Shown here one piece after another: positions 1 to 64,000 of a stretch of 64,000 bases of DNA (its first letter is position 1; each line of letters opens with the position of its first letter). A program made the position numbers and the translations under genes. The notes beneath the pieces were generated by a model. That model was not told the origin of the DNA. It ran no database searches and saw only the letters and a program-made list of their open reading frames with translations. The DNA comes from Candidatus Caenarcanales bacterium. GTDB taxonomy: Bacteria; Cyanobacteriota; Vampirovibrionia; Caenarcaniphilales; Caenarcanaceae. The DNA lies in the NCBI GenBank assembly GCA_041737745.1, contig JBGSRC010000008.1, positions 44,459 through 108,458 on the forward strand, in the 5' to 3' direction.

Positions 1-77
1 CTATTCCGTTTCTGTACAAGAATATCTTCAAGCAAGTTCTCAAAGAAGGCGATCTTAGCGCTCTGGCCGTCAGTAGC

Positions 78-1604
78 GTGATTGTCTTTGCTCTCTTTGT
101 GACTGATTTTTTGCTGCGGAATGTCGGCACAATGCTCTTCATGAAGCAGATGCTCCGGATCGATAAGATGGCCATTCATACCATCATCAGTCGGGCTTTG
201 CATGCGCCGCTCAGTTCTTTTACGACAGTGCATCTTCAGACTTATAAAGATACGCTTTACGATCTGCTCAAAATAAACTCTTCGGTTCTATCTGTGGCTT
301 TGGTCTCTTCTACACAGACACTTTGCACGCTTTTTCCCTTTGCTGTTTTGTGTTTTTTCAGCTGGCGCTTGGGTTTGATCGTTCTTGGTTTCTTGGTTTT
401 GAGCTTTGTAGTGGCTCAGTTTGCTTCGCGCAATGAAAAGAAATATTTTGCTAATCGTGACCAAGGAGAAATCGATACTCGACTCGGTTTTCGCGAAGCG
501 CTAAATAATATCGAAAGCATCAAATCACTGAATATTAGTCAAGAAATAAAATGGGACATGATGCGAAAAATCGAGCGCAATCAACAAGAACAATACAAGC
601 AAGATTTAGTATTGGGTCGGGGTTCGATCATTCTCGATTTGATTGGGAATTTGGGGACTTTTTCCATTCTTTATTTTGGAGCGATCGAAGTGTTGTCCGG
701 CTCTATGGCGAGCGGCATCTTTATCGCTTTCACTTGGTTAGGGCGCAAAATTCTCAAAAACTTCCAGGGTTTTTGCGTTGACGCTATCGAATTTTTGCAA
801 GCAGTAAAATCAATTCGGGAATTTGAAGGAAAGTTCAACAGCGAAAGAGACACTTTCAATCAAGGCGTCAAGCTCAATGAAACTGAGACTTCTTCTTTAG
901 GGCAAATCGAATTTCGCGATGTCTGTTTTCGCTACAAATCAAACGAACCACAAGTACTTTATAACCTGAATTTTTCCATTGCCTCAGGAGAGAAAATCCT
1001 CCTCAAGGGCCCTAGCGGCACTGGTAAGACAACGATTATGCGCCTAATGCAAAAAATTTATAGGGCAGAAGCCGGATCGGTCAGACTAGCAAAATACGAG
1101 ATCGAATATATCAGCGTCGATTCAATAAATGAATTTGTTGGTTTTATCCCCCATGCCCCAATCATTCTCTCTGGCACTATGCTCGACAATATTGCTCTTG
1201 TCAAAAGCAATGCCAGCTATCAAGAGATCAACGCCGCCGCCATTGCTGTAGGCCTAGACCAATATGTCGAAAAACATACGCAAGGCCTAAAAACTGAACT
1301 GGAAAACGGTGGTCTCAGTCTGTCCAACGGTGATAGAGCACGCCTTTCTTTGGCCAGAATGATTCTCCGTAAACCAAAGGTCTTGCTCGTCGACGATGCC
1401 TTTAGCAGTCTGAGCTTCAGTGAAAGAGAGAATATCTACAAAGTGATCTGGACGCATTTCAAAGACGCCACCTGTGTTTTTGCTTCAGATTGTCCACTGC
1501 TAGCCGAAAGAGTAGACAGGGTGATCGCTTTAAGTAGTGACTTTGATCGCGAGCTCGGCGATGATGGATCGAGCTTCGATCTTATCAGAATGCAAAGGGG
1601 TTAA
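78..1604 (+). CDS. ABC transporter, fused permease/ATP-binding protein with degenerate nucleotide-binding domain; reading frame stays open to the window edge, so the true start probably lies upstream
   Basis: Walker A 'LKGPSGTGKTT'. The signature is 'LSNGD' instead of LSGGQ, Walker B is 'VLLVDDA' (catalytic Glu replaced by Asp), and the H-loop His is replaced ('VFASDCPL'). The N-terminal ~270 aa are hydrophobic TM segments. There is no in-frame stop between nt 3 and the GTG at 78. Confidence 0.75.
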   Translation: MIVFALFVTDFLLRNVGTMLFMKQMLRIDKMAIHTIISRALHAPLSSFTTVHLQTYKDTLYDLLKINSSVLSVALVSSTQTLCTLFPFAVLCFFSWRLGLIVLGFLVLSFVVAQFASRNEKKYFANRDQGEIDTRLGFREALNNIESIKSLNISQEIKWDMMRKIERNQQEQYKQDLVLGRGSIILDLIGNLGTFSILYFGAIEVLSGSMASGIFIAFTWLGRKILKNFQGFCVDAIEFLQAVKSIREFEGKFNSERDTFNQGVKLNETETSSLGQIEFRDVCFRYKSNEPQVLYNLNFSIASGEKILLKGPSGTGKTTIMRLMQKIYRAEAGSVRLAKYEIEYISVDSINEFVGFIPHAPIILSGTMLDNIALVKSNASYQEINAAAIAVGLDQYVEKHTQGLKTELENGGLSLSNGDRARLSLARMILRKPKVLLVDDAFSSLSFSERENIYKVIWTHFKDATCVFASDCPLLAERVDRVIALSSDFDRELGDDGSSFDLIRMQRG

Positions 1605-1608
1605 AGCT

Positions 1609-2283
1609 CTAGAGGGCACCTAGACGACTGAGTTCTTCTTTTTCGGCTAATGGAAATGAGGTCATACTCTGCTCAAAGCTGGCATAGCTGACGGGTAAGC
1701 CTGTTTCGGTGTCTACGCCCATATAAGGCGAATGCCTTCTGTTCTTTCTTTCTGTGCCTGTCTCATGGAGCATTTTTCTTTGGAGCGCTAAGAAGCCATG
1801 AAGGAGGGCTTCCGGTCTAGGAGGGCAACCCGGCACATAGACGTCCACAGGGATTATTCTATCGACTCCTTGGACTACTGTGTAGGCGTCGTGAAACATA
1901 CCGCCGGTGATTGTGCAGGCACCCATTGCTATCACGTATTTTGGTTGAGCCATCTGCTCATAAAGGGTGATCAGGGCGGGAGCCATTTTGCGGACTATAG
2001 TTCCTGAGGTGATGATCACGTCTGCCTGTCTGGGAGTGGCTCTGAAGACCTCGAAGCCAAAGCGGGACATATCGTGGTTAGCCATACCGGTGCACATCAT
2101 CTCTATGGCGCAGCAGGATGTTCCGAAGGTCAGGGGCCAGATTGAGTTTGAGCGAGCCCAGTTATAGATCACGTCTACTAGGCTATTGAAGGGGGCCAAT
2201 AGGACATTTGGTTTGAGTTCATCGGGGACTCTTTCGTCGCTGCCTTCTATTTTGAGATATTTTCTGATATCGCCTTGAGTCAT
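1609..2283 (-). CDS. nuoB: NADH-quinone oxidoreductase subunit B family protein (NuoB / [NiFe]-hydrogenase small-subunit-like); isolated gene
   Basis: Collinear with E. coli NuoB over the whole length: 'NSIWPLTFGTSCCAIEMM', 'RFGFEVFRATPRQADVIITSGT', 'MGACTITGGMF', 'VDVYVPGCPPRPEAL'. 224 aa. Confidence 0.8.
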   Translation of the reverse strand: MTQGDIRKYLKIEGSDERVPDELKPNVLLAPFNSLVDVIYNWARSNSIWPLTFGTSCCAIEMMCTGMANHDMSRFGFEVFRATPRQADVIITSGTIVRKMAPALITLYEQMAQPKYVIAMGACTITGGMFHDAYTVVQGVDRIIPVDVYVPGCPPRPEALLHGFLALQRKMLHETGTERKNRRHSPYMGVDTETGLPVSYASFEQSMTSFPLAEKEELSRLGAL

Positions 2284-2340
2284 TGTTTTATTTTTTTCTG
2301 TTTATTTACTCAAATCCTAGCAGCAAGGCTGAGCGTTGAG

Positions 2341-2450
2341 CGCTACCCCTCTCAAACTCCCCCTAAATGTGGATTGAAATTACTTTGGAGGGCTCTTTGG
2401 ACTTATTGCTTTTCTTCAAAGTCAATGGGGGGTGGGGGCGACAGCCCCCA
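2341..2450. repeat. GC-rich palindromic REP/MITE-like repeat cluster ('CTCAAACTCCCCC', 'ATGGGGGGTGGGGGCGACAGCCCCCAT')
   Basis: The motif is shared with more than 12 other intergenic sites in the window. Confidence 0.6.
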
Positions 2451-2495
2451 TTAAATAAACTCTTTTGAGCTACAGTGAAAAGCTAAATAAAAAAA

Positions 2496-3254
2496 CTAAC
2501 CTTTGCTAGCGTGAAACCGCAAACGGACATAATCAGCAAAATAACGCGAATCTTTCTGCAGTTTACCCGCCATCTTCCCGACAGCACTCTCAATAATTCC
2601 CTCATGTTGATGCATAGGAATACTCTCAAAAAACGGAATCCCTAAAACCCGAATCCAAATCCGAAAATCTTCCAGCCCACTCAAAAGATGTGTTGGCCGC
2701 TCAAAAAAGAAACATTGATTCACCCGAAAACCGCATTTTTCGAGAAGCAAAGCATACTCCCCAACAGAAGGAAAAAAGAAAACCTCTTCTCGTTTTCGAG
2801 CCAAAAAGCCAGCCTCTTTGATCGCTTCCACCATGCAGTCTAGGATTGTCGCAACGTTTCCACGACCTCCCATCTCAGCTATAAAGCGCCCTCCAGGCTT
2901 GAGGTTACTATATATCTGATTTAGGGCCTGCTCTTGATCGGTCACAAAATGCATAGTGGCGTTGGAGAGAAAAGCATCGGCCGGTTTCATCAGATCGAAG
3001 TTTCTTAGATCAGCTACCAAAAACTCGCTTTTAGGGTATTTTTCTCTGGCTCTTGCGATCATGCTCTCTGAGCTGTCTAGGCCTAGGACATTGGCGCCAC
3101 TTTTCTCGATTTCATGGCAGAGATCGCCTGTTCCACAGCCTAGATCGACTATATATTCGCCAGTGTGTGGGGCGAGCATGGTGATTAGCTCACGGCCATA
3201 GTCTGAGACGTATTTTAGGGAGGTGTCATAGAGGTGTGCGTCTAGTCTAGACAT
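2496..3254 (-). CDS. Class I SAM-dependent methyltransferase (trans-aconitate methyltransferase Tam-like)
   Basis: Motif I 'VDLGCGTGDL', acidic motif II 'VLGLDSSESM', and Tam-like length (252 aa). Confidence 0.65.
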   Translation of the reverse strand: MSRLDAHLYDTSLKYVSDYGRELITMLAPHTGEYIVDLGCGTGDLCHEIEKSGANVLGLDSSESMIARAREKYPKSEFLVADLRNFDLMKPADAFLSNATMHFVTDQEQALNQIYSNLKPGGRFIAEMGGRGNVATILDCMVEAIKEAGFLARKREEVFFFPSVGEYALLLEKCGFRVNQCFFFERPTHLLSGLEDFRIWIRVLGIPFFESIPMHQHEGIIESAVGKMAGKLQKDSRYFADYVRLRFHASKG

Positions 3255-3352
3255 GGCTTGTTGCGCTCCTAGGTTTTAATTATAAAAAAATTCTAGCAAT
3301 TGAGGCCCTTAAATTAAGCTACTAAGGCGGCAAGTCCTATAATTAGAGAACT

Positions 3353-4534
3353 ATGTTCGAAGAAAAACAGTTTTTGATGATCCCCGGTCCCACTCCAGTA
3401 CCGGAAAAAGCCCTCCTAGCCCTAGCAAAAGCCCCAATGCCCCACCGGAGCAAAGAATTTTCGGAAATCTTGCTGCGCTGTACCCACAACCTAAAAGAAA
3501 TTGCCCAAACAAAAGTTGCTTCACCGCTCATCTACGCCGCCTGCGGCACGGGAGGAATGGAATGCACACTAGTGAATGTGATGAATGTCGGCGATCCGGT
3601 ACTCGCCTGCGTGAACGGAGTCTTTGGGAAAAGGTGGGCCGATATGGCCGAAAGCTTCGGTGCTGATGTCACAAGACTAAATTATGCTCCCGGTCAAGCA
3701 ATCAACGTCGATCAGTTCAAAGAAGCGCTCAGTCAGAAAAAATATCGCCTTGTGCTAGTCACTTTCTCCGAGACCTCTACCGGTGTCGCCAATCCCGTCC
3801 AAGAACTGGCCAAGATTGTTCGTGAGCAGAGCGAAGCGCTCTTTTGCCTCGACGCTATCACTGGCCTAGCTGCCATTCCGATGATGATGGACGAGTGGGG
3901 AGTGGATGTAGTCATCTCTGGCAGCCAAAAGGGCTTTATGATCCCACCTGGTCTTACTTTTAGTTGGGCTAGCGAGAAGGCTTTGCGTTTTCATGGCGAA
4001 TCGAAATTTCCGCGTTTTTATTGGGATTGGACTAAAGCCTTCAAGGCGCTCAGCCAAGATACTACCGCTTTCACCCCAAATGTCTCACTAGTCTGTGCCC
4101 TCGATCAGACTCTTCAGATGATGGTCAAAGAAGGAATGCCAAAAATATGGCTCAGACATAAGCGCCTCCGTGAGACTGTCCGCCAATCGGTAAAGGCGAT
4201 GGGTTTGACTCTACTGGCTGGCGATGAAGATGCTAGTGCAGCTATTACTTCAGTTTTTCCTCCTGAGGGGGTCTCAGTGAAAGATCTTAGACGCAAGCTA
4301 AAAGAAGATTGGCAGATAGTGGTGGCTGATGGACAGCTGGAGCTTCAGGGCAAGATCTTTCGTCTTGGGCATCTCGGTTATGTTTCCGATCGTGATGGTT
4401 TGATGGCTTTGTCGGCTTTGGCGCAAGTACTTGAAGAGCTTGGGCATAAAACTGGGTCTGAGTGGCTGGAAGTTTATAAGAGCACTAAGGCTAAATATCT
4501 TCAGGAGTCTGAGCTATCCGCTGTCAGTATTTGA
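3353..4534 (+). CDS. Class V pyridoxal-phosphate aminotransferase (serine-pyruvate / alanine-glyoxylate aminotransferase family)
   Basis: 393 aa. PLP-lysine motif 'SGSQKGFMIPPG' and an 'ACGTGGMEC' N-terminal region typical of the AGXT family. Confidence 0.75.
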   Translation: MFEEKQFLMIPGPTPVPEKALLALAKAPMPHRSKEFSEILLRCTHNLKEIAQTKVASPLIYAACGTGGMECTLVNVMNVGDPVLACVNGVFGKRWADMAESFGADVTRLNYAPGQAINVDQFKEALSQKKYRLVLVTFSETSTGVANPVQELAKIVREQSEALFCLDAITGLAAIPMMMDEWGVDVVISGSQKGFMIPPGLTFSWASEKALRFHGESKFPRFYWDWTKAFKALSQDTTAFTPNVSLVCALDQTLQMMVKEGMPKIWLRHKRLRETVRQSVKAMGLTLLAGDEDASAAITSVFPPEGVSVKDLRRKLKEDWQIVVADGQLELQGKIFRLGHLGYVSDRDGLMALSALAQVLEELGHKTGSEWLEVYKSTKAKYLQESELSAVSI

Positions 4535-4662
4535 GGTTTAATCACTGTAGATCAGGGTGGGTAAAGCAGCTGACTTAACCCATACCCCGCTAGATTTTAA
4601 GGAACAAGACAATGGACTAGAAATTTTTAGAGAGTTTTGGAGTTATTCAGTACTTCCTTAGC

Positions 4663-5958
4663 CTACAGTGAAAGAGCAATAGCCCCCTTGGCCGCCTCAA
4701 AACCACTAGCGAGCGCCGTCTCCTGACAAGAAAAACCCCGCAAATATTCACCAGCCAAAAAGACCCGCTCAGGGCAGACGCCAAATAGTTTGCTCTTGGC
4801 TAGCTCAAGCCTAGACTTAGCCTGCGGACTCTGGCTCAAGACAGAAGACTTTTGCTTAGAGTGCTTGAATTGTTTTAGTGGGCTGAGCCTGCCCTTACAG
4901 TGGGGGAAATGATCTTCTAGTTCCACCCTAACGCGGTCAAAGAGCGCCTCGCCCTCGTATTTTTGCTTCAAAACAGTCAGCGAAATCAAATGACCGTCTT
5001 TGGCTAGTGAACTGGAAAAGTTTGAGACTTGCGCCCCATAAGTGGCATATGACTCAGGATGACTGGAAATGAAAATCGCTTTCTCGGGATAGAGGCTCAC
5101 TGTGCTCTGAAAATAAACTGTCTGATATTCTTGCCTGCCGTATTCCAGCTCTCCTTGACCGCCAAGCAAATTATAGGAAGTTTCGATCGGAGTAGCTAAA
5201 ATCACAGCCTCAAAATTTTCACTGGGGCTTTCTGGAAAACTCAGCTCAACGCTTCCGGCTCCTTGAGTGATACTACTGACTGGTCTATTCAAAAATAGAG
5301 ACTCTGGGGGAAGCTTGGTGGCTAGGTGCCTTGGGAAGTGACCGATGCCTTGCGCGGGGAAAACGGCGTCCCCTTCAAAGAAGGCTTTGATCACAAACAA
5401 AAATGAACTGGCCGGTACTTCAAGAGCCTCACTGGCAAAAACTCCTCCAAAAAAAGGCCGCAAAAAGGAAATGATCATCTCCGCAGAAAAACCCTTCTGG
5501 TCAAGATAGTTGAGGAGAGTCATTTCACCTTCTATTGGACTATCCAGCAAGCTATCGAAAGAACGAAGCGCCAAATTTGCTCTAAGATTGGTGATTTTTA
5601 GTCTGTCACGCAAGCTGAGAGGAGCATTCAGTAGTGTGCTCATCAACAAATCCGGTCTACGCAATGGGTCAGCCACCAAGATGGGCTTAGCTTTCCGGCT
5701 ACAGACATACATACCGGGAAGCAGTCTTTCCCGAGCTAGTCCACTCAGGTAGCCCAGCTTGTTTAGTTTTTTATAGCTCGGGTAAGCGGCAAGCAAAATC
5801 TGGAAGCCATAATCGAGGCGGTAGCCTCCTTCGGTGATAGTCTCAAGCACCCCACCAAAACGAGGAGCTGCTTCAAAGAGCTTGAAGGGGATATTCTGTT
5901 CTTGAAGTTCTATGGCTGCTGCTAGTCCAGCAAGCCCACCGCCTACTATTGCAATCAA
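4663..5958 (-). CDS. FAD-dependent oxidoreductase (amine-oxidase / protoporphyrinogen-oxidase / phytoene-desaturase-like)
   Basis: N-terminal Rossmann dinucleotide motif 'IAIVGGGLAGLAAAIEL', 431 aa. Subfamily not resolvable by eye. Confidence 0.6.
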   Translation of the reverse strand: MIAIVGGGLAGLAAAIELQEQNIPFKLFEAAPRFGGVLETITEGGYRLDYGFQILLAAYPSYKKLNKLGYLSGLARERLLPGMYVCSRKAKPILVADPLRRPDLLMSTLLNAPLSLRDRLKITNLRANLALRSFDSLLDSPIEGEMTLLNYLDQKGFSAEMIISFLRPFFGGVFASEALEVPASSFLFVIKAFFEGDAVFPAQGIGHFPRHLATKLPPESLFLNRPVSSITQGAGSVELSFPESPSENFEAVILATPIETSYNLLGGQGELEYGRQEYQTVYFQSTVSLYPEKAIFISSHPESYATYGAQVSNFSSSLAKDGHLISLTVLKQKYEGEALFDRVRVELEDHFPHCKGRLSPLKQFKHSKQKSSVLSQSPQAKSRLELAKSKLFGVCPERVFLAGEYLRGFSCQETALASGFEAAKGAIALSL

Positions 5959-6016
5959 TGATTTTCTTCCATTACACGATCATATTAAATCACGCTTCCA
6001 CTTCTGATTTATAATA

Positions 6017-6472
6017 ATGAAATCAATTATGGATACTCAAATTCCGTGTATTCTCGATAATGGTGTAGTTTTTCACAAAAGAGACATCATTCGTGTGCTC
6101 CAGAGCCTCGATCAGGTTGAATATACCGAAGAGATCGATGGAAAAGAAATGCTCAGGCGGATCGGCTTTATCGTTGAGATTTTCGAAGACGAGCAGCAGG
6201 CGACGATTTTCTTCAATAGACGCATTCATATCAACGTCAGTTCTTTTGAGTATTTGAAGATCGAATATTTGACTGACATCTCTGAAGAGCCTCCGGACCC
6301 GAACAAGCCCGACTATAGAGTTGAGTTGGCTATGCCTGGAGCTCGTAAGATCATTTTGCGGCCTATGAGCGATCCTCTCGATAATCCGACTACTTTGATT
6401 GCTGAGGTAGAAGAGAGACGGCGGGCTGCTGTGCAGTGGGAAGAGGTTGTGGTTGCTGAGGATGACGACTGA
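6017..6472 (+). CDS. Hypothetical acidic protein
   Basis: 151-aa ORF in a gene-sized gap between flanking genes; no recognisable motif. Confidence 0.4.
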   Translation: MKSIMDTQIPCILDNGVVFHKRDIIRVLQSLDQVEYTEEIDGKEMLRRIGFIVEIFEDEQQATIFFNRRIHINVSSFEYLKIEYLTDISEEPPDPNKPDYRVELAMPGARKIILRPMSDPLDNPTTLIAEVEERRRAAVQWEEVVVAEDDD

Positions 6473-6475
6473 GGG

Positions 6476-6560
6476 CTAGCGCCCCCAAATCCCCTCTAAT
6501 GAAATCGAAAAGCCTAATCAAAGGGGGTTTGGGGGACGTCAGTCCCCCAAGATAAATAAC
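6476..6560. repeat. REP-like repeat ('CCCCCAAATCCCC...GGGGGTTTGGGGGACGTCAGTCCCCC')
   Basis: Inverted G/C tracts; member of the same dispersed family. Confidence 0.55.
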
Positions 6561-6625
6561 TTCCATAACCTCCAGTGCAAAAATCAAGAGCTAAGATCAA
6601 AGGATTAAGCTAAGCAAAAGAAAAA

Positions 6626-9289
6626 ATGGACTTCGAAAACTTCACAGAAAAAACCCAAGAAGCCCTAGCAAAATGCCAAGTGCTCCTTCAAAGTTTTGCC
6701 CACGGTGCAGTAGAACCGGAACACCTGCTCTTGAGTCTGCTCTCACTCGACGAAACTATACTCTCAAAAGTCCTAGATCAACTCAAAATAGAAAAAAAGT
6801 CCCTCCAAAACCCACTAGAAGAGTCTTTGGCTAAAGCCCCAAAATTAACCGGCCCCCTCGGAAGGCCAGAAGGTTTGGTGGTGTCTAGTCGCTCTCGTGA
6901 GCTGCTCGAACTGGCCGCCGAAAAGAAAAAATTAATCTACGATGAGTTTCTTAGCCCCGAACATATCTTTATAGCCCTATTGGACCCTAAGAGCAAAGGC
7001 TTTGCCAGTGAGCTTTTAGCAAAAAATGGCCTCACCGAACAGAGCTTTTTGATCGCCTTAGCCAAAATCAGAGGCAATCAAAGAATCACCAACTCCAACC
7101 CCGAAGCAGTACACGATGCCCTGAGCAAGTACTGTATCGATCTGACCGAACAAGCACGCCAAAACAAACTTGACCCCGTCATAGGCCGAGACGATGAAGT
7201 GCGTCGAGTGATGCAGATTTTGAGCCGTCGTAGCAAAAACAATCCCGTCTTGGTCGGCGCAGCCGGAGTCGGCAAGACAGCCATAGTGGAAGGACTAGCC
7301 CAAAGAGTAGTGCGCGGTGATGTACCGGAATCACTGAAAAGAGTGCGCGTGCTTTCGCTCGATATGGGCTCCCTGATCGCTGGCGCTAAGTTTAGAGGAG
7401 AGTTTGAAGAAAGGCTGAAGGCGGTGGTGAACTCAGTGCAAAACGCCAAAGACATTGTGCTTTTCATCGACGAGCTGCATACGGTGGTCGGTGCAGGGGC
7501 GCTCAGCTCTGAAGGGGGCGGCATGGACGCCAGCAATCTGCTCAAGCCTGCTCTTGCCCGTGGAGAGCTGCATTGCATTGGGGCGACTACAATCGACGAA
7601 TATAGGCGTTTTATCGAAAAAGACAGCGCTCTAGAAAGGCGTTTTCAGATGATAGCGGTAGGCGAGCCAGATATAGAAGATACTATTTCTATCTTGCGTG
7701 GACTGAAAGAACGTTACGAGATTCATCATGGAGTGCGCATTCGAGATTCAGCCTTGGTCGCCGCTTCTAAGCTTTCTGCCCGCTATATCAAAGACAGACG
7801 CCTTCCCGACAAAGCGATCGATCTGATCGATGAAGCGGCTGCTCGCAGACGCCTTGAGATCGATTCATTGCCGGCTAGCCTAGACGAAGTGGAAAGAAAG
7901 CTGCTTCAGCTCGGGATCGAGAAGGCGGCCCTGCAACGCGAACAAGATTTAGAAGAGTTCAATGCCCAAAAGATTTCTGAGCTAACCCAAGAGATAAATA
8001 CACTGCAAAGCGAATCGGAAGAGATGCGCCGCCAATGGCAAGCAGAAAAAGAGACGATCAGTCGCATTCGGGCGCTCAAAGAAAAAATCAAGACAGTGCG
8101 AGTAGAAGTGGACGAAGCAGAGCGGGCTGCCGATTTGCAGCGAGCAGCAGAGCTAAAATATGGCAAACTCTTTGGCCTAGAGCATGAACTGAAAGAAGCG
8201 GAAGAAATTGCCTCAAAACTAACTAATCGTCTGCTCAAAGAAGCGATAGACGAGGACGATATAGCAGCCATAGTCTCAGCTTGGACACAAATCCCCGTGC
8301 AGAAGCTATTAGACAATGAAATGAATCGTCTTCTGCATCTAGAAGAGGAGCTGCAAGCGCTAGTGATAGGCCAAAACGGAGCGGTGAGAACCATCTCTGA
8401 GGCGATCAGAAGGGCGCGAGCTGGCCTAAAAGATCCCAGTCGTCCGATCGGCTCCTTTCTTTTTCTCGGTCCGACCGGTGTCGGTAAGACTGAGCTGGCC
8501 AAAGCAGTAGCGAGTGTGGTCTTCAGTGGTGTCTCTTCGATGATTCGGCTCGATATGAGTGAGTTCCAAGAAGCGCATTCGCTCTCGAAGCTAATCGGGG
8601 CGCCACCGGGTTATGTCGGCTATGAGCGAGCAGGTCAACTGACTGAGCTGGTTCGCCGCAACCCCTACTCGGTCATTCTTTTTGATGAAGTGGAAAAAGC
8701 GCACCCTGAGATTTTCAATACTCTTCTGCAAGTGCTAGACGAAGGCCAGTTGACCGATTCACAGGGACGGGCTGTCGATTTCAAGAACTGCATTGTGATT
8801 TTGACCAGCAATCTGGCCAGTCAGCTCATCCTTGAGCGGCAACTACGTTCGGCGATCGGGGCTGGCAAGGCTGAGCTTGAGTCTTCCGAAGCGCTTGACT
8901 CACAGATCAAAGAAGTGCTGTCCAGTCACTTTCGGCCAGAGTTTCTCAATAGAATCGATGAAATCGTTGTCTTTCAGTCTTTGCGTACCGGAGATTTGCT
9001 AAAAATCGTCGAAATCCAGCTAGCCAAACTGGAAGAGAGACTAGCGGAAAAACAGCTGCGTTTGACTGTCTCAGCCGCCGCAAAAGAGCATTTGGCTCTA
9101 TCTGGCTACGATCCCATCTACGGTGCTCGCCCCTTGAAGCGTGTGCTGCAAAAAGAGATTGAAAATGTGCTGGCCTCAAAGATCTTAAGCCGCGAGTTCA
9201 ATGCCGGTAGCGCCTTTAGCGTCGATTATGATGATGAAAAGCTAGTGTTTACAAGGCTTGAGGAAGGAGTTCCGGAAAATGACAAATAG
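6626..9289 (+). CDS. clpB: ATP-dependent chaperone ClpB
   Basis: 887 aa. Two AAA+ modules ('[10 protein letters not shown]', '[12 protein letters not shown]'), a long middle coiled-coil, an N-terminal Clp-N repeat and the C-terminal 'GARPLKR' sensor motif. Confidence 0.95.
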
Positions 9290-9639
9290 TTCTCAAAAAG
9301 TCATTGACTTATCTGAAAGGCTCTGACATACTTCAAAAGGATTTACTGAGGAAATGCTTTGACTCTAGCTATTAGCTCCTGTTCAGCCCCTTTTAGATGT
9401 TCTCCAACCTATTCTAGTTCGCCCAGTCGGTCGACTACAGACGCTTCTTCTTCAGAATTCAATAGTGCCTCAAGTAAAGGGCGCAGCGAGAGGGAAGTTA
9501 AGCCATTGGCAAAACAATTTTCCGCAATTTTACAGTTTTTGAGGCTTAATACTCCTCAGACTAGTCTGATTGTTGATGCGCTAAATAAAACTTTGCGTAC
9601 AGCTGAAAATCCTAATTTGGTGATTGCTTAGATTTTCTT

Positions 9640-10404
9640 TTGAGATTTTTCCCTGAGTTTTCGGTTTGCTTTGTTTTTAGCCCGAATTCGTTTTTCTTTT
9701 CTCAGCCGCCAGAATTCAGGACTAATGTAGCTTTCAGCCATAATGCTTCAAGTAATTTTCTGCTGAGAGCGTTGAGCGATTCACAAGCTGAATATTGGGT
9801 TTTTTCTAGCCCTTACGCCGTTCATCTGCTCTTCTCGCTGCTTATCAGGGAAGCTAGCCAAAACTTTCTGGTTCCTAAACTCGCCTGTACAGGCCAAAAG
9901 AGCGCTCAGCTGCTAAAAGGTTTCGGTTATAGCGTCAGTCTTTGTCCAGAACAAGCCGGTTTTCGGAATCTCGCTCCTCTCTTTGACCCTGAAGATCAAA
10001 AGGCAAAAGTGCATTGTTGGCTCGGAGAGCCCAATCAAGCCAGTGAGTTCTGTTCTAAGCTGACCGGCAGAGGTTTTGAGCTCAGCAGCACAATAATTTA
10101 TCAGCAAAAAGAGCTAGCCCAAATAAACTGGCAACCTTGGGAAAAGTTTCTAGCCCAAAAAAAACCAAATAAAGCGCTCTGCTTTGGTAGCAGTGAACAA
10201 GCCAGCATCTTTCTCAAACGCCTCAAGCAGGAGAGAAATCAAGCGCTCAGCGAAGAGCTAGTGCTCATTGCTCTCGGCCAAAAATGTGCTGCGCTCCTGC
10301 AGCAGCTTCAGCCAAATAATCCAATTATCATTCCTGAAGAGTTATCCTTGAACGGAGTAGCTAGAGCCTTGTATGCCAAATATCCTCACCAAAATAGCCG
10401 CTAA
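9640..10404 (+). CDS. Uroporphyrinogen-III synthase (HemD)-like protein; N-terminal boundary uncertain
   Basis: HemD-like half-domain motifs 'WVFSSPYAV', 'LACTGQKSAQLL', 'LIALGQKCAALL'. The first ~40 codons are low-complexity, so the real start is probably internal or non-ATG. It overlaps trpC by 32 nt. Confidence 0.45.
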   Translation: MRFFPEFSVCFVFSPNSFFFSQPPEFRTNVAFSHNASSNFLLRALSDSQAEYWVFSSPYAVHLLFSLLIREASQNFLVPKLACTGQKSAQLLKGFGYSVSLCPEQAGFRNLAPLFDPEDQKAKVHCWLGEPNQASEFCSKLTGRGFELSSTIIYQQKELAQINWQPWEKFLAQKKPNKALCFGSSEQASIFLKRLKQERNQALSEELVLIALGQKCAALLQQLQPNNPIIIPEELSLNGVARALYAKYPHQNSR

Positions 10405-11161
10405 GCGTAGGGAGCGCGTGGCCGAACTTAAGCTCTCTTGCCCCCTAGCCGAGCTGGCAGAACGGGCTAACAATCATTCTAGGTCGCCGATTTCTTTGAT
10501 GCAGTCATTGAAGCAAGTCTCTAGCCACCCGAGGATCATTGCCGAGATCAAACGCCATTCGCCTTCTGCCGGTGGAATCAGACCAGCTCTCGATCCCAGC
10601 GCTATCGCGCTCAGCTATCAAGCTGCTGGGGCGGCTAGTATCTCTGTGCTCACAGAGCCCGATTTTTTCCACGGTTCTGACGAAGATCTTCTGGCCGTGC
10701 GGGCTGCTGTCACTGTTCCTGTTTTGCGGAAAGATTTTACCGTTGACGCTTATCAGCTTTATGAAGCCCGTTTGCTAGGAGCAGACTTGGTCTTGATCAT
10801 CGCTGCCATCACTGACTCTGATAGCCTTGTTGCTTGGTTGGAGCTGGCCAAAACTCTCTCGCTGGAAGCGCTGGTCGAAGTGCATGACGAAGCCGATCTA
10901 AAAAAAGCCCAAATGGCTGGAGCCAGCCTGATCGGGGTTAATAACCGTAACCTACAAGACTTTTCGGTCAGTCTTGAGACTTCTTATGAGCTGATCTCGC
11001 AAAAACAATCTCACGAACTCTGGGTGAGCGAATCGGGCTTGTCTGAACGCCGTGATCTGCTTGCTCTCAGTGAAGCTGGCTATGATGGCTTTTTGATCGG
11101 TACTAGTCTTTTGGAAAACGCAGATCCTGGTCTTGCGCTTGCGAGGCTGATCGAGGGTTAG
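10373..11161 (+). CDS. trpC: Indole-3-glycerol phosphate synthase
   Basis: 262 aa, with 'IAEIKRHSPSAG', 'ISVLTEPDFFHGS', 'PVLRKDF', 'IGVNNRNL' and 'SESG' motifs. No other trp genes are adjacent. Confidence 0.85.
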   Translation: MPNILTKIAAKRRERVAELKLSCPLAELAERANNHSRSPISLMQSLKQVSSHPRIIAEIKRHSPSAGGIRPALDPSAIALSYQAAGAASISVLTEPDFFHGSDEDLLAVRAAVTVPVLRKDFTVDAYQLYEARLLGADLVLIIAAITDSDSLVAWLELAKTLSLEALVEVHDEADLKKAQMAGASLIGVNNRNLQDFSVSLETSYELISQKQSHELWVSESGLSERRDLLALSEAGYDGFLIGTSLLENADPGLALARLIEG

Positions 11162-11162
11162 C

Positions 11163-12380
11163 ATGGAAAGACCGAAAAATCCTCCTCGTGGTACAGCTGA
11201 TTTATTGCCGGCAGAAGCGGAATATTGGCGGCAACTAGAACAAAAAGCTACTGACTTTCTTCGTTGCGCGGGCTTTGGGGAGATTCGGACTCCGATCTTT
11301 GAGCAAACAGAAATCTTTACCCGAGCCACCGGCGAGAGCAGTGACATAGTCAGCAAAGAAATGTACACTTTCCTCGATCGCTCTGATCGCTCGCTCACCT
11401 TGCGGCCTGAAGGTACTGCTGCTGTCGCACGCGCTTATTTGACCAGTGGCCTCGATCGGGCTCCTAAGCCGGTTCGACTTTTCTATTTGGGGGCCATGTT
11501 TCGTTATGAGCGCTCTCAGAAGGGGCGCTTTCGCCAATTTCACCAGCTAGGGGTGGAAATGCTCGGTCTTGGTCGCCTGCAGAGCAGGAGCGGTCAAGAT
11601 TTTGAGGGCATTAAATTGGCTTGGGATTTGTTTGCGGCTCTGGGAGTGAAAGATCTGAGTTTGCAGCTAAATTGTTTAGGAGATAAAGCCTCAAAAGAAT
11701 CTTTTAGTATTGAGCTAAGAAGCTTTCTAGAAGCGCACCAAGCTGAGATCTGCCCAGACTGTCAGCGGCGTCTAGTGACTAATCCGATTCGGGCTCTCGA
11801 CTGCAAAGACCCTAAAGACAGCGCTCTTTATCGTGCCTCTGCCCCAAGGCCTTCGGCTTTTTTGGGTGGGGAAATGAAGAGCGATTTTCTGGATCTTTTA
11901 GCACTTCTCGGTAGAGCGCAGATCCCTTATGTAGTCGATGATTTTTTGGTGAGAGGGCTCGATTATTACACCGGAAATGTTTTTGAGATTAAAGCTTTAG
12001 AAAACGCCTCTCTTGCTACCCAAAACACGATCTGTGCCGGTGGGCGCTATGATGAGCTGCTAGAGCTCTTTGCGGGGCCTGCTACTCCGGCTTTCGGTTG
12101 GGCTTTGGGTCTGGAGCGTTTGCTTGAGCTTTTGGATTTACCTGTGCTCTTGGTTGGCGCTTTGCCTCGGGCTCATCTAGTCGATATGGGGGCTGATTTT
12201 GTGGCTTTAGAGCAGGTTCTTTGTTCGCTGAAGGCGGAAGGTTATGCTGTCACTGTCGACTACAATGTCTCTGAGAGCGTGAATCTGAGCAAGGTAAAAG
12301 ATGACTGTCTGAAGAGAGGAGTATCGCTTTTGTGTGTGTTGGGAGCTGAGTTGCAAAGATTTGAGCTTAGAGCTCGTTAA
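11163..12380 (+). CDS. hisS: Histidyl-tRNA synthetase-like class II aaRS (HisS, or the HisZ-type paralog)
   Basis: 'LRPEGTAAVARAY' (motif 1 region), 'FRYERSQKGRFRQFHQLGVE' (motif 2), 'GGRYDEL' and 'GWALGLERL' (motif 3). At 405 aa it is short, so the HisS versus HisZ call is not certain. Confidence 0.6.
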   Translation: MERPKNPPRGTADLLPAEAEYWRQLEQKATDFLRCAGFGEIRTPIFEQTEIFTRATGESSDIVSKEMYTFLDRSDRSLTLRPEGTAAVARAYLTSGLDRAPKPVRLFYLGAMFRYERSQKGRFRQFHQLGVEMLGLGRLQSRSGQDFEGIKLAWDLFAALGVKDLSLQLNCLGDKASKESFSIELRSFLEAHQAEICPDCQRRLVTNPIRALDCKDPKDSALYRASAPRPSAFLGGEMKSDFLDLLALLGRAQIPYVVDDFLVRGLDYYTGNVFEIKALENASLATQNTICAGGRYDELLELFAGPATPAFGWALGLERLLELLDLPVLLVGALPRAHLVDMGADFVALEQVLCSLKAEGYAVTVDYNVSESVNLSKVKDDCLKRGVSLLCVLGAELQRFELRAR

Positions 12381-12555
12381 GCGAGCATTGAAAAAGACCA
12401 AAGCTCTTTAAAAATTTCTAGTCCAATGCTTTGTTTCTTCAAGTTCTAATGGGGTTTGGGGCATAGTTAGCCCCCTTTTTTGGAGTATTTAGCGTTCTAT
12501 CGAAAAGATTGGGCATAAAAGAAGCAGTAAGGGTTTCCCCTATTTTTTTTCTGCC

Positions 12556-13221
12556 ATGCTCAACTATAACGCTGACTTCAACCGCATCCTAGCCCGCATG
12601 GAGAGTCTACACACAGACTATGCTCTAGACAAAACAGATCAGACCGGTGCGACAGATGAGCCCTTTGCTGATGGTGCTCCTGATTTTGCGCAAATTCTCG
12701 ATACGCTTAAAAGCAAGCTGCCTCAACGTTCCAAAGGCTGGATGATCGAATCGAGCATTGATAAAGCCAGCCGAAGTACTGGCCTCGATCCTAAGCTTTT
12801 GCGGGCGGTGATTGCGCGGGAGTCTGGCGGTGATCCTGACGCTGTTTCTGCTGCTGGCGCCAAGGGTTTGATGCAGCTGATGGACAGTGTGGCTGCTGAG
12901 CAGAATGTTAGAAATTCTTATGATCCGGAAGAAAATGTGATGGCTGGGGCTCGTCACTTAAAAGGTCTTTTGGGCAAATACAAGGGTGATTTGAGCTTGG
13001 CTCTTGCCGCTTACAATGCTGGCTCTGGGGCTGTCGATCGCTATAAGGGCATTCCTCCTTTTGCTGAGACCCAAAAATACGTGAGGGCAATTTTGGCAGA
13101 TCTGGGTGGGGGTAGTGATTTGCCTTCGGGTCTTGCGCGGGGGGTGAAGACTGTTGATTTTCTTGCTAGCCGAGGGACTATCCCGAAGCGGGTCGATTTG
13201 AAGCGTTCGGAGTGGTTTTAA
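12556..13221 (+). CDS. Lytic transglycosylase (SLT domain) protein
   Basis: SLT catalytic region 'ESGGDPDAVSAAGAKGLMQLM' followed by 'AAYNAGSGAV..YKGIPPFAETQKYV'. No obvious N-terminal signal peptide. Confidence 0.7.
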   Translation: MLNYNADFNRILARMESLHTDYALDKTDQTGATDEPFADGAPDFAQILDTLKSKLPQRSKGWMIESSIDKASRSTGLDPKLLRAVIARESGGDPDAVSAAGAKGLMQLMDSVAAEQNVRNSYDPEENVMAGARHLKGLLGKYKGDLSLALAAYNAGSGAVDRYKGIPPFAETQKYVRAILADLGGGSDLPSGLARGVKTVDFLASRGTIPKRVDLKRSEWF

Positions 13222-13261
13222 GAAGTCTTGGTTTTGTTTTTACTGTAGGTTAGGGAAGTTT

Positions 13262-13300
13262 TTGATTATGAGGGGTCTTCGCCCCCTCAAACTCCCCCTT
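13262..13300. repeat. REP/MITE-like repeat end ('GAGGGGTCTTCGCCCCCTCAAACTCCCCC')
   Basis: Hairpin plus the family core CCCCCTCAAACTCCCC. Confidence 0.6.
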
Positions 13301-13462
13301 GAAGTTGAATGAAGAAAATTAACTCTACCAATTAATAAGGGGAGCTAGATGGGCTTCCTGTCTATCGCTAGCTGGTCGTTAGTCTATTGCTAAGCAAACC
13401 CGCAAAATAAAAAAGGAGGACACAAATCCTCCTCCCTGAAAAAAATATTTTGCTCAAACTTC

Positions 13463-14182
13463 CTAGTTCAAGTTGTAGCTAGCATTGACAGTGATTGAAA
13501 CATCTTTGATCTTAGTATTTGTACTATAAATACCATAGTCGCTCACCTCAGTGGAGTTTGGCTCAGTGATCTGAAAAACCCCAACTTTAGCGCTGTTTAA
13601 AGCCCCGACTTTCTTACCACTACCCTTAGCAATGGACTCAGCTCTTTTCTTAGCGTCAGAAGTAGCTTTCTCGATCAAGGTCCTCTTCAGCTCCTGAAGC
13701 TTCTCACCAGTGATGTAATATTCGAGCGAAGAATACTGGGGGATGATGTTTTTTGCCACCATAGCGCTTGGATTGAGTGCCACTTTTTGGAGAACATCAA
13801 TGTTGATAGTAGAAACTAGCACCGGAATACTAAATAAATAACCGGTCATAAAACCGTCTCTATCTTGCTTTTCGGTGACCGAAACAGGATCGACAGAGAT
13901 TTCGTCTGCCTTCAGGCCTTTGCTGAGCAGTAGTTCTAAAAGTGCTTCTTTGTCTCTTTCGATCAGCGTATAGCCTTGAGCATAATCGTTGATCGATATG
14001 TTACGGCTCACTGTGACACGCCATTTGACCAAATCAGAATCTTGGCGCTGAGTAGCTACGCCGACTACTTGGGCGCTCAGGACTGTTTGGTGTGACTGAA
14101 GAAAAAAGAGACCGAAAATGGTTGCAGCCAAGACGATCGAAAAAGGAAGGGCGTTAAGTTTTAGCCAGTCTATGAATTTCAT
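13463..14182 (-). CDS. SIMPL/DUF541-family periplasmic protein with N-terminal TM anchor
   Basis: 239 aa with N-terminal hydrophobic helix 'LPFSIVLAATIFGLFFL'. Overall composition and length resemble the 26-kDa periplasmic immunogenic (SIMPL) family. Confidence 0.5.
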   Translation of the reverse strand: MKFIDWLKLNALPFSIVLAATIFGLFFLQSHQTVLSAQVVGVATQRQDSDLVKWRVTVSRNISINDYAQGYTLIERDKEALLELLLSKGLKADEISVDPVSVTEKQDRDGFMTGYLFSIPVLVSTINIDVLQKVALNPSAMVAKNIIPQYSSLEYYITGEKLQELKRTLIEKATSDAKKRAESIAKGSGKKVGALNSAKVGVFQITEPNSTEVSDYGIYSTNTKIKDVSITVNASYNLN

Positions 14183-14223
14183 GAATATAAATTATATTTT
14201 AGATTCCAAATCTTTGCTAAGGC

Positions 14224-15513
14224 TCAAGAAAGTGCCTGCAATAGATGGCGAATATCTTCCTCAGTACCTGTGCCAGCCTGCTCCATCGCTTTTATGTTCA
14301 GCAGAGACTCGCTCCAAGCTTCCTTTTGCTCCAAGCTCACCCCCAAATGATCGCCAACCACTTGCGAGGCTATCTCTTTTTCTAGCTCTAGACGGTCTCG
14401 ATGATCGCTATTTTTCCAGCTTTGAGCCGTATGTTCTTTAATCGACCAATCGATGATGCATTTGAGAAACCCTAACTCAAGCGCAAGCCCCTCCAGCGCA
14501 AAGAGCTTCTCTCTGCTCACCGCATAGCTTTCTTGTCCCTGAAAACTGAGCCTGATCATCGGTTTGTCTTGCCCTGCGTCTTGCTTTCTGAGAAGTCCGG
14601 CGGCTGCTGCTATTAGATCTTCTTGGTTTGAAAAATTTCGTAGATAAAGTTTGAAGTCTAAATATTTTCTGTTGTAAAAACCAGTGCAAAGTTGATGGTC
14701 TATCTCTCCTTCAGCACTCACTGAGACGTCTAAGACACCACGTGCCACAAACCCTTCGGCAATATTGTTGGCCTCTGTGGAGCCGGGATTGAAGACAAAA
14801 GATTTCTCAAGGGCATCTTCAATCACATAATGCTCGTGAATGTGGCCCATAGCAACATAGTCCACTATTTCTCTCAGCGCCAGCAGATCGCTGTGCCCTA
14901 GGCCGCCTCTATTTAATGGTAGAAAGTTTTCGTGGCCACCGTGAAACCCAAAGATGGTGAAATCAGCTTTGCCTTGCTCGGTTTCTAGCGCCTCAATCCC
15001 TTCTTTGTATTTCTCAAGATAAAAACGACTCTGTGAACCGTGCCACCTAGAGCCAATTAGTCGAATCTTCTTGCTCTGAATCTTGAGATCGATGTAGCCG
15101 CTAAAAGGCGTACTAGCCTTCTTGGGAGGGAGAAGCTGTACTTGGCTACCTTCCAGAAACTTTGGCATTAAAAAGTGAATCAGCCCACTGCGAGCGAGCA
15201 CCGAATACCAAGAACCCGGCAAAGAATTGTGCTCGCTATCGTCGCGCAGATCGTGATTGCCTTCTATTGCATAGACGGGGATCTTGGCGACTTGAAGCTG
15301 CTGGAGCGCTCCTATTGCGTTAACCAGCGTTCTAGGCGAGATTGCTCTCGAATTGAACAGATCCCCAGCAATGAAAACAAAGTCAACAGCTTTACTGACA
15401 GCAAGTTTGCAAGCTTCACTAAAAGCCCTATAGAAATCTTTCTCTCTATCCAAAAGCTTGTATTGCCTGTAGCCAAGGTGGACGTCGGCCATGTGTAAAA
15501 AACGAAAAGTCAC
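14224..15513 (-). CDS. Mre11/SbcD-family DNA-repair metallophosphoesterase (nuclease)
   Basis: Calcineurin-like phosphoesterase motifs 'FLHMADVHLGY', 'FIAGDLFN', 'GNHD', 'GHIHEH'; 429 aa. Confidence 0.75.
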   Translation of the reverse strand: MTFRFLHMADVHLGYRQYKLLDREKDFYRAFSEACKLAVSKAVDFVFIAGDLFNSRAISPRTLVNAIGALQQLQVAKIPVYAIEGNHDLRDDSEHNSLPGSWYSVLARSGLIHFLMPKFLEGSQVQLLPPKKASTPFSGYIDLKIQSKKIRLIGSRWHGSQSRFYLEKYKEGIEALETEQGKADFTIFGFHGGHENFLPLNRGGLGHSDLLALREIVDYVAMGHIHEHYVIEDALEKSFVFNPGSTEANNIAEGFVARGVLDVSVSAEGEIDHQLCTGFYNRKYLDFKLYLRNFSNQEDLIAAAAGLLRKQDAGQDKPMIRLSFQGQESYAVSREKLFALEGLALELGFLKCIIDWSIKEHTAQSWKNSDHRDRLELEKEIASQVVGDHLGVSLEQKEAWSESLLNIKAMEQAGTGTEEDIRHLLQALS

Positions 15514-15517
15514 TGAA

Positions 15518-15865
15518 CTAGTGAGATTTGTTTTTCAATTCGTTCATGTCTGCTCTCAGGCTATCGAGCTGGTGTCTGAGCTCTTTCATGGTGAGAGACA
15601 TTTCTTGGAGAATTTTGTTGTCAGGGCTGGCTGTATGGGCTTCTGAGTGGCAACTTTCGTCATTTATCTCGCGCTTCAGGCCATCGAAGTAACGATCGAT
15701 TTTCGCTTTCACTTCTTCCCGTTTTTGCTCGAGTTCGGCGGCCAAATCTCCTTCTTCGCATTCGACAGAGACTCCTAGTCCGTCGAGGAAGTCACCGATG
15801 TTTTCTTTGATTTCTTTGCGAAAGACTTTGAAGCTAGCTAGAGCTACTTTTCCAAATTTTGCCAT
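15518..15865 (-). CDS. Hypothetical coiled-coil protein, immediately upstream of the Mre11/SbcD-like gene (4-nt gap)
   Basis: 115 aa, charged heptad-rich sequence; probably co-transcribed with 14224..15513. Confidence 0.4.
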   Translation of the reverse strand: MAKFGKVALASFKVFRKEIKENIGDFLDGLGVSVECEEGDLAAELEQKREEVKAKIDRYFDGLKREINDESCHSEAHTASPDNKILQEMSLTMKELRHQLDSLRADMNELKNKSH

Positions 15866-15964
15866 AGTAAAAATAATCCTCAGTTGTCTTTTTAGATTTT
15901 ACTTGCTGGCAGCTTTTCTGAACCATCAGATCGAATAGGGTTATCATGTATATAAGTTTTACTT

Positions 15965-16714
15965 TTGGCAGCTACTACACATATGAACTCCATAAAGTTT
16001 TTGGTTTCCAATCAACCTCTAGTTCAGAGATCTGTTTTTTTGAATGCAGACCACTATCTAAGGCAAAGACAGTCAGAACAAAACTTCACAATTGCAAATT
16101 TGCCTAGTCTACTGGCTAGTGAAAAAGAACTTAAAAGAATGATTCTCGAGCAACTGCAAGGTGTTGACGGCAATACACCGATCCAGTTTTCGCCAGAATT
16201 CCACAATTTTCTGCACAATGCTGGTATATCCAGATTTATTCGAAAAGCTGGTCTGCCAAAGCTACTACCGGAAGAGTATATATATATCAAGCTCAGTACT
16301 TTAGTTCATCGCAGCGAAGGGATTTACAGTTTGGATTTTGAAAAACTCAAAAGCGCTTTTGCCTATTTTGCCAACAAATCTGAACAAACCAAAAGATCTG
16401 ATGCCATGGATAGGTTCCATCTTCATAATTTCGTTGGCGCCAAAAAAGTAAAAGAGCACTACAAAGCAGCCGGTCATGTCCAAGATTTATTCGGTGCGCT
16501 TTATAAGCTGCTTGTCGCAAAAAATACAAATGTCGGTCTTGAACTGAAAATGCTCGAGCCAAACCTTTTGCAAAAGCTAAAACCGATTATCACAGACCCA
16601 GCTAAGCCCTTTGATGGTCTACAAGTCGACATAGTACGTTTCTTTCTAGCCCAAGAGAAGCTAGAAGCAACAAAAACCCCCTCTACAACCCTAAAGAATA
16701 TAGATCCGGTCTGA
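15965..16714 (+). CDS. Hypothetical protein
   Basis: 249-aa ORF with no recognisable motif; convergent with and overlapping aguB by 32 nt. Confidence 0.4.
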   Translation: MAATTHMNSIKFLVSNQPLVQRSVFLNADHYLRQRQSEQNFTIANLPSLLASEKELKRMILEQLQGVDGNTPIQFSPEFHNFLHNAGISRFIRKAGLPKLLPEEYIYIKLSTLVHRSEGIYSLDFEKLKSAFAYFANKSEQTKRSDAMDRFHLHNFVGAKKVKEHYKAAGHVQDLFGALYKLLVAKNTNVGLELKMLEPNLLQKLKPIITDPAKPFDGLQVDIVRFFLAQEKLEATKTPSTTLKNIDPV

Positions 16715-17516
16715 GATCTCTCCTAAAGGGCCATTCGTGCTGATATCGCTTATTTTCGCTCAGGTCTAGAGTCACCAAAGCTATCCCTTCAAGGTCATTC
16801 ATGATGGCTAGCTCTCCCCCAAAGGGGCCATAAGCGCAGCTTGAACCCCAATACTGACTTTCGCCTTCTCTTCCGACTCTATTGGTGGCAAGCACAGGTA
16901 TGCAATTGGTGATGCTGTGTGCTCTATGCACGGTGAGCCAAGCTTGTCTATAAAGCTCTCGGTCTGTTTCGCTGTCATGGGGTACCCAGCCGATCGCTGT
17001 CGGATAGACCAAAAAATCGGCGCCAGCAAGAGCCATACTACGTGCTGCTTCGGGGAACCATTGGTCCCAGCAGATCAGCAGTCCTATTTTGCCGATGGAA
17101 GTCTGGATTGGTTTTAGTGCGTTTTGGCCTTGCCGGAAATAATACTTTTCTTCAAATCCCGGATCTTGGGGGATATGCGTTTTCCGGTACTTGCCCGCTA
17201 TTGACCCGTCTCTTTCTATTATTAGTGCAGTGTTGTAGTAGGCTCCTGTGTTTGAGTCCAGCTCGAAGATTGAGATCACAATTAGTATATTCAGCTCGCT
17301 CGCTAGTTTTGAATAGAGCTCTGAGCTTGGACCCGGTATAGTCTCGGCTAGCTTGAAGTTTTCGGGGTTTTGTTTTTGGCAAAAATAGGGATGATCGTGC
17401 AGTTCGGGCAGTATGACAAGATCTGCTCCTTGCTTTTTTGCTTGGGTGATCAGCTCTGAGCAGGAGCCCGCTTGGCTTTCTGGGAAGGATTTTTGAATGA
17501 GGGCTATTTGAGGCAT
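16683..17516 (-). CDS. aguB: N-carbamoylputrescine amidase (carbon-nitrogen hydrolase family)
   Basis: CN-hydrolase catalytic triad context 'ILPEL' (Glu), 'KTHIP' (Lys) and 'LICWDQWFPEAAR' (Cys), the latter characteristic of AguB; 277 aa. Confidence 0.8.
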   Translation of the reverse strand: MPQIALIQKSFPESQAGSCSELITQAKKQGADLVILPELHDHPYFCQKQNPENFKLAETIPGPSSELYSKLASELNILIVISIFELDSNTGAYYNTALIIERDGSIAGKYRKTHIPQDPGFEEKYYFRQGQNALKPIQTSIGKIGLLICWDQWFPEAARSMALAGADFLVYPTAIGWVPHDSETDRELYRQAWLTVHRAHSITNCIPVLATNRVGREGESQYWGSSCAYGPFGGELAIMNDLEGIALVTLDLSENKRYQHEWPFRRDLRPDLYSLGL

Positions 17517-17600
17517 TCTGGTTTTCTGAATCAGTAGAAGAGAAGCTTGGTCTAACGCTAAAATATCTCATAATCAATCACACAACTCAAAAACTAAAAG

Positions 17601-19877
17601 ATGATTTTCGACCTAGACCTGATCAAAAACTTCTACCAGCAACTCCCAAGCAAGATATCTAAGCTCCGTCAAAGTCACCTTAAAGCTCTGACCCTCACCG
17701 AAAAGATTCTTTTTGCTCACCTAGACGCAGATCAGCCGCTGACGCTAGAGAGAGGCGTAACCTACGGCGAGTTTAAGCCAGACAGAGTGGCCATGCAAGA
17801 CGCCACCGCGCAAATGGCCTTGCTCCAGTTCATGAGCGCTGGCATGGAAAAAGTGGCAGTTCCCAGTACAGTGCACTGCGATCATTTGATTCAAGCGGAA
17901 GTAGGCGCAAAACAAGATCTAGCCTCAGCTGGCCAGCAAAACGCCGAAGTCTACGATTTTCTGGCCTCAGTCTCCAACAAATACGGTCTCGGCTTCTGGA
18001 AGCCCGGCTCAGGGATTATTCACCAAGTTGTCCTCGAAAACTATGCCTTCCCCGGCGGCCTGATGATCGGCACAGACTCACATACCCCCAATGCTGGCGG
18101 CTTAGGAATGCTCGCAATCGGCGTAGGTGGAGCAGACGCAGTCGATGCAATGGTCGGCATGAGTTGGGAACTGAAAGCGCCAAAAATAACCGGCGTTCAC
18201 CTCAAAGGAAAGCTGTCTGGTTGGGCTTCACCAAAAGATATAATCCTAGTCTTGGCCGGTATCCTCACCGTCAAAGGCGGCACAGGACATGTTATCGAAT
18301 ATTTCGGTGAAGGGACAAGCTCACTCAGTTGCACCGGCAAAGCAACTATCTGCAATATGGGCGCCGAGATCGGAGCAACTACTTCTGTTTTCCCCTATGA
18401 CGAGCGGATGGCCAGTTACTTGCAGGCAACAGAAAGAAGCGAACTAGCTAGCTTAGCCGAACAAGTCAAAGAGCACCTGATAGCTGATCCGGAAGTGCTC
18501 GCCAGTCCTCAAGACTATTACGATCGGGTGATCGAGATCGATCTGAGCGCCCTAGAGCCCCACATCAATGGTCCTTTTACGCCCGATAAAGCCTGGAAGC
18601 TCTCTCAGTTCGCCCAAGCCGTCAAGGATAACGATTATCCGGTAGAGCTGAAAGTAGGCCTAATCGGCAGCTGCACCAACTCCAGTTACGAAGACCTTGA
18701 CCGCACAGCTAGTTTAGCCAGCCAAGCCGAAAAACATGGTCTGAAAGCGAAAGCGCAGCTCACGATCACCCCAGGCTCAGAGCAGATCCGGGCGACTATA
18801 GAGCGTGATGGCCAGTTGGCGCAGTTTGAGCGGGTGGGAGCACTTGTGCTTGCCAATGCCTGCGGTCCCTGTATTGGCCAATGGAAACGCCATGATGTAG
18901 CCAAGGGTGAGCGCAACTCGATCATCACTAGCTTCAACCGCAACTTCGCTTCGCGCAATGATTCTAATCCGCAAACCCATGCTTTCGTCGCTGGTCCAGA
19001 GCTAGTGATGGCTTTTGCCTTGGCTGGTTCACTCAGCTTCAATCCGATCACCGATGATTTGCTGGATGCTGAGGGTCAGCCCTTCAAGTTAACTCCGCCG
19101 ATTGGCCGCGAATTGCCAGTCCAAGGCTTTGACCGAGGCGAAGAGGGCTTTACCGCTCCTGCTAGCGATGGCCGTTCCGTGAAGCTTTCGATAGACCCCA
19201 AGAGTGAGCGTTTGCAGCTTTTGGCTCCTTTCAGTGCTTGGGAAGGTACTGATCTAGAGGGCTTATTGCTTCTCGCCAAGATCGCCGGCAAATGCACCAC
19301 CGATCATATCTCTATGGCTGGTCCATGGCTCAGATACAGAGGACATCTGGATAATATCTCCGATAATCTCTTTATCGGCGCCACAAATCATTTCAATGGT
19401 CAGATCAACGAGGTGAAAAACCAGCTTTCTGGTGAGTATGACGCTATTCCCAAAACAGCTCGGGATTACAAGAGCAAGGGACATGGTTGGATAGTTGTCG
19501 GTGATGAAAATTATGGCGAAGGCTCTAGTCGCGAGCATGCAGCGATGGAGCCACGCTGGTTGGGTTGCAGAGCTATAGTCGTCAAATCGTTTGCCCGCAT
19601 TCATGAGACCAACCTCAAGAAGCAGGGGATATTGCCGCTCACTTTCGCCAATCCAGCCGATTATGATCGAATTCAGGAAGCTGATCAGATTTCTATTCGG
19701 GGTTTATTGGATTTCCAGCCGGGCAAATCTTTGCAGATGGTCTTGAAGCATGCTGATTCGACTGAGGATACTATTGAGCTTAAGCACACTTTCAATGCTA
19801 AACAGATTGCGTGGTTTGTTGCTGGTAGCGCTTTGAATTTGATTGCTGCTAAGGCTAAAAGCAATCAGGTGGCTTGA
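17601..19877 (+). CDS. acnA: Aconitate hydratase (mitochondrial-type / AcnA-family, 758 aa)
   Basis: Aconitase motifs 'VHCDHLI', '[13 protein letters not shown]', '[12 protein letters not shown]', '[10 protein letters not shown]', '[11 protein letters not shown]' and '[15 protein letters not shown]'. Confidence 0.9.
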
Positions 19878-20119
19878 TAAGCTTGAAGCTTTGACTTTTT
19901 TGTGGGGGCGGGGATTTGTTTGTGACCGCCTTATTGTCTAAGACTTGGGGATAGGAAAGCCAACAGTGTTTTGGCGGGGACTGGGGGCGTCAATAAGTTC
20001 TTTAATCGCTGTGAAAACAACACTGAATTGCTCGTCATATTTGTTTTCAAGAGCCTCTAGCCTAAGAGAAAGTTCTTTATTGCTGATAATCGCTTCTCTC
20101 ATTTTTACAAATAGTCTTA

Positions 20120-20449
20120 CTATTGTAGGCTGGCTTCAATGGCAACAGGGCTATTAAGGACTGAGGCAAGCATTATTGTTCCGTGTTCGGTGAAAGCAAA
20201 TGGAAGAAAGGACGAGAATTTTAATTTGCTGAGGTGGTCGCAATTTGCGACCACCTCGGACTTCTCTGTCTCAGTCAGCTGAAACATAAAGTCTATAGGA
20301 AATCGGAGTAGATTTCTTTTGACTTGTTCATTGAGTCTTTTTGTTGATACTGCATAGAGATTTGCTAGATCAACATCAAGCATGACGTTTTGCCCTCTGA
20401 TCTCAAGGATTAAGCTTTCAGTCTGAGGTATTGAAGGTAAATCGTTCAA
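20120..20449 (-). CDS. ORF6N-domain protein (phage antirepressor / KilA-N-related DNA-binding domain), stand-alone
   Basis: 'ILEIRGQNVMLDVDLANLYAVSTKRLNEQVKRNLLRFPIDFMFQLT' and 'LPFAFTEHGTIMLASVLNS' match the ORF6N consensus; 109 aa. Confidence 0.55.
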   Translation of the reverse strand: MNDLPSIPQTESLILEIRGQNVMLDVDLANLYAVSTKRLNEQVKRNLLRFPIDFMFQLTETEKSEVVANCDHLSKLKFSSFLPFAFTEHGTIMLASVLNSPVAIEASLQ

Positions 20450-20528
20450 TTAATTTGTAAAATCTGAGGCAAAACGACGAAATATAGCGCGCTTCAACTG
20501 CGATTCAACAGTTTCTAACTCATGCCTC

Positions 20529-22259
20529 TTACTCCCACTCTATAGTTCCAGGCGGCTTAGAAGTGACATCATAGACAACTCGATTGACGCCAGAAACTTC
20601 ATTGATGATCCGAGTGGAAATTTTCTCCAAGACATCATAAGGAAGCTTCGCCCAATCAGCAGTCATTCCGTCTTCGCTCTTGATCGCCCGAATGACGATA
20701 GGCGCAGCATAAGTTCTCTTATCGCCCATCACACCAACTGAACGCACATCAGCTAGCAACACGGTGAAAACCTGCCAGACACTGTCATAAAGACCAGCCT
20801 CTAGTATTTCTTCGTTCGTTATATAGTCGGCTTGACGGAGTAGATTTAGTCTATCTTCTGTCACTTCACCGACTATGCGGATAGCAAGACCAGGACCGGG
20901 GAAAGGATGACGCTTAGTGATGCGCGTCGGAACGCCAAGCTCGCGAGCAACAGCACGCACTTCGTCTTTAAAGAGTTTGTTAAATGGCTCTAGAAGCTTG
21001 AAGTTGATATTTTCCGGTAAGCCGCCGACATTGTGATGGGATTTGATCTTGGAGGCGATTTTTGTGTGATATCCGCCTTCTTTTGGCTGCACGCCGGTGA
21101 TCGAGGTCGGGGCAGCTGCTGACTCGATCACGTCTGAGTAGAGCGTGCCTTGAGCCAAAAAGTCAAATGGTCCGAGCTTGAGCGATTCTTCTTCGAAAAC
21201 TCTGATAAATTCTTCGCCAATGATCTTGCGTTTTTGTTCGGGATCAGTGACTCCGGTCATTTTGTTCTGAAAGCGAACTCGAGCATCGATATAGTGAACG
21301 GGTATCTTGAACTGTTCGCGGAAAACACGAAGAAGCTTTTCCGGTTCGTTCAGGCGCATGAAGCCTTGGTCGATGAACATACAAGTGAGGCTTTCTCCAA
21401 TTGCTTTGTTGAGCAGAAAAGCAAGTGCAGAGCTGTCGACTCCACCGGAGAGAGCGAGTAAGACTTTGCCATCGCCAACGCGACGTCTGATCGCTTCACA
21501 GTTATCGTCAATGAATTTGCCGGTAGTCCAAGAAGCGGTGCAGTTGGCTATACGGTAAGCGAAATTCGAGAGCATTTCCATGCCCTTTTCACTATGGACA
21601 ACTTCTGGATGAAACTGGACGCCATAGAGTTTAAGGTCAGGGTTGCCAATGGCGGCAATCGGCGTACGAGCAGTATGGGCAATAGTCTGAAAGCCTTCGG
21701 GAAGCGAAGAGACGCTATCACCATGACTCATCCAAGTGGCAACAGAAGCCTCTAGGCCACTAAAAAGATCTTCGTGTGAGTCGATGAAAAGACGGGTTTT
21801 GCCGTATTCGCCTGACCCAAAGCGCATCGGGGTCACTTTTCCACCAAGTCCGAGCACCATTGCTTGCATGCCGTAGCAGATGCCGAGGATGGGGATACCG
21901 AGCTTGAAGATTTCTGGGTTGATTTCAGGGGCACCCTGTTCATAGACGCTGGATGGGCCACCGGAGAGAATGATCCCTTTCGGGGCAAGTGCTTTAATCT
22001 TTTCGATCGATGTGGTGTAATGCAGTACTTCCGAATAGACTTTCAGTTCACGAACACGCCTAGCGATCAGCTCAGAGTATTGGGAGCCAAAATCCAAGAC
22101 TAAAATCTCTTCGACACGCTTGATGGAGGCGCTTGGATCTAGGCCTTCGGTGTTTTGATTTTGTCCCTGCAGCTCCAACGGTTCGTCTAGGAGAGCAAAG
22201 GAAGAGCCTTCAGCTCCACCGTGTTGGTATACATTCACTTTTCCAGAATGATCGGACAT
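20529..22259 (-). CDS. guaA: GMP synthase (glutamine-hydrolysing), with ~50-aa N-terminal extension
   Basis: GATase 'ILGICYGMQ', 'HPE'; ATP-PPase 'SGGVDSS'; C-terminal dimerisation domain ending 'PPGTIEWE'. Confidence 0.9.
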
Positions 22260-22357
22260 ATATTTAGCTTTCGGAGGGGGTTGGGAAAGACTTAACTAAA
22301 ACTAATAATAGCAATGCCCCTCAGAAAATTGCACTGCGACTTTTGCTCTCTAGGCGC

Positions 22358-23062
22358 TTATTTTGCCCTTCGCAAAGAGTGATTTACGAGATACTTTTTG
22401 AGCAGGGTGAGTAAAGCATCGGGATTATGTTTTTCTAAAGTCCCAGAGCAGTGCATCGATTTATACAAAGCCAAACTGCCTTGACTGAGCTCGGCTCCAT
22501 GTCTTTCCGGTTCAGCTTGGCAGACTGGACAGATTAAGCCGCCACCGAGTAGGTCGAAAAAAGCCCTACAGGAATTTCCCTCCAAAAAATTGAGCGCGCA
22601 AAGCTCAGGCTCCCCATGCAGGCAAGGACTAGGTTCATAGCCTAAATCACCACAGAGACCCCAGACAAACTGCAAAAAAATGAGCTTAGGATTTGCCTGT
22701 TGCTCGTTGAGGGTGCTCAGGAAAAGTAAAAACTGATCGAAAATAGGCTCCAGTCCCTCAAAGTTTTGCTCGCAACAGGAATCAAGATAACCAGCTCCCT
22801 CCCAAGCTAGCTGCAAGCGATCATAGTCTTCGTAGAGCTTCGGATATGAACCGATGAATTCAGAAGATTTGATATTGAAAATCTCGCGATTTGTTTTGTG
22901 CTCGAAACTATAACGAATATGTACGAAGGGCTCTGATCGTCCGCCTAGTTTGCTACCGGTTAGCTTCAGTAAACCGAGTTCACGGGTGAAGACGGTAAGA
23001 AGCTTATAGCCATTTAGTCGCTGGCAGCGAAGGTTAATCCCCTCAACCCAGCGTTCAGCCAC
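22358..23062 (-). CDS. recO: DNA repair protein RecO
   Basis: N-terminal OB-fold-like region, C-terminal 'CPVCQ' Zn-finger-like motif, RecO-like length (234 aa). Overlaps the metK stop by 1 nt. Confidence 0.55.
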   Translation of the reverse strand: MAERWVEGINLRCQRLNGYKLLTVFTRELGLLKLTGSKLGGRSEPFVHIRYSFEHKTNREIFNIKSSEFIGSYPKLYEDYDRLQLAWEGAGYLDSCCEQNFEGLEPIFDQFLLFLSTLNEQQANPKLIFLQFVWGLCGDLGYEPSPCLHGEPELCALNFLEGNSCRAFFDLLGGGLICPVCQAEPERHGAELSQGSLALYKSMHCSGTLEKHNPDALLTLLKKYLVNHSLRRAK

Positions 23063-24297
23063 TAGCGAATAGCCTTGAGTGAGCTTGCAGCAGCCTTGAT
23101 CGTTTCCACCGCGTCCAGTCTTTCCCAGGGAAGGTCTATATCACCACGCCCAAAGTGCCCATAGGCAGCAGTGTCTTGATAGAAGCGTCCGCCTTTTTTC
23201 GCCGGCAAGTTCTGCAAATCAAATTGCTCGATGATGGCTAGCGGTCTGAGATCGAAGTTCTCCAGTAACAGCTTTCCGATCTCAGAATCTGGAATTAGTC
23301 CTGTGCCATGGGTGAAGACGCTCACTGAGACAGGTCTAGCCATCCCAATAGCATAAGAAACCTGCAATTCGCAGACATGAGCTAGTCCAGCGGCCACGAC
23401 GTTTTTGGCGAGATGGCGGGCGGCATAAGCGGCTGATCTATCTACTTTGCTAGGGTCTTTGCCGGAGAAAGCGCCTCCTCCGTGTCTAGCATAGCCACCG
23501 TAAGTATCGACGATGATCTTACGGCCAGTGAGGCCAGTGTCACCGTGCGGTCCACCGATCACGAAGCGTCCAGAGGGATTGATGATCAGCCTACTGCTCG
23601 AATCAAGCTCTAGGTTATAGGCTTTTAGCACTGGAGCTACTACGAGCTGATTGAGTTCGCTTTCTAGTTGGTCCATCGAGAGCCCCTCTTCGTGTTGTGT
23701 GGAGATAACGATGGTGTCTATCTTGATGGGGACATTATTTTCATATTGGACTGTGACTTGTGTCTTACCATCGGGCTTGAGGTAGGAGAGAATATTTTCT
23801 TTGCGTACTTCTGTCAGTCTCAGCGCTAGTTTGTGGGCGAGTGCGATCGGTAGGGGCATCAGCTCGGGGGTTTCTTTGATGGCGAAGCCGAACATCAATC
23901 CTTGGTCTCCCGCTCCTAGACCGTCTAGTTTTTCGCTGGGGTTTGTGGCGCTAGCGTGGCGTTCTTCATAGGAGTTGGTGACGCCTGAGGCTATATCGGC
24001 TGATTGATTATTGAGGGCTACTTGCACTGAGCAGGTTTCGCTGGAGAAGCAGAGTTGGGGGTCTGTGTAGCCGATCTCTGTGATCACGGCTCTCGCTACA
24101 TCGGCAAAGTTCACCCAAGTGTTTGTGTATATTTCTCCAGCAATCAAGACTAAGCCAGTTGCTACTAGAGTCTCGCAAGCCACTCTTCCTTTGGGGTCTT
24201 TGGTCAGGATGGCGTCTAGGACGGCGTCTGAGATCTTGTCACAGATTTTATCGGGGTGACCTTCGGTGACTGATTCTGAGGTGAAGAGGTGTTTCAT
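23062..24297 (-). CDS. metK: S-adenosylmethionine synthetase
   Basis: '[16 protein letters not shown]', '[12 protein letters not shown]', 'GGGAFSGKD' and 'DRSAAYAAR' motifs; 411 aa. Confidence 0.95.
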
Positions 24298-24381
24298 TTG
24301 TATCTATTAGAACGAGTAGATGGTCTCTGAATTTTGCCACAAGATAGCAGTGTATGTGCAGTCCCTCATATAGCGTGACCC

Positions 24382-26295
24382 TTGCCTTGTAGGCTATATT
24401 TTATAAACGTAAAATTATCAGAAATGAACAGTCACCAATCAAGCCAAGAAATAGACAGAATAGTAATTCGCTTCGCCGGTGACTCAGGCGACGGAATGCA
24501 GCTCACCGGTGGCCAATTCACCAATACCTCAGCCATAGCCGGAAACAGTCTTGCCACTCTCCCCGACTTTCCCGCCGAAATCAGAGCCCCGCAAGGGACG
24601 ATCGCTGGCGTCTCCGGTTTTCAGATCCAGTTTGGGGAAGTGTCTATCCGCACCCCCGGAGACGAACCAGATGTTTTAGTGGCCATGAATCCAGCCGCCC
24701 TCAAAGCTAATCTCTCCACGATCAGAGGTGGCGCCACGATCATCGTCAATGAAGACGCCTTCACCGACAATGGCTTGGCTAAAGCTGGCTATACCTCAAA
24801 CCCACTCACCGATAATTCCCTAGAAGGCTTCAAGCTAGTCAGCATCCCGATCACAAAGCTCACCCGCAATGCCCTTGAAGAGCTTGACTTAGACGGCCGC
24901 AACAAAGACCGCTGCAAAAACTTCTTTGCTTTGGGCCTGATGTACTGGATGTACTCACGTTCGATGGACGCCACGATCAAATGGATCGAGGAAAAATTCG
25001 GGAAAAAACCAATACTGGCTGAAGCAAACCTTAAAGCACTCAAAGCTGGCTTCAATTGCGGCACGGCGATCGAGGCTCTTCCTAGTTTTGTAATTCGTTC
25101 AGCTCCTATTCAGCCCGGTACCTACCGGAATATGACCGGTAACCAAGCGATCAGCATAGGCTTGATTGCTGCTTCGATCAAATCCAAGAAAAAAATTGTC
25201 CTCTCCGCTTATCCGATCACGCCAGCCAGTGAGATTCTGCACGATCTGTCTAAATACAAACAGTTTGATGTGATTACTTTTCAAGCCGAAGACGAAATCG
25301 CTGCTGTCTGCGCTGCTATCGGTGCTTCATATGGTGGATCGCTGGGTGTTACTTCTACTTCAGGTCCTGGCCTAGACCTCAAAGCCGAAGCTTTAGGCTT
25401 AGCGGTGAAAACAGAGTTGCCCTTGGTGGTGATAAATGTCCAAAGAGCAGGTCCCTCCACCGGCTTGCCGACCAAGACCGAACAATCTGACCTGATGCTC
25501 GCTATGTACGGGCGTCACGGCGAGTCTCCGGTTTGCGTGATTGCGCCAGCTAGTCCCTCAGACTGCTACGAGATGGCATACAGAGCCTGCAAAATTGCAC
25601 TCGAGTTCATGACACCGGTGATCTTGCTCACAGACGGCTATATCGCGAACGGTTCTGAGCCTTGGCTCATTCCTAGTCCCGATGATTTGCCTGAGATCGG
25701 AGACTGTCTGATCGATCCAGAAGCAAACCAAGATCAGCCTTTCTTGCCCTATAAGCGTGATGAGCGGGGAGTTCGTCCTTGGGCAATACCGGGTATGAAG
25801 GGTTTTGAGCACAGAATCAGCGGCCTAGAAGGCCAAGTGGACACAGGCAATATCAGCTATGACGCTGAGAACCATGGCCTAATGACGGCTGCAAGAGCGG
25901 CAAAGATCGAGAATATTAAACACACTATTCCGCCTCAAGAAGTCTTCGGTCCAAAGCAGGGAGATTTATTGGTGCTGGGCTGGGGTGGAACTGAAGGTTC
26001 TTTGCGGGCGGCTGTTGAAGAATCACAAAAAGAAGGCTTGTCTGTTGCTCACGCGCAGGTTCGTTACCTGAATCCTTTCCCCGTCAACCTTGAAGAAGTC
26101 TTGAAAAGCTACAAAAAAGTCTTGATTCCTGAGATCAACTGTGGGCAGCTGATTCAGTTGATACGGGCAAAATATCTGGTAGACGCTCAGGCTTTCAATC
26201 TGGTCCGTGGACAGCCTTTCAAGGTGCGAGAACTGAAAGAGGCCATTCGGGCTAATCTATCTGAGCTGAGCTCAGCATCTAATACCGCTAAGTAA
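24382..26295 (+). CDS. korA: 2-oxoglutarate:ferredoxin (2-oxoacid:acceptor) oxidoreductase alpha subunit
   Basis: N-terminal 'IRFAGDSGDGMQLTGGQFT' characteristic of the KorA/OorA family; 637 aa. No korB is present downstream. Confidence 0.8.
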   Translation: MPCRLYFINVKLSEMNSHQSSQEIDRIVIRFAGDSGDGMQLTGGQFTNTSAIAGNSLATLPDFPAEIRAPQGTIAGVSGFQIQFGEVSIRTPGDEPDVLVAMNPAALKANLSTIRGGATIIVNEDAFTDNGLAKAGYTSNPLTDNSLEGFKLVSIPITKLTRNALEELDLDGRNKDRCKNFFALGLMYWMYSRSMDATIKWIEEKFGKKPILAEANLKALKAGFNCGTAIEALPSFVIRSAPIQPGTYRNMTGNQAISIGLIAASIKSKKKIVLSAYPITPASEILHDLSKYKQFDVITFQAEDEIAAVCAAIGASYGGSLGVTSTSGPGLDLKAEALGLAVKTELPLVVINVQRAGPSTGLPTKTEQSDLMLAMYGRHGESPVCVIAPASPSDCYEMAYRACKIALEFMTPVILLTDGYIANGSEPWLIPSPDDLPEIGDCLIDPEANQDQPFLPYKRDERGVRPWAIPGMKGFEHRISGLEGQVDTGNISYDAENHGLMTAARAAKIENIKHTIPPQEVFGPKQGDLLVLGWGGTEGSLRAAVEESQKEGLSVAHAQVRYLNPFPVNLEEVLKSYKKVLIPEINCGQLIQLIRAKYLVDAQAFNLVRGQPFKVRELKEAIRANLSELSSASNTAK

Positions 26296-26400
26296 TCCAC
26301 AAATTAAGGGGGAATGGGGCACAGCCCCATGAAAAAAAAGGATCTTCCCCTCCCTCAGGGAGGGGATAGAGGGGTGGGTGTACGAATCAATTAAGCCCAT
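26296..26400. repeat. REP-like repeat cluster ('ATGGGGCACAGCCCCAT', 'CCCCTCCCTCAGGGAGGGG') directly after korA
   Basis: The palindrome CCCCTCCCTCAGGGAGGGG recurs at ~62125 and, as variants, at 39140 and 57750. Confidence 0.55.
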
Positions 26401-26433
26401 CAAAATCTAGTTATTTGCTGATTTCTATAAGAA

Positions 26434-28824
26434 TTAAACCGAGTTTCGGCTAGCATTGACACTGGCAGCCAGCGATTTCAAGACTAGCTTTTCGAGAGTA
26501 TCACGCCGCTCAGGACTAAGATTAGCCCCGTTCACTCTAAGCTCCTGAAGGGCGTAATGCTGAATGACCAAGAGCGGTAAGACTATGTTTTCCCGCATAG
26601 CAATCGATTTAGCCCCAACGGGATTTGAGGCCATCAGGCTCTCTTCACCGGAGATTTCACGGAGCAGCTTTTCACTAAGCTCGGCTTCGCTCGCTAGAAG
26701 ATGCCAGAAGGACGCAAAGACCGGATCGACACTCAGATAAGCTGTGAGACCGAAATTAGCCTTCAATAAACTCTGCATGGCATTGCCGATCAGTGCCCGA
26801 AAGAAGCGACACTCAGCATACATGCTCTTTAGTTCAGACCAAAGACCTGCTTCTTTGAGCTCAGCAAGAGCACTTCCAAGACCATAGAAGCCCGGTATAT
26901 TTTGTTTCATCTGCGTCCAAGCCCCCACAAAGGGAATAGCCCGCAAATCGGAAAAGGCAAGTTCTTTGTCTGTGCCTCTCTTGTTCGGTCTACTCGCTAT
27001 GGTCAGCTTGTTATAGAAGCGAAGTGGCGTGACCAGCTCTAAATAACTCAAAAAGAGCGGGTGATCCTTGAGGGCTAGATAAGAGCTGAGGGCTTTTTGG
27101 GAGAGCAAATCCAAAATCTCTGTCTCTCGATGGCTTAAATCTTTCCCCTGACTGCGAGCCTCAAGGCCTGCCGTGTAAAGTTGTTCAAGGTTGTAGCTAG
27201 CTGAGCTGGGTGAGCCGTAAGTGGAAGAGATAGTCTGTCCTTGGATCGTCAGGTGAATTTCTTTGAGCGAGATCGATTTGCCGAGAGAGCTATAAAAAAG
27301 ATGCGTATTGCCACCACCGCGCGAAGGTGGGCCACCGCGTCCATCGAAGAAAATCAGCGTGATCCCATGGGCTTTGGCTTGCTCGCTTAGCCTTGTTTTT
27401 GCCTTATAGATCGCCCAATTGGCAGTGATATAGCCCCCGTCTTTTGTGCCATCCGAAAAGCCGACCATGATCGTCTGCTCTTGAAGACGTTCAGCTAGAT
27501 GTTTTTTGTAATGGGGGTCTAAATAGAGCGTCTGCATCACTTCTGTGCTCCGCTCTAGGTCGGTGATAGTCTCAAAGAGCGGTACAAAGTCTAATTTGAT
27601 TGACTGCTCTGGCGACAAGCTCTGAGCCAGCTGAAAGACACCTAAAATATCGTTGGCATTTCGTGTATTGCTAACAATGAAACGCTGCAGGGCGGCTATG
27701 CCGTTTTCGGCTTGAATTTGACTGACAGCTTGGAGACAGTCACGGAGGTCTGCGCTGAGCGGCGAGATAGTCTGGGAATTATCTTTGAGCTCCAAGATCG
27801 CTTCTTCGATCACTCGACTATCTTGCCTAAGGTCTAAGCTCGCAAAATGAAAGCCAAAAGTCCTAATAGCCGCGAGCAAATCATCGAGCTCAGCCAGAAA
27901 GAGGCCGCCATGTTCGGTGATCAGAAGCAGTCTGGTCGCGGCTAGATCGCTTTCCAGTTCTTGGGCAGATAGGTAGGAGTTTGAGTTCAGTCTTACTTGG
28001 ATGGAATGGAGCTTTTCATGGACACCGGCGAAAGTGAGCAGGCGCATCAGTTTCTCGAGGCTTTGTTGGTAACAGCTCAGGATGCTTCTTTTCAGTAGAC
28101 TGGCTACCGCTAAGGTGGTCTCGGCTGTCACATAGGGGTTCCCGTCACGGTCTCCACCGGGCCAGAAGCCTATTTCGAAGGAAGGACTGGTCTTGTTCTT
28201 TAGGTTTTTCAGTTCGCTCTCTAGGCTCGGTAGTACTGGATAAAAGACATTTTCCAGATACCAGATATAGCTCTGGGCTTCGTCTAGGGGGGTCGGTTTG
28301 CGGGTATTGCGGAAGCGTGTTTTTCCGAGTTGGAGTAGTATTTGTCTGATTCGGCCGAGATCATTTTTTTTGACGGCCTCTACTAGACTGCGGGTAATGA
28401 AGAGAATAGTATCGGGGTAAAACTGGGTTGGGTGAGCTGTGAGCACTACGCGGACTTTGTAGTCTTCTAGGGGTTGATTGGGGAGTTTTTCCCAGTCGAA
28501 GCCTGCCAGTGTCCCTAGACCATTTAGATCGTTTAGTTCATTGAAGCTGGCGTCTTCGAGCGCATCGAAGAGGACTACTTGTCTTTCGACGAACTGCATG
28601 ATTTGGAAGAGGGCTTCAGCTGATTTGAGGGGGAAGAAGGACTCGACTATTTCTTTCGGGTATTTGCCTTTTTTCAGTTCTTCTTGGCAACGCAGGGTGA
28701 ATAAAGATAATTGGGCTCCTGTATTGGAGACATCGCTGAAGGGGAGGGTGAGGAAGAGCGCGTTATAGACTTGGTATTTTAGTTCTACTTCGCTGGCGAA
28801 GGTTTCTGAGCGTTTTTCTTTCAT
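26434..28824 (-). CDS. ppc: Phosphoenolpyruvate carboxylase
   Basis: 'VLTAHPTQ', 'GFSDGTKDGGY', 'FFDGRGGPPSRGGG' and C-terminal region motifs; 796 aa. Confidence 0.85.
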   Translation of the reverse strand: MKEKRSETFASEVELKYQVYNALFLTLPFSDVSNTGAQLSLFTLRCQEELKKGKYPKEIVESFFPLKSAEALFQIMQFVERQVVLFDALEDASFNELNDLNGLGTLAGFDWEKLPNQPLEDYKVRVVLTAHPTQFYPDTILFITRSLVEAVKKNDLGRIRQILLQLGKTRFRNTRKPTPLDEAQSYIWYLENVFYPVLPSLESELKNLKNKTSPSFEIGFWPGGDRDGNPYVTAETTLAVASLLKRSILSCYQQSLEKLMRLLTFAGVHEKLHSIQVRLNSNSYLSAQELESDLAATRLLLITEHGGLFLAELDDLLAAIRTFGFHFASLDLRQDSRVIEEAILELKDNSQTISPLSADLRDCLQAVSQIQAENGIAALQRFIVSNTRNANDILGVFQLAQSLSPEQSIKLDFVPLFETITDLERSTEVMQTLYLDPHYKKHLAERLQEQTIMVGFSDGTKDGGYITANWAIYKAKTRLSEQAKAHGITLIFFDGRGGPPSRGGGNTHLFYSSLGKSISLKEIHLTIQGQTISSTYGSPSSASYNLEQLYTAGLEARSQGKDLSHRETEILDLLSQKALSSYLALKDHPLFLSYLELVTPLRFYNKLTIASRPNKRGTDKELAFSDLRAIPFVGAWTQMKQNIPGFYGLGSALAELKEAGLWSELKSMYAECRFFRALIGNAMQSLLKANFGLTAYLSVDPVFASFWHLLASEAELSEKLLREISGEESLMASNPVGAKSIAMRENIVLPLLVIQHYALQELRVNGANLSPERRDTLEKLVLKSLAASVNASRNSV

Positions 28825-28869
28825 TGAGCTTCATTCTAGCTTTTGTAATCTTGAAACTTACTTGAGGTT

Positions 28870-28915
28870 AGGGAAATATATTCCATGGGACTTGCGTCCC
28901 CAAACCCCTCTCGGC
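28870..28915. repeat. REP-like hairpin 'GGGACTTGCGTCCCCAAACCCCTC'
   Basis: Same unit as 38962..38983 (GGGGACGAAGTCCCCAAACCCCTG) and 62150..62175 (GGGGACTTCTTCCCCAAACCCCTA). Confidence 0.6.
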
Positions 28916-28980
28916 CGGAAGGGAAAGTCAAAAAGCTCAAAAGAAAGAGAATAGATTTACGTTTTAACATGGGTCAAAGC

Positions 28981-30078
28981 TCAGCCTTGCAGCAAGACAT
29001 GCTTGATTAAAATTCCAAATTTATCCCCAACCAAAATCAACTCACCACTAGCAATTCTTTTGCCCTTAGCCGTCAAAAACAACTGGCCAGTCAGTAAATC
29101 GTTTAGCGGAAGGGCCATCCCCTCCTGCAAAGATAAAAGCTCTTTCACAGTCAAGCTAACCTCAGCAAACTCTGCCCGCACTTCCACCGGAAAATCCATC
29201 AAACGCGACGCATCTCCCTCCGGTCGATGAGCTGAAGCAACTACTGGCGTAGCAGGAGGAATGTTCTCTTCATCATCGAGATTTTGCCCAAAATCATCAT
29301 TATCATCAAAATCATCCATATCAAAATTATTTAATTCAACAATTCCCTTAGACTCACTAGCATCAAACGAAATATCTAAAGATTCTGTTCCCAAAATCTG
29401 ACCCCGATCGCTGCTACTCTCCTGCAGCAAAATGAAATCACCCGATTCAAGCGAAGCGATCTCTTTCATACTGAGCTCACTAGAGCCAAGCAAGATAGCC
29501 ACTTTTGTGTTCATCAGATCGGCGTAGTCTAAAATCGCCTCTTCATTGATCTGTTCTTCAAGAGCGGGAAAAAGAGATGTCGGCAAAGAAAGCGCCAACT
29601 TTCCCCAGCCAGACCCCAAAGATATATACCAAATCAACTCGACAGAGCCCGCAGCAGCGGAAGCCCGAAGGCCAGAAAGCTTTTCGATGATCGAAACCAG
29701 CAAAGCCTCGAAGATATTACTCTCCAGATCGCTAAGATCCCGACAATGAAACTCACTATCGTCTTCTTTCACTCCTAGTGAGCCTTGGAGCAGCGTAAGA
29801 ATCAGATTTCTATCAAGCCGAAGCTTGAAGTTCACCCCAGCGCGCTGTGGGTCTTCCCATTCAGTCGAAAGCCCCTTCCAAGAATCTATCTCAAGCTCTT
29901 GAGCTATCCCGAGCAGTTTGCAAACCCTCAGTGGCCCGAAGATTTCTTCAAGAGCCTGTCTGGGAAAGTCATACCAAGCAAGCCAATTCGCCCGGGCTAA
30001 ACCGGAGTCATGGAGAGGGCTATTTGTTTTGTTGCCAAGTAATCTGGCTAAAGAAGTAGCAGAAGTCATGGAGTTCAC
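28981..30078 (-). CDS. SpoA-domain protein (FliN/FliM/SctQ-like C-ring component of flagellar or type III secretion systems)
   Basis: C-terminal ~70 aa 'FPVEVRAEFAEVSLTVKELLSLQEGMALPLNDLLTGQLFLTAKGKRIASGELILVGDKFGILI' fits the FliN/YscQ SpoA fold. It is preceded by an acidic low-complexity stretch ('DMDDFDDNDDFGQNLDDEE'). 365 aa. Confidence 0.5.
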   Translation of the reverse strand: MNSMTSATSLARLLGNKTNSPLHDSGLARANWLAWYDFPRQALEEIFGPLRVCKLLGIAQELEIDSWKGLSTEWEDPQRAGVNFKLRLDRNLILTLLQGSLGVKEDDSEFHCRDLSDLESNIFEALLVSIIEKLSGLRASAAAGSVELIWYISLGSGWGKLALSLPTSLFPALEEQINEEAILDYADLMNTKVAILLGSSELSMKEIASLESGDFILLQESSSDRGQILGTESLDISFDASESKGIVELNNFDMDDFDDNDDFGQNLDDEENIPPATPVVASAHRPEGDASRLMDFPVEVRAEFAEVSLTVKELLSLQEGMALPLNDLLTGQLFLTAKGKRIASGELILVGDKFGILIKHVLLQG

Positions 30079-30098
30079 TCATATACTTCTTGCCCAAG

Positions 30099-31652
30099 CT
30101 AGCCCAGTCCGTATTCTTTCCAACGATCTTCCACTTTCTTCTTGAGCTCTGGAGACATATTTAGCTCTGCCGGCCAATCCCGGGTGAAGCCTTCAGTGGA
30201 CCATTTGACCGTTGCATCTAAGCCCATCTTCCCTCCAAGTCCCGCTCTGGTACTAGCATGATCGAGTATGTCGACTGGGCCTTCTGAGAGTACTGTGTCT
30301 CTGAGCGGGTCAGTATTGGCAAAGACCCTCCAAGCTACTTCGCTTAGATCGTGGATATTGACATCATGATCGAGCACTAGGACGTATTTGGTGAGGCTCA
30401 TTTGGCCTGAACCCCAGATCGAATTGATTATTTTTCGGGCATGACCGGGATAGCGTTTCTGAATTTTTATAATTGCACAGCTATGAAAGACGCCTTCCAG
30501 TGGCAGATTCAGGTCGAGGATCTCAGGCATGATGAACTGAAGCATAGGCAAAAAGATTCTTTCAGTCGCCTTCCCCAGATAACAATCTTCTTGAGGTGGT
30601 TTGCCGACGATTGTCGCTTGATAAATAGCCTTACGTTTGCGGGTGAGAGCGGTGAGCCGGAAGACCGGAAAATCACCAGCCAAAGAATAGAAGCCAGTAT
30701 GATCACCAAAAGGCCCCTCCCAACGCAGCTCATCTAGATCGACATAGCCCTCTAAAATAATCTCGGCGTCAGCTGGTACTTCCAGCTCGATGGTCTTGCA
30801 TTTGACCATGTCTACTGGTTTTTTTCGCAAGAAGCCAGCGAAGATCATCTCGTCTATCCCGGAAGGCAAGGGTGCTGTAGCCGCGTAAGTGATGCTGGGG
30901 TCAGCGCCGATGGCGACAGCTACTGGGATTTTGCGAAGACCACCGAATTTGGCGCCTAGCTTGAGGCCATGGGCTTCTGCTTCGCGTCTATCGAGTGCGC
31001 TTTCATTGGGGTTGGCTTGCAGATCCCGCGCTTTCTTGAAATGTTCAGCTGCGTCATGGTGCCAATGGACGTGAAAGCCGGTTTCAGTATTTGAATATTT
31101 TTGCATCCGATACATGCCGACGTTTCTAGTGCCCGTTGTGGGGTCTTTGGTGAAGACGAGGGGCAGGGTGATGAAAGGGCCACCATCGGCTGGCCAGCAT
31201 TTGAGGATGGGGAGCTGGTCTAGGAGCTTGTCTCCGTTAGCGGCTAGAAAGACTTCTTCTTGGCAGGGGGCTGAGAAGTTTTGGTGCACTCTGGGGGCGA
31301 AATTGGCGGCTTCGGCTAATTTGGGGAGGAGCGAGAGCTTGCCTAGGAGGCCTTGGGGGATGTTTTTGGCTAGGCCCAGATACTCGGCTATTCTTGCGCC
31401 TATTTCGTCTAGGTTATCGACATCGAAAGCGATGTTTAGACGTTGGTAGGAGCCTAGGGCATTGATCAGCAGGGGCATTTCATAGCCGATGACGTTCTCG
31501 AATAGAAGAGCTTTGTTTTTTGTGCCTTTTTCTTTGCTCACTCTGTCGGTGATCTCGGTGATTTCCAGTTCGGCCGTTACTGGTGCTGTGATCCGAATTA
31601 GTTCATTGGCTGCTTCTAGTTGGGAGACAAAAGTCTGAAGATCTCTGTTCAT
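30099..31652 (-). CDS. UbiD-family (prFMN-dependent) decarboxylase, quinone biosynthesis (ubiquinone or futalosine-pathway menaquinone)
   Basis: 517 aa, collinear with 3-octaprenyl-4-hydroxybenzoate carboxy-lyase family (e.g. 'PLVFTKDPTTGTRNVGMYRMQ', 'HHDAAEHF', 'GADP', 'GYFLRKKPVDMVKCKTIELEVPADAEIILEG'). Confidence 0.85.
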   Translation of the reverse strand: MNRDLQTFVSQLEAANELIRITAPVTAELEITEITDRVSKEKGTKNKALLFENVIGYEMPLLINALGSYQRLNIAFDVDNLDEIGARIAEYLGLAKNIPQGLLGKLSLLPKLAEAANFAPRVHQNFSAPCQEEVFLAANGDKLLDQLPILKCWPADGGPFITLPLVFTKDPTTGTRNVGMYRMQKYSNTETGFHVHWHHDAAEHFKKARDLQANPNESALDRREAEAHGLKLGAKFGGLRKIPVAVAIGADPSITYAATAPLPSGIDEMIFAGFLRKKPVDMVKCKTIELEVPADAEIILEGYVDLDELRWEGPFGDHTGFYSLAGDFPVFRLTALTRKRKAIYQATIVGKPPQEDCYLGKATERIFLPMLQFIMPEILDLNLPLEGVFHSCAIIKIQKRYPGHARKIINSIWGSGQMSLTKYVLVLDHDVNIHDLSEVAWRVFANTDPLRDTVLSEGPVDILDHASTRAGLGGKMGLDATVKWSTEGFTRDWPAELNMSPELKKKVEDRWKEYGLG

Positions 31653-31859
31653 ATTTGCGGGGTGTGATTGCTTTGGGAAACGCCTTATGTCTTCAAATCA
31701 TAGCGGGGTTTGGGGTGAAGATCCTTCGATGTTTCACTGCTGAAAGCGGCTGCTTAGCAAGAGTCTAGCTAGTCCCCCATACAAAACTGATTCTCATAAC
31801 CACAAATGCAAGCCTCAGCCTTGTAAGAAGCTAGAATGTCAAGAATCATCAATCACTAA

Positions 31860-32363
31860 ATGAACGAAACCGAATCTCTCAAAAACGAAATAGAAGTTCT
31901 TTTGTATTGCCGTAACGAAGCAGTCAGCCTCAAAGAAATCGGCGAGCTTCTGGACATAAAACGCAGCCAAATAGAACCAGCCCTAGGAGAGTTGCTCCGC
32001 GAATACGATCTCAGAGAAACTGGCCTCTGCATCCTTTGCCACGAAGGAAAATACGCGCTAGCAGCCAGACCAGAATATGAATCCTTGGTCAGACGCCTAA
32101 TAAAACCAGAACTCAGAGACGCCCTTCTGAAGACACTCGCAATCATCGCCCTCAAACAACCTGTCCGCCAGTCAGATATAGTCCGGAGGCGTGGCTCCAT
32201 AGCCTATGAGCACATTCACGATCTCGAAGAACGGAAGCTGATCGTCAGGGAAAAGAGCGGCTCGAGTTATTTGCTAAAAACCAGTCCAAAATTCAATCGT
32301 GACTACGATCTAAGCGAAGAAAAGCTATTAGCCCTGAGCGAACGCGCCGAGGCGGATCAATAA
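31860..32363 (+). CDS. scpB: Segregation and condensation protein B
   Basis: Tandem winged-helix pattern 'LLYCRNEAVSLKEIGELL...' and 'ALLKTLAIIALKQPVRQSDIVRRRG'; 167 aa. Confidence 0.8.
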   Translation: MNETESLKNEIEVLLYCRNEAVSLKEIGELLDIKRSQIEPALGELLREYDLRETGLCILCHEGKYALAARPEYESLVRRLIKPELRDALLKTLAIIALKQPVRQSDIVRRRGSIAYEHIHDLEERKLIVREKSGSSYLLKTSPKFNRDYDLSEEKLLALSERAEADQ

Positions 32364-32440
32364 TCACCCCTTAAAGCTGCTCTTTCATCATAAATGTAAG
32401 CCGAGGGAAAACCCCTGAGCTTAGAGGAGTCACCCAGCCG

Positions 32441-33016
32441 ATGAAACCAGCAACGCTTATATTTATCACGATCATCAATGCCCTTGTCTGCTTTGAAGTA
32501 GGCGCAATCAGAGACTACATTAGCCTTGGTCTCTTGCCCATCCCAAGCCAGCTAGAGATGTTGTTTCCTTTAGTCAGTCAAGCTAGATTTAGTTCTAGTC
32601 AGCCTTCCTTGCCTGAGCCGAGTTTTGAGGGTAGGTTAAAGGGAGCCAGTTGGCCTATAGCTGAAGTGTTGACCTCTAAACCTGGCCTAGTCTATGAAGT
32701 GAAGGAACTGAGTCGAAACAGCACTGGAGCGCTCGCATTGAGTTGGGATCTGGTGAATGCTTCTGGTGAAACCCTTTATTTGGGCGATCCCAATAAAAGT
32801 GACTTTCGGCCTGAACTAGTCGCTCTTACTTTGCACACCAAGGGAGTCTCATTGGGATCTGCTGAGGGTTCTTGTATCTTACCGGAGATGATTGGGGTTG
32901 GAGAGCGCGTTATCTGTAATCTTTTTTATCCACAGACTAGGCTCCCTGCTACGGGAACAGCTTCGGTGAGATTGCCTGCTAGTCAGCAAAACCTTAAGCT
33001 TTTTCTCAATATTTAG
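32441..33016 (+). CDS. Hypothetical secreted protein
   Basis: N-terminal signal-peptide-like hydrophobic segment 'ATLIFITIINALVCFEVGA'; 191 aa. Confidence 0.4.
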   Translation: MKPATLIFITIINALVCFEVGAIRDYISLGLLPIPSQLEMLFPLVSQARFSSSQPSLPEPSFEGRLKGASWPIAEVLTSKPGLVYEVKELSRNSTGALALSWDLVNASGETLYLGDPNKSDFRPELVALTLHTKGVSLGSAEGSCILPEMIGVGERVICNLFYPQTRLPATGTASVRLPASQQNLKLFLNI

Positions 33017-33080
33017 ACTGAAAAAATTTCCCCCAAGACCCCAGTTTTTTTGAGGAATCAGCTTGAAACAGAATGAATTA

Positions 33081-34064
33081 TCATTGCTTTACTTCAGTTT
33101 CTTTTTTTGAATCAGGCTTTGCGATTGGCTTTGTCACAGCTGCTTTTTTGACTGGCTTACTCTTCTTTTTCTTGTAACGCGTCTTACTGCTGGATTTGGC
33201 TCTAATTGGAGCCTTTGGCTTCGGAAGATAAGGCGCTACTAAAGCTAGATTTTTACTGGCTGAAGTGAATTCCGGATCAAGGCTTAAAGCTTGCGAAAAA
33301 TAAGCTCCAGCTTTTGTGAAATCACCCTGATCATAATGAGCAACCCCTAGATTGTTCCAGATCTTAGGGTCATTGGGGTTAAGATCTTTTGCCCGCTCGA
33401 AATACTCGATAGCTTCATGTACTTGAGCTTTCCCAAAGTAAATCAAGCCAAGATTGTAGTAGGAATATGGATTGTTGCCATCGAGCACAATCACCCGCTC
33501 AAAAGAACGAATGGCTCTATTTAGATCGTTTAAATCGATCATGATCGCCCCAAGCAATAAATGACCGCTAGCATAGTTGGGATCTAGCTTCAGCGCCTCA
33601 ACGGCATACTTGAGCGCTCTTTCAGTATTGCCAAGGCGCAAATGAGCCTCAGCCACGCTGGCATAAATCCGAGGATCGGGAGTTGTCTTGTCTAAAACAG
33701 TCTCGTAAAGCGCAATGGCATCGGCAAAACGACCAGCTTCATGGAGTGCAAGCGCTTGAACCAAAGGATCGCTCTGGTCTGGCCCTACGGGCACGTCGTA
33801 AGCGCCGGCTACAGCGCTCGGATCGAGAAAAGGGGCACCATTGCCACCATAGGGAGGCATCATCTGTGCTTGCGGCATCTGTTGTTGCTGGTCATAACCG
33901 GCTGGCCCATAGGGCATGGCTTGAGCATTGCCGTACATACCGGCTGGATCGTAGCCAGGATAATAACCGCTCGGATCACCGGCCAATGAAGCGCTAGCAA
34001 GCCAGCAGACCGCTAAAAGCAATGAAGATGTAAGAATTTTATCTTTCACTGAAAAGCTTTGCAC
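33081..34064 (-). CDS. TPR-repeat protein with signal peptide, Q/P/G/Y-rich region and Lys-rich C-terminal tail
   Basis: Several 34-aa TPR units (e.g. 'AEAHLRLGNTERALKYAVEALKLDPNYA', 'NLGLIYFGKAQVHEAIEYFERAKDLNPND'), N-terminal signal sequence and a C-terminal 'KSSSKTRYKKKKSKPVKK' tail. Confidence 0.7.
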   Translation of the reverse strand: MQSFSVKDKILTSSLLLAVCWLASASLAGDPSGYYPGYDPAGMYGNAQAMPYGPAGYDQQQQMPQAQMMPPYGGNGAPFLDPSAVAGAYDVPVGPDQSDPLVQALALHEAGRFADAIALYETVLDKTTPDPRIYASVAEAHLRLGNTERALKYAVEALKLDPNYASGHLLLGAIMIDLNDLNRAIRSFERVIVLDGNNPYSYYNLGLIYFGKAQVHEAIEYFERAKDLNPNDPKIWNNLGVAHYDQGDFTKAGAYFSQALSLDPEFTSASKNLALVAPYLPKPKAPIRAKSSSKTRYKKKKSKPVKKAAVTKPIAKPDSKKETEVKQ

Positions 34065-34081
34065 TCCTATGTTTATATAAA

Positions 34082-35365
34082 CTAAATACTACTAATCAAC
34101 TCTGACGAAGAGATGCCTTGCTTAGAGCCCAGATATTTTTCTTGAGTGTAATCGAGGATTTTGGCTGCTATTTCTCTTTTTGGCGCTTTACTGACAAGCA
34201 CTGGCTCTGGTTGCTCTGGGCTGATCAGATAGACTTCGTTGAAATCTGAACCTAAACCAAAGCCGGGGTTGGTGATTTCGTTGGCGACTATCACATCTAG
34301 TTTTTTATCGAGCATTTTTTGGGAAGCATTTTGGATGATGTTTTCCGACTCAGCGGCGAAGCCGATAAGAATTTGCCCTTCTTTTTTGATCCGGCCCAAG
34401 GTGGACAATATATCGGGGCTCTTCGTGAGATGTAGCACTAGGTCTTGATCGCCTTTGCTCTTTTTGATTTTGCGCGGGGAAACGCTAGTCGGTCTATAGT
34501 CTGAGACGGCCGCAGCCATGATCAGTATTCTGTTGTGGTCAAAATGTCTCTCCACTTCTTTCATCATTTCTAAAGCTGACTCAACCTGAACGGTCGGATA
34601 AGGTCTGTGCGCTCCAGTGGTGGTGATCAAAGTGACTTCTGCCCCACGAGCATGAGCTTCGTCAGCTAAAGCAATGCCCATCTTGCCAGAGCTTCTGTTG
34701 CTGATATAACGCACTGGGTCAATCTCTTCTCTGGTACCTCCTGCCGTTACCAGTACAGTCAAACCAGCCAACGGACTATCAATAGGAGCCAAAAAAGGCT
34801 CGGCGAAAATCTCTTCAATAGTATTTAGGACTGTTTCTAGCTCTGCAAGCTTCCCCAAACCTTCTGTTTTGCAGGCCAATTCGCCATAGATGGGAGGAAT
34901 GACTGTGACGTCTAGCTCTTTTTCTAGTTTGCGCAGATTTGCTTGCACTAGTGGGTTCTCCCACATGGCTGTATTCATCGCTGGAGCTAGTACTTTTTTG
35001 CCGGGAAAGGCGCAGGCAACGGTAGTGATCAAATCATCAGCAATACCAGAAGCAAGCTTCCCGATCAAATTGGCGGTGGCCGGTAATAGAAGCAATAAAT
35101 CAGCTTCCCGAACCAGTTCTATATGAAGCGGAGCACAAAGATCATAATCGAACTGATCTGTGTAAACTTCACGGTCTGTGAGAGTTTTGAAGGTAAGTGC
35201 AGAGACAAACTCGCAAGCATGCTTTGAGAGCAATACTTGTACTTGGTAGCCTGCTTTCTTGAGAAGCGAGCAGAGTTCGCAGGCTTTATAAGAGGCTATT
35301 CCGCCGCTGATTGCCAGCAGAATCTTTTTTGAATTGAATGGTTTTGGGAAAGAGGAGGCGCTCAC
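34082..35365 (-). CDS. coaBC: Bifunctional phosphopantothenoylcysteine decarboxylase / phosphopantothenate-cysteine ligase
   Basis: Flavoprotein N-domain 'KKILLAISGGIASYK', 'PAMNTAMWENP'; CoaB C-domain 'VTAGGTREEIDPVRYISNRSSGKMG'; 427 aa. Confidence 0.9.
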   Translation of the reverse strand: MSASSFPKPFNSKKILLAISGGIASYKACELCSLLKKAGYQVQVLLSKHACEFVSALTFKTLTDREVYTDQFDYDLCAPLHIELVREADLLLLLPATANLIGKLASGIADDLITTVACAFPGKKVLAPAMNTAMWENPLVQANLRKLEKELDVTVIPPIYGELACKTEGLGKLAELETVLNTIEEIFAEPFLAPIDSPLAGLTVLVTAGGTREEIDPVRYISNRSSGKMGIALADEAHARGAEVTLITTTGAHRPYPTVQVESALEMMKEVERHFDHNRILIMAAAVSDYRPTSVSPRKIKKSKGDQDLVLHLTKSPDILSTLGRIKKEGQILIGFAAESENIIQNASQKMLDKKLDVIVANEITNPGFGLGSDFNEVYLISPEQPEPVLVSKAPKREIAAKILDYTQEKYLGSKQGISSSELISSI

Positions 35366-35419
35366 AAACTGACTAGTACTTGTTAGGCTATAAGCGCTAT
35401 TTTACCTTAAGAGTTGGAC

Positions 35420-35755
35420 TTACTCTGTTCCACCACAGATTTCGTGGATCATGTCCGTTGCGAGATTACTCAGCTCTTCGTTGGTGAGACCGTTGAAATG
35501 GCTCCAGAGTAGCTCCACATATTGGCTCTGTTCGGCTAGCTCGGGGTAGACGCTAAAAAGATCTTTGGGGCGCGGATAAGCTCTGAAACTATTTACGGCG
35601 CGCAGAAGATCGAGCGATTGACTCAATTCTTTAATGGAACGCTCTGGTTTACCTGTTCTTCGAAGTGAGTGCTCACAAGCGTTAAGAAAGCGTGACCAGA
35701 GTTCGTTGTTGTAGCTGATTACGGCATTTGTGTCTTCGTTGTGGTAGTTGTTCAT
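35420..35755 (-). CDS. Hypothetical protein
   Basis: 111-aa ORF with no recognisable motif. Confidence 0.35.
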   Translation of the reverse strand: MNNYHNEDTNAVISYNNELWSRFLNACEHSLRRTGKPERSIKELSQSLDLLRAVNSFRAYPRPKDLFSVYPELAEQSQYVELLWSHFNGLTNEELSNLATDMIHEICGGTE

Positions 35756-35878
35756 TCTGTAACTCTCATTAGGCTTGACTTATGTCTATGATGGGCAGCA
35801 AAGCTTAAAGATAGGTTTAGGTGGGCTTAGGGAAGAGCCTTAGCTTTTCAGTTCTACTAAATCAAGTAAAATTTTTTT

Positions 35879-36955
35879 ATGAATGTAGAAGCAAAAATAA
35901 ATAGAGCCTTAGAAGCGCTCAAAACAGTAGATGATCCAGACCTAAAGCAAGATCTAGTCAAACTAAATATGGTCCGCGATCTTACGATTGGCGATAGGGG
36001 TCAGCTGAAATTTACTCTAGTGCTCACCACACCAGCTTGCCCGCTGAAAGCGCAGATTGAAGATGATTGTAGAAAAGCGCTTCGCTTTGCTGGTTTCGAA
36101 GACATCGAAATGTTTACAACGGCTGAAGTTAGAAGCTTTCGGGGTGTAGGAGCCAATGCGCCCGTTACCGGAGTCGCTAATATTCTCGCTATAAGCTCCG
36201 GTAAAGGCGGAGTAGGTAAATCGACTGTCAGTGTCAATCTGGCAATCTCACTAGCACGTTTGGGAGCGAGGGTAGGCTTGTTAGACGCCGATATCACTGG
36301 CCCCAATATCCCATTGATGCTCGGCATCAAAGACAAACCGGGAAGCACACCTGATGGCAAAAAAATCCTCCCGCTAGAAGCTCACGGCATCAAAGCGATT
36401 TCGATGGGTATGTTAGTCAAAGACGATGAGCCGGTAGTTTGGAGGGGGCCTATGCTTCATAGCGCCATCAATCAGTTCTTTCGTGATGTCGAATGGGGTC
36501 AGCTCGATTATTTGCTAGTAGATCTGCCGCCAGGTACCAGTGACGCGCAGTTGACTATTTGTCAGGCTGTGCCGCTGGCTGGGGCTGTTGTTGTCTCCAC
36601 TCCTCAAGACGTTGCATTGCTCGATAGCAAAAAAGGCTTCATGATGTTCAAGAAGATGAACGTAGCCGTCTTAGGTGTGATCGAAAATATGAGCTATTTC
36701 ATTGCTCCTGATACCGGTGCTCGTTATGAGATTTTTGGGCATGGTGGAGCGGAAAAGATTGCGGCTAGCTGGGGGGTTGATTTTCTCGGTGCTCTCCCGC
36801 TTTTTCCGGGGATCAGGCAGGCTAGTGATGAGGGAGTCCCTCTTGTGGTAAGTGATCCTGATTCAGAAGTGGCTCAGCTCTTTTCGAAGATTGCTCAGCA
36901 GATTGCGGCCAGAATTAGTATTCAAGTTGCTTCAGAGCTAGAGGTGCCTGTATGA
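35879..36955 (+). CDS. apbC: Fe-S cluster carrier ATPase Mrp/ApbC (with N-terminal DUF59/MIP18 domain)
   Basis: P-loop 'SGKGGVGKSTVS', deviant Walker A lysine, Fe-S ligand motif 'CQAV' region, N-terminal 'MIP18' domain; 358 aa. Confidence 0.9.
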   Translation: MNVEAKINRALEALKTVDDPDLKQDLVKLNMVRDLTIGDRGQLKFTLVLTTPACPLKAQIEDDCRKALRFAGFEDIEMFTTAEVRSFRGVGANAPVTGVANILAISSGKGGVGKSTVSVNLAISLARLGARVGLLDADITGPNIPLMLGIKDKPGSTPDGKKILPLEAHGIKAISMGMLVKDDEPVVWRGPMLHSAINQFFRDVEWGQLDYLLVDLPPGTSDAQLTICQAVPLAGAVVVSTPQDVALLDSKKGFMMFKKMNVAVLGVIENMSYFIAPDTGARYEIFGHGGAEKIAASWGVDFLGALPLFPGIRQASDEGVPLVVSDPDSEVAQLFSKIAQQIAARISIQVASELEVPV

Positions 36956-37299
36956 GCGAAGATGCACTTTTGTTCACTGAGATCTCTGCTCTAGAGCTAC
37001 AAGCAAGGCAGGGAGCTGGCGAGGTCTTGGCTTTGCTCGATGTGCGCGAGGCTTTTGAGCTGGAGCTAGCCAGTCTGGAGGGGGCTTTGCATTGTCCGCT
37101 CAGTGATTTTGTGGTGTCTTTGGAGCGCTTAGCTCTTGATCCTAAGCAAAAATTGGTTGTTTTTTGCCATCATGGCCGAAGAAGTGTTACGGCTGCTCAG
37201 CATCTCAGTGAGGTCTTGGGTTTCAGTGAGGTGATGAATTTGACCGGTGGGATCGATGCTTGGTCTCTTGAGGTCGATAGTTCTGTCTCGCGGTATTGA
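36952..37299 (+). CDS. Rhodanese-domain sulfurtransferase (single domain)
   Basis: Active-site loop 'CHHGRRS'; 115 aa. Start overlaps the mrp stop by 4 nt. Confidence 0.8.
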   Translation: MSEDALLFTEISALELQARQGAGEVLALLDVREAFELELASLEGALHCPLSDFVVSLERLALDPKQKLVVFCHHGRRSVTAAQHLSEVLGFSEVMNLTGGIDAWSLEVDSSVSRY

Positions 37300-37386
37300 G
37301 GGAGCTAAAGTAAATTCCCCGAAAAAGCTATGATGAATAAAGATCGGGATCAAATTAGCTAAACTCCAGTCTGTATATTTAAGAAA

Positions 37387-38256
37387 GTGAATAACAATAA
37401 ACCTACAAAGCCCATGCGTGAAAAAATGAGTGAAAGAAACTCCGGAAATACTGACTTCCCTCACTTCTGGGATACAAACAAAAATCAAACAGATCCCTAT
37501 ACAGAAGAAAGATTGACCGAAGAAGGCGTCAAGCTAAAAAGAAAATCTGTTCGCCTTCCCCAAATCTCCACAGAAGACTTCAACCCAGAAAGAAATATAA
37601 AGCCAATTGAAAACGAAAAAGACTTGCTCTTTACAGCCAATAAAAGACGTGAAGACGAATACAGAGAAGTACAACGCTTCCTACAGACTAAAACTTCTAA
37701 TTTTTCGAATGATATAAAGCCAGTAATAGCCGAAAATAACTATATATTGCCAGAGCCAGAACTTCATGTTCCTGTCTTGCCTTCCGATCTATTGGCTGTT
37801 GCTGAGCCACCGCTCAAAGTAGAACCCGAGCCCTCTGATTTTCCTTTGCACTTGGTGAGCTGGCTAGGTTTGGCGCTTGTTTTGTCGCTTGGCACTTTAA
37901 ATTTGCTCTATATGCTTGAGATCAAAGAGACAGAACAGCTCTTGCTCAAACGCCTTGACGCTCTAAGTACTCAAATAGCTCGTGGAGAGAACACCCAAAC
38001 TGAAACTCCCCCCAGCTTTTTAGAAGAAGATCCCAGTAGCTATGAAGAAGTTGTTGTTTCCTCTGAAACACCGCAAGCCCAACCAGAAAAGACAGTAAAC
38101 CCAATTGAAAAGCCTTTAGCTTTAGCTGGTAAAGCTTGGAAGAAAGCCCAGCAACTGATCACACCACAAACTAAGCCAAAAGAGAAGATCTATTCGCCTC
38201 TACTCCCTTCCGAAGAGAGTCCAGAAGAGGAAAACCCTTGGTCTTCCAGTCAATAA
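37387..38256 (+). CDS. Hypothetical single-pass membrane protein, Pro/Glu-rich
   Basis: One TM helix 'LVSWLGLALVLSLGTLNLLYML'; remainder charged low complexity; 289 aa. Confidence 0.4.
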   Translation: MNNNKPTKPMREKMSERNSGNTDFPHFWDTNKNQTDPYTEERLTEEGVKLKRKSVRLPQISTEDFNPERNIKPIENEKDLLFTANKRREDEYREVQRFLQTKTSNFSNDIKPVIAENNYILPEPELHVPVLPSDLLAVAEPPLKVEPEPSDFPLHLVSWLGLALVLSLGTLNLLYMLEIKETEQLLLKRLDALSTQIARGENTQTETPPSFLEEDPSSYEEVVVSSETPQAQPEKTVNPIEKPLALAGKAWKKAQQLITPQTKPKEKIYSPLLPSEESPEEENPWSSSQ

Positions 38257-38257
38257 A

Positions 38258-39772
38258 CTAATCCCAAGTTTCTCGGTAAACACCAGCCGGATCATAAATG
38301 TTCGCTTGGCGCTCAGGATTGAACACTCGGTCACGGGGATCGTTGCCTGTGCCGGCTAGATAAGCCCAATTCCCCCAATTGCTATAAACGTCATAATCGA
38401 CCAGAACACTCTCGAAATACTCGGCTCCTAGGCGCCAGTCCAAACAAAGCACTTTTGCGAGATAACTGGCGACGTTTTGCCTTGCTCTGTTGCTGGTGTA
38501 GCCAGTGCTGGCCAGTTCTTTCATTCCAGCGTCAATGAGTCTTTCGCCGGTTTTGCCTTGCTTCCAATGCTCAAAAGCGTTTTTGTCTTGGCGAAAGAAA
38601 GAAGCTTTGCCTGAGACCCCTGCCTTAGAGAAGAAAGCTTTGCCGTGCAACATGAACTGCCAGCGAAAAAAGTCGCGCCACAAGAGCTCAAAATACAACC
38701 AATAAGTTGACTCGTTTGCTCCTCGCTCGGCTTCATAGCTTTTCAGTTCTGCATAAATCTCCCGAGCTGAGATACAGCCTAGAGCGAGATAAACAGAAAA
38801 CTTGGAAGAGTTATCTTGGCCTAAGAGATTATTTCGGGTTTCTTTGTAGGTAGCTATGCAGTCTGTATCCCAGAGATAATGCTTCAGTCTTTTTAGGCCT
38901 GCTTCTCTTCCCCCTTGCAGGCCTAGGATCAAACTTCTATTTTCACTGTAGGTTTGGGGATTGTTTTCTATGGGGACGAAGTCCCCAAACCCCTGATTAT
39001 CTTTGAGGGATTGGGGTACTGCCAAAGCTCCTTGCAACCCTGCAATTATGCTTTGAGGGTATTCGTCGAGTAACTGTTCATGAACTTCCTGTCTTGGTAG
39101 GGTTTGGGGCGAAGCCCCATCAGGAAAAATCTCCCCATCCCTTAGGGAGGGGGTAGGGGGTGGGAAGGGATCAGTGCAAGAGCCTAAAAAAAGTGAGTTG
39201 CACTCTCCTGTCCAGTCTGGAAGAGGCGGAAGCAGGTCAGGTGCCCTCACAGGACTAGTGACAGTCCCCAAGCTCTCTAGTCTCTTTCGGAAAGAGGTAA
39301 ACTGCGGGCCAACGCTCTCTAGGGGAAACCCTAGATCATTTTTTTTATAGAGTGAGCCTGTCTCAAATTCCCTGACTTCTATCCCTAGGTGACGAATCTC
39401 GGCTAAGTCGGCTTCCTCTTCTGGCGCTGGCTCAGCGCTGACATGCACCAGTATTTGCTCAGGAGTAAGGCCAGAAAGCTCCATTAGTTGACTGAAGACA
39501 CTAGCTGCAGAGCCCTGCCGGATAAAGAGGCTAGAGCCTAGCTCAGTGAGAGCTTCTGACAAAGAATCCAAGCATTCTTGTAGGTGCTTACTTCGTCTCA
39601 GGGATAGACGAGGAAGTCTGCTAAGACGAGCCGGAGCCAGTTGGGTTGGGGTGAATAGATAGAGCGGTAAAAAACTCTGACAGCTCTCAGTCAGCTCAAG
39701 CAGCCCGGCATTATCGGCTAGGCGTAGGTCGTTTCGGAACCAAAAAATACCTAATTCTTTTTTTGCCTGCAC
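38258..39772 (-). CDS. Cryptochrome/photolyase family protein (CRY-DASH-like); interdomain linker contains repeat-derived sequence
   Basis: N-terminal photolyase alpha/beta domain ('GIFWFRNDLRLADN') and C-terminal FAD-binding domain ('WRDFF', 'TGYTSNRARQNVASYL', 'NWGNWAYLAG'). 504 aa. Confidence 0.85.
   Translation of the reverse strand: MQAKKELGIFWFRNDLRLADNAGLLELTESCQSFLPLYLFTPTQLAPARLSRLPRLSLRRSKHLQECLDSLSEALTELGSSLFIRQGSAASVFSQLMELSGLTPEQILVHVSAEPAPEEEADLAEIRHLGIEVREFETGSLYKKNDLGFPLESVGPQFTSFRKRLESLGTVTSPVRAPDLLPPLPDWTGECNSLFLGSCTDPFPPPTPSLRDGEIFPDGASPQTLPRQEVHEQLLDEYPQSIIAGLQGALAVPQSLKDNQGFGDFVPIENNPQTYSENRSLILGLQGGREAGLKRLKHYLWDTDCIATYKETRNNLLGQDNSSKFSVYLALGCISAREIYAELKSYEAERGANESTYWLYFELLWRDFFRWQFMLHGKAFFSKAGVSGKASFFRQDKNAFEHWKQGKTGERLIDAGMKELASTGYTSNRARQNVASYLAKVLCLDWRLGAEYFESVLVDYDVYSNWGNWAYLAGTGNDPRDRVFNPERQANIYDPAGVYRETWD
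38950..39170. repeat. Two REP-like units embedded in-frame in the photolyase/cryptochrome interdomain linker
   Basis: 'GGGGACGAAGTCCCCAAACCCCTG' (38962..38983) and 'GGGTTTGGGGCGAAGCCCCAT...CCCCATCCCTTAGGGAGGGGGTAGGGGGTGGG' (39101..39164) lie inside CDS 38258..39772. Confidence 0.6.
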
Positions 39773-39864
39773 TCTAATATGCTCTCAGGTCTTGGCAAGT
39801 GTGGCTTTAAGAAGCTATGATAATTAAATTAATATAAAGTAAAGCTTAAGGAAAAATATCGATA

Positions 39865-41163
39865 GTGCAAGCAATAGGACGAACATCGAAGATTGGCTTT
39901 TTGCGTTTGCTCGGCCAGCTCTTTAGCAGTCCGCAGATCTCTCGCCTAAAGGCCTTTTCGACTGTTGCGCCGATAGCTCTCGGTATACCGGCTGCTCTTT
40001 GCATGCCTCTCACTAATCTGGCTAAAAATCCTGAAGCAGTGGTGAAGCCCAGTGACGAAAATAGACAGGCTTGGTTGGGGGCAATCTATCCACTGTGTTT
40101 TTTTGGGACCATGCTGAACAATGTCCTGTTGGCTCTCTTAGACGCCTCACCAACCAAGCTCCTCAGTTATCTTCCTTTCTTGCCCTTGGCTTTCAAACAT
40201 GCCTCCAATGAATTCAAGTTGATGGGGATTGCTAGGAAAATTCGGGCAGCGGAAAGAGAGCTTCAAGCTTGTCAGGATCAGAGTAGTCACACTCTCTTAG
40301 AACGAGACTTGGCGGGGCTTTATGCCGACGGGAAAAAAATCGACGCTCAGCTTAGCTTCTTTGGGCGAATTCTTTTTACATTGCTTTTGATTCCTACTTT
40401 TGTGGCTACAATGGCGAGGCTCTCTGGGCGAGCGTCTTTTGCTGGGAAAAATTGTCTTACCGAGTCAGTAAGAGGAAGCAATGTCGCCGAGCATCTGACT
40501 GGCTACGGAAAACTCTTTATGGTAAATCTGGAAAAAGAAATGCTTTGCTTGCGGGAATCAGCTCGTCAGTTCTTGAATCCGGCTAAATGGGGACAGTTGC
40601 ACAAACAACATCAATCGATGGTTCGAGCGGAGATCTCGTCTGGAGGACTGAAGGGGATAGGGGCTTTTGTGGCTAGCCTCGGTGGGGGAATGATTCCGAT
40701 CGGTACAAATTTCTTCAATATGATTTTGCGTTTGCTGGGAGGTGCTAGTAGTTATTTGGCGTATCGTCGTTTTGGTGATAGTTACCTAAACCGAAATACT
40801 CCATATGACGATGAGGCGAGCAAAGCGAAGCGGGCAGAGGCGCCAGCTGGCGATCAGCTTCTCGATAAGCTTTCTAACACCACAGTGTCTTTGAGTCGGC
40901 TTTTGTCCGGTTGTTCTAATGTCAGTGCTGGACTGAATCCGACTTTTGCGACGAATTATGGTTCTTTGGCTGTGGGGGGGAATTTGTTTGGTGGGGGCTT
41001 ATATTGTTTATCTTTTTTGCCGACGATTTTAGGTTTGACTGGTTTGGAGAATACCTTGCAGATTTCCGCTTCTAGTCTTATTTTTGCGGCCAATGGGGCT
41101 CAGAATTTGCATAAGGATTTGGAAAGTGAGTTTGTTGCTAGGAGGTCTTTAGGAAAGCTTTGA
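39865..41163 (+). CDS. Hypothetical hydrophobic protein
   Basis: 432 aa with several hydrophobic segments and Gly-rich C-terminal part; starts at a non-ATG codon in the ORF track. Confidence 0.4.
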   Translation: MQAIGRTSKIGFLRLLGQLFSSPQISRLKAFSTVAPIALGIPAALCMPLTNLAKNPEAVVKPSDENRQAWLGAIYPLCFFGTMLNNVLLALLDASPTKLLSYLPFLPLAFKHASNEFKLMGIARKIRAAERELQACQDQSSHTLLERDLAGLYADGKKIDAQLSFFGRILFTLLLIPTFVATMARLSGRASFAGKNCLTESVRGSNVAEHLTGYGKLFMVNLEKEMLCLRESARQFLNPAKWGQLHKQHQSMVRAEISSGGLKGIGAFVASLGGGMIPIGTNFFNMILRLLGGASSYLAYRRFGDSYLNRNTPYDDEASKAKRAEAPAGDQLLDKLSNTTVSLSRLLSGCSNVSAGLNPTFATNYGSLAVGGNLFGGGLYCLSFLPTILGLTGLENTLQISASSLIFAANGAQNLHKDLESEFVARRSLGKL

Positions 41164-41241
41164 AATATTTCTGAGCCTAAAAACTACTCAAACAAGCCTA
41201 CAGACAAACCTGAGAATGTTACTATAATTGGATATTGAGTC

Positions 41242-41316
41242 GCGAACGTAGTTCAGTGGTAGAACATCTCCTTGCCAAGGAGAGGGTCGAGGGTTCGAAT
41301 CCCTTCGTTCGCTCCA
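41242..41316 (+). tRNA. tRNA-Gly (anticodon GCC)
   Basis: Cloverleaf read by eye: acceptor 'gcgaacg'/'cgttcgc', D-arm 'agttcagtggtagaac', anticodon stem-loop 'tctcc-ttGCCaa-ggaga', T-arm 'ggttcgaatcc', 3' CCA encoded. Confidence 0.85.
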
Positions 41317-41390
41317 TAATTTGCTAGATCATTTGAGCTGATTTTTGAGTGATAATTTAGTGAAATATTCTCACTAGAATCACAAACTCA

Positions 41391-43313
41391 ATGATCTCAG
41401 TTATTCTCCCCGATAAATCAAGCAAACAATTACCAGAAGGCTCCTCAGGACTGGATCTCGCCAAAAGCATAGGAGAAAGACTAGCCAAAGAAGCCGTAGG
41501 ACTAAGCCTAAACGGCGAACTCTGCGATCTCAACACTACCCTCCCAGATGGTGCTAGCATCCAAATCATCAGTCCTAGAGACCTACTGAGCCTAGAGTTT
41601 TTGCGCCACACTAGCGCTCATATACTAGGCTGCGCCGTCCAGAGGCTCTATCCCCAAGCTCGCATCGCCATTGGCCCAACAATTGAAAATGGCTTCTATT
41701 ACGATTTCTTGATCCCTGGCGCAAGCATTTCCATCGAAGATCTGCCCCGGATCGAAGCGGAAATGCAAAAGATCATCGACGCAAACTATAAGCTCACTAG
41801 AAGCGCTATTGAAGATCCGATTGCCCGTATCGCCCAGTTCCAAGGCCAAGGCGAAAAGTTCAAAGCCGAACTCTTGGAAAAATACCAAAACGATAATCCC
41901 ACCCAGTACAGCTTTACGGACGAGCAAGGCGAATCGGTCTGGAGCGATCTCTGTCGCGGGCCTCATTTGGCAAGCACAGGCCAAGTGAAAGCCTTCAAAC
42001 TACTCTCTGTTTCGGCCTCCTATTGGCAGGGAAATGAAAAACTAGACTCGCTCCAACGGATCTATGGCACCAGCTGGTGGAGCAAAAAAGACCTGCAAAC
42101 CCACCTCGATAATATTGCCGAAGCGGAAAAGCGCGATCACCGCAAGCTTGGCCGTGAGCATTCTTTCTTCTCCACCCACGAAGAAGCCGGTCCAGGCCTG
42201 ATCTTCTGGCACCCAAAACTCGCCTATCTCCGCAATAAAATCGAAACGCTTTGGCGCGCCAAACACGAAGAATCTGGCTACGAGCTGGTCTTCACTCCGC
42301 ACATAGCCGGTAGTGAGCTCTGGCAGACCTCCGGTCACCTCGACTATTATCGGGAAAATATGTTCAAGCTTGCCCCCATCGACGAGAAGGACTATCTCCT
42401 GAAGCCGATGAATTGCCCTTTTCACGTTTTGATCTATTCGTCTACTCGTCATAGCTACCGTGAGTTGCCGATTCGCTTGGCTGAGCTGGGGACAGTCTAT
42501 CGCTACGAACGCTCTGGCGCTCTGCATGGTCTAGTTCGTGTCCGTGGCTTTACGCAAGATGACGCTCATATCTTTTGCACGCGCGCTCAGCTTGTTGAAG
42601 AAGTCTGTGCTGTGATCGCTCTCACCCGAGAGATCTATGCCGAATTTGGCTTAAATTTCACTGCTGAGCTCTCTACCCGTCCAGAGGACAGAATCGGCGG
42701 AGAAGAGTTCTGGGATCTAGCTGAGGGTGGTCTCAGGCAAGCTCTTGAGACTGCTCAGCTCGAATATACGGTAAACGAAGGCGATGGCGCTTTTTATGGT
42801 CCAAAAATCGACTTTAAGCTCCGTGATTCTCTCGGAAGAGCATGGCAGGGAGCGACGATCCAGCTTGATTTCAACTTACCCGAACGCTTTGATCTGAAAT
42901 ATGTGAACTCGGAAGGGCAATTCGAACGACCGGTGATGCTGCATAGAGCTATCTTCGGTTCACTGGAGCGCTTTGTCGGTACTTTGATCGAGCATTATGC
43001 TGGTGCTTTCCCCTTCTGGCTCTGTTACACACAAGTCACCATTTTGCCCATTGCTGATAGGCACTGCCAGTATGCCCGTGAGCTCGCTCTAGAACTCCGC
43101 AAACATAAAATTCGGGTGAAAGTCGATGAGCGCATGGAGAAGGTGAACGCTAAGATCCGTGACGCTCAGCTCGATCAGATTCCCTACATGCTCGTGATCG
43201 GCGACAAAGAACTGGCTGAAAAACAAGTAGCTGTTCGGGAGCGTCGTCAGGGCGATCTTGGTGTGATGAATCTAGCTGCTTTCCTCGAGCTAATCGCTGG
43301 AGAACAAAGATAG
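41391..43313 (+). CDS. thrS: Threonyl-tRNA synthetase
   Basis: N-terminal TGS domain, editing domain 'HTSAHILG', class II core 'FRYERSGALHGLVRVRGFTQDDAHIF', anticodon-binding C-domain; 640 aa. Confidence 0.95.
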   Translation: MISVILPDKSSKQLPEGSSGLDLAKSIGERLAKEAVGLSLNGELCDLNTTLPDGASIQIISPRDLLSLEFLRHTSAHILGCAVQRLYPQARIAIGPTIENGFYYDFLIPGASISIEDLPRIEAEMQKIIDANYKLTRSAIEDPIARIAQFQGQGEKFKAELLEKYQNDNPTQYSFTDEQGESVWSDLCRGPHLASTGQVKAFKLLSVSASYWQGNEKLDSLQRIYGTSWWSKKDLQTHLDNIAEAEKRDHRKLGREHSFFSTHEEAGPGLIFWHPKLAYLRNKIETLWRAKHEESGYELVFTPHIAGSELWQTSGHLDYYRENMFKLAPIDEKDYLLKPMNCPFHVLIYSSTRHSYRELPIRLAELGTVYRYERSGALHGLVRVRGFTQDDAHIFCTRAQLVEEVCAVIALTREIYAEFGLNFTAELSTRPEDRIGGEEFWDLAEGGLRQALETAQLEYTVNEGDGAFYGPKIDFKLRDSLGRAWQGATIQLDFNLPERFDLKYVNSEGQFERPVMLHRAIFGSLERFVGTLIEHYAGAFPFWLCYTQVTILPIADRHCQYARELALELRKHKIRVKVDERMEKVNAKIRDAQLDQIPYMLVIGDKELAEKQVAVRERRQGDLGVMNLAAFLELIAGEQR

Positions 43314-43318
43314 AGAAC

Positions 43319-44392
43319 TTGTTTACTTCTGGCTTTGAGTCCATTAGAGATTTGATTTTGGGTAGGAGCGCTGGGAGTTTTGAGGAGCTTGCTTTGTCGC
43401 TTTTTGCTTATCAGTCATCTCAGAACCTCAGCTATGCTAGATATATTCAAGCGGCTGGACTGGAGAGCTTCAAGCCGCAGCGCTGGTCTGAAATTCCCCT
43501 TATGCGAGCTGATTCATTTAAGCGACTCAGGCATTATTGCTCAGTTGAAGAGCCTGTGCTCTGTTTTCGCTCTAGTGGCACGACTGATTCGATCCGCAGC
43601 GAGCATCATTTGAGCGCTCAAGAACTTGAGTTGTATGAGTTGTCGCTTTGGGCAAGTTTTAGTGAAGCTTTTCCCCTTGTTTCCACCAATGCCCCTGTTC
43701 AGGTCTTCTTTCTTTCAGAGCCCTATACGGAGCGTTTAGATTCTTCGCTTTTCTATATGTTCGAGTGTATCCGGGGGCGTCTAAACCAACCCGAGAGCGC
43801 TTATTTATTGCAGTCAGGAAGCTTTGATCTGGAGCCGCTCAGGGGGGCTATCAAGCTGGGAGATAAGCCCATTCTCTTGCTGGGGACAGCCTATGCGTTC
43901 GCTGAGCTGCTTGAAAAGAGCAACGAGCCTTTGAGTTTGCCGGCTGGATCGGCTCTAATGGAGACTGGAGGTTTCAAAACTAGCAAAGTGACTCTTAGCA
44001 AGCAAGAGCTCTATGCCAGTCTCTCTGAGTGCTTTGCTTTGCCAGAGAGTTCTATAGTCGGCCAATACGGGATGAGTGAGCTTGGTAGCCAATATTATGA
44101 TCAGTCTTATGTGCTGGGTGAGCCTAAAGCCAGAATGAAGCTAGCCAAGCCTTGGTGTCAGTTTCGGATTTTACGTCCTACTGATCTGAGTCAAGACTGC
44201 ACCGAGGGAGAGCTTGGGCTGATTGCGCATTATGATCTGACAAATTGTGATTCTTTGGCTTTCATTCTTAGTCAAGATCTGGGCAGACAGGTTGCTGGTG
44301 GTTTTGAGTTGATCGGTCGGGCTCCTAAGGCTGTCTTGCAGGGTTGTTCTCTGGATAGTGAGGCCTATCTGACCGCTAGGAGGGAGCTTTGA
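43319..44392 (+). CDS. Putative adenylate-forming acyl-protein/acyl-CoA synthetase-like protein (LuxE/PaaK-like)
   Basis: 357 aa. 'FRSSGTTDS' resembles the acyl-adenylate P-loop-like motif of the LuxE/PaaK family. Weak assignment. Its stop overlaps the GT2 start by 4 nt. Confidence 0.4.
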   Translation: MFTSGFESIRDLILGRSAGSFEELALSLFAYQSSQNLSYARYIQAAGLESFKPQRWSEIPLMRADSFKRLRHYCSVEEPVLCFRSSGTTDSIRSEHHLSAQELELYELSLWASFSEAFPLVSTNAPVQVFFLSEPYTERLDSSLFYMFECIRGRLNQPESAYLLQSGSFDLEPLRGAIKLGDKPILLLGTAYAFAELLEKSNEPLSLPAGSALMETGGFKTSKVTLSKQELYASLSECFALPESSIVGQYGMSELGSQYYDQSYVLGEPKARMKLAKPWCQFRILRPTDLSQDCTEGELGLIAHYDLTNCDSLAFILSQDLGRQVAGGFELIGRAPKAVLQGCSLDSEAYLTARREL

Positions 44393-45531
44393 TTTTAATT
44401 TTTTTATATTTCTTCGCTGCGCTCAGCTTAGCCATCTGGATCTTCTATTTGCTACGGATCCGCGAGTCTATTCGCCAAGACATTCCCCTCACTAGTTCTG
44501 AGATCATTGGCCAGCCGAGCCTCTCAATCTTGATCCCGGCCTATAACGAAGAGCAAAATATCTCTACTATCCTTAGTAGCTGCCTATTTACGCTCAAAGA
44601 CTACAAGTATCTCTACGAAATCTTAGTTCTAGACGACAATTCGCAAGATAAGACCACTGCTGAACTGGAAAGTTTCAAGCGAGCTCATCCCAGCCTCAAT
44701 TTGAAGCATTGGGTGGGTACTGAAACCCCTGCTGGTTGGACGGGGAAAAATTGGGCTTGCGCTCAGCTTTCTCAGAGAGCAACTGGTGATTATTTATTGT
44801 TTCTGGACGCCGATGTGCGTTTGCTGGCCGGAGGATTGGAGCTTGCTCTCTCTTATGCTCAAAAAAATCAAAGTGCTCTTTTGAGTGGCACACCGGATTT
44901 GCTCTGCGAGCATTGGTCAGAGATCTTGGTGCAGCCTTTGCTCGTTGCTGGGGCTAGGTCTCATTTTAATTTTGAGCGAGTGAACGATCCCTTGGCAGAA
45001 GAGGCTTTTGCTTCTGGGCCTTTTATGCTTTTTGAGCGAGGGGCATATTTTGCTTCTGGCGGTCATGAGGCTGTGGCTGCAGAGATTGTGGAAGATGTTT
45101 CTCTTTCCAAGCTTTTCAAGTCTTTGGGTCTTCGAGTGGCTTTGGTGGATGCCAGCAAGGTTTATCAGCTCCAGATGTACAGTTCTTTTGGGCAGCTTTG
45201 GGAGGGGTGGACTAAAAACGTTCATTTGGCTTTTGGGCGAAAATTTGAGGTTACGTCGCTTTATGCTTTGGTTCAGCTTTTCACCAATCTGGCTCCTTTT
45301 GGTCTTTTGGTTGGGGCTGTGGTGTTTAAGAGTTGGGTTGTTTTTGGGGTGAGTTTATTTTGTTTTTGGGCGCAGGGATATATTTTTGGTCTTGTTGCGC
45401 CGAGGTATTGGTTTTATTTTTGGGTGAGTCCTATTGGTTCTTTGATTGTTTTTGCTATTTTTCTGGGATCTATTTGGAAGACTGAGACGGGCTTGGGTTG
45501 GACATGGCGAGGCAGGCAGTTGAGGTTGTAG
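44389..45531 (+). CDS. Family 2 glycosyltransferase with C-terminal membrane domain
   Basis: GT-A fold motifs 'LSILIPAYNEE', 'VLDDNSQDKT', 'FLDADV' (DxD), and multiple C-terminal TM helices; 380 aa. Confidence 0.75.
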   Translation: MILIFLYFFAALSLAIWIFYLLRIRESIRQDIPLTSSEIIGQPSLSILIPAYNEEQNISTILSSCLFTLKDYKYLYEILVLDDNSQDKTTAELESFKRAHPSLNLKHWVGTETPAGWTGKNWACAQLSQRATGDYLLFLDADVRLLAGGLELALSYAQKNQSALLSGTPDLLCEHWSEILVQPLLVAGARSHFNFERVNDPLAEEAFASGPFMLFERGAYFASGGHEAVAAEIVEDVSLSKLFKSLGLRVALVDASKVYQLQMYSSFGQLWEGWTKNVHLAFGRKFEVTSLYALVQLFTNLAPFGLLVGAVVFKSWVVFGVSLFCFWAQGYIFGLVAPRYWFYFWVSPIGSLIVFAIFLGSIWKTETGLGWTWRGRQLRL

Positions 45532-45815
45532 AGGTTTTAGACTCATCCCCCCAGCCCCTTAAACCCCTCAGAGCAAGGACATTACTGAGACGGGCTTGGG
45601 TTGGACATGGCGTGGTAGGCAGTTAAGGAAAGACTGAATAACTCAATCAAGGGGGAGTTTGAGGGGGCCTTAGGTCCCCTCATAACAAATACTTCAAGTA
45701 ACCTCAAGTGACTCCAAACATTCCCTTAAGAACCAAACCAGAGTGAGACGGGCTCAAGTTGGACATGGCGAGGTAGACAATTGAGGTTCTAGAGGTTTTT
45801 ACTCATCCCCCAGCC
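45481..45815 (+). repeat. Three copies of the GT2 gene 3'-terminal segment (45481..45560 including the stop, 45583..45625, 45741..45815) interleaved with a REP/MITE unit (45645..45695)
   Basis: 'ACTGAGACGGGCTTGGGTTGGACATGGCGAGGCAGGCAGTTGAGGTT(G/C)TAGAGGTTTT(T)ACTCATCCCCC' is repeated with ~85-90% identity. Confidence 0.7.
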
Positions 45816-45928
45816 CTCTTCTCAAGAAGGGGGAGTAAAGAAAAGATTCTAAGAGGTTGAGGTTCTGAAAATTACTCAACTCAAGACCTTAAACGTGTAT
45901 ATGATTGTTAGTAAAAGTATTTTGACTT

Positions 45929-46126
45929 ATGAAAATAAAAGCGATCATTCATGAAGCGGAAGAAGGCGGCTATTGGGCGGAAGTGCCTATTTTTGCTGGT
46001 TGTTATACTCAAGGCGAAACGATTGAAGAGACTATCGAAAATCTCAAAGAAGCAATAAATCTTTATGTAGATGATGATCCCCAAATGTCCAGTCCTAGCG
46101 ACACTCTTGTAGAACTTAGCTTGTGA
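45929..46126 (+). CDS. hicB: HicB-family antitoxin (minimal, UPF0150 domain only)
   Basis: 'IIHEAEEGGYWAEVP..GCYTQGETIEE' HicB N-domain signature; 65 aa. Translationally coupled (ATGA overlap) to the downstream hicA. Confidence 0.75.
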   Translation: MKIKAIIHEAEEGGYWAEVPIFAGCYTQGETIEETIENLKEAINLYVDDDPQMSSPSDTLVELSL

Positions 46127-46326
46127 AGTCGGTTTCAGGAAAAAAATTGGCTAAGGTTTTAGAAAAGCTTGGCTGGCAGCTTGTGAGAGTTTGCGGAAGC
46201 CATCATCGTTATTCGAAAGGGAAAGAGAGTATTTCTATACCGGTTCATGCCAATCAAGATCTTAAGCTAGGTATTTTGAGGAGCATTATGAAGCAAGCTG
46301 GTCTTCAAGCTGAAGATTTGCTCTGA
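46123..46326 (+). CDS. hicA: HicA-family mRNA interferase toxin
   Basis: 'KKLAKVLEKLGW..VR..GSHHRYSKG' YcfA/HicA dsRBD-like fold with the catalytic His; 67 aa. Confidence 0.8.
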   Translation: MKSVSGKKLAKVLEKLGWQLVRVCGSHHRYSKGKESISIPVHANQDLKLGILRSIMKQAGLQAEDLL

Positions 46327-46339
46327 ACTTATAACCCCC

Positions 46340-47071
46340 TCAGCCTTTCTCTCGCACTAACACGATCTCCCCGTAAAACTTCTCCTGCCAAAGCTCAGCC
46401 TTGCCCCCATGCGAATAAAAGAGAGCCGCCAAAAATGTATCGGTACAATCCAAAAACAACGAATCAAATGAACTGAGTGGCACTCTCTCCCCTCTCAAAA
46501 CAGACTTCTCAAAGAAAGTAGTAAAGAGCTCAATCTTTGCCTCCAAGTTTTCCTCATGAGCGATCTCCAACGCCTCAGTGTCTTCATCCTCCCGCATCGA
46601 AATCTCATCATCTAGTGCTAGATCGCGGAGCGAGTTGCGCTTGCGCTTCACCAGACGAGGAGCTTGCGTTTCCACTTCTTTGAAAAGAGCGACCAGTTCA
46701 TCTAAAGTGACGCTTCTAGTGCGATTTGGGCGAAGAAGAGCTTCTTTGCGTTGCAGAAAATCACGTGAATTCTGAGGAGAGCTCAGTAAAGCCTCTACCT
46801 CACTGTCTTCATAATCAAAATCCCCGAAGTCAACCAAATCACCTTCCTCAGCACCAAACTGAGGAACGAAAAGTCGCTCTGATTTGAGACGCAAAAGCAC
46901 TGAGACAGACAAGATGATCTGCGCCGCCTCTTGCAGCTCACGCGAGCCCTTTTTAGCGAGCAGTTCTTCGAAAAGCCTTTCGATCACTTTCACCAGATCG
47001 ACGTCCCACGGGTCAATCTCCCGCCGACCGGACATCTGAATCAAGAGTTCAATGGGTATATTTGCTTCCAT
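46340..47071 (-). CDS. scpA: Segregation and condensation protein A (kleisin)
   Basis: N-terminal 'DPWDVDLVKVIERLFEEL' and 'ILSVSVLLRLKSERLFVP' kleisin motifs; winged-helix C-terminus; 243 aa. Confidence 0.75.
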   Translation of the reverse strand: MEANIPIELLIQMSGRREIDPWDVDLVKVIERLFEELLAKKGSRELQEAAQIILSVSVLLRLKSERLFVPQFGAEEGDLVDFGDFDYEDSEVEALLSSPQNSRDFLQRKEALLRPNRTRSVTLDELVALFKEVETQAPRLVKRKRNSLRDLALDDEISMREDEDTEALEIAHEENLEAKIELFTTFFEKSVLRGERVPLSSFDSLFLDCTDTFLAALFYSHGGKAELWQEKFYGEIVLVREKG

Positions 47072-47080
47072 CTACCTATA

Positions 47081-48184
47081 ATGATGGGTGTTATGACCGA
47101 AAAAGAGCAAGTTCTGATCTGGCAAAAGCATTTCTTCAAAGTAGCCACCATTATCGGTTACTTGTTGTTGGGCTTTGGATTACTTTGGCTTTGCTCGCTC
47201 TTTCAACAGGTTTGTAGCATTGTCGGCTATGCCATTTTGCTTTCGTATATCTTAGTGGGGCCTGTCGATTGGTTGCAGAAAAAAACCCCGCTCAAAGGGC
47301 GCCTCTTTCCCGTTGCTTTGGTCTATATTTCTGTAGTCACTCTATTGGTGGGTTTTGTAATCTTGGTTACTCCCAAGTTAGCCGTTCAGCTCAAAATTCT
47401 CGCCCATGAAGCTCCCGGTTATCTAGACCGGCTCGAAGAGCTTTTGTTGAATATACCTGGTTTGCGCGATCTGGGCGTCAGTAGCGAATTTTTATCTAGA
47501 GAGAAGTTTGCTGAGCTCTTGAGGGAGTCTTTTGATACTTTGGCCCTTCGCTTGCTTCAGTTTGCCACTGGGACTTTCAGTTTCATGCTCTTTGCTTTTG
47601 CTTCTTTGGTGCTCTCTGTTTATTTTCTCATTGATGGTCCTCGGCTTTGGCGCGGGGTCAGTCAGCTTTGTAGCCCTCGCTATTTGCGTGATTTGCACAA
47701 TCTTAGGCATGAACTAGACCGGAATCTGAGAGCTTATTTCATTGGCCAAGTTCAGCTGGCAAGCTTGAGCGGGGTTTTTGTCTTTGCCATGTACTCGAGC
47801 ATGGGATCGAGCTTTGCTCTTTTGTTGGGGATTTGGCAGGCTCTGGTGGAGATCATTCCGGTGGTCGGTGGCTTGATTGGGATTTTGTCTGGGGTCATTG
47901 TTTTATTGCTTACTCAGCAAAACCCATGGCTTGCGCTGATCGCTTTTGTGGTCTATATGATTTACACGCAACTCTTCAAAGATAATTTTCTGACTCCACG
48001 AATTATTGGGAACGCTATCGGTCTGCATCCTGTAGTGGTCTTGTTGGTCGTGATCATGGGCGCTGAGCTGGCCGGTGTGAATGGAGCCGTCTTTGCCTTG
48101 CCGCTCGCTGGTATAGTCAATGTTATGGGTGGTTTTATCCTATCTAGAGCAGCTAAAAGACAAAGTCATGAGCTCAACCAGTGA
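47081..48184 (+). CDS. AI-2E family transporter (PerM/UPF0118 permease)
   Basis: Eight predicted TM helices with the family-typical 'IIPVVGGLIG' and C-terminal 'LPLAGIVN' segments. The track ORF starts at TTG 46931 and overlaps scpA by 140 nt. The in-frame ATG at 47081 is the more likely start. Confidence 0.7.
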   Translation: MMGVMTEKEQVLIWQKHFFKVATIIGYLLLGFGLLWLCSLFQQVCSIVGYAILLSYILVGPVDWLQKKTPLKGRLFPVALVYISVVTLLVGFVILVTPKLAVQLKILAHEAPGYLDRLEELLLNIPGLRDLGVSSEFLSREKFAELLRESFDTLALRLLQFATGTFSFMLFAFASLVLSVYFLIDGPRLWRGVSQLCSPRYLRDLHNLRHELDRNLRAYFIGQVQLASLSGVFVFAMYSSMGSSFALLLGIWQALVEIIPVVGGLIGILSGVIVLLLTQQNPWLALIAFVVYMIYTQLFKDNFLTPRIIGNAIGLHPVVVLLVVIMGAELAGVNGAVFALPLAGIVNVMGGFILSRAAKRQSHELNQ

Positions 48185-48198
48185 GAAGGTGAACTGAG

Positions 48199-49872
48199 AT
48201 GCTGCAAGAATTGCGCTTGCAAAACTATCTTTTAGTACCTGAAGCTTGCCTGAGCTTTGGGGCTGGTCTAAATGTGATTTTGGGCGAGACAGGCTCTGGA
48301 AAGTCTATTTTGCTCGATTCGATCATTCATCTTTTTAGCTCTAGGCTCACTGGCGATCTGATTCGTTCTGGCCAGTCAAGAGCCAGTCTTGAGGCTAGTT
48401 TTAGCAAGACTAGTCTTCTTCAGTACTGGCTGGAGAGTACTGATCTAGAGCTGAGCGAAGAATCAGATCTGGTTTCTTTTAGTCGCGAAATAGGGGAGAA
48501 AGGAAGTAAGGCCAGACTGGATGGCACTCTGATTCCCTCAAAGATTTTGCCGGCTGCGCGCAAGGCTTTGCTGAGCTTTCATGGACAAGGAGAAGAGGAG
48601 CAGATCTTTCAGGAAGAGAGTCTGCTCGCTTTGCTGGACGAGAGAGCAGAAGATCCGAACCTTCTCACTAAATACAAAACGAGCTATAAGCTTTGGTCAG
48701 AACAGAAAGCTGCTCTTAGAGCCTTGGAGAAACGATCGGGGGATTTGGAGCGGGAAAAAGAGTTCTTGGCCTTTCAGTTGGCCGAGCTGGTCAACGCTAA
48801 ACTCACTAGCCCCGATGAAGAAGAGCTTCTGCAGGCCGAGTTGAATTTAATTGGCTCGAAAATCCAGCTGAAACAAATTCAGGCTGGCTTAGAGCAGACG
48901 GCTACCCCCTTCAAGCGGGCTTGTTACGCTGCAGCAAAAAAACTAGAAATTAATCCAGCCCTAGCCCAGCTCGCTACCCGGCTAAAATCGCTCGATCTAG
49001 AAACGCAAGATCTGCTCGCAACACTCAGTGAGCTACTTGGTGGTCTAGAGGAGACAGATAAAAAAACAGACCAGCTCAATGAACGCATTCATGCTCTTCA
49101 GCTCCTGCGCCGCAAATATAATCAAAGCGATCTATCCGCTCTGATTGCTAGGCGCGATGGGCTAGAACGAGAAAAACTGACACTCGATAATTTCGACTAT
49201 GAGTTGGCCAGTGGCCAAAGACAGCTGGCTTTGCGTGAGCAAGAACTGGCTCATTTGGCTCAGGATCTGTCGGCTCAAAGAGAAAAAGCAGCCCAAATGA
49301 TTTCTCAAGAGCTTTTGGCCAGAATCTCCGGTCTGGGACTAGAGAGAGCAAGAGTGAACTTTAGTGTGCAGCGCAAAGAGAGTTTTTGCCTTAGTGGGCG
49401 GGATAGAGCGAGCTTGCTTTTCAGTTCAAACCCCGGTGAAAAGCTCACTGACGTCTTGGAGACAGCTTCTGGTGGGGAATTGTCGCGCTTGGCGCTTGGT
49501 TTGCACACACTATCTAGCCAACTGGGCGCTCAGGTGCTGCTTTTTGACGAGATAGACAGAGGTACCAGTGGCCGTATTGCCGAGAGGATCGGTTGTTTAT
49601 TGGCTGAGCTAGCTACTAGAAATCAGATCATCTGTGTCACTCACCAGCCTCTGATCGCTTGCTTTGCCGAAAGGATTTTCAAGGTTTCTAAAAGCTTTGT
49701 CGGTGAAAGTACTGCTGTTGAGTTTCGGATGCACCAAAAAGAAGAAGAGATTGTTAGTGACTTGGGAGAGCTGATCTCAGGAGAGGGAGAAGAGGATAAG
49801 ATAGCTGCTTATGAATATGCCAAAGGACTTCGTGAAAAAGCATTACAGCTCAGCTCCCGCTCCGCTTTTTAG
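48199..49872 (+). CDS. recN: DNA repair protein RecN
   Basis: N-terminal Walker A 'ILGETGSGKSILLD', long coiled-coil middle, C-terminal 'SGGELSRLALGL' signature and 'LLFDEIDRG' Walker B; 557 aa. Confidence 0.9.
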   Translation: MLQELRLQNYLLVPEACLSFGAGLNVILGETGSGKSILLDSIIHLFSSRLTGDLIRSGQSRASLEASFSKTSLLQYWLESTDLELSEESDLVSFSREIGEKGSKARLDGTLIPSKILPAARKALLSFHGQGEEEQIFQEESLLALLDERAEDPNLLTKYKTSYKLWSEQKAALRALEKRSGDLEREKEFLAFQLAELVNAKLTSPDEEELLQAELNLIGSKIQLKQIQAGLEQTATPFKRACYAAAKKLEINPALAQLATRLKSLDLETQDLLATLSELLGGLEETDKKTDQLNERIHALQLLRRKYNQSDLSALIARRDGLEREKLTLDNFDYELASGQRQLALREQELAHLAQDLSAQREKAAQMISQELLARISGLGLERARVNFSVQRKESFCLSGRDRASLLFSSNPGEKLTDVLETASGGELSRLALGLHTLSSQLGAQVLLFDEIDRGTSGRIAERIGCLLAELATRNQIICVTHQPLIACFAERIFKVSKSFVGESTAVEFRMHQKEEEIVSDLGELISGEGEEDKIAAYEYAKGLREKALQLSSRSAF

Positions 49873-50380
49873 TCTGTTTTTGTTTTCGCTTATCGCTCTA
49901 GGAGCTTATCCTGTCTTTGCCTTAGAGGTCCAAAAGCTCGCTGGTGTAGCGCTCAAAAAAGAGAATGAGAGCACTTGTAATGAGAACGCAGACCAACTGA
50001 GAGGGCTTGTTGCTAGTCCTAGTCAGTATTTGAATAAAGAAGTTTGTATTGCTGGAGATTTTGATTCTTTCTCTTCGACTTTGGCTTTGGACTATAGTCC
50101 AGCTCAGCGTGAGGGGAAAGATTTTTTGTCTTTGGTGATTGCACGCCCCAAGACCAAGATTCCTCTTTCAGAGTTGAAGCTGGCTGTTCGCATCAAAGAC
50201 GCTCAGAAGCATTTGGCTTTAGCTAAAATCCAAGAAGGCGATAGAATTTTCTTAAAAGGAATTGTCTTCAGTGCGGCTCTAGGTGAGGCTTGGGTTGATG
50301 TGTCTGAGCTGAAGGTGATTCCTTTGCCCGGTCGAAAGAAAGAAGAGGAGTCTTTGATCGATTCGATGGACGAAGAGTGA
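49811..50380 (+). CDS. Hypothetical secreted protein
   Basis: N-terminal signal-like 'LFSLFLFSLIALGAYPVFA'. The ORF overlaps the recN 3' end by 62 nt, so the start may be further downstream (non-ATG). Confidence 0.4.
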   Translation: MNMPKDFVKKHYSSAPAPLFSLFLFSLIALGAYPVFALEVQKLAGVALKKENESTCNENADQLRGLVASPSQYLNKEVCIAGDFDSFSSTLALDYSPAQREGKDFLSLVIARPKTKIPLSELKLAVRIKDAQKHLALAKIQEGDRIFLKGIVFSAALGEAWVDVSELKVIPLPGRKKEEESLIDSMDEE

Positions 50381-50435
50381 GGTTTTTCAGTGCCGCCTGA
50401 AATGTGTATAAGATAGAAAGTAAGAGCAAAAAAAC

Positions 50436-50630
50436 ATGAAAATCCAAGTGATAGTTCACGAAGCGGAAGAAGGGGGCTATTGGGCAGAAGTGCCCTCATT
50501 GCCTGGCTGCGTCACTGAAGGCGACACAATGGAAGAGCTTCAAGAGATGCTCAAAGAAGCGATAACTCTTTATCTCAGACCTCTTCCCGAATCTCATCCA
50601 ACGGGCAAAATCCTAGAACTAACGCTTTGA
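50436..50630 (+). CDS. hicB: HicB-family antitoxin (second copy, minimal)
   Basis: 'VIVHEAEEGGYWAEVPSLPGCVTEGDTMEE'; about 65% identical to the 45929 copy; 64 aa. ATGA overlap with the downstream hicA. Confidence 0.75.
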   Translation: MKIQVIVHEAEEGGYWAEVPSLPGCVTEGDTMEELQEMLKEAITLYLRPLPESHPTGKILELTL

Positions 50631-50830
50631 AACAAATCTCCGGCAAGAAGCTAGCAAAAATCTTGGAGCACTTAGGCTGGAAACTTGTTGACGTTGAAGG
50701 CAGCCATTTCAAATACAGAAAAGGCGAGCGCACGGCTATTATCCCCATCCACGCTAATCGCGATCTTCGCATTGGCACATTAAAATCAATAATGAAAGCA
50801 GCAGGCTTGACTGAAGCAGACTTGCTTTGA
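50627..50830 (+). CDS. hicA: HicA-family mRNA interferase toxin (second copy)
   Basis: 'KKLAKILEHLGWKLVDVEGSHFKYRKG'; paralog of 46123..46326; 67 aa. Confidence 0.8.
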   Translation: MKQISGKKLAKILEHLGWKLVDVEGSHFKYRKGERTAIIPIHANRDLRIGTLKSIMKAAGLTEADLL

Positions 50831-50855
50831 TGAATAAAAAAGAGCTCTAAAAAAC

Positions 50856-50927
50856 TGGGCCATGCGGGACTCGAACCTGCAACCAACTGATTAAGAGTCA
50901 GCTGCTCTACCATTGAGCTAATGACCC
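50856..50927 (-). tRNA. tRNA-Lys (anticodon CTT); CCA not encoded
   Basis: Minus-strand cloverleaf: acceptor 'gggtcat'/'atggccc', D-arm 'agctcaatggtagagc', anticodon stem-loop 'gctga-ctCTTaa-tcagt', T-arm 'ggttcgagtcc'. Confidence 0.8.
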
Positions 50928-51108
50928 ACTCAAGGCTAGTGAGTATAGCCCAAAATTTAGAAACTGTGTCCGACAAAAAATGAAAGCTTGAGCTGCTTGC
51001 CTGCAGCATTAAAGATTCTTTACTAGTTTAGACCGGTCAGGCATCACCTTAATATTCTCTTCACATGATAAATTTATTAATAGAGAAATTTATTAATTTT
51101 AGATTAAG

Positions 51109-52455
51109 TTGTCTATCGCTAACACAACACCAGTTCAAGGCAAGGGAGGAGTCTTTCGGCAATTAGCCAAAATGACCCAACTCTTTACCCTGCCTAGTAG
51201 TGAAAGCAAGGCCACACTCTTCACTAAAATCCCCATAGCCGTTTCGGTTACCTGTTTTTTGCCTATACTACTTGGGCTCATTGCCAGAAAACAAGTAGAC
51301 AAGCGCATGCTCGAAGTCTATGAAAACCCTGATAGTGAGCAAGCCAAACTTTCTCCTCTCACTACTTTTCTGTCGAAGATGTATACGGTCGCTTTTGCTG
51401 TGACTGCTCTTGGTGGCGCCGTCAATGGTCTTGCCTATGCCTCTTTTTGCCGAATGTTCTCTTACATGGCCATGTTCGTTGGGGCTTTGTTCAATATGCG
51501 CAACGAGTTTCGGGTGATCAACAACACAAACCAAGCAATTGAGCTCAGCAATGATATCCACAAAGCACAAAAGAAAGACTTTGGGAGCAAAGACACCCGT
51601 CACATCGAAGAAATTAAAAAAGAGCTCCAAGAAACTATCCAAAAAGCCAATCAAGGAGTGGGTTGGCTAGCCTTCTTCTCGCGTTTCTTGTACCCGATTT
51701 TCCTCGCTCTCACTTTCTTTTCCAATGTCAATCAACTGCTCGGTAAAGGCCACAAAAATATACGTTGCTTAGTGCCTGAAGGTGCCACCAATGGTCAGAT
51801 GTGGCAAAACATCAAAAAGAACTTTTGGCCAAATGCCCGTAAAGAATTTCAGACTGGCGGTATGTTCAGCCGAAAACTGCTTTCTGGGAAACACTGGGGG
51901 GAAGTCTTTGGGGCTATTGGTACTGGTTTTAAGACTGGTAAGTGGCAGGGTCTTTCGGCCAGTGGTTTCGATGCTAGTTTTATCTTAATGAACATGTGGT
52001 CTAGAGTCTTGATGGCTGTGGGTACTATGGTTGGGATGGTGGGTCTAGGTGGTCCTAAGGCTTTCTTGGTGGGGACACCTCTCTTTGAAAAATCCGATCC
52101 TGAGGTGCGGGCAATCAGTGAACAGGCCAAAGGCAAGAAGAAGTTTTTCAAGGGGCTTTTTGATACATCACTTTTGATCCAAAACCTCAGTCTCTTTTCG
52201 ATGGGGACCTCATCGGTGATGATGGGCTTCAATGCTGAGTATGCAAAGAACTTCGGGACTATTCCGTCTACTCTGCAGAAAATCGGGGGTGGCTTGTTGG
52301 GTGCTTCACCTGTTTTCGATCAGATGAATCTCTTTGTGGTTGGGGCAATTTCTAAGCTACTTAGCAACACTGTTTTGCAGCTTGCTAATGCTTTTGGTTT
52401 AGCGAAGAAGTTTGTGGATAAAGCTGGACCTATTGCTAGGGCTGTGAAGGTTTAG
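51109..52455 (+). CDS. Hypothetical membrane protein with bilobed hydrophobic segments
   Basis: 448 aa. Long paired hydrophobic stretches ('IPIAVSVTCFLPILLGLIA', 'YTVAFAVTALGGAVNGLAYASFCRMFSYMAMFVGALF') and Gly-rich C-terminal region. TTG start in the track (ATG at 51172 is an alternative). Confidence 0.45.
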   Translation: MSIANTTPVQGKGGVFRQLAKMTQLFTLPSSESKATLFTKIPIAVSVTCFLPILLGLIARKQVDKRMLEVYENPDSEQAKLSPLTTFLSKMYTVAFAVTALGGAVNGLAYASFCRMFSYMAMFVGALFNMRNEFRVINNTNQAIELSNDIHKAQKKDFGSKDTRHIEEIKKELQETIQKANQGVGWLAFFSRFLYPIFLALTFFSNVNQLLGKGHKNIRCLVPEGATNGQMWQNIKKNFWPNARKEFQTGGMFSRKLLSGKHWGEVFGAIGTGFKTGKWQGLSASGFDASFILMNMWSRVLMAVGTMVGMVGLGGPKAFLVGTPLFEKSDPEVRAISEQAKGKKKFFKGLFDTSLLIQNLSLFSMGTSSVMMGFNAEYAKNFGTIPSTLQKIGGGLLGASPVFDQMNLFVVGAISKLLSNTVLQLANAFGLAKKFVDKAGPIARAVKV

Positions 52456-52488
52456 AGTGGCTTGTTGCTTTGTATTTTCTATATATAT

Positions 52489-52620
52489 AAGGGGAGTTTG
52501 AGGGGCAAAGCCCCTTTTGCGAAAGTTTTTTACCACAATCGATCTTAGGGTTTTGAGCTCACTTAAGGTTACTTGAAATATTTACCATGAGGGGACCTAC
52601 GGCCCCCTCAAACTCCCCCT
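52489..52620. mobile_element. Complete ~130-bp MITE-like element with terminal inverted repeats GGGGAGTTTGAGGGG / CCCCTCAAACTCCCC
   Basis: Left end 'AAGGGGAGTTTGAGGGGCAAAGCCCC' and right end 'GAGGGGACCTACGGCCCCCTCAAACTCCCCCT'. The internal segment 'CACTTAAGGTT..ATGAGGGG' is shared with the copies at ~56960 and ~57570. Confidence 0.6.
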
Positions 52621-52831
52621 GACAATTTGAAACGTAAGCCTAAAGTGATCTCAAAGTTTGGTTTTATTGCTGGAGGTTATGGGTTTTTCAGTGTTTCTTT
52701 AAGGTTAGAGAAATTCATCTAAACGGGGCTCCGCCCACAAGCACCTTTTCTTAGAGAGGGGAAAACAAGGCAAGATTTCAGTATTTTAAAGCAAGAGCTT
52801 GATTAACATTAGTGAGCTCAAAATCATCTCC

Positions 52832-53092
52832 CTAAGGCCTAAGCAAAGACTTCAAAATAGAAACCATAAAAACTAAAATCATCGGCGACAAATCAAATCT
52901 CCCCCCAAGCGGTGGAATGATCCGTCTAATTGGCTGCAATAGATAATTGAAAAAACGGTCAAGATTTTGGTAAAAAGCGTTTTGCTGGAGATTTGGTAGC
53001 CAACTAAAAGCCACCCAAACCAAAAGAGCCAAACTGAATACGTCCAATAAACTACTGAGTGCTGCCCCAAAATTAAATGATGTCTGTTCCAT
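52832..53092 (-). CDS. YggT-family small membrane protein
   Basis: 'LLQPIRRIIPPLGGRFDLSPMILVFMVSIL' matches the YggT/Ycf19 consensus; 86 aa. Confidence 0.6.
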   Translation of the reverse strand: MEQTSFNFGAALSSLLDVFSLALLVWVAFSWLPNLQQNAFYQNLDRFFNYLLQPIRRIIPPLGGRFDLSPMILVFMVSILKSLLRP

Positions 53093-53159
53093 ATATGCTG
53101 AGATCCTAGCAAAAAAATGCTATTATCGTTACCATAATGAGTCTTTAAGTATTTGTGTA

Positions 53160-53855
53160 ATGATTAAGCCAGTCACACATAAAAATCTTGCAAATAATAA
53201 TTTTTGGCCAAATCTACGCCTAAACCTCCTCAATCCTCGAAAAATAGGATTGGCTCTCTCGATGAGCGCCCTCTGGTCTTTGATCGTCGAGCGGAAGAAG
53301 CAAGGCCAAGAGAGCCTGCCTGATCATGACCACACCTTCAACAATCTTCTTACTGGTGTTTTGGCCACAGCGAGCACGATTTTTTTAGATGCTCTATTGC
53401 CTCACCTTGGAAAAAATCTGCAATTTAGAGCTTCTCCGGAATGGCGGGCGGCTGGAGGAAACATAGGGAAATTCGTTAGCTCTGTTTTTACTCCAAACAT
53501 TGTCGCTTTGATCTTGGGCACTGCTTCTCTGGTTGGCATAGTTGATGGTTTGGCTAGCAAGGCTGCTGAGGGCGTTGATCCTAAGCGGGCTGGGGTGATT
53601 GATTTGTTGGGGACAATCAGTAAAATACCGGTTATTATCGGCTTTGCGCGGCTTTTGAGTGGTCAGAGAGGGTCCATGCTTTCGCTCTTGACCAATTTTT
53701 CTTGTCCTTGTTGTGCCTTGCCTTTTTGTGGGGTGGAGCTAGCCAATATCACCAAGTCTTTGGGGGATCTGATGGTGAAGTCTTTCAAGCATCAAGATCT
53801 CGGTGAGATGTACTTCAAGGAAGGCTCAAAAAACCCAGGAAACAGTGGTGGGTAA
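53160..53855 (+). CDS. Hypothetical membrane protein
   Basis: 231 aa with hydrophobic helices ('LTGVLATASTIFLDALL', 'IVALILGTASLVGIVDGLA'); no motif. Confidence 0.4.
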   Translation: MIKPVTHKNLANNNFWPNLRLNLLNPRKIGLALSMSALWSLIVERKKQGQESLPDHDHTFNNLLTGVLATASTIFLDALLPHLGKNLQFRASPEWRAAGGNIGKFVSSVFTPNIVALILGTASLVGIVDGLASKAAEGVDPKRAGVIDLLGTISKIPVIIGFARLLSGQRGSMLSLLTNFSCPCCALPFCGVELANITKSLGDLMVKSFKHQDLGEMYFKEGSKNPGNSGG

Positions 53856-53925
53856 AGCCATTGTGGAAGCGCTGAAAACTCAAAACTCTTTAAGATCTTC
53901 TCGTTTTTTCTTACTTTATTAAAAT

Positions 53926-53955
53926 TTAAGGGGAGTTTGAGGGGCTAGAGTAAAT
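53926..53955. repeat. Solo MITE end 'AAGGGGAGTTTGAGGGGCTAGAG'
   Basis: Same terminal motif as the 52489 element. Confidence 0.5.
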
Positions 53956-53964
53956 CACCCTAAC

Positions 53965-54516
53965 CTACAACGAGCGCTCAGTCACCACCAAGTCCACATG
54001 TTTATCCCACAAATCTAAAGGCAAATCTGCTCTGAGAAGAGCCTCGGGTATAACTCCAACAGTCTTTACTGCGCTAAGGCCAGCAAGCTCATCAATGAGT
54101 CTATCGTAAAAACCTAAGCCCTGACCTAGTCTGGCTCCTGAGGGTGTGAATAATAGTCCCGGTACCAAACAACAATTCAGCTCAGCTAGATTGAGATTCA
54201 GGGGCAAATATTGAGCTTTTAGTTCAGACCAAGTAAGCTCCCGAAAGCTTGGAGCAAAATGATTTTGAATGAGATGAACTTGTGCTCCCGCTGCGAGCAG
54301 CTTTTGATGGAGATCGCTTAGATCAAGCTCGCGGGGTCTGGCCTGATAGCTCAAGACTACTAGCTCTGAGTGGAAGTTTACTTTGCAGATCTCAAGAAGC
54401 TCAACAAAAAGTTTGCGGGAAATCAAAACCGATAGCTCTCCCCAAAACAAAAGAGAGGATAGACTTCTCGCCTCCTCTCTCAGTGTTTGTTTTTTTCTTG
54501 GAATATTAGCAATCAA
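53965..54516 (-). CDS. 5-formyltetrahydrofolate cyclo-ligase
   Basis: C-terminal 'GARLGQGLGFYDRL' (GxGxGYYDR motif), N-terminal Arg-rich folate-binding region; 183 aa. Confidence 0.8.
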   Translation of the reverse strand: MIANIPRKKQTLREEARSLSSLLFWGELSVLISRKLFVELLEICKVNFHSELVVLSYQARPRELDLSDLHQKLLAAGAQVHLIQNHFAPSFRELTWSELKAQYLPLNLNLAELNCCLVPGLLFTPSGARLGQGLGFYDRLIDELAGLSAVKTVGVIPEALLRADLPLDLWDKHVDLVVTERSL

Positions 54517-54525
54517 GACTAGAAA

Positions 54526-55485
54526 TTAGTTTCCGCAACCACCGCCAGCAGCCATCGGTGAATTAGCTGAAGCTGATTCGACTAATTGTTGATCGCATTC
54601 TTTGGGGGCTTTGGTGAAGCCTTTGCAGATTGCTTTGAGGAAGCCATTGGCCGATCTTTCGCCATTGTACTTTTCGCCATTGATGATGATGGTCGGTGAG
54701 CCTTCTGCGCCATATTTTTCCATAGCTGCTTTTTGCTCATCGAACATTGTTGCCATTTCAGGACCATTGAAGCATTTGTTTACGCCCTCAATGTCTACTC
54801 CAGTCATGTTGGCTGCTCGTTCAAAACATCCTTGTGAGAGGTCTCTTGAGTTGTAGCAGAGCTCGTTGAAGTTTTTTAGGTAAGACCAGTATTTATTCTT
54901 CTGATTTTTGAAGATACAGAGCTGGCGGCCATCTTCTTTGGCTTCGTCGGTGCCATGCATAGAGCAATATTTGCCGTTGGGGTCTGTGCAATATTTGTCG
55001 GCATTTGGTCCAACAGGGTAGCTGTTGATGATGTAAAAAGGCACAAAATCGATCTTGTCACCCAAGGCTTCGATTGCTGGGGCAATAGTATTTTCGGCGA
55101 TCACACCGTAAGGACAAGCTGACATCACGAAGAGCTGCACTAGCGGCTTAGCTTGCTTGGGGATCAGCGGTTTACTCATATCGCGCATACCTTGCTGAGC
55201 GAAATAGCGACCGTCATGGGAGATTGTCACTTTGCTCATTTGTTTCTGAGCGTATTGAGGGGTGGATATTTCGATATTGACCTCAAAGACGCCGTTTTTA
55301 TCTACTACGTCTTTGGCTGGGTCGACTAGCTTGGCTGTGTAGCCTGCTGGTAAGTAATTTTCGGATAAAAATTTGGTGGCTTTTTCGCCTGCAACTTTCT
55401 TGCTTACCTTGACGCAGCTAGCGAGGCTGGGCAGGATTAGGGCTAGAAGTAAAAACGATGAACATACACGTAGTATTGATTTCAT
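54526..55485 (-). CDS. Putative lipoprotein with thioredoxin-like/DsbA-like Cys-rich domain
   Basis: Signal peptide plus lipobox 'LPSLASC', multiple Cys pairs, Gly-rich C-terminus; 319 aa. Fold assignment is tentative. Confidence 0.4.
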   Translation of the reverse strand: MKSILRVCSSFLLLALILPSLASCVKVSKKVAGEKATKFLSENYLPAGYTAKLVDPAKDVVDKNGVFEVNIEISTPQYAQKQMSKVTISHDGRYFAQQGMRDMSKPLIPKQAKPLVQLFVMSACPYGVIAENTIAPAIEALGDKIDFVPFYIINSYPVGPNADKYCTDPNGKYCSMHGTDEAKEDGRQLCIFKNQKNKYWSYLKNFNELCYNSRDLSQGCFERAANMTGVDIEGVNKCFNGPEMATMFDEQKAAMEKYGAEGSPTIIINGEKYNGERSANGFLKAICKGFTKAPKECDQQLVESASANSPMAAGGGCGN

Positions 55486-55538
55486 TCTTTAGCTGATTTG
55501 ACATTTCAACTTTTAGCACTTATTTGGCTTCTTGTGCA

Positions 55539-56888
55539 TTAGCTCTTCACCGCTCTCGAACCGAACAAACTCCAAGCCGTCACCCTATCGATATTTACTT
55601 TCACCAGATCACCGGCCTGATCCCCTTCTAGCACTGGAAATAAACATAATTTCCCTCCACGGGTCCGACCCTGCCAGAGATCGGCGTTTCTAGAATTAAC
55701 CCCCTCGATCAAAATCTCTTCAGAACTTCCCTCATAGAGCAAAAGAGCACGTTTTTCGACTGTCTCATCTACAAGAGCGTTCAAATAGCGCAAACGCTCC
55801 CGCTTGGCCTCCTCAGGGACACGCAAAGCATCATCTTTCTCCCACTCGCCGCCTTTTGTTCCACGCCGTGGTGAGTACATTGCTGTGATACATGAATCGA
55901 ACCCAATGCGCTCAACAGCCGCGCAGGTATTCAAAAACTGACGCTCGGTTTCCCCGGGGAAGCCGACGATGAAATCACTGGTGACAGTTGCCCTAGGCAT
56001 AGCGCTACGCATAGCCCCGACCATCTCTTCATATTTTGAGACTGTATAGATTCTGGCCATCCGTCTGAGCGTTTCGTCGTCACCGGCTTGCATCGGTATA
56101 TGAAAGTGCTCGCAGACCTTGGGGAGCGCTGCCACTGTCTCGATCAGCTCTTGGTCAACGTGATGAGGATGACCGGTCAGAAAACGAATTCGCTCTATCC
56201 CTTCGATCTGATGGACGTCTCTGAGCAGGCTAGCCAGCGTTGAGTTTATATCTTGGCCATAGGCTGTCACGTTTTGGCCGAGCAGAGTCACTTCCTTGAA
56301 GCCTTCTTGAGCGAGAGTGCGCACCTCACCACAAATAAACTGGCTGCTCCGGCTCTTTTCGCGCCCACGGACTTGCGGGACTATGCAGTAAGTACAGTTG
56401 AAATCGCAACCGAGGATCACATTCACCCAAGCCGTGACGCTGGTTTGTCTAATGATTGGGGTTTCGGGGATTTCTTCTGGGAGATTTTCATAGAGTTCGC
56501 AGACTGATTTTTTGTCATTTAGTACTTGAAGGACGAGATCCGGTAGACGGTGCAGGTTGTGAGTGCCGAAGACTAGGTCTATATGGGGCATTCTTTTTTG
56601 GATTGCTTGGCCTTTTTCTTGGGCGAGGCAGCCGGCTAGGCCGATCAGCATTTCTGGTTTTTGTTTTTTCAGGTCGGCCCAGCGTCCGAGGTTGCTATAG
56701 GCTCTATCGGCTGCGCCTTCGCGGATGGTGCAGGTATTGAGGATCAAGAGATCGGCGTCTTGAAGTTTTTCTGTGTTTTGGTAGCCTATTTCGGCGAGAA
56801 GCCCGAGCATGCGCTCTGAGTCGGCTTTGTTCATTTGGCAGCCATAGGTTTCTATGAAGCAGCTGCGTTTATTTGCGGTTTGGGTCAT
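55539..56888 (-). CDS. miaB: tRNA-i6A37 methylthiotransferase MiaB (radical-SAM MTTase)
   Basis: N-terminal MTTase Fe-S 'IETYGCQMNKADSE', radical-SAM 'CDFNCTYC', C-terminal TRAM domain; 449 aa. Confidence 0.85.
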   Translation of the reverse strand: MTQTANKRSCFIETYGCQMNKADSERMLGLLAEIGYQNTEKLQDADLLILNTCTIREGAADRAYSNLGRWADLKKQKPEMLIGLAGCLAQEKGQAIQKRMPHIDLVFGTHNLHRLPDLVLQVLNDKKSVCELYENLPEEIPETPIIRQTSVTAWVNVILGCDFNCTYCIVPQVRGREKSRSSQFICGEVRTLAQEGFKEVTLLGQNVTAYGQDINSTLASLLRDVHQIEGIERIRFLTGHPHHVDQELIETVAALPKVCEHFHIPMQAGDDETLRRMARIYTVSKYEEMVGAMRSAMPRATVTSDFIVGFPGETERQFLNTCAAVERIGFDSCITAMYSPRRGTKGGEWEKDDALRVPEEAKRERLRYLNALVDETVEKRALLLYEGSSEEILIEGVNSRNADLWQGRTRGGKLCLFPVLEGDQAGDLVKVNIDRVTAWSLFGSRAVKS

Positions 56889-56930
56889 GATATTTATTCA
56901 TACTATTTTAAGCTATTGGCATAGTTAGAC

Positions 56931-57023
56931 TGGTTCTCTTGTCTTTCAGTTAGCGAAGCGATTTATGAACACTTAAGGTTTTTGGAAGTAATAGCTATGA
57001 GGGGCAAACTAAGCTTGCATCAG
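56931..57023. repeat. MITE-family copy (direct repeat A) upstream of miaB
   Basis: 'TGGTTCTCTTGTCTTTCAGTTAGCGAAGCGATTTATGAACACTTAAGGTTTTTGGAAGTAATAGCTATGAGGGG' is about 90% identical to 57537..57612. Confidence 0.65.
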
Positions 57024-57247
57024 TTATTTCGAAGCATTGCTCTGAAGTCTTTGTAAGATTTTATGTTCTGCTCTTCTCTAAGGGGGGAGTTTGTGGGATC
57101 GCCGAAGGCCGAGTGCACAAAGTGCCGAGCTTTAGCCTTCATAGCCCGACTTGACACTGGAATAGACAGGGTTACTAGCAAGGTCTTTAAAGCTTTGCTT
57201 CAATTTATTGCCAAGCTGGCTTTTCCCGCCTTTAGATATAAGTCTAT

Positions 57248-57499
57248 CTAGGGGGCTTTGCGGGTTGCTCTCAGGCGCCGATCCTCTTCGTCCTGCTTGA
57301 TTACGTTGCGATTCAGATTGTCTACCAGCAACTGGGCTGTCCGATCCGCTTGCTCGCGGTTGGTTTCCTTGCGGACGTTCCCCGAGGAATCCTTGATATA
57401 CCCTTTCGGAAGAGGTTCCGTCTCTGCGAAGCTGTTCGAGTTGTTCTTTAAGTTCTGAATAAAGGCTTTCTCTATCACGATTATACCCCGTTTTCTCAA
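57248..57499 (-). CDS. Hypothetical basic 83-aa ORF bracketed by ~80-bp direct repeats (may not be a real gene)
   Basis: Lys/Arg-rich ORF lying between repeat copies 56931..57023 and 57537..57635. Confidence 0.25.
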   Translation of the reverse strand: MRKRGIIVIEKAFIQNLKNNSNSFAETEPLPKGYIKDSSGNVRKETNREQADRTAQLLVDNLNRNVIKQDEEDRRLRATRKAP

Positions 57500-57536
57500 T
57501 GTTTTCGAGTGTCGTTACAAAGGCTTCCCCTTACTT

Positions 57537-57635
57537 GGTTCTCTTATCCTCCAGTTAGCGAAGCGATTAACAACACACTTAAGGTTTTTGGAAGTAATAG
57601 CTATGAGGGACCTGCGGCTACTCAAACTCCCCGCT
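57537..57635. repeat. MITE-family copy (direct repeat B) ending in '...ATGAGGGACCTGCGGCTACTCAAACTCCCC'
   Basis: Matches 56931..57023 and the right half of the 52489 element. Confidence 0.65.
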
Positions 57636-57675
57636 TCTTAAGATCCATTGTGGTTTTAGAGGGTGACTTCCCAAA

Positions 57676-57704
57676 AAGAAAAAACCCTCGCAGAGGAGGG
57701 CTTT
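57676..57704 (-). terminator. Rho-independent-terminator-like hairpin (CCCTC-GCAGAG-GAGGG) flanked by A6 and T-run; stronger on the minus strand
   Basis: 'AAAAAACCCTCGCAGAGGAGGGCTTT'; an identical copy lies at 57921..57950. Confidence 0.45.
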
Positions 57705-57920
57705 AAACGCTTCTATTGCAAATCGAAAAGTAAGTTTGTGCCCACCCCCCTGCCCCTCCGGTGGAGGGGAGTTAATTTCTATGGGGGCTCTGCGTATCGG
57801 CCTAGCTAGGCACTCTTGCTACGCAGCCCCAAACCCCCTTCAAAAACAAGGGAAAACTAAAAATTTGCAAAAGACGTCAAAGTAATATCTCGATCCAGAT
57901 GATGCAAACTAAGTTTGCAA

Positions 57921-57950
57921 AAGAAAAAACCCTCGCAGAGGAGGGCTTTT
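57921..57950 (-). terminator. Second copy of the same terminator-like hairpin
   Basis: 'GAAAAAACCCTCGCAGAGGAGGGCTTTT'. Confidence 0.45.
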
Positions 57951-58453
57951 GGATTGAAGGAGGAACTGTATTACGAATAAATCAATCAATAATCGTCTTA
58001 ATTGTAAATAAAAACAATAAAGACTTATGTACTGATAATCACTCGAATATCTATTGAAAAAAATAATGAACTTGCAAATGTTTCACCTTAGGGTGGGTTA
58101 AACCCTAAAGATCCACAAACAAGATAATACACTAGCTGAACTAAAAAGTCATGACCTATGGGTGAAATCTTGCTAAGAGCTTTCAGGCGATCGGGCTAAG
58201 CAAAGCCGTTTCGACTGATTAGATCCAGCAAAAGACTCTCCTAGTCCTAGAAGTTACTGTCAGTCTCTATGACAAAGTCCTTTCAGGGCAGTGATCCGGC
58301 CGAAGCTGCAATAATCAAAAGTGTGTAAAGGGTTTACACGAGCCGGATTCCAGAGCCTATATCGCCAAGTCCAATACTCCACTTCTCTCGTTTGCCTTCT
58401 CAAATGAATCCCCCGAATCGGAGTCCGGTTTTTACTTTTTTTGGAGAGTATCT

Positions 58454-59023
58454 ATGGAAAATACCAATAGTCCACCCCCTCAAGTTATCCCCCCAAGCGA
58501 TAATCAAGTCCCCCAAGCAGATCAAGCAGTCTCTTGGAAAGAAGCAACCAGTATCTTAAATGAAACTATAGCCCACAGCCCAGCCCTAGAGCGCGTAGCG
58601 CAAGAACAAGGCTATCACTGCTTTGAAGAAGCTTATTTTCAGCATTACGGAAATTATCTGCAAGCGCTGAAAGCTTCTTCCTCAGACCCGCAAGCGAGAG
58701 CGATCACCGGTCAGCTGGAAGGGCTCTGGTTCGCCGGAAAATACGCTGATGCTCTGCAAGTCGCTTCTCGTTACTTTGGGAAAGTGGCTCAAACAAGCCA
58801 AGCTCCTCAAAGCCTGCAGCCCAGACACCAAAGCGGCAATGAGGGATATTTGGGGGCTTATCCCTTTCGCTCTCGCCAAGAGTACCAACAAGCTTCCCGT
58901 TCGCAAGACCCTAGAATGCGCGAAATGGCCCAAAAAGCCTGGAGAACATGGCTAACTACCTATCGCCGCGATTCTAATAATCCTCAAACCCCCTACCCAA
59001 TGGAGACTAACCCCAATGCCTAA
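58454..59023 (+). CDS. Hypothetical Pro/Gln-rich protein (candidate scaffold/cargo of the downstream HK97-fold protein)
   Basis: 189 aa, disordered Pro-rich N-terminus, Gln/Ala-rich. Overlaps the next gene by 8 nt (translational coupling). Confidence 0.4.
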   Translation: MENTNSPPPQVIPPSDNQVPQADQAVSWKEATSILNETIAHSPALERVAQEQGYHCFEEAYFQHYGNYLQALKASSSDPQARAITGQLEGLWFAGKYADALQVASRYFGKVAQTSQAPQSLQPRHQSGNEGYLGAYPFRSRQEYQQASRSQDPRMREMAQKAWRTWLTTYRRDSNNPQTPYPMETNPNA

Positions 59024-59936
59024 TATCACTCGCTCATCGTTGAGCGCTCAGTTTTCTAATCCTGTTGCCGATAAGATCCTCGAATATCTTTACGATTATC
59101 TGATCTTTGCGCCGCAATTTTTTGATGCCGAACATGGCAACCTGATCTCACAAGATCCGATGGACAAACGCCCGAAGATCTTCGATGCCTCAAAGTATGT
59201 CAAACGGGCTTATTCTCGTGGCGAGACGATCAAAATCCCCAACATACCGCGCCTCTATGCCCAAGATAAACTAGCAGACACCGAGATCACCGATCAGTCG
59301 CTAAACGTTAGCAGCGTCTCGCTCACTATCACCACCCACAAGTATGTCAGCGTGGTTTTGGAAGATTCGGCCGAGGCTTTCGACAATACAGCTATGGTCG
59401 AAGAGATGGCTAAGCGCGAAGCTCGTGCGCTTGCCGAAGCCTTTGAAGATTCGGTGATCGCTACTTTCGGTGACTTTGCCACAGTAAATGGAGGCGGAGT
59501 TGGTGATGTTTTGAGTTTCGATGATTTTGCGGTTTGGAATAGGACTTTCTTCAAGAAAGGCGTCAATCTCGATCATTCACCGGCTTGGGCTATTCTCACT
59601 CCCGAGCAGTATTCTGTATTGGCCACCACTCGTGATGAGTTCACTGTGGCTGGCGAAAAAGGGCTTGGCACCTTCAATTCTGGCCGAATCATAGAGACTC
59701 CCCATGGGATTTATGCGCTTCGTTCGAATCGTCTCAGTTCATCTGGTGGGTCTGCTACTGGTCTATGCTTTACTGAGAATGCTTTGATGTGTGCTTTTGC
59801 GATCATGCCTCGTTTCGTTGAGACTCGCGATGATCGGAAGGTTGGGATTCGTTTTTATGCTGACTTTATGGCTGGAGTGGCTAAGCTGAGAGACGAAGAA
59901 GGTATTAGGCTGAACTTTGACGCTGATAGCGTTTGA
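59016..59936 (+). CDS. HK97-fold major capsid protein / encapsulin-like shell protein
   Basis: By eye it is collinear with T. maritima encapsulin and T7 gp10 over the E-loop/P-domain region. The matches are 'LEDSAEAFDNTAMVEEMAKREARALAEAFEDSVIATFG' to '...LDLWELDNLE..VAEFEDEVIFRG', and 'SGRIIETPHGIYAL' to 'GGKIITTPRIEDAL'. 306 aa. Confidence 0.5.
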   Translation: MPNITRSSLSAQFSNPVADKILEYLYDYLIFAPQFFDAEHGNLISQDPMDKRPKIFDASKYVKRAYSRGETIKIPNIPRLYAQDKLADTEITDQSLNVSSVSLTITTHKYVSVVLEDSAEAFDNTAMVEEMAKREARALAEAFEDSVIATFGDFATVNGGGVGDVLSFDDFAVWNRTFFKKGVNLDHSPAWAILTPEQYSVLATTRDEFTVAGEKGLGTFNSGRIIETPHGIYALRSNRLSSSGGSATGLCFTENALMCAFAIMPRFVETRDDRKVGIRFYADFMAGVAKLRDEEGIRLNFDADSV

Positions 59937-60089
59937 TGTTGATGCAATTACTTGATTGGTTTTATTAAGCATAGGAGCCTCTTAAAGAATTTACGGGGCC
60001 AAAGCCCCAAGCCGCCTTTCTTAATTTGAAGAACAACCCACTTTTTGAAGTAACTAAAATCCCCAACTAAAAAAAAGAGAAAAAAATAA

Positions 60090-60893
60090 ATGATCGACTT
60101 TGAAAAATTCGTCGGCGATCTGGAAGCCCTCAAAAACCATGGAGGTTCCTCCAAACGCCTTAACCACTTCGACCCTCGTGACCAAAAAAAGCTAAAACAA
60201 GCCTCCCAAGATCTCGTCCTCCTGAATAATACCGGCAGACGCCTCTTCATCACCAATCAACTCGGCTTTGTAAATTATTTCAATGTCCAACCCGATGGAG
60301 TCAAGCACCTAGTCGATCTGATCAGACCCTATTGGCTCGGCCTCCCCAATACCTTTGAACAACCGCTCTTCGATACAGCCAGTCAAGTACAAAGCTTCAT
60401 CACCGAACGCCTAGTGGCCGACTTGGTCGAGATGGTCTCCTCTTGGCGCCTGAACTTTGACCGGAATCCTGTCCCAATCAGAAAAAAAGGCCTAAGAAGC
60501 TTCAAGGGCTACAAATCTCGCCCCTACCGCGAATGGTTCAAAGATCACTTTGCCGAGAGTACCTATACCTACGATGTCGTGATCGCTCTAGCCGAAGACA
60601 AACCGCTCACTATCCCCCGCAAAACTGAGCTTTGGGGCATGGGCGGAGAGCTGCTGAGCGAAGAAGAAGAGCTACTGGTCAGGCAAGATCTCTCGGCTGA
60701 TCCTAAACCAAAGCTGCTCCAGTTCATCGAATCTGTCCCAAGCGATCTCTGGGAAATAAAATCTCAAGCTCGCACTGGCCTAGAAGAGCTAGAGCTGAGA
60801 GGAAAAATGCAACAGCTCGAAAAAGAAATAGAAAGCCTGAAAAATCTAAAAACATCCCTCACCAAACAAAAAGGAAAAGAAAATAATGTCTGA
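60090..60893 (+). CDS. Hypothetical protein with C-terminal coiled coil
   Basis: 267 aa; C-terminus 'ELELRGKMQQLEKEIESLKNLKTSL'. No motif. Confidence 0.4.
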   Translation: MIDFEKFVGDLEALKNHGGSSKRLNHFDPRDQKKLKQASQDLVLLNNTGRRLFITNQLGFVNYFNVQPDGVKHLVDLIRPYWLGLPNTFEQPLFDTASQVQSFITERLVADLVEMVSSWRLNFDRNPVPIRKKGLRSFKGYKSRPYREWFKDHFAESTYTYDVVIALAEDKPLTIPRKTELWGMGGELLSEEEELLVRQDLSADPKPKLLQFIESVPSDLWEIKSQARTGLEELELRGKMQQLEKEIESLKNLKTSLTKQKGKENNV

Positions 60894-61257
60894 AATAGCA
60901 AACATGATTTTGTGCAATGGCACAGTAGATCTCACCAATGGCAGTAGTGGCGTGACTTTTAAGGTCGATCGGGCGGGAGATCTGATACTGGGCGAATGTT
61001 TTGTCGAACTTTTGACCGGAGTAGTAGGCACAACTACTGCCCCTATTGTCGGCATTTCTATAGCTGGTGCTGAGCAGGGTTCAGTTACTGCCCCCAATGC
61101 TAGACCGGCTGGCGATTTGCTGCGTTTTGCGCCCACTACACAAAGAGGGCCTGCTATCAGGCTTTCAGCCGGTGAGACAGTTCGAGTCTTCACCAAGACC
61201 GCTGCTGCTGGGGGCGTTCCTGCTGGCAGTTTGCGCGTGTTTCTTGCCTTGAAGTGA
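60886..61257 (+). CDS. Hypothetical small Gly/Ala/Thr-rich beta-type protein (possible phage decoration/fiber-like)
   Basis: 123 aa; overlaps the upstream gene by 8 nt. Composition typical of small beta-sandwich phage structural proteins. Confidence 0.35.
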   Translation: MSEIANMILCNGTVDLTNGSSGVTFKVDRAGDLILGECFVELLTGVVGTTTAPIVGISIAGAEQGSVTAPNARPAGDLLRFAPTTQRGPAIRLSAGETVRVFTKTAAAGGVPAGSLRVFLALK

Positions 61258-61269
61258 TTTCTTAAAACT

Positions 61270-61956
61270 ATGCCATCACAAATACTTGAAATAGTGAATC
61301 AAGCCCTAGCGAGGCTAGGGGAAACGCCTCTGAGTGCAGCCGAATATGACTTTGGTTTGGAGCGACATCAGCTCATTTTGCGCGAGGCCGTTCGTGAGTT
61401 TTGGGAGAAGACCATCAATCTAGCCAAAGACGATCTGAAATATTATTTCGAGCTGAGCACTGTCACTGGGCAGGGTCTTTACGCTCTTGGTTTTGAGCCT
61501 CTTGAGCTTGCTAGCACTCAGCTTTTTCTGCTCGATCCAAGCGCAGGGCAAGATAGACTTTTAGGCCGAGTCTTAGAAAAAGACTTGCTGGTGGATACTG
61601 GGGGAGATCTAGCAAATCTTCCTTCCGGCAAGCCTAGAGATTGGTTTGTGGCTCATACCAGTTTGGCCGGTGAGAGTAGGCTCGGTTTTGCTCCAATTCC
61701 GGATAATATTTACACGATTCGGATCTATAGGCAGCTGGCTCCGGCGGCTCTTAGTGCTAGCTCTGTCTTGATGGCCAATCGTTTGGCTCTAAGTGCTATG
61801 CGTCATTATTTGGAGTGGGTTTTGGTTCGTGAGGAGGGATTTTCTTCTGCTCCAGATTTTGAGCGTCGTTTTGAGGAGGCTTGGCATGAGTACATTGGGC
61901 GGAGCGCATCTTCAGAAAAGCGTAATCTTTTTCAATGGCCTTATCAGCAGAGCTAG
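61270..61956 (+). CDS. Hypothetical protein with N-terminus resembling podovirus tail tubular protein A (T7 gp11-like adaptor)
   Basis: 'IVNQALARLGETPLSAAEYD' versus T7 gp11 'VNDILASIGEPPVSTLEGD' (recalled from memory); 228 aa. Confidence 0.35.
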   Translation: MPSQILEIVNQALARLGETPLSAAEYDFGLERHQLILREAVREFWEKTINLAKDDLKYYFELSTVTGQGLYALGFEPLELASTQLFLLDPSAGQDRLLGRVLEKDLLVDTGGDLANLPSGKPRDWFVAHTSLAGESRLGFAPIPDNIYTIRIYRQLAPAALSASSVLMANRLALSAMRHYLEWVLVREEGFSSAPDFERRFEEAWHEYIGRSASSEKRNLFQWPYQQS

Positions 61957-62100
61957 AGTCCCCAAACCCCTATTCAATTTGAGCGACTTAACAATATATA
62001 GCGTGGCTTTTTAGAGCTGTTCAGCGTTTCATGAAGAACAGGTGGAGTTTGAGGGCGCTAGCCCTCAAGGAAATAAACTTCACTAACCGCAAGTGAGCCC
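61957..62100. repeat. 143-bp direct repeat, copy 1 (starts right after the stop of 61270..61956)
   Basis: About 93% identical to 62162..62304; contains 'GTCCCCAAACCCC' and 'GGTGGAGTTTGAGGGCGCTAGCCCTCAAGG'. Confidence 0.75.
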
Positions 62101-62161
62101 TAAAATCCCACCCCCAGCCCCTCCCTCAGGGAGGGGAGAAACTTTTTACTATGGGGACTTC

Positions 62162-62304
62162 TTCCCCAAACCCCTATTCAATTTGAGCGACTTATCAATA
62201 TATAGCGTGGCTTTTTAGAGTTATTCAGCGATTCATGAAGAACAGGTGGAGTTTGAGGGCGCTAGCCCTTAAGGAAATAAACTTCACTAACCGACAGTGT
62301 AAGC
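62162..62304. repeat. 143-bp direct repeat, copy 2 (ends at the stop of the recombinase-like gene)
   Basis: See copy 1. The 61-bp spacer carries the palindrome CCCCTCCCTCAGGGAGGGG. Confidence 0.75.
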
Positions 62305-63165
62305 TCAGCCTTCTAAAACCTCAAAGACCTTCTCGTGAATTCTTCTCAATACCCCAAGATCAAACTTGCTTTTCTTAACCAGAGAGGCAAGTTTTTTCCT
62401 ACCGACCATCTCCCGCGCAAAGAACAATCCATCTTTCTCAATCAGTGAACGCTCAGCATAATCTTGCAGATCTACCGGTGAAAGATCTAAGCCAAAGATT
62501 TTTTTCGCAAGTCGCCTAACAGCCGTAGCCAAATAAACTGGCTCAGTCTTCTCTCCCTTCCCCTTGCAAAAGACGAACTCGGCACTTTTAGCCTGCTTTC
62601 TAGATTCTTCTATCAAATCCACCAAATTTGGATCAATTGGCAAAACGCGCATCCGACCCTTCCGCCCAAGCGTGATATGCGATTTCCGACCCAGACTGAG
62701 ATCTAACCAGCGCAATTGGGAGATCTCCTCAAGCGAGGCCCCAGTAAAAGCCAATAGCGCTAAAAGCAATCGCTGAGCCGGCTTGAGTGTTTCATTGTCT
62801 GCTAGCAAAAGCTCCAGATTGGCTGCTGAGAGGCTTTGCGCTTTGGGAGATTGTTTGGCTTCTTTTGCCTTAAAGCGCCAAGGTAAAGCTAGACGTTGAT
62901 CTATGCTCGCTAGCTTCTTTTCCCCCAGCCAGAGCAGAAAACATCTGATATTTGTAGCTCTTCGCTGCCCGATTCGACGACTGCAGTCGCCTACTAAATC
63001 TAGAATCTTTTCGCTATTTAGAATACTAAAATCGAGTTTGCCTGAGCTGGCCGTTGCTGCGAAGAGAAAGTTTAAGTCGAGTTGGTAGAGTTTGGCGCTG
63101 CTCTCTAGGAGGGCTTTGTCTAAAATAAAATCATCTATAAACCCTTGGAATTCGCTCTCAGTCAT
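62305..63165 (-). CDS. Tyrosine-recombinase (XerC/XerD/phage-integrase) homolog with all catalytic residues substituted (predicted inactive)
   Basis: Collinear with XerD: a SAM-like N-domain ('RRATNIRCFLLWL'), then 'LLALLAFTGASLEEISQLRWLDL' aligned to 'LEVLYATGLRVSELVGL' (Arg to Ala/Ser), 'GRKGRMRVLPIDPNLVDLI' aligned to 'GKGNKERLVPLGEEAVYWL', 'LSPVDLQDYAERSL' aligned to 'LSPHVLRHAFATHL', and 'MVGRKKLASLVKKSKFD' aligned to 'LLGHSDLSTTQIYTH' (Tyr to Phe). 286 aa. Confidence 0.5.
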   Translation of the reverse strand: MTESEFQGFIDDFILDKALLESSAKLYQLDLNFLFAATASSGKLDFSILNSEKILDLVGDCSRRIGQRRATNIRCFLLWLGEKKLASIDQRLALPWRFKAKEAKQSPKAQSLSAANLELLLADNETLKPAQRLLLALLAFTGASLEEISQLRWLDLSLGRKSHITLGRKGRMRVLPIDPNLVDLIEESRKQAKSAEFVFCKGKGEKTEPVYLATAVRRLAKKIFGLDLSPVDLQDYAERSLIEKDGLFFAREMVGRKKLASLVKKSKFDLGVLRRIHEKVFEVLEG

Positions 63166-63458
63166 CGGATGCCGTATTCAGCTAGTCTCTTAACCACATC
63201 TTTTTTGGAAAAAGAACAACCGTTGATTGCCTCAAAGGCTTTTTCTTCCGTTTGCTCTTGCAGAGCAAGAAGCTCCAAACCAAATTCTTGACAAGCAGCT
63301 CTCAGCGCCTGATAGTATTGATCGAAGAGCGCTTTTTTGATCGGTTCCGGCACAGTCTCAAATATGCCGATGGTCTCGTCCCAGAGAAGATCTGTTCTAA
63401 ACTTTACGATCGCCGCCAGAACCAGTTCTTGCGATGTTTGTTTGTTTTGCTCCATCAC
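63162..63458 (-). CDS. Hypothetical protein, translationally coupled upstream of the recombinase-like gene
   Basis: 98 aa; 4-nt overlap with 62305..63165. Confidence 0.4.
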   Translation of the reverse strand: MMEQNKQTSQELVLAAIVKFRTDLLWDETIGIFETVPEPIKKALFDQYYQALRAACQEFGLELLALQEQTEEKAFEAINGCSFSKKDVVKRLAEYGIR

Positions 63459-63462
63459 CGGC

Positions 63463-63972
63463 TCAGCTCAAACTCCGGCTTAATACAGCCATCTCCAGAG
63501 CAGCCAACATCGCTTCGCGCCCTTTATTTCCCATAGAGCCGCCAGCCCTAGCTAAGGCTTGTTCGAGATCGTTGGTGGTCAGCACGCCCATCCCTATTGG
63601 GACACCGGAAGCAAGACCAATCTCTCCCAGTGCTGGAAAGACAAATGACGCAATGTATTGATCATGATCTGTTTCGCCCTTAATGATCGTACCAAGGCAG
63701 ACGAGAGCATCGTATTTGCCGCTTTCAGCGAGCTTTTTGGCCAGAAAAGGCAACTCATAAGAACCTGGCACAAAATAAAATTTGATGTTTTCAGACTTCC
63801 CTTCCAGTTCAGTGAAACAATCAAAAGCCCCCTGAAGAAGCTTGGCGTTCACTGCTTCGTTCCAGCGAGCCATCAGCACAGCAACCTTCAGATCGCGAGC
63901 AGAAGGATTTTCGCTAGAAGGTCTAGGCGGACTAAAACCCATTAGACATTCACCAGCTTGCGGCCAGAGCAA
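63463..63972 (-). CDS. ribH: 6,7-dimethyl-8-ribityllumazine synthase
   Basis: 'KVAVLMARWNEAVNAKLLQGA', 'FVPGSYELPF' and 'GETDHDQYIASFV' motifs. Probable start at the internal Met ('MGFSPP', ~63942). Confidence 0.8.
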   Translation of the reverse strand: MLWPQAGECLMGFSPPRPSSENPSARDLKVAVLMARWNEAVNAKLLQGAFDCFTELEGKSENIKFYFVPGSYELPFLAKKLAESGKYDALVCLGTIIKGETDHDQYIASFVFPALGEIGLASGVPIGMGVLTTNDLEQALARAGGSMGNKGREAMLAALEMAVLSRSLS

Positions 63973-64000
63973 AGAGTCTGGTTCTCGCTTCTAAGCTCAA

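Follow-up and report, generated by a model that had tools for sequence, protein, structure and literature searches.

Why does a phage-type capsid gene sit in a housekeeping stretch, between a miaB-type gene and ribH, with neither portal nor terminase beside it? The question is raised by a block of five small genes in the stretch of DNA analysed here (the window, 64 kb of a 198-kb contig, to which our statements of absence apply). A first-pass annotation made from the nucleotide sequence had offered two answers: that a podovirus-like prophage had decayed here, or that a capsid-based system had been domesticated, possibly as an encapsulin-like nanocompartment with non-canonical cargo. The block is a 3.5-kb module for a scaffold-like protein, a major capsid protein, two unknowns and a head-to-tail adaptor, as judged from sequence relationships. 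We consider the region, at a probability of roughly 60%, to be a fragment of a cryptic prophage, truncated but with its ORFs still intact: a piece of the head-neck operon of a short-tailed phage.

Results

The five ORFs are co-oriented and partly overlapping (Table 1), as first annotated, with two 8-nt overlaps at 59016-59023 and 60886-60893. All are full length by comparison with their homologues (in gene order, 189 versus 197-229 aa, 306 versus 305-311 aa, 267 versus 251-269 aa, 123 versus 117-150 aa and 228 versus 225-237 aa), and the coupled starts are kept. A GGAGAG ribosome-binding site lies ahead of the ATG of the 189-aa gene; a scan for promoter-like sites found none immediately upstream of 58454, and its overall counts were not above those of shuffled controls. 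The hairpin behind the capsid gene may act as an attenuator.

When 1,188 ORFs (120 aa or longer) drawn from about 55 related phage-like loci were compared with the window, only the five module genes found a partner. The 58 kb upstream of the module hold no related phage gene, no relatives of portal or terminase genes were found in the 64-kb window, and the earlier claim that portal, terminase, tail tube B and lysis genes are missing holds to the same extent. Beyond the five module genes the window also has no head, portal, terminase or tail genes of the kind that a gene transfer agent would need, and none of the proteins matched a defence-system family.

Table 1 Features of the module and its flanks (positions counted from the first letter of the window)
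Feature	Position	Strand	Basis or remark
miaB-type gene	55539..56888		left of module
Left spacer, 1.56 kb, between miaB-type gene and module	56889..58453		mostly non-coding
189-aa scaffold-like protein (putative)	58454..59023	+	homology to gene just upstream of capsid gene in relatives
306-aa phage major capsid protein, predicted HK97-fold, T7-supergroup podophage type	59016..59936	+	PF25209, phrog_267, PDB profile matches
G+C-rich hairpin GGGGCCAAAGCCCC	59994..60009		in 153-nt gap after capsid gene
267-aa conserved phage head-module protein	60090..60893	+	predicted N-terminal alpha/beta domain and long C-terminal helix
123-aa small protein	60886..61257	+	homologues at same position in L004, L002
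228-aa head-to-tail adaptor, SU10 gp11 / T7 gp11 class	61270..61956	+	PF24175
Two 137-nt direct repeats	61959..62299		local tandem duplication
286-aa catalytically dead tyrosine-recombinase homologue	62305..63165	-	PF00589, phrog_1
98-aa ORF at excisionase position	63162..63458	-	4-nt overlap with recombinase start
ribH (lumazine synthase)	63463..63972		PF00885 (3e-46); right after 98-aa ORF

Sequence relationships place the product of the second gene, a phage major capsid protein, among the capsids of T7-supergroup podophages. It matches Pfam PF25209 (Phage_capsid_4) at 7.7e-8 and 33.4 bits, above the curated cut-off of 27, and phrog_267 at 7.2e-19. A profile of the capsid family (A5) retrieves A4 gp33 (9jwb, 1e-33), 8zdh (1e-21), 8e16 (5e-21), P-SSP7 (2xd8, 7e-13) and T7 gp10A (2xvr, 2e-11) from PDB sequences, and about 17 phage capsids in all at E <= 1, at least 14 of them with E below 1e-6. 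These family scores and solved podophage capsids bear out the capsid identity that had been proposed; HK97 topology is stated for A4 gp33 (PMC12002296). The AlphaFold model, built from seven sequences, has a pLDDT of 33.4 and is too low in confidence to be used for the fold; this low-confidence model predicts a long helix at residues 125-142 that takes in the segment AEAFEDSVI, earlier taken for E-loop but more likely part of the spine helix. The protein has no delta domain, and no protease gene adjoins it.

Only seven capsid relatives were found among 5.8 billion proteins, and in a podophage-like contig (L002/L003, described below) the homologues adjoin a terminase and a portal-sized gene. 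Five close capsids are 68-75% identical across contigs of 35-56% G+C, and identity in the genes neighbouring them drops to 31-45%. The window capsid is about 38-39% identical to the outgroup L002, and its four close relatives are 37-40% identical to it; with a divergence like that of its relatives, the window capsid shows no visible relaxation of constraint. Synonymous sites are saturated in every available pair.

The 189-aa protein has homologues in L004 (37% identity, 4e-26), L051 and L053. A profile of this family built without L002 aligns with the 229-aa protein of L002 at an hhalign probability of 91% (E = 1.1e-6), and the 212-aa protein of L004 matches the same L002 protein at 1.6e-6. 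No Pfam or PHROG family was found for it, nor an enzyme domain in Pfam. Because the five genes show synteny with one unbroken part of the podophage-like contig, we infer that the protein is a scaffold homologue and not a cargo, the word scaffold referring to the position of the gene. Of the earlier "scaffold or cargo", the first half is thus favoured by homology to the scaffold-position gene of the phage and the second is disfavoured.

Between capsid and adaptor lie two less readily classified genes. The model of the 267-aa protein is confident, with the predicted C-terminal helix at residues 218-265, and no known structural or fold relative of it was found. The 123-aa protein has homologues in L004 (32% identity, 2e-23) and L002 (150 aa, 2.4e-5), and neither a Pfam or PHROG family nor a PDB match. 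As a guess from its position, it is possibly a minor capsid or neck protein, for which SU10 gp10 would be the positional analogue.

The product of the fifth gene is assigned to the podophage adaptors, in the class to which T7 gp11 belongs, on the basis of the Pfam family SU10_adaptor and on the published SU10 work (PMC9509320). The match to PF24175 (8e-8, 33.4 bits against a cut-off of 27) spans residues 5-212 of the protein and positions 3-185 of the 194 in the profile, which is nearly full length, and homologues occur at the same position in L004 (38%) and L002 (27%, 1e-20). No other adaptor or tail-tube family appeared in the Pfam scan at E <= 1, the adaptor has no PDB sequence matches, and a profile of three adaptor homologues has none at E <= 10. 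A direct match to T7 gp11 was not found; the link comes from the SU10 and A4 adaptors, whose reported domain plan is that of T7 gp11 (PMC9509320, PMC12002296), and together with PF24175 it makes the earlier description "T7 gp11-like" right at class level. Genes for a partner portal and nozzle are absent from the window.

Among complete relatives, the closest is an uncultured podophage-like contig binned in a Brachyspira MAG (CAZOPR010000015, loci L002, L003 and L006). All five window genes line up in order with an inner part of L002/L003, where TerS (phrog_51), TerL (phrog_2, 1e-25; PF03237), a 695-aa portal-sized gene and a 64-aa gene are followed by a 229-aa gene, the capsid gene, 251-aa and 150-aa genes, a 226-aa adaptor and an internal virion protein (phrog_342). 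The contig shares the five-gene order with the window (capsid about 38-39% and adaptor 27% identical) but, unlike it, carries a sigma factor, TerS, TerL, the portal-sized gene and a long internal virion/tail set. L004 retains, downstream of its adaptor, homologues of the genes that come next in L002 (272 aa and 232 aa), so that the window copy looks like a more truncated state. Further phage-derived genes continue in L004 up to its contig end, and they are intact though interleaved with opposite-strand membrane-protein genes.

Two related elements on other metagenome contigs, L004 and L051, have readable left flanks, in which host-type or non-phage genes lie just upstream of the scaffold gene and portal and terminase are missing. 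Their left boundary has a divergent small gene and an 82/88-aa gene in common, and both genes are absent from the window. The right boundaries of the window and L004 differ, as do the loci at which the elements are found (miaB/ribH; aroE and a membrane protein; nnrU). A tblastn search gave no match in 50,697 GenBank phage records, and no close relatives were found in IMG/VR or GenBank phages.

The recombinase homologue to the right of the module matches PF00589 (4e-7, 30.4 bits against a cut-off of 27.1) and phrog_1 (4e-10). When the protein is aligned pairwise to XerD of E. coli, at 23% identity and with the motifs TG, LSP and LG as anchors, all six catalytic positions (R-K-H-R-H-Y) are replaced: R148->S144, K172->R168, H244->V231, R247->Q234, H270->R256 and Y279->K265. 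The catalytic degeneracy noted at first reading is therefore complete at these residues, and the 98-aa ORF is coupled to the gene as had been described. A word-indexed search of 5.8 billion proteins returned no homologue other than the protein itself, making it an orphan sequence, and the related elements lack it.

The first-pass annotation had also placed the module between 143-bp direct repeats. The one long repeat we find is a 137-nt pair (61959-62095 and 62163-62299, 95% identical and 204 nt apart), with both copies on the right side of the module, in the interval from the adaptor gene to the recombinase gene; the 67-nt spacer holds a copy of a genome-wide repeat, and the pair is a local tandem duplication and does not flank the module. 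When the left flank (56889-58453) is compared with the right flank (61957-63470), the best direct match is 19 nt long (E = 0.23), with no att-like pair. The other short repeats around the module are members of intergenic families that occur throughout the window. The left spacer is rich in local and genome-wide short repeats, including the local duplicates 56931-57003/57536-57609 and 57674-57704/57919-57949, and has an 83-aa ORF without support (57248-57499, minus strand). Searching the flanks by tblastn with proteins of related elements revealed no pseudogene traces.

Discussion

The podophage capsid family, the adaptor class and the collinearity with a complete podophage-like genome speak for the decayed podovirus-like prophage suggested at the outset. 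What we observe is the identity of the genes and their collinearity, a window that holds no other phage genes, and a recombinase that has lost its active site; the history that follows is a proposal. The source phage would come from a lineage not yet characterised, its capsid of T7-supergroup type and its adaptor of the SU10/T7-gp11 class, and its head-neck fragment would have lodged between the miaB-type gene and ribH, beside the inactivated tyrosine recombinase. The other prophage genes, for terminase, portal, nozzle, ejection proteins, fibres, lysis and regulation, would have been lost by deletion, possibly along with a phage sigma factor. Such a fragment would be unable to package DNA or build a tail and, if transcribed, would at most give portal-less procapsid-like shells. 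The intact ORFs would mean that truncation was recent or that there has been some selection.

Several observations fit a remnant: capsid and adaptor scores exceed curated cut-offs, and the PDB matches are phage capsids only; the flanks are repeat-rich non-coding DNA; the recombinase homologue is dead and absent from relatives; the sigma factor encoded by the related phage is missing from the window; no promoter-like site lies just upstream of 58454; and no defence family is matched. Against it stand five full-length ORFs with coupled starts and no visible relaxation of constraint, and the portal-less stretch upstream of the scaffold gene in L004 and L051, which independent random decay does not predict. 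A complete, inducible prophage is another matter, as the window has no terminase, portal, tail or lysis genes and no flanking att repeats.

Since L004 and L051 also lack portal and terminase upstream, an unlikely alternative is that the head module has been exapted, as a self-contained operon that selection has preserved in several lineages of bacteria. If this were true, possible roles would be the formation of protein shells or interference with the assembly of related infecting phages. The intact ORFs with no rate acceleration, the excess identity of the five close capsids over neighbouring genes (68-75% versus 31-45%), the portal- and terminase-less left side of window, L004 and L051, the left-boundary genes common to the latter two, the intact phage genes of L004 amid opposite-strand membrane-protein genes and the lack of close relatives in IMG/VR and GenBank phages would all suit such an operon. 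However, loci and neighbours differ between elements and do not point to vertical inheritance, the right boundary of the window is unlike that of L004, and the left-boundary genes of L004 and L051 are missing from it. The divergence could all date from life as an active phage, an adaptor has no obvious role when the portal is missing, and no protein matches a defence family.

The same portal-less left boundary in three elements could also mean that the block belongs to a larger functional element beyond the window, either a dispersed gene-transfer-agent-like system or a prophage of unusual gene order, with portal and terminase placed away from the scaffold gene. The window covers 64 kb of 198 kb, and L004 runs on with phage-derived genes to its contig end. 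We give this little credence, because in the window the block stops after the adaptor and housekeeping ribH follows, the 58 kb upstream are without a related phage gene, and the canonical order TerL-portal-scaffold-capsid is seen in the nearest complete relative.

More doubtful again is a satellite-like island dependent on a helper phage, from which it would take all parts except its own capsid and adaptor. The small size (about 6.5 kb) and an integrase-family gene beside capsid and adaptor genes are as such an island would have them, but the recombinase is catalytically dead and not conserved in related elements, att-like flanking repeats are lacking, and 56889-63462 hold no replication, regulatory, small-terminase or portal gene. 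Capsid-forming satellites of the cf-PICI type are defined by an active integrase, a replication module, their own portal and a small terminase; with a dead integrase and no such genes at 56889-63462, that type is ruled against.

A nanocompartment of encapsulin type, in which the 189-aa protein would be the cargo, is extremely improbable: a shell protein that probably has the HK97 fold and lacks a nearby portal gene would suit it and no tool result adds support, whereas the supposed cargo is homologous to a phage scaffold-position gene, a tail adaptor (PF24175) sits in the same co-oriented block and the nearest complete relative is a phage. The family profile that matches phage capsids in the PDB matches no encapsulin at E <= 1, and neither the encapsulin family (Linocin_M18) in Pfam nor an encapsulin among PDB sequences matched the protein at that threshold, so the encapsulin motif once read into it has no counterpart there. 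Every testable feature (shell family, cargo, an operon without tail genes) contradicts the nanocompartment proposed earlier.

Set beside known systems, the window resembles encapsulins (families 1-4) only in a presumed HK97 fold and in having no adjacent portal gene; it has no sequence-profile relationship to them, and its operon has a scaffold homologue, a tail adaptor and phages as nearest relatives. With Kuravirus SU10 it shares the adaptor (gp11, PF24175), matched nearly full length above the cut-off, although similarity is low and fibre or nozzle partner genes are missing from the window. Its capsid profile matches those of T7-supergroup podophages (Anabaena phage A4, T7 and P-SSP7), and like their head-neck modules (gp33 capsid and gp32 adaptor in A4; gp9, gp10 and gp11 in T7) it has a separate scaffold-position gene before the capsid and an adaptor near it; unlike them, it has no portal, nozzle or ejection-protein gene and places two extra conserved genes (267 and 123 aa) between capsid and adaptor. 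Cryptic prophage remnants share with it truncated phage structural genes in a housekeeping context beside an inactivated integrase-family gene, and the loss of terminase, portal, tail and lysis genes. Yet with intact, collinear ORFs and a portal-less left boundary common to its relatives, the window is tidier than random decay would leave a typical remnant.

Results

An ORF list of the 64-kb window recovers five co-oriented ORFs at exactly the coordinates of the first-pass annotation, with 8-nt overlaps in two of the ORF pairs, and no recognisable promoter of the block was found. The block has a G+C content of 48%, compared with 47% for the window, and it is flanked by a MiaB-type gene and ribH; the remaining window is housekeeping, including ClpB, ThrRS, RecN and PEP carboxylase. 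Two hydrophobic proteins (51109-52455, 448 aa; 53160-53855, 231 aa) match no Pfam or NCBIfam family, and the cyanobacterial HIP1 motif was looked for and is absent. A 90-aa antisense ORF inside the capsid gene (59294-59566, minus strand) has apparent homologues in all related loci, which reflect capsid conservation, and it is not a gene.

Coordinates of the module and its neighbours in the window
Feature	Position	Location or strand	Basis and assignment
MiaB-type methylthiotransferase gene	55539-56888		UPF0004, radical SAM and TRAM domains
189-aa ORF	58454-59023	Co-oriented block	ORF list; scaffold-position homologue
306-aa ORF	59016-59936	Co-oriented block	ORF list; major capsid protein
267-aa ORF	60090-60893	Co-oriented block	ORF list; rare conserved family
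123-aa ORF	60886-61257	Co-oriented block	ORF list
228-aa ORF	61270-61956	Co-oriented block	ORF list; adaptor
286-aa recombinase homologue	62305-63165	Strand opposite to block	ORF list
98-aa ORF	63162-63458	Strand opposite to block	ORF list
ribH	63463-63972		PF00885 at 3e-46

The 306-aa protein is a phage capsid protein, as first proposed, with 33.4 bits to PF25209 (Phage_capsid_4; cut-off 27) and a match to PHROG 267 (major head protein) at 7e-19. Searched against PDB sequences, a capsid profile of 33 sequences (close relatives plus distant IMG/VR and metagenome homologues) finds the capsid of Anabaena podophage A4 (9jwb, identified through PMC12002296) at 1e-33, and also 8zdh, 8e16, the P-SSP7 capsid (7e-13) and T7 gp10A (2e-11). 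The suggested resemblance to encapsulins is not borne out, as no encapsulin is among the PDB matches at E <= 1, and an encapsulin is the least likely reading of the block. Because an AlphaFold model on a 7-sequence alignment has no usable fold (pLDDT 33), we infer the fold from sequence relationships to solved capsids. Only seven relatives of the capsid exist among 5.8 billion clustered proteins, tblastn against GenBank phages gives no match with either the capsid or the adaptor, and metagenome and IMG/VR scans return only distant capsids at 21-30% identity.

The 228-aa protein matches PF24175 (SU10 adaptor) over nearly its full length with 33.4 bits against a cut-off of 27. Its earlier description as T7 gp11-like is right as a class, given that the SU10 and A4 adaptors share the domain plan of T7 gp11 (SU10 and A4 papers; A4: PMC12002296), but family and PDB sequence searches give no direct match to T7 gp11. 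The 189-aa ORF had been read as either a scaffold or a cargo. A profile of its family, built without the protein from L002 (a locus of the podophage-like contig CAZOPR010000015), aligns with the L002 229-aa protein at an hhalign probability of 91% (E = 1.1e-6), which makes it the homologue of the scaffold-position gene, the gene directly 5' of the capsid gene, and not a cargo.

Pfam, PHROG and PDB searches with the 189-, 267- and 123-aa proteins and their homologues returned nothing usable. Among 1.84 billion representatives the 267-aa family counts 19 members, with the conserved motifs RPYWLG, ISExLVxDL and STYTY in the window protein and P0016-P0032. AlphaFold on a 17-sequence alignment of this family yields a confident model (pLDDT 87.7, pTM 0.74) of an alpha/beta domain followed by a 48-residue C-terminal helix, for which neither the PDB nor BFVD holds a structural relative. 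Since the 267- and 123-aa proteins are encoded between capsid and adaptor, our guess is a possible minor capsid, cement or neck role for both, with SU10 gp10 and the A4 cement proteins as the positional comparison. In one 431-aa family member (P0019, at 927-2222 of the phage-like locus L060), the helical C-terminal part carries a long insertion made of tandem 'PKELQxIEQL'-type repeats. The capsid and 267-aa genes are separated by 153 nt (59937-60089) that include a GGGGCCAAAGCCCC hairpin; in relatives the same gap holds one or two extra small genes (L051 3226-3955, there on the minus strand; L052 1870-2187; L060 474-839), and this variable stretch could be a hotspot for insertions or a site of attenuation.

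The 33-kb contig that carries L002, together with loci L003 and L006, was binned in a Brachyspira MAG; it is the nearest complete relative and was also the only hit in a scan of a genome contig collection that does not include the window's own genome. Its gene order is a sigma-70-type factor, TerS (phrog_51), TerL (phrog_2 at 1e-25; PF03237), a 695-aa portal-sized protein (weak P22_portal match, E = 0.04), a 64-aa ORF, the 229-aa protein, the capsid, proteins of 251, 150 and 226 aa, and a run of larger proteins including an internal virion protein (phrog_342). The two capsids are 38-39% identical, and the contig's 251-, 150- and 226-aa proteins have their counterparts in the window's 267-, 123- and 228-aa proteins (4e-9, 2e-5 and 1e-20, respectively), so that all five genes correspond and the block is an uninterrupted section from within a podophage head-neck operon. 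When the 1188 ORFs that reach 120 aa in about 55 related loci are compared with the window, only the five module genes find a partner, in line with the reported absence of portal and terminase. The sigma factor of the complete relative (L002 4255-4902; Sigma70_r2, r4), just upstream of TerS/TerL, is missing from the window fragment; it suggests phage-specific late transcription, which the fragment would be without.

The module had also been described as bounded by direct repeats. The sole long repeat near it is a 137-nt pair (61959-62095 and 62163-62299; 95% identical, 204 nt apart), both copies of which lie to the right of the module, between the adaptor and recombinase genes, and which is a local tandem duplication. 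When the left (56889-58453) and right (61957-63470) flanks are compared directly, the best match is 19 nt at E = 0.23, so bounding repeats are not confirmed and there is no att-like pair. Over its 1.56 kb the left flank is non-coding and rich in repeats, and no pseudogene traces of portal, terminase or other phage genes were detected in the flanks.

The 67-nt spacer of the 137-nt pair holds a copy of a short repeat family common in the window's intergenic regions. Short palindrome-containing families recur in many of these regions (about 2347, 13267, 28860, 38945, 52461-52746 and 53900-53945) and near the module (57602-57632, 57730-57841 and 62126-62175), one with a CCCCTCAAACTCCCC / GGGGAGTTTGAGGGG unit and another with a '...TATGGGG...CCCCAAACCCCT' unit. 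They resemble REP- or MITE-type elements belonging to the genome and account for most small repeats around the module. A separate repeat-rich zone surrounds the tRNA-Lys gene (50855-50928), with three copies of about 60 nt at 45479-45799 (spacings of 103 and 158 nt), a 138-nt direct pair (45929-46066 and 50436-50573; 4.5 kb apart, 76% identical) and a 69-nt inverted pair (45650-45718 and 52552-52620; 6.8 kb apart, 87% complementary).

The 286-aa protein passes the PF00589 threshold only just, and alignment with E. coli XerD shows that none of the six catalytic residues is kept, with S, R, V, Q, R and K in place of R148, K172, H244, R247, H270 and Y279, respectively, as expected of the degenerate tyrosine-recombinase homologue of the first-pass annotation. 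Word-indexed searches with this protein, and with the 267-aa protein, found only the query itself, and the recombinase homologue is absent from the related elements. The 3' end of its gene points toward the tandem repeats and the module, a layout that, we remark only in passing, presumably follows the lambda-type vegetative map order 'late genes, attP, int, xis'.

Two phage-like loci from other contigs, L004 and L051, are the relatives with a readable left flank, and in both, host-type or non-phage genes precede the scaffold gene with no portal or terminase: a membrane protein and aroE about 2 kb upstream in L004, and an NnrU-family gene about 1 kb upstream in L051. They share a left end (L004 8087-9459; L051 1123-2268) made up of a divergently transcribed small gene (71 and 101 aa; 42 aa aligned at 50% identity), an 82/88-aa gene with 45% identity, and then the scaffold gene. 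Downstream of the adaptor, L004 keeps homologues of the next two L002 genes. Three membrane-protein genes (13171-14241, 16424-17347 and 18456-18860, minus strand), at least two of them paralogous and the third cut by the contig end, lie among its phage-derived genes 3' of the adaptor, so that opposite-strand genes split the phage operon while its phage-derived ORFs are still intact.

Discussion

We consider the block to be a cryptic fragment of a podophage head-neck operon, with a probability of roughly 0.6. The block lacks all that DNA packaging or tail building requires, and it adjoins a dead recombinase and repeat-rich spacers. The want of a recognisable promoter, and of the sigma factor that its complete relative encodes, also speaks for a remnant. 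L004 is longer, with homologues of the two L002 genes that come next, and by comparison the window copy seems to have been truncated further. As a prophage remnant, the block is ordinary.

That all five module ORFs are full length counts against a simple remnant and favours a retained portal-less module, a tentative reading that we would not call probable. It is also favoured by the absence of portal and terminase upstream of the scaffold gene in L004 and L051, by the genes these share at that boundary, and by capsid conservation: five close capsids are 68-75% identical across contigs of 35-56% G+C, compared with 31-45% for neighbouring genes, and the window capsid shares 39% identity with the outgroup L002, within the 37-40% of its four close relatives. 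In its specific form, which we regard as doubtful, a small lineage of phage-derived elements would have shrunk to a head module that stands alone, comprising scaffold, a highly conserved capsid, adaptor and two lineage-specific proteins, one of them with a fold of no known relative, but no portal or terminase; divergent genomes (35-56% G+C) would have kept such modules for host benefit, the window copy being one. Its host role might be shell building or poisoning the assembly of related phages; a search for defence-system membership of the module proteins was negative. However, the elements occupy different loci and are unlike at their right boundaries, and all pairs available for dN/dS are saturated at synonymous sites, so the recurrent pattern may mean that the phages had an unusual gene order, or that the elements evolved as phages, rather than that they were domesticated. 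It is improbable that the block is part of a dispersed element, and that it is a satellite is more unlikely again.

The cryptic-fragment reading corrects the annotation to phage scaffold, capsid and adaptor genes beside a dead recombinase, instead of an encapsulin. It also brings to light a rare uncharacterised podophage lineage, with seven capsid relatives among 5.8 billion proteins and none among cultured phages, whose head module includes a conserved 250-270-aa protein with a confident model and no structural relative. A left boundary without a portal is common to three independent elements, and if this reflects retention, and not coincidence or an unusual gene order, it would represent capsid-gene domestication beyond the GTA and encapsulin examples already known.

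Follow-up and report, generated by a model that had tools for sequence, protein, structure and literature searches.

Is the XerD-like protein encoded beside a cluster of phage head genes in a Candidatus Caenarcanales genome still a recombinase, is it what remains of the integrase of a neighboring prophage, or has the host put the recombinase fold to another use? The stretch of DNA analyzed here (64,000 nucleotides; hereafter the window) encodes this protein, P0001, in an uninterrupted reading frame that belongs to a short cluster on the minus strand:

62305..63165, minus strand: Xer-like gene, predicted to be catalytically dead, encoding P0001 (286 aa, ATG start, stop codon included)
63162..63458, minus strand: orf98 (97-98 aa), conserved, function not assigned
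63463..63972, minus strand: ribH, lumazine synthase (TIGR00114, E=2e-44), the first visible gene of the cluster

The three genes are co-directional and closely packed. The start of orf98 lies 4-7 nt past the ribH stop, and its TGA stop shares bases with the ATG start codon of the Xer-like gene (ATGA), an overlap that points to translational coupling. The promoter and terminator scan returned nothing above shuffle expectation and no minus-strand promoter-like site within the cluster. The arrangement implies that, in the window genome, ribH, orf98 and the Xer-like gene are co-transcribed and translationally coupled, as far as gene order can indicate. A decaying or frameshifted pseudogene was also considered for P0001; it is ruled out by the intact ORF, the alignment of its C-terminus to the end of XerD, and the conservation of the family described below.

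The first-pass annotation had taken P0001 for a homolog of XerD and phage integrases along its whole length, and profile, PDB-alignment and fold matches all bear this out. The Pfam model PF00589 matched at E=4e-7 (30.4 bits versus a gathering score of 27.1), in an alignment that spans only profile positions 3-142 of 172 and leaves the section with HxxR, H and Y outside. The NCBIfam XerA, XerD and XerC models matched at E=1e-10 to 6e-7, with their equivalog cut-offs missed by a wide margin (41.2 versus 220 bits for XerA, 34.1 versus 329.6 for XerD and 29.1 versus 335 for XerC), and the PHROG_1 integrase profile matched at E=4e-10. Furthermore, a family profile built from 13 sequences aligned with E. 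coli XerD (1a0p) at E=9e-18, residues 6-282 against 6-290, and also matched archaeal XerA and XerC-like proteins, XerH and P2 integrase in the PDB. The best structural matches of P0001 were XerD (1a0p), archaeal XerA (5hxy/4a8e) and XerH (5jk0). These results confirm that P0001 is a full-length tyrosine-recombinase homolog, at a significance well above chance. Separately, the family profile matched chain 14 of PDB 9i5v (401 aa, E=2e-6), a chain of a ribosome structure that bears the name 'Ribosome-associated translation inhibitor RaiA'; over residues 6-294 it aligns as a Xer-type recombinase domain (GLRRSE, GKRNKERIVPF), an odd fusion or a naming issue that is unrelated to the window.

The AF2 model of P0001, computed from an alignment of 13 sequences, had a mean pLDDT of 85.6 and a pTM of 0.56, the latter leaving the orientation between the two domains uncertain. 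The two-domain fold, a helical core-binding domain followed by an alpha/beta catalytic-type domain, is kept in the predicted structure, and no arm-binding domain or other extra domain was found in the 286 aa:

62881..63165, minus strand: core-binding (SAM-like) domain, residues ~1-95, where the family is most strongly conserved
62308..62838, minus strand: C-terminal catalytic-fold domain, residues ~110-286, without catalytic residues (from predicted secondary structure and hexad mapping)

The core-binding domain is modeled as helices at residues 3-17, 21-38, 51-57 and 63-82, and its conserved residues are F13, Y27, D30, L31, R64, R68, N72, R74, F76, W79 and L80, with Y27, D30, R68 and R74 aligning with Y29, D32, R74 and R80 of XerD. 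In the C-terminal domain, P0001 retains E147 (the structural Glu, E151 in XerD), R173 (R177) and G255 (G269), as well as a C-terminal helix carrying L273, H277 and F281 that aligns with the XerD C-terminus, H277 corresponding to XerD H291.

Does this well-preserved fold still hold an active site? The catalytic hexad was mapped in a MAFFT L-INS-i alignment of the family with XerD and 16 canonical matches. Over residues 6-290, the XerD sequence used there is identical to that in the PDB alignments, and the numbering R148/K172/H244/R247/H270/Y279 proved correct. An hmmalign alignment to a canonical-only HMM left the C-terminal half of the family unaligned, and the L-INS-i and family-profile-to-XerD alignments were used. 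The hexad positions fall as follows, each assigned by alignment:

62734..62736, minus strand: codon of S144 at the catalytic Arg-I site (XerD R148), motif FTGASLEE
62662..62664, minus strand: codon of R168 at the catalytic Lys site (XerD K172), motif LGRKGRMR
62464..62475, minus strand: V231-D-L-Q234 in place of H-x-x-R (XerD H244/R247), motif SPVDLQDY
62398..62400, minus strand: codon of R256 at the His-III site (XerD H270), motif VGRKK, which opens a basic G-(R/K)-K-(K/R) patch
62350..62382, minus strand: residues 262-272, LVKKSKFDLGV, the segment expected to hold the nucleophilic Tyr, without a Tyr

Thus the R-K-H-R-H/W-Y set is not found in P0001, which has S144, R168, V231, Q234, R256 and no Tyr. 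XerD Y279 falls opposite an alignment gap, and the only tyrosines of the protein are Y27, Y211 and Y236, none of them in the last 50 residues. The earlier reading that every catalytic residue had been replaced therefore holds, with no intact set elsewhere in the protein, and the motifs it quoted (FTGASLEE, VDLQDY and a second His changed to Lys/Arg) are present as quoted. It had also put a Phe at the Tyr position; the loss of the Tyr is correct, and the assignment to F268 depends on the alignment, as counting back from H277 gives K265 with the Tyr missing either way. Judged from its residues, P0001 is thus a homolog of an enzyme family and not itself an enzyme of the tyrosine-recombinase family: with Arg-I, Lys, His-II, Arg-II, His-III and Tyr all replaced, DNA cleavage and rejoining would be impossible.

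Is the loss peculiar to P0001? When 1.84 billion representatives were searched exhaustively with phmmer, 70 matches emerged, 12 of which are full-length relatives (P0002-P0013, 26-38% identity), the rest being canonical recombinases and a few fragments. A word-index search found P0001 alone when run with the single sequence, and P0001 and P0012 with the family profile. We compared 17 family sequences, namely the 13 cluster representatives and the members encoded in loci L002, L003, L004 and L008. They are 26-38% identical to P0001 and up to 57% identical to one another, and each is encoded by an intact ORF of about 286-322 aa; even the closest pairs, at no more than 57% identity, are saturated at synonymous sites.

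The ortholog search for the same substitutions found the loss shared by all 17 sequences. Arg-I is never R; the site holds S, T or N and occasionally L, Q, I or P. Both His-II and His-III are missing throughout, the latter site being K or R in 15 of the 17, and the conserved Tyr is missing in every member. Arg-II is kept solely in P0007 and the Lys solely in P0009 and P0011, the catalytic-Lys site being mostly E, D, S or N in the others. On the other hand, almost all of the other full-length phmmer matches carry the R-K-H-R-H-Y hexad or a near variant. The presence of intact ORFs at high divergence, together with a shared catalytic loss, indicates purifying selection on a non-catalytic function.

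Could the family nevertheless be active through unconventional residues, as a recombinase or a topoisomerase-like enzyme that uses, for example, Y236 as its nucleophile? Active recombinases are known in which a single hexad position deviates, and Y236 lies two residues past the former Arg-II site and occurs in about half of the family. Here, however, six positions were lost together, no alternative Tyr or Arg is conserved family-wide, and P0001 has three Tyr in all. Furthermore, MrpR is inactive in vitro despite its retained Lys and Tyr (PMC10516654). We consider residual catalysis extremely improbable.

What selection kept can be read from the conserved columns. The invariant positions are F13, D30, L31, R64, R68, N72 and R74, and also K222. 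The conserved motifs are NSxRAY..DL and QRRxTNIRxFLLWL in the core-binding domain and TGxxLEEL; E147, R173 and G255 are conserved as well, as is a basic patch, G(K/R)K(K/R), where His-III used to be. The motifs TG..EL and G..R..P and the C-terminal L...H helix are common to the family and the Xer recombinases, and the pI lies between 8.0 and 10.0 in all 17 sequences. The conserved basic core-binding helix, K222, the basic patch and the pI point to DNA binding, which would most simply be the non-catalytic function under selection. A non-catalytic DNA-binding role is, on these conserved residues, the most reasonable reading.

Where do the genes of this family reside? Genome and metagenome locus scans, both relying on one short peptide pattern, gave five genomic loci, all in Candidatus Caenarcanales, Caenarcaniphilales or Caenarcanum bioreactoricola MAGs, and four more metagenomic loci; L007 duplicates L002. 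All homologs that bear an organism name come from MAGs of Caenarcanales, an order of cyanobacterial relatives that do not photosynthesize, placed in the class Vampirovibriophyceae of the phylum Melainabacteria. The nine genomic contexts other than the window contain housekeeping neighbors and no phage genes. The neighborhoods include:

L002: a pstS-like gene, ribH, the orf98 homolog and the Xer-like gene, with PFK two genes on
L003: prfA, divergent
L004: aspS, then dprA abutting the Xer-like gene
L005: a Ser/Thr kinase gene
L006: trpE and a fabG-like gene
L011: a PNP-family gene
L013: an SCP2 gene and rpsP
L014: hemN, pcrA/uvrD and comEC

The order ribH-orf98-Xer-like gene is found in three genomes (the window, L002/L007 and L008) and also on L001, a Logan contig from another sample. 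The scan of IMG/VR viral contigs turned up no family member, and PADLOC gave no defence-system match for the Xer-like gene, orf98 or the head-module proteins described below. P0001 is therefore probably a chromosomal host gene product rather than that of a prophage gene, to judge from these contexts. The family, known so far only from Caenarcanales (Melainabacteria), appears to have been inherited with the host chromosome. Some members lie near genes of DNA uptake or repair: dprA is directly upstream in L004 (8791-9999), comEC and pcrA/uvrD flank the gene in L014 (2281-8498), and a purine DNA glycosylase gene is near in L013 (9015-9611). Such neighbors are too few for an association.

The window genome alone has phage-like genes next to the Xer-like gene, in the form of a five-gene head-protein cluster that is convergent with it (58454-61956, plus strand) and separated from it by 349 nt of non-coding DNA. 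Its genes and the repeats that follow are:

58454-61956, plus strand: head cluster, comprising in order a 189-aa ORF, the major head protein gene, a 267-aa ORF, a 123-aa ORF and the adaptor gene
59016-59936, plus strand: major head protein (phrog_267, E=7e-19; PF25209)
61270-61956, plus strand: SU10-type adaptor (PF24175, E=8e-8)
61959-62095 and 62163-62299: two 137-nt direct repeats, 95% identical, between the head cluster and the Xer-like gene
39100-39165, 26325-26378, 52551-52621, 45650-45724 and 13242-13299: related repeat pieces, intergenic

Portal, terminase and tail genes were not found in the 64-kb window. For the capsid protein, INPHARED and IMG/VR yielded no relatives, and its PDB sequence matches were at chance level only. 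The head cluster may have been left behind by a prophage, or it may be a satellite-like capsid island. In L001-L010, tblastn found no match to the capsid, adaptor or other proteins of the module, and the gene calls of L011-L014 include no phage families. Upstream, about 1.5 kb between a miaB-like gene and the head cluster (56900-58450) holds no convincing ORF; it includes duplications at 56931-57003 / 57536-57609 (spacing 605 nt) and at 57674-57704 / 57919-57949 (100% identical).

The two 137-nt repeats are pieced together from a dispersed intergenic element (REP/MITE-like), which recurs at five or more other sites in the window and in which a GAGGGCGCTAGCCCTC hairpin comes after a GGAGTTTGAGGG core. 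They are in tandem, on one side of the head module only, and neither they nor the surrounding region matched Rfam. Since they belong to a dispersed family, the repeats are not att-type sites tied to the Xer-like gene, and the earlier pairing of P0001 with adjacent '143-bp' repeats falls away: the repeats measure 137 nt, recur elsewhere in the window and are not specific to this gene. Contig L001 breaks inside the 137-nt repeats, which fits a repeat-caused assembly break. Elsewhere in the window, a 69-nt inverted repeat (45650-45718 / 52552-52620, 87% complementary) brackets 6.8 kb that encode ScpA, an AI-2E transporter, an SMC/AAA-type ATPase (48199-49872), tRNA-Lys (50855-50928) and family-less ORFs; it may be a member of the dispersed repeat family or mark the ends of an element.

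Could P0001 be a degenerate integrase that came from this capsid/adaptor module and, once the prophage had been domesticated or had decayed, stayed on as a regulator? The first-pass annotation had proposed just such a history, in which the neighboring phage-like module was domesticated and the protein retained. The convergent head genes at 349 nt, the two direct repeats in between and the existence of recombinase-fold phage repressors (PMC10516654) would fit this reading. It is, however, already largely refuted. The nine other contexts are free of phage neighbors and IMG/VR holds no family member; the ribH-orf98-gene synteny is conserved in genomes without the capsid module; P0001 is a Xer-type protein that lacks an arm-binding domain; at least 17 homologs have the same substitutions; and the repeats are part of a dispersed intergenic family. 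The active-site loss predates the divergence of the family and hence the insertion of the head module. Because the loss is older than the juxtaposition, descent from the head module is not supported, and we regard it as very improbable.

What, then, might the protein do? We think it rather probable that P0001 is a Xer-derived, non-cutting pseudo-recombinase that serves the host as a site-specific architectural or regulatory DNA-binding protein. It would keep the two-domain C-clamp, made of the core-binding domain, the catalytic-domain fold and the C-terminal helix, and would still clamp duplex DNA at specific sites, held there by the core-binding helix and the basic face of the C-terminal domain. 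Through the retained C-terminal helix, the protein would probably assemble into dimers or higher oligomers. Bound in this way, P0001 may act as an architectural or regulatory protein that bends DNA, as has been described for the MrpR/SroF and TnsF type of protein discussed below. A search 600 nt upstream and 400 nt downstream of ten family genes found no Xer-site-like palindrome and no shared 10-mer.

This lack of a DNA target near the ten loci raises the question of whether the fold has been re-used beyond duplex-DNA binding, for example, in RNA binding or as a protein scaffold with orf98. The close coupling to this small, conserved gene would fit such a role: in three genomes, orf98 sits between ribH and the Xer-like gene and abuts or overlaps the start of the latter, with homologs in the same position at L002 (9688-10005) and L008 (2141-2464). 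The remodeling of the former active-site pocket, with conserved E146 and K257 and S/T at the Arg-I site, would fit as well. The orf98 product is predicted to be helical and is 42-43% identical across the three genomes; it had no Pfam, PHROG or PADLOC match, a word-index homolog search returned only orf98 itself, and its single-sequence AF2 model (pLDDT 52) was set aside. On the other hand, orf98 is missing at L003-L006 and L011-L014 and thus partners only part of the Xer-like family, and the most conserved residues are those of the basic, DNA-contacting core-binding helix common to XerD. Moreover, to our knowledge, every characterized non-catalytic relative with the recombinase fold binds DNA. 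A role away from duplex DNA therefore seems improbable to us.

The main rival to an independent DNA-binding protein is a dead partner beside an active Xer. P0001 would then have no catalytic part of its own and would serve an active Xer recombinase as a subunit or regulator in a degenerate heterotetramer of the XerC/XerD type, filling one dif-like half-site or docking by its C-terminal helix and thereby positioning or gating the active Xer. In Xer and Cre tetramers, the subunits contact one another through the C-terminal helix. In P0001, this helix is kept and conserved, unlike in the streptococcal YnbA (PMC1914069). The closest canonical relatives are XerD, XerA and XerC; the family genes lie amid housekeeping genes, as xerC and xerD do; several neighbors belong to DNA metabolism (dprA in L004, comEC and pcrA/uvrD in L014); and Xer/dif is poorly defined in the cyanobacterial lineage, dif prediction being known to fail in cyanobacteria, whose XerCD proteins diverge strongly (PMC3025954). 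However, no second tyrosine recombinase was found in the 64-kb window or in L001-L010 (about 135 kb), and the ten family genes have no dif-like palindrome near them. Both active sites are intact in all two-recombinase Xer systems known to us. We rate a dead partner as unlikely.

A more far-reaching proposal, which we offer as a long shot, is that Caenarcanales turned an ancestral Xer recombinase into an order-wide, vertically inherited, non-catalytic chromosome protein. It would either be a dead partner, marking or gating a dif-like site at the terminus for a single active recombinase, or organize the terminus or nucleoid, together with orf98 in part of the lineage. If this were true, a bacterial, host-encoded housekeeping recombinase would have become an architectural protein, and the family would offer a handle on the undefined Xer/dif biology of the cyanobacterial lineage.

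How does the non-cutting DNA-binding protein that we favor compare with known systems? Like P0001, the Xer recombinases have about 290 aa in a two-domain layout without an arm-binding domain, align with it end to end, and are encoded among housekeeping genes. P0001 differs from them in the replacement of all six catalytic residues, in scores below the equivalog cut-offs, and in having neither a dif-like site near the family genes nor a partner in the window or L001-L010. The nearest conceptual analogue is YnbA (NCBIfam NF002685), a 'XerD-like' protein of streptococci and lactococci that is chromosomal, conserved lineage-wide, devoid of recombination activity and of no known role (PMC1914069). 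YnbA lacks two tetrad residues and the extreme C-terminus (PMC1914069; Le Bourgeois et al. 2007), whereas P0001 lacks the whole hexad, keeps the C-terminal helix and comes from a different phylum. With 36.2 bits against the NF002685 cut-off of 178, the two are not the same family.

Among phage proteins, MrpR/YopR has the recombinase fold, has lost recombinase function and binds SPBRE repeats (PMC10516654). MrpR (PDB 8a0a) and SroF (9rd5) are recombinase-fold master repressors of SPβ-like phages (PMC10516654; bioRxiv 10.1101/2025.11.27.690993). Those proteins are phage-encoded and control lysis-lysogeny, whereas the P0001 family is chromosomal with no member on viral contigs; MrpR retains Lys and Tyr, and P0001 has neither. 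The family-profile search of the PDB gave no similarity to MrpR or SroF at E<=0.01. TnsF, the target selector of Tn6022-like Tn7 transposons, has an inactivated tyrosine-recombinase domain (PMC10293859) and resembles P0001 in being a recombinase fold without catalysis, used solely for DNA-site recognition and bending. However, TnsF has about 500 aa and N-terminal zinc fingers and resides within a Tn7-like transposon; P0001, at 286 aa, has neither feature, and no transposase genes were found near it. The domesticated recombinase folds of eukaryotes, namely Ndc10/CBF3, the Crypton-derived QRICH1 and the plant ALOG domains (PMC3212892, PMC3537659), are transposon-derived and bear only a distant likeness to P0001.

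Pseudo-recombinases as a kind are already known; the family described here is an undescribed, narrowly distributed one. What is new is that the catalytic loss is common to the family and not peculiar to P0001. Databases label its members as recombinases: P0004 is named 'tyrosine-type recombinase/integrase [Candidatus Caenarcaniphilales bacterium]' at NCBI, and P0003 is named 'XerD' at IMG. With 'integrase' labels of this kind, marker-based tools would call a mobile element or the edge of a prophage in error, here beside real phage-like genes. Recognition of an inactivated Xer-like family would thus lead to cleaner annotation and corrected mobile-element calling.

Furthermore, the family adds a host-chromosomal case, besides YnbA, to the recombinase folds re-used for DNA binding, such as MrpR/SroF and TnsF. 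As a host-encoded, fully inactivated Xer derivative, P0001 is of moderate interest, and it provides a tractable protein for the Melainabacteria, a lineage without genetics in which Xer/dif is poorly understood.
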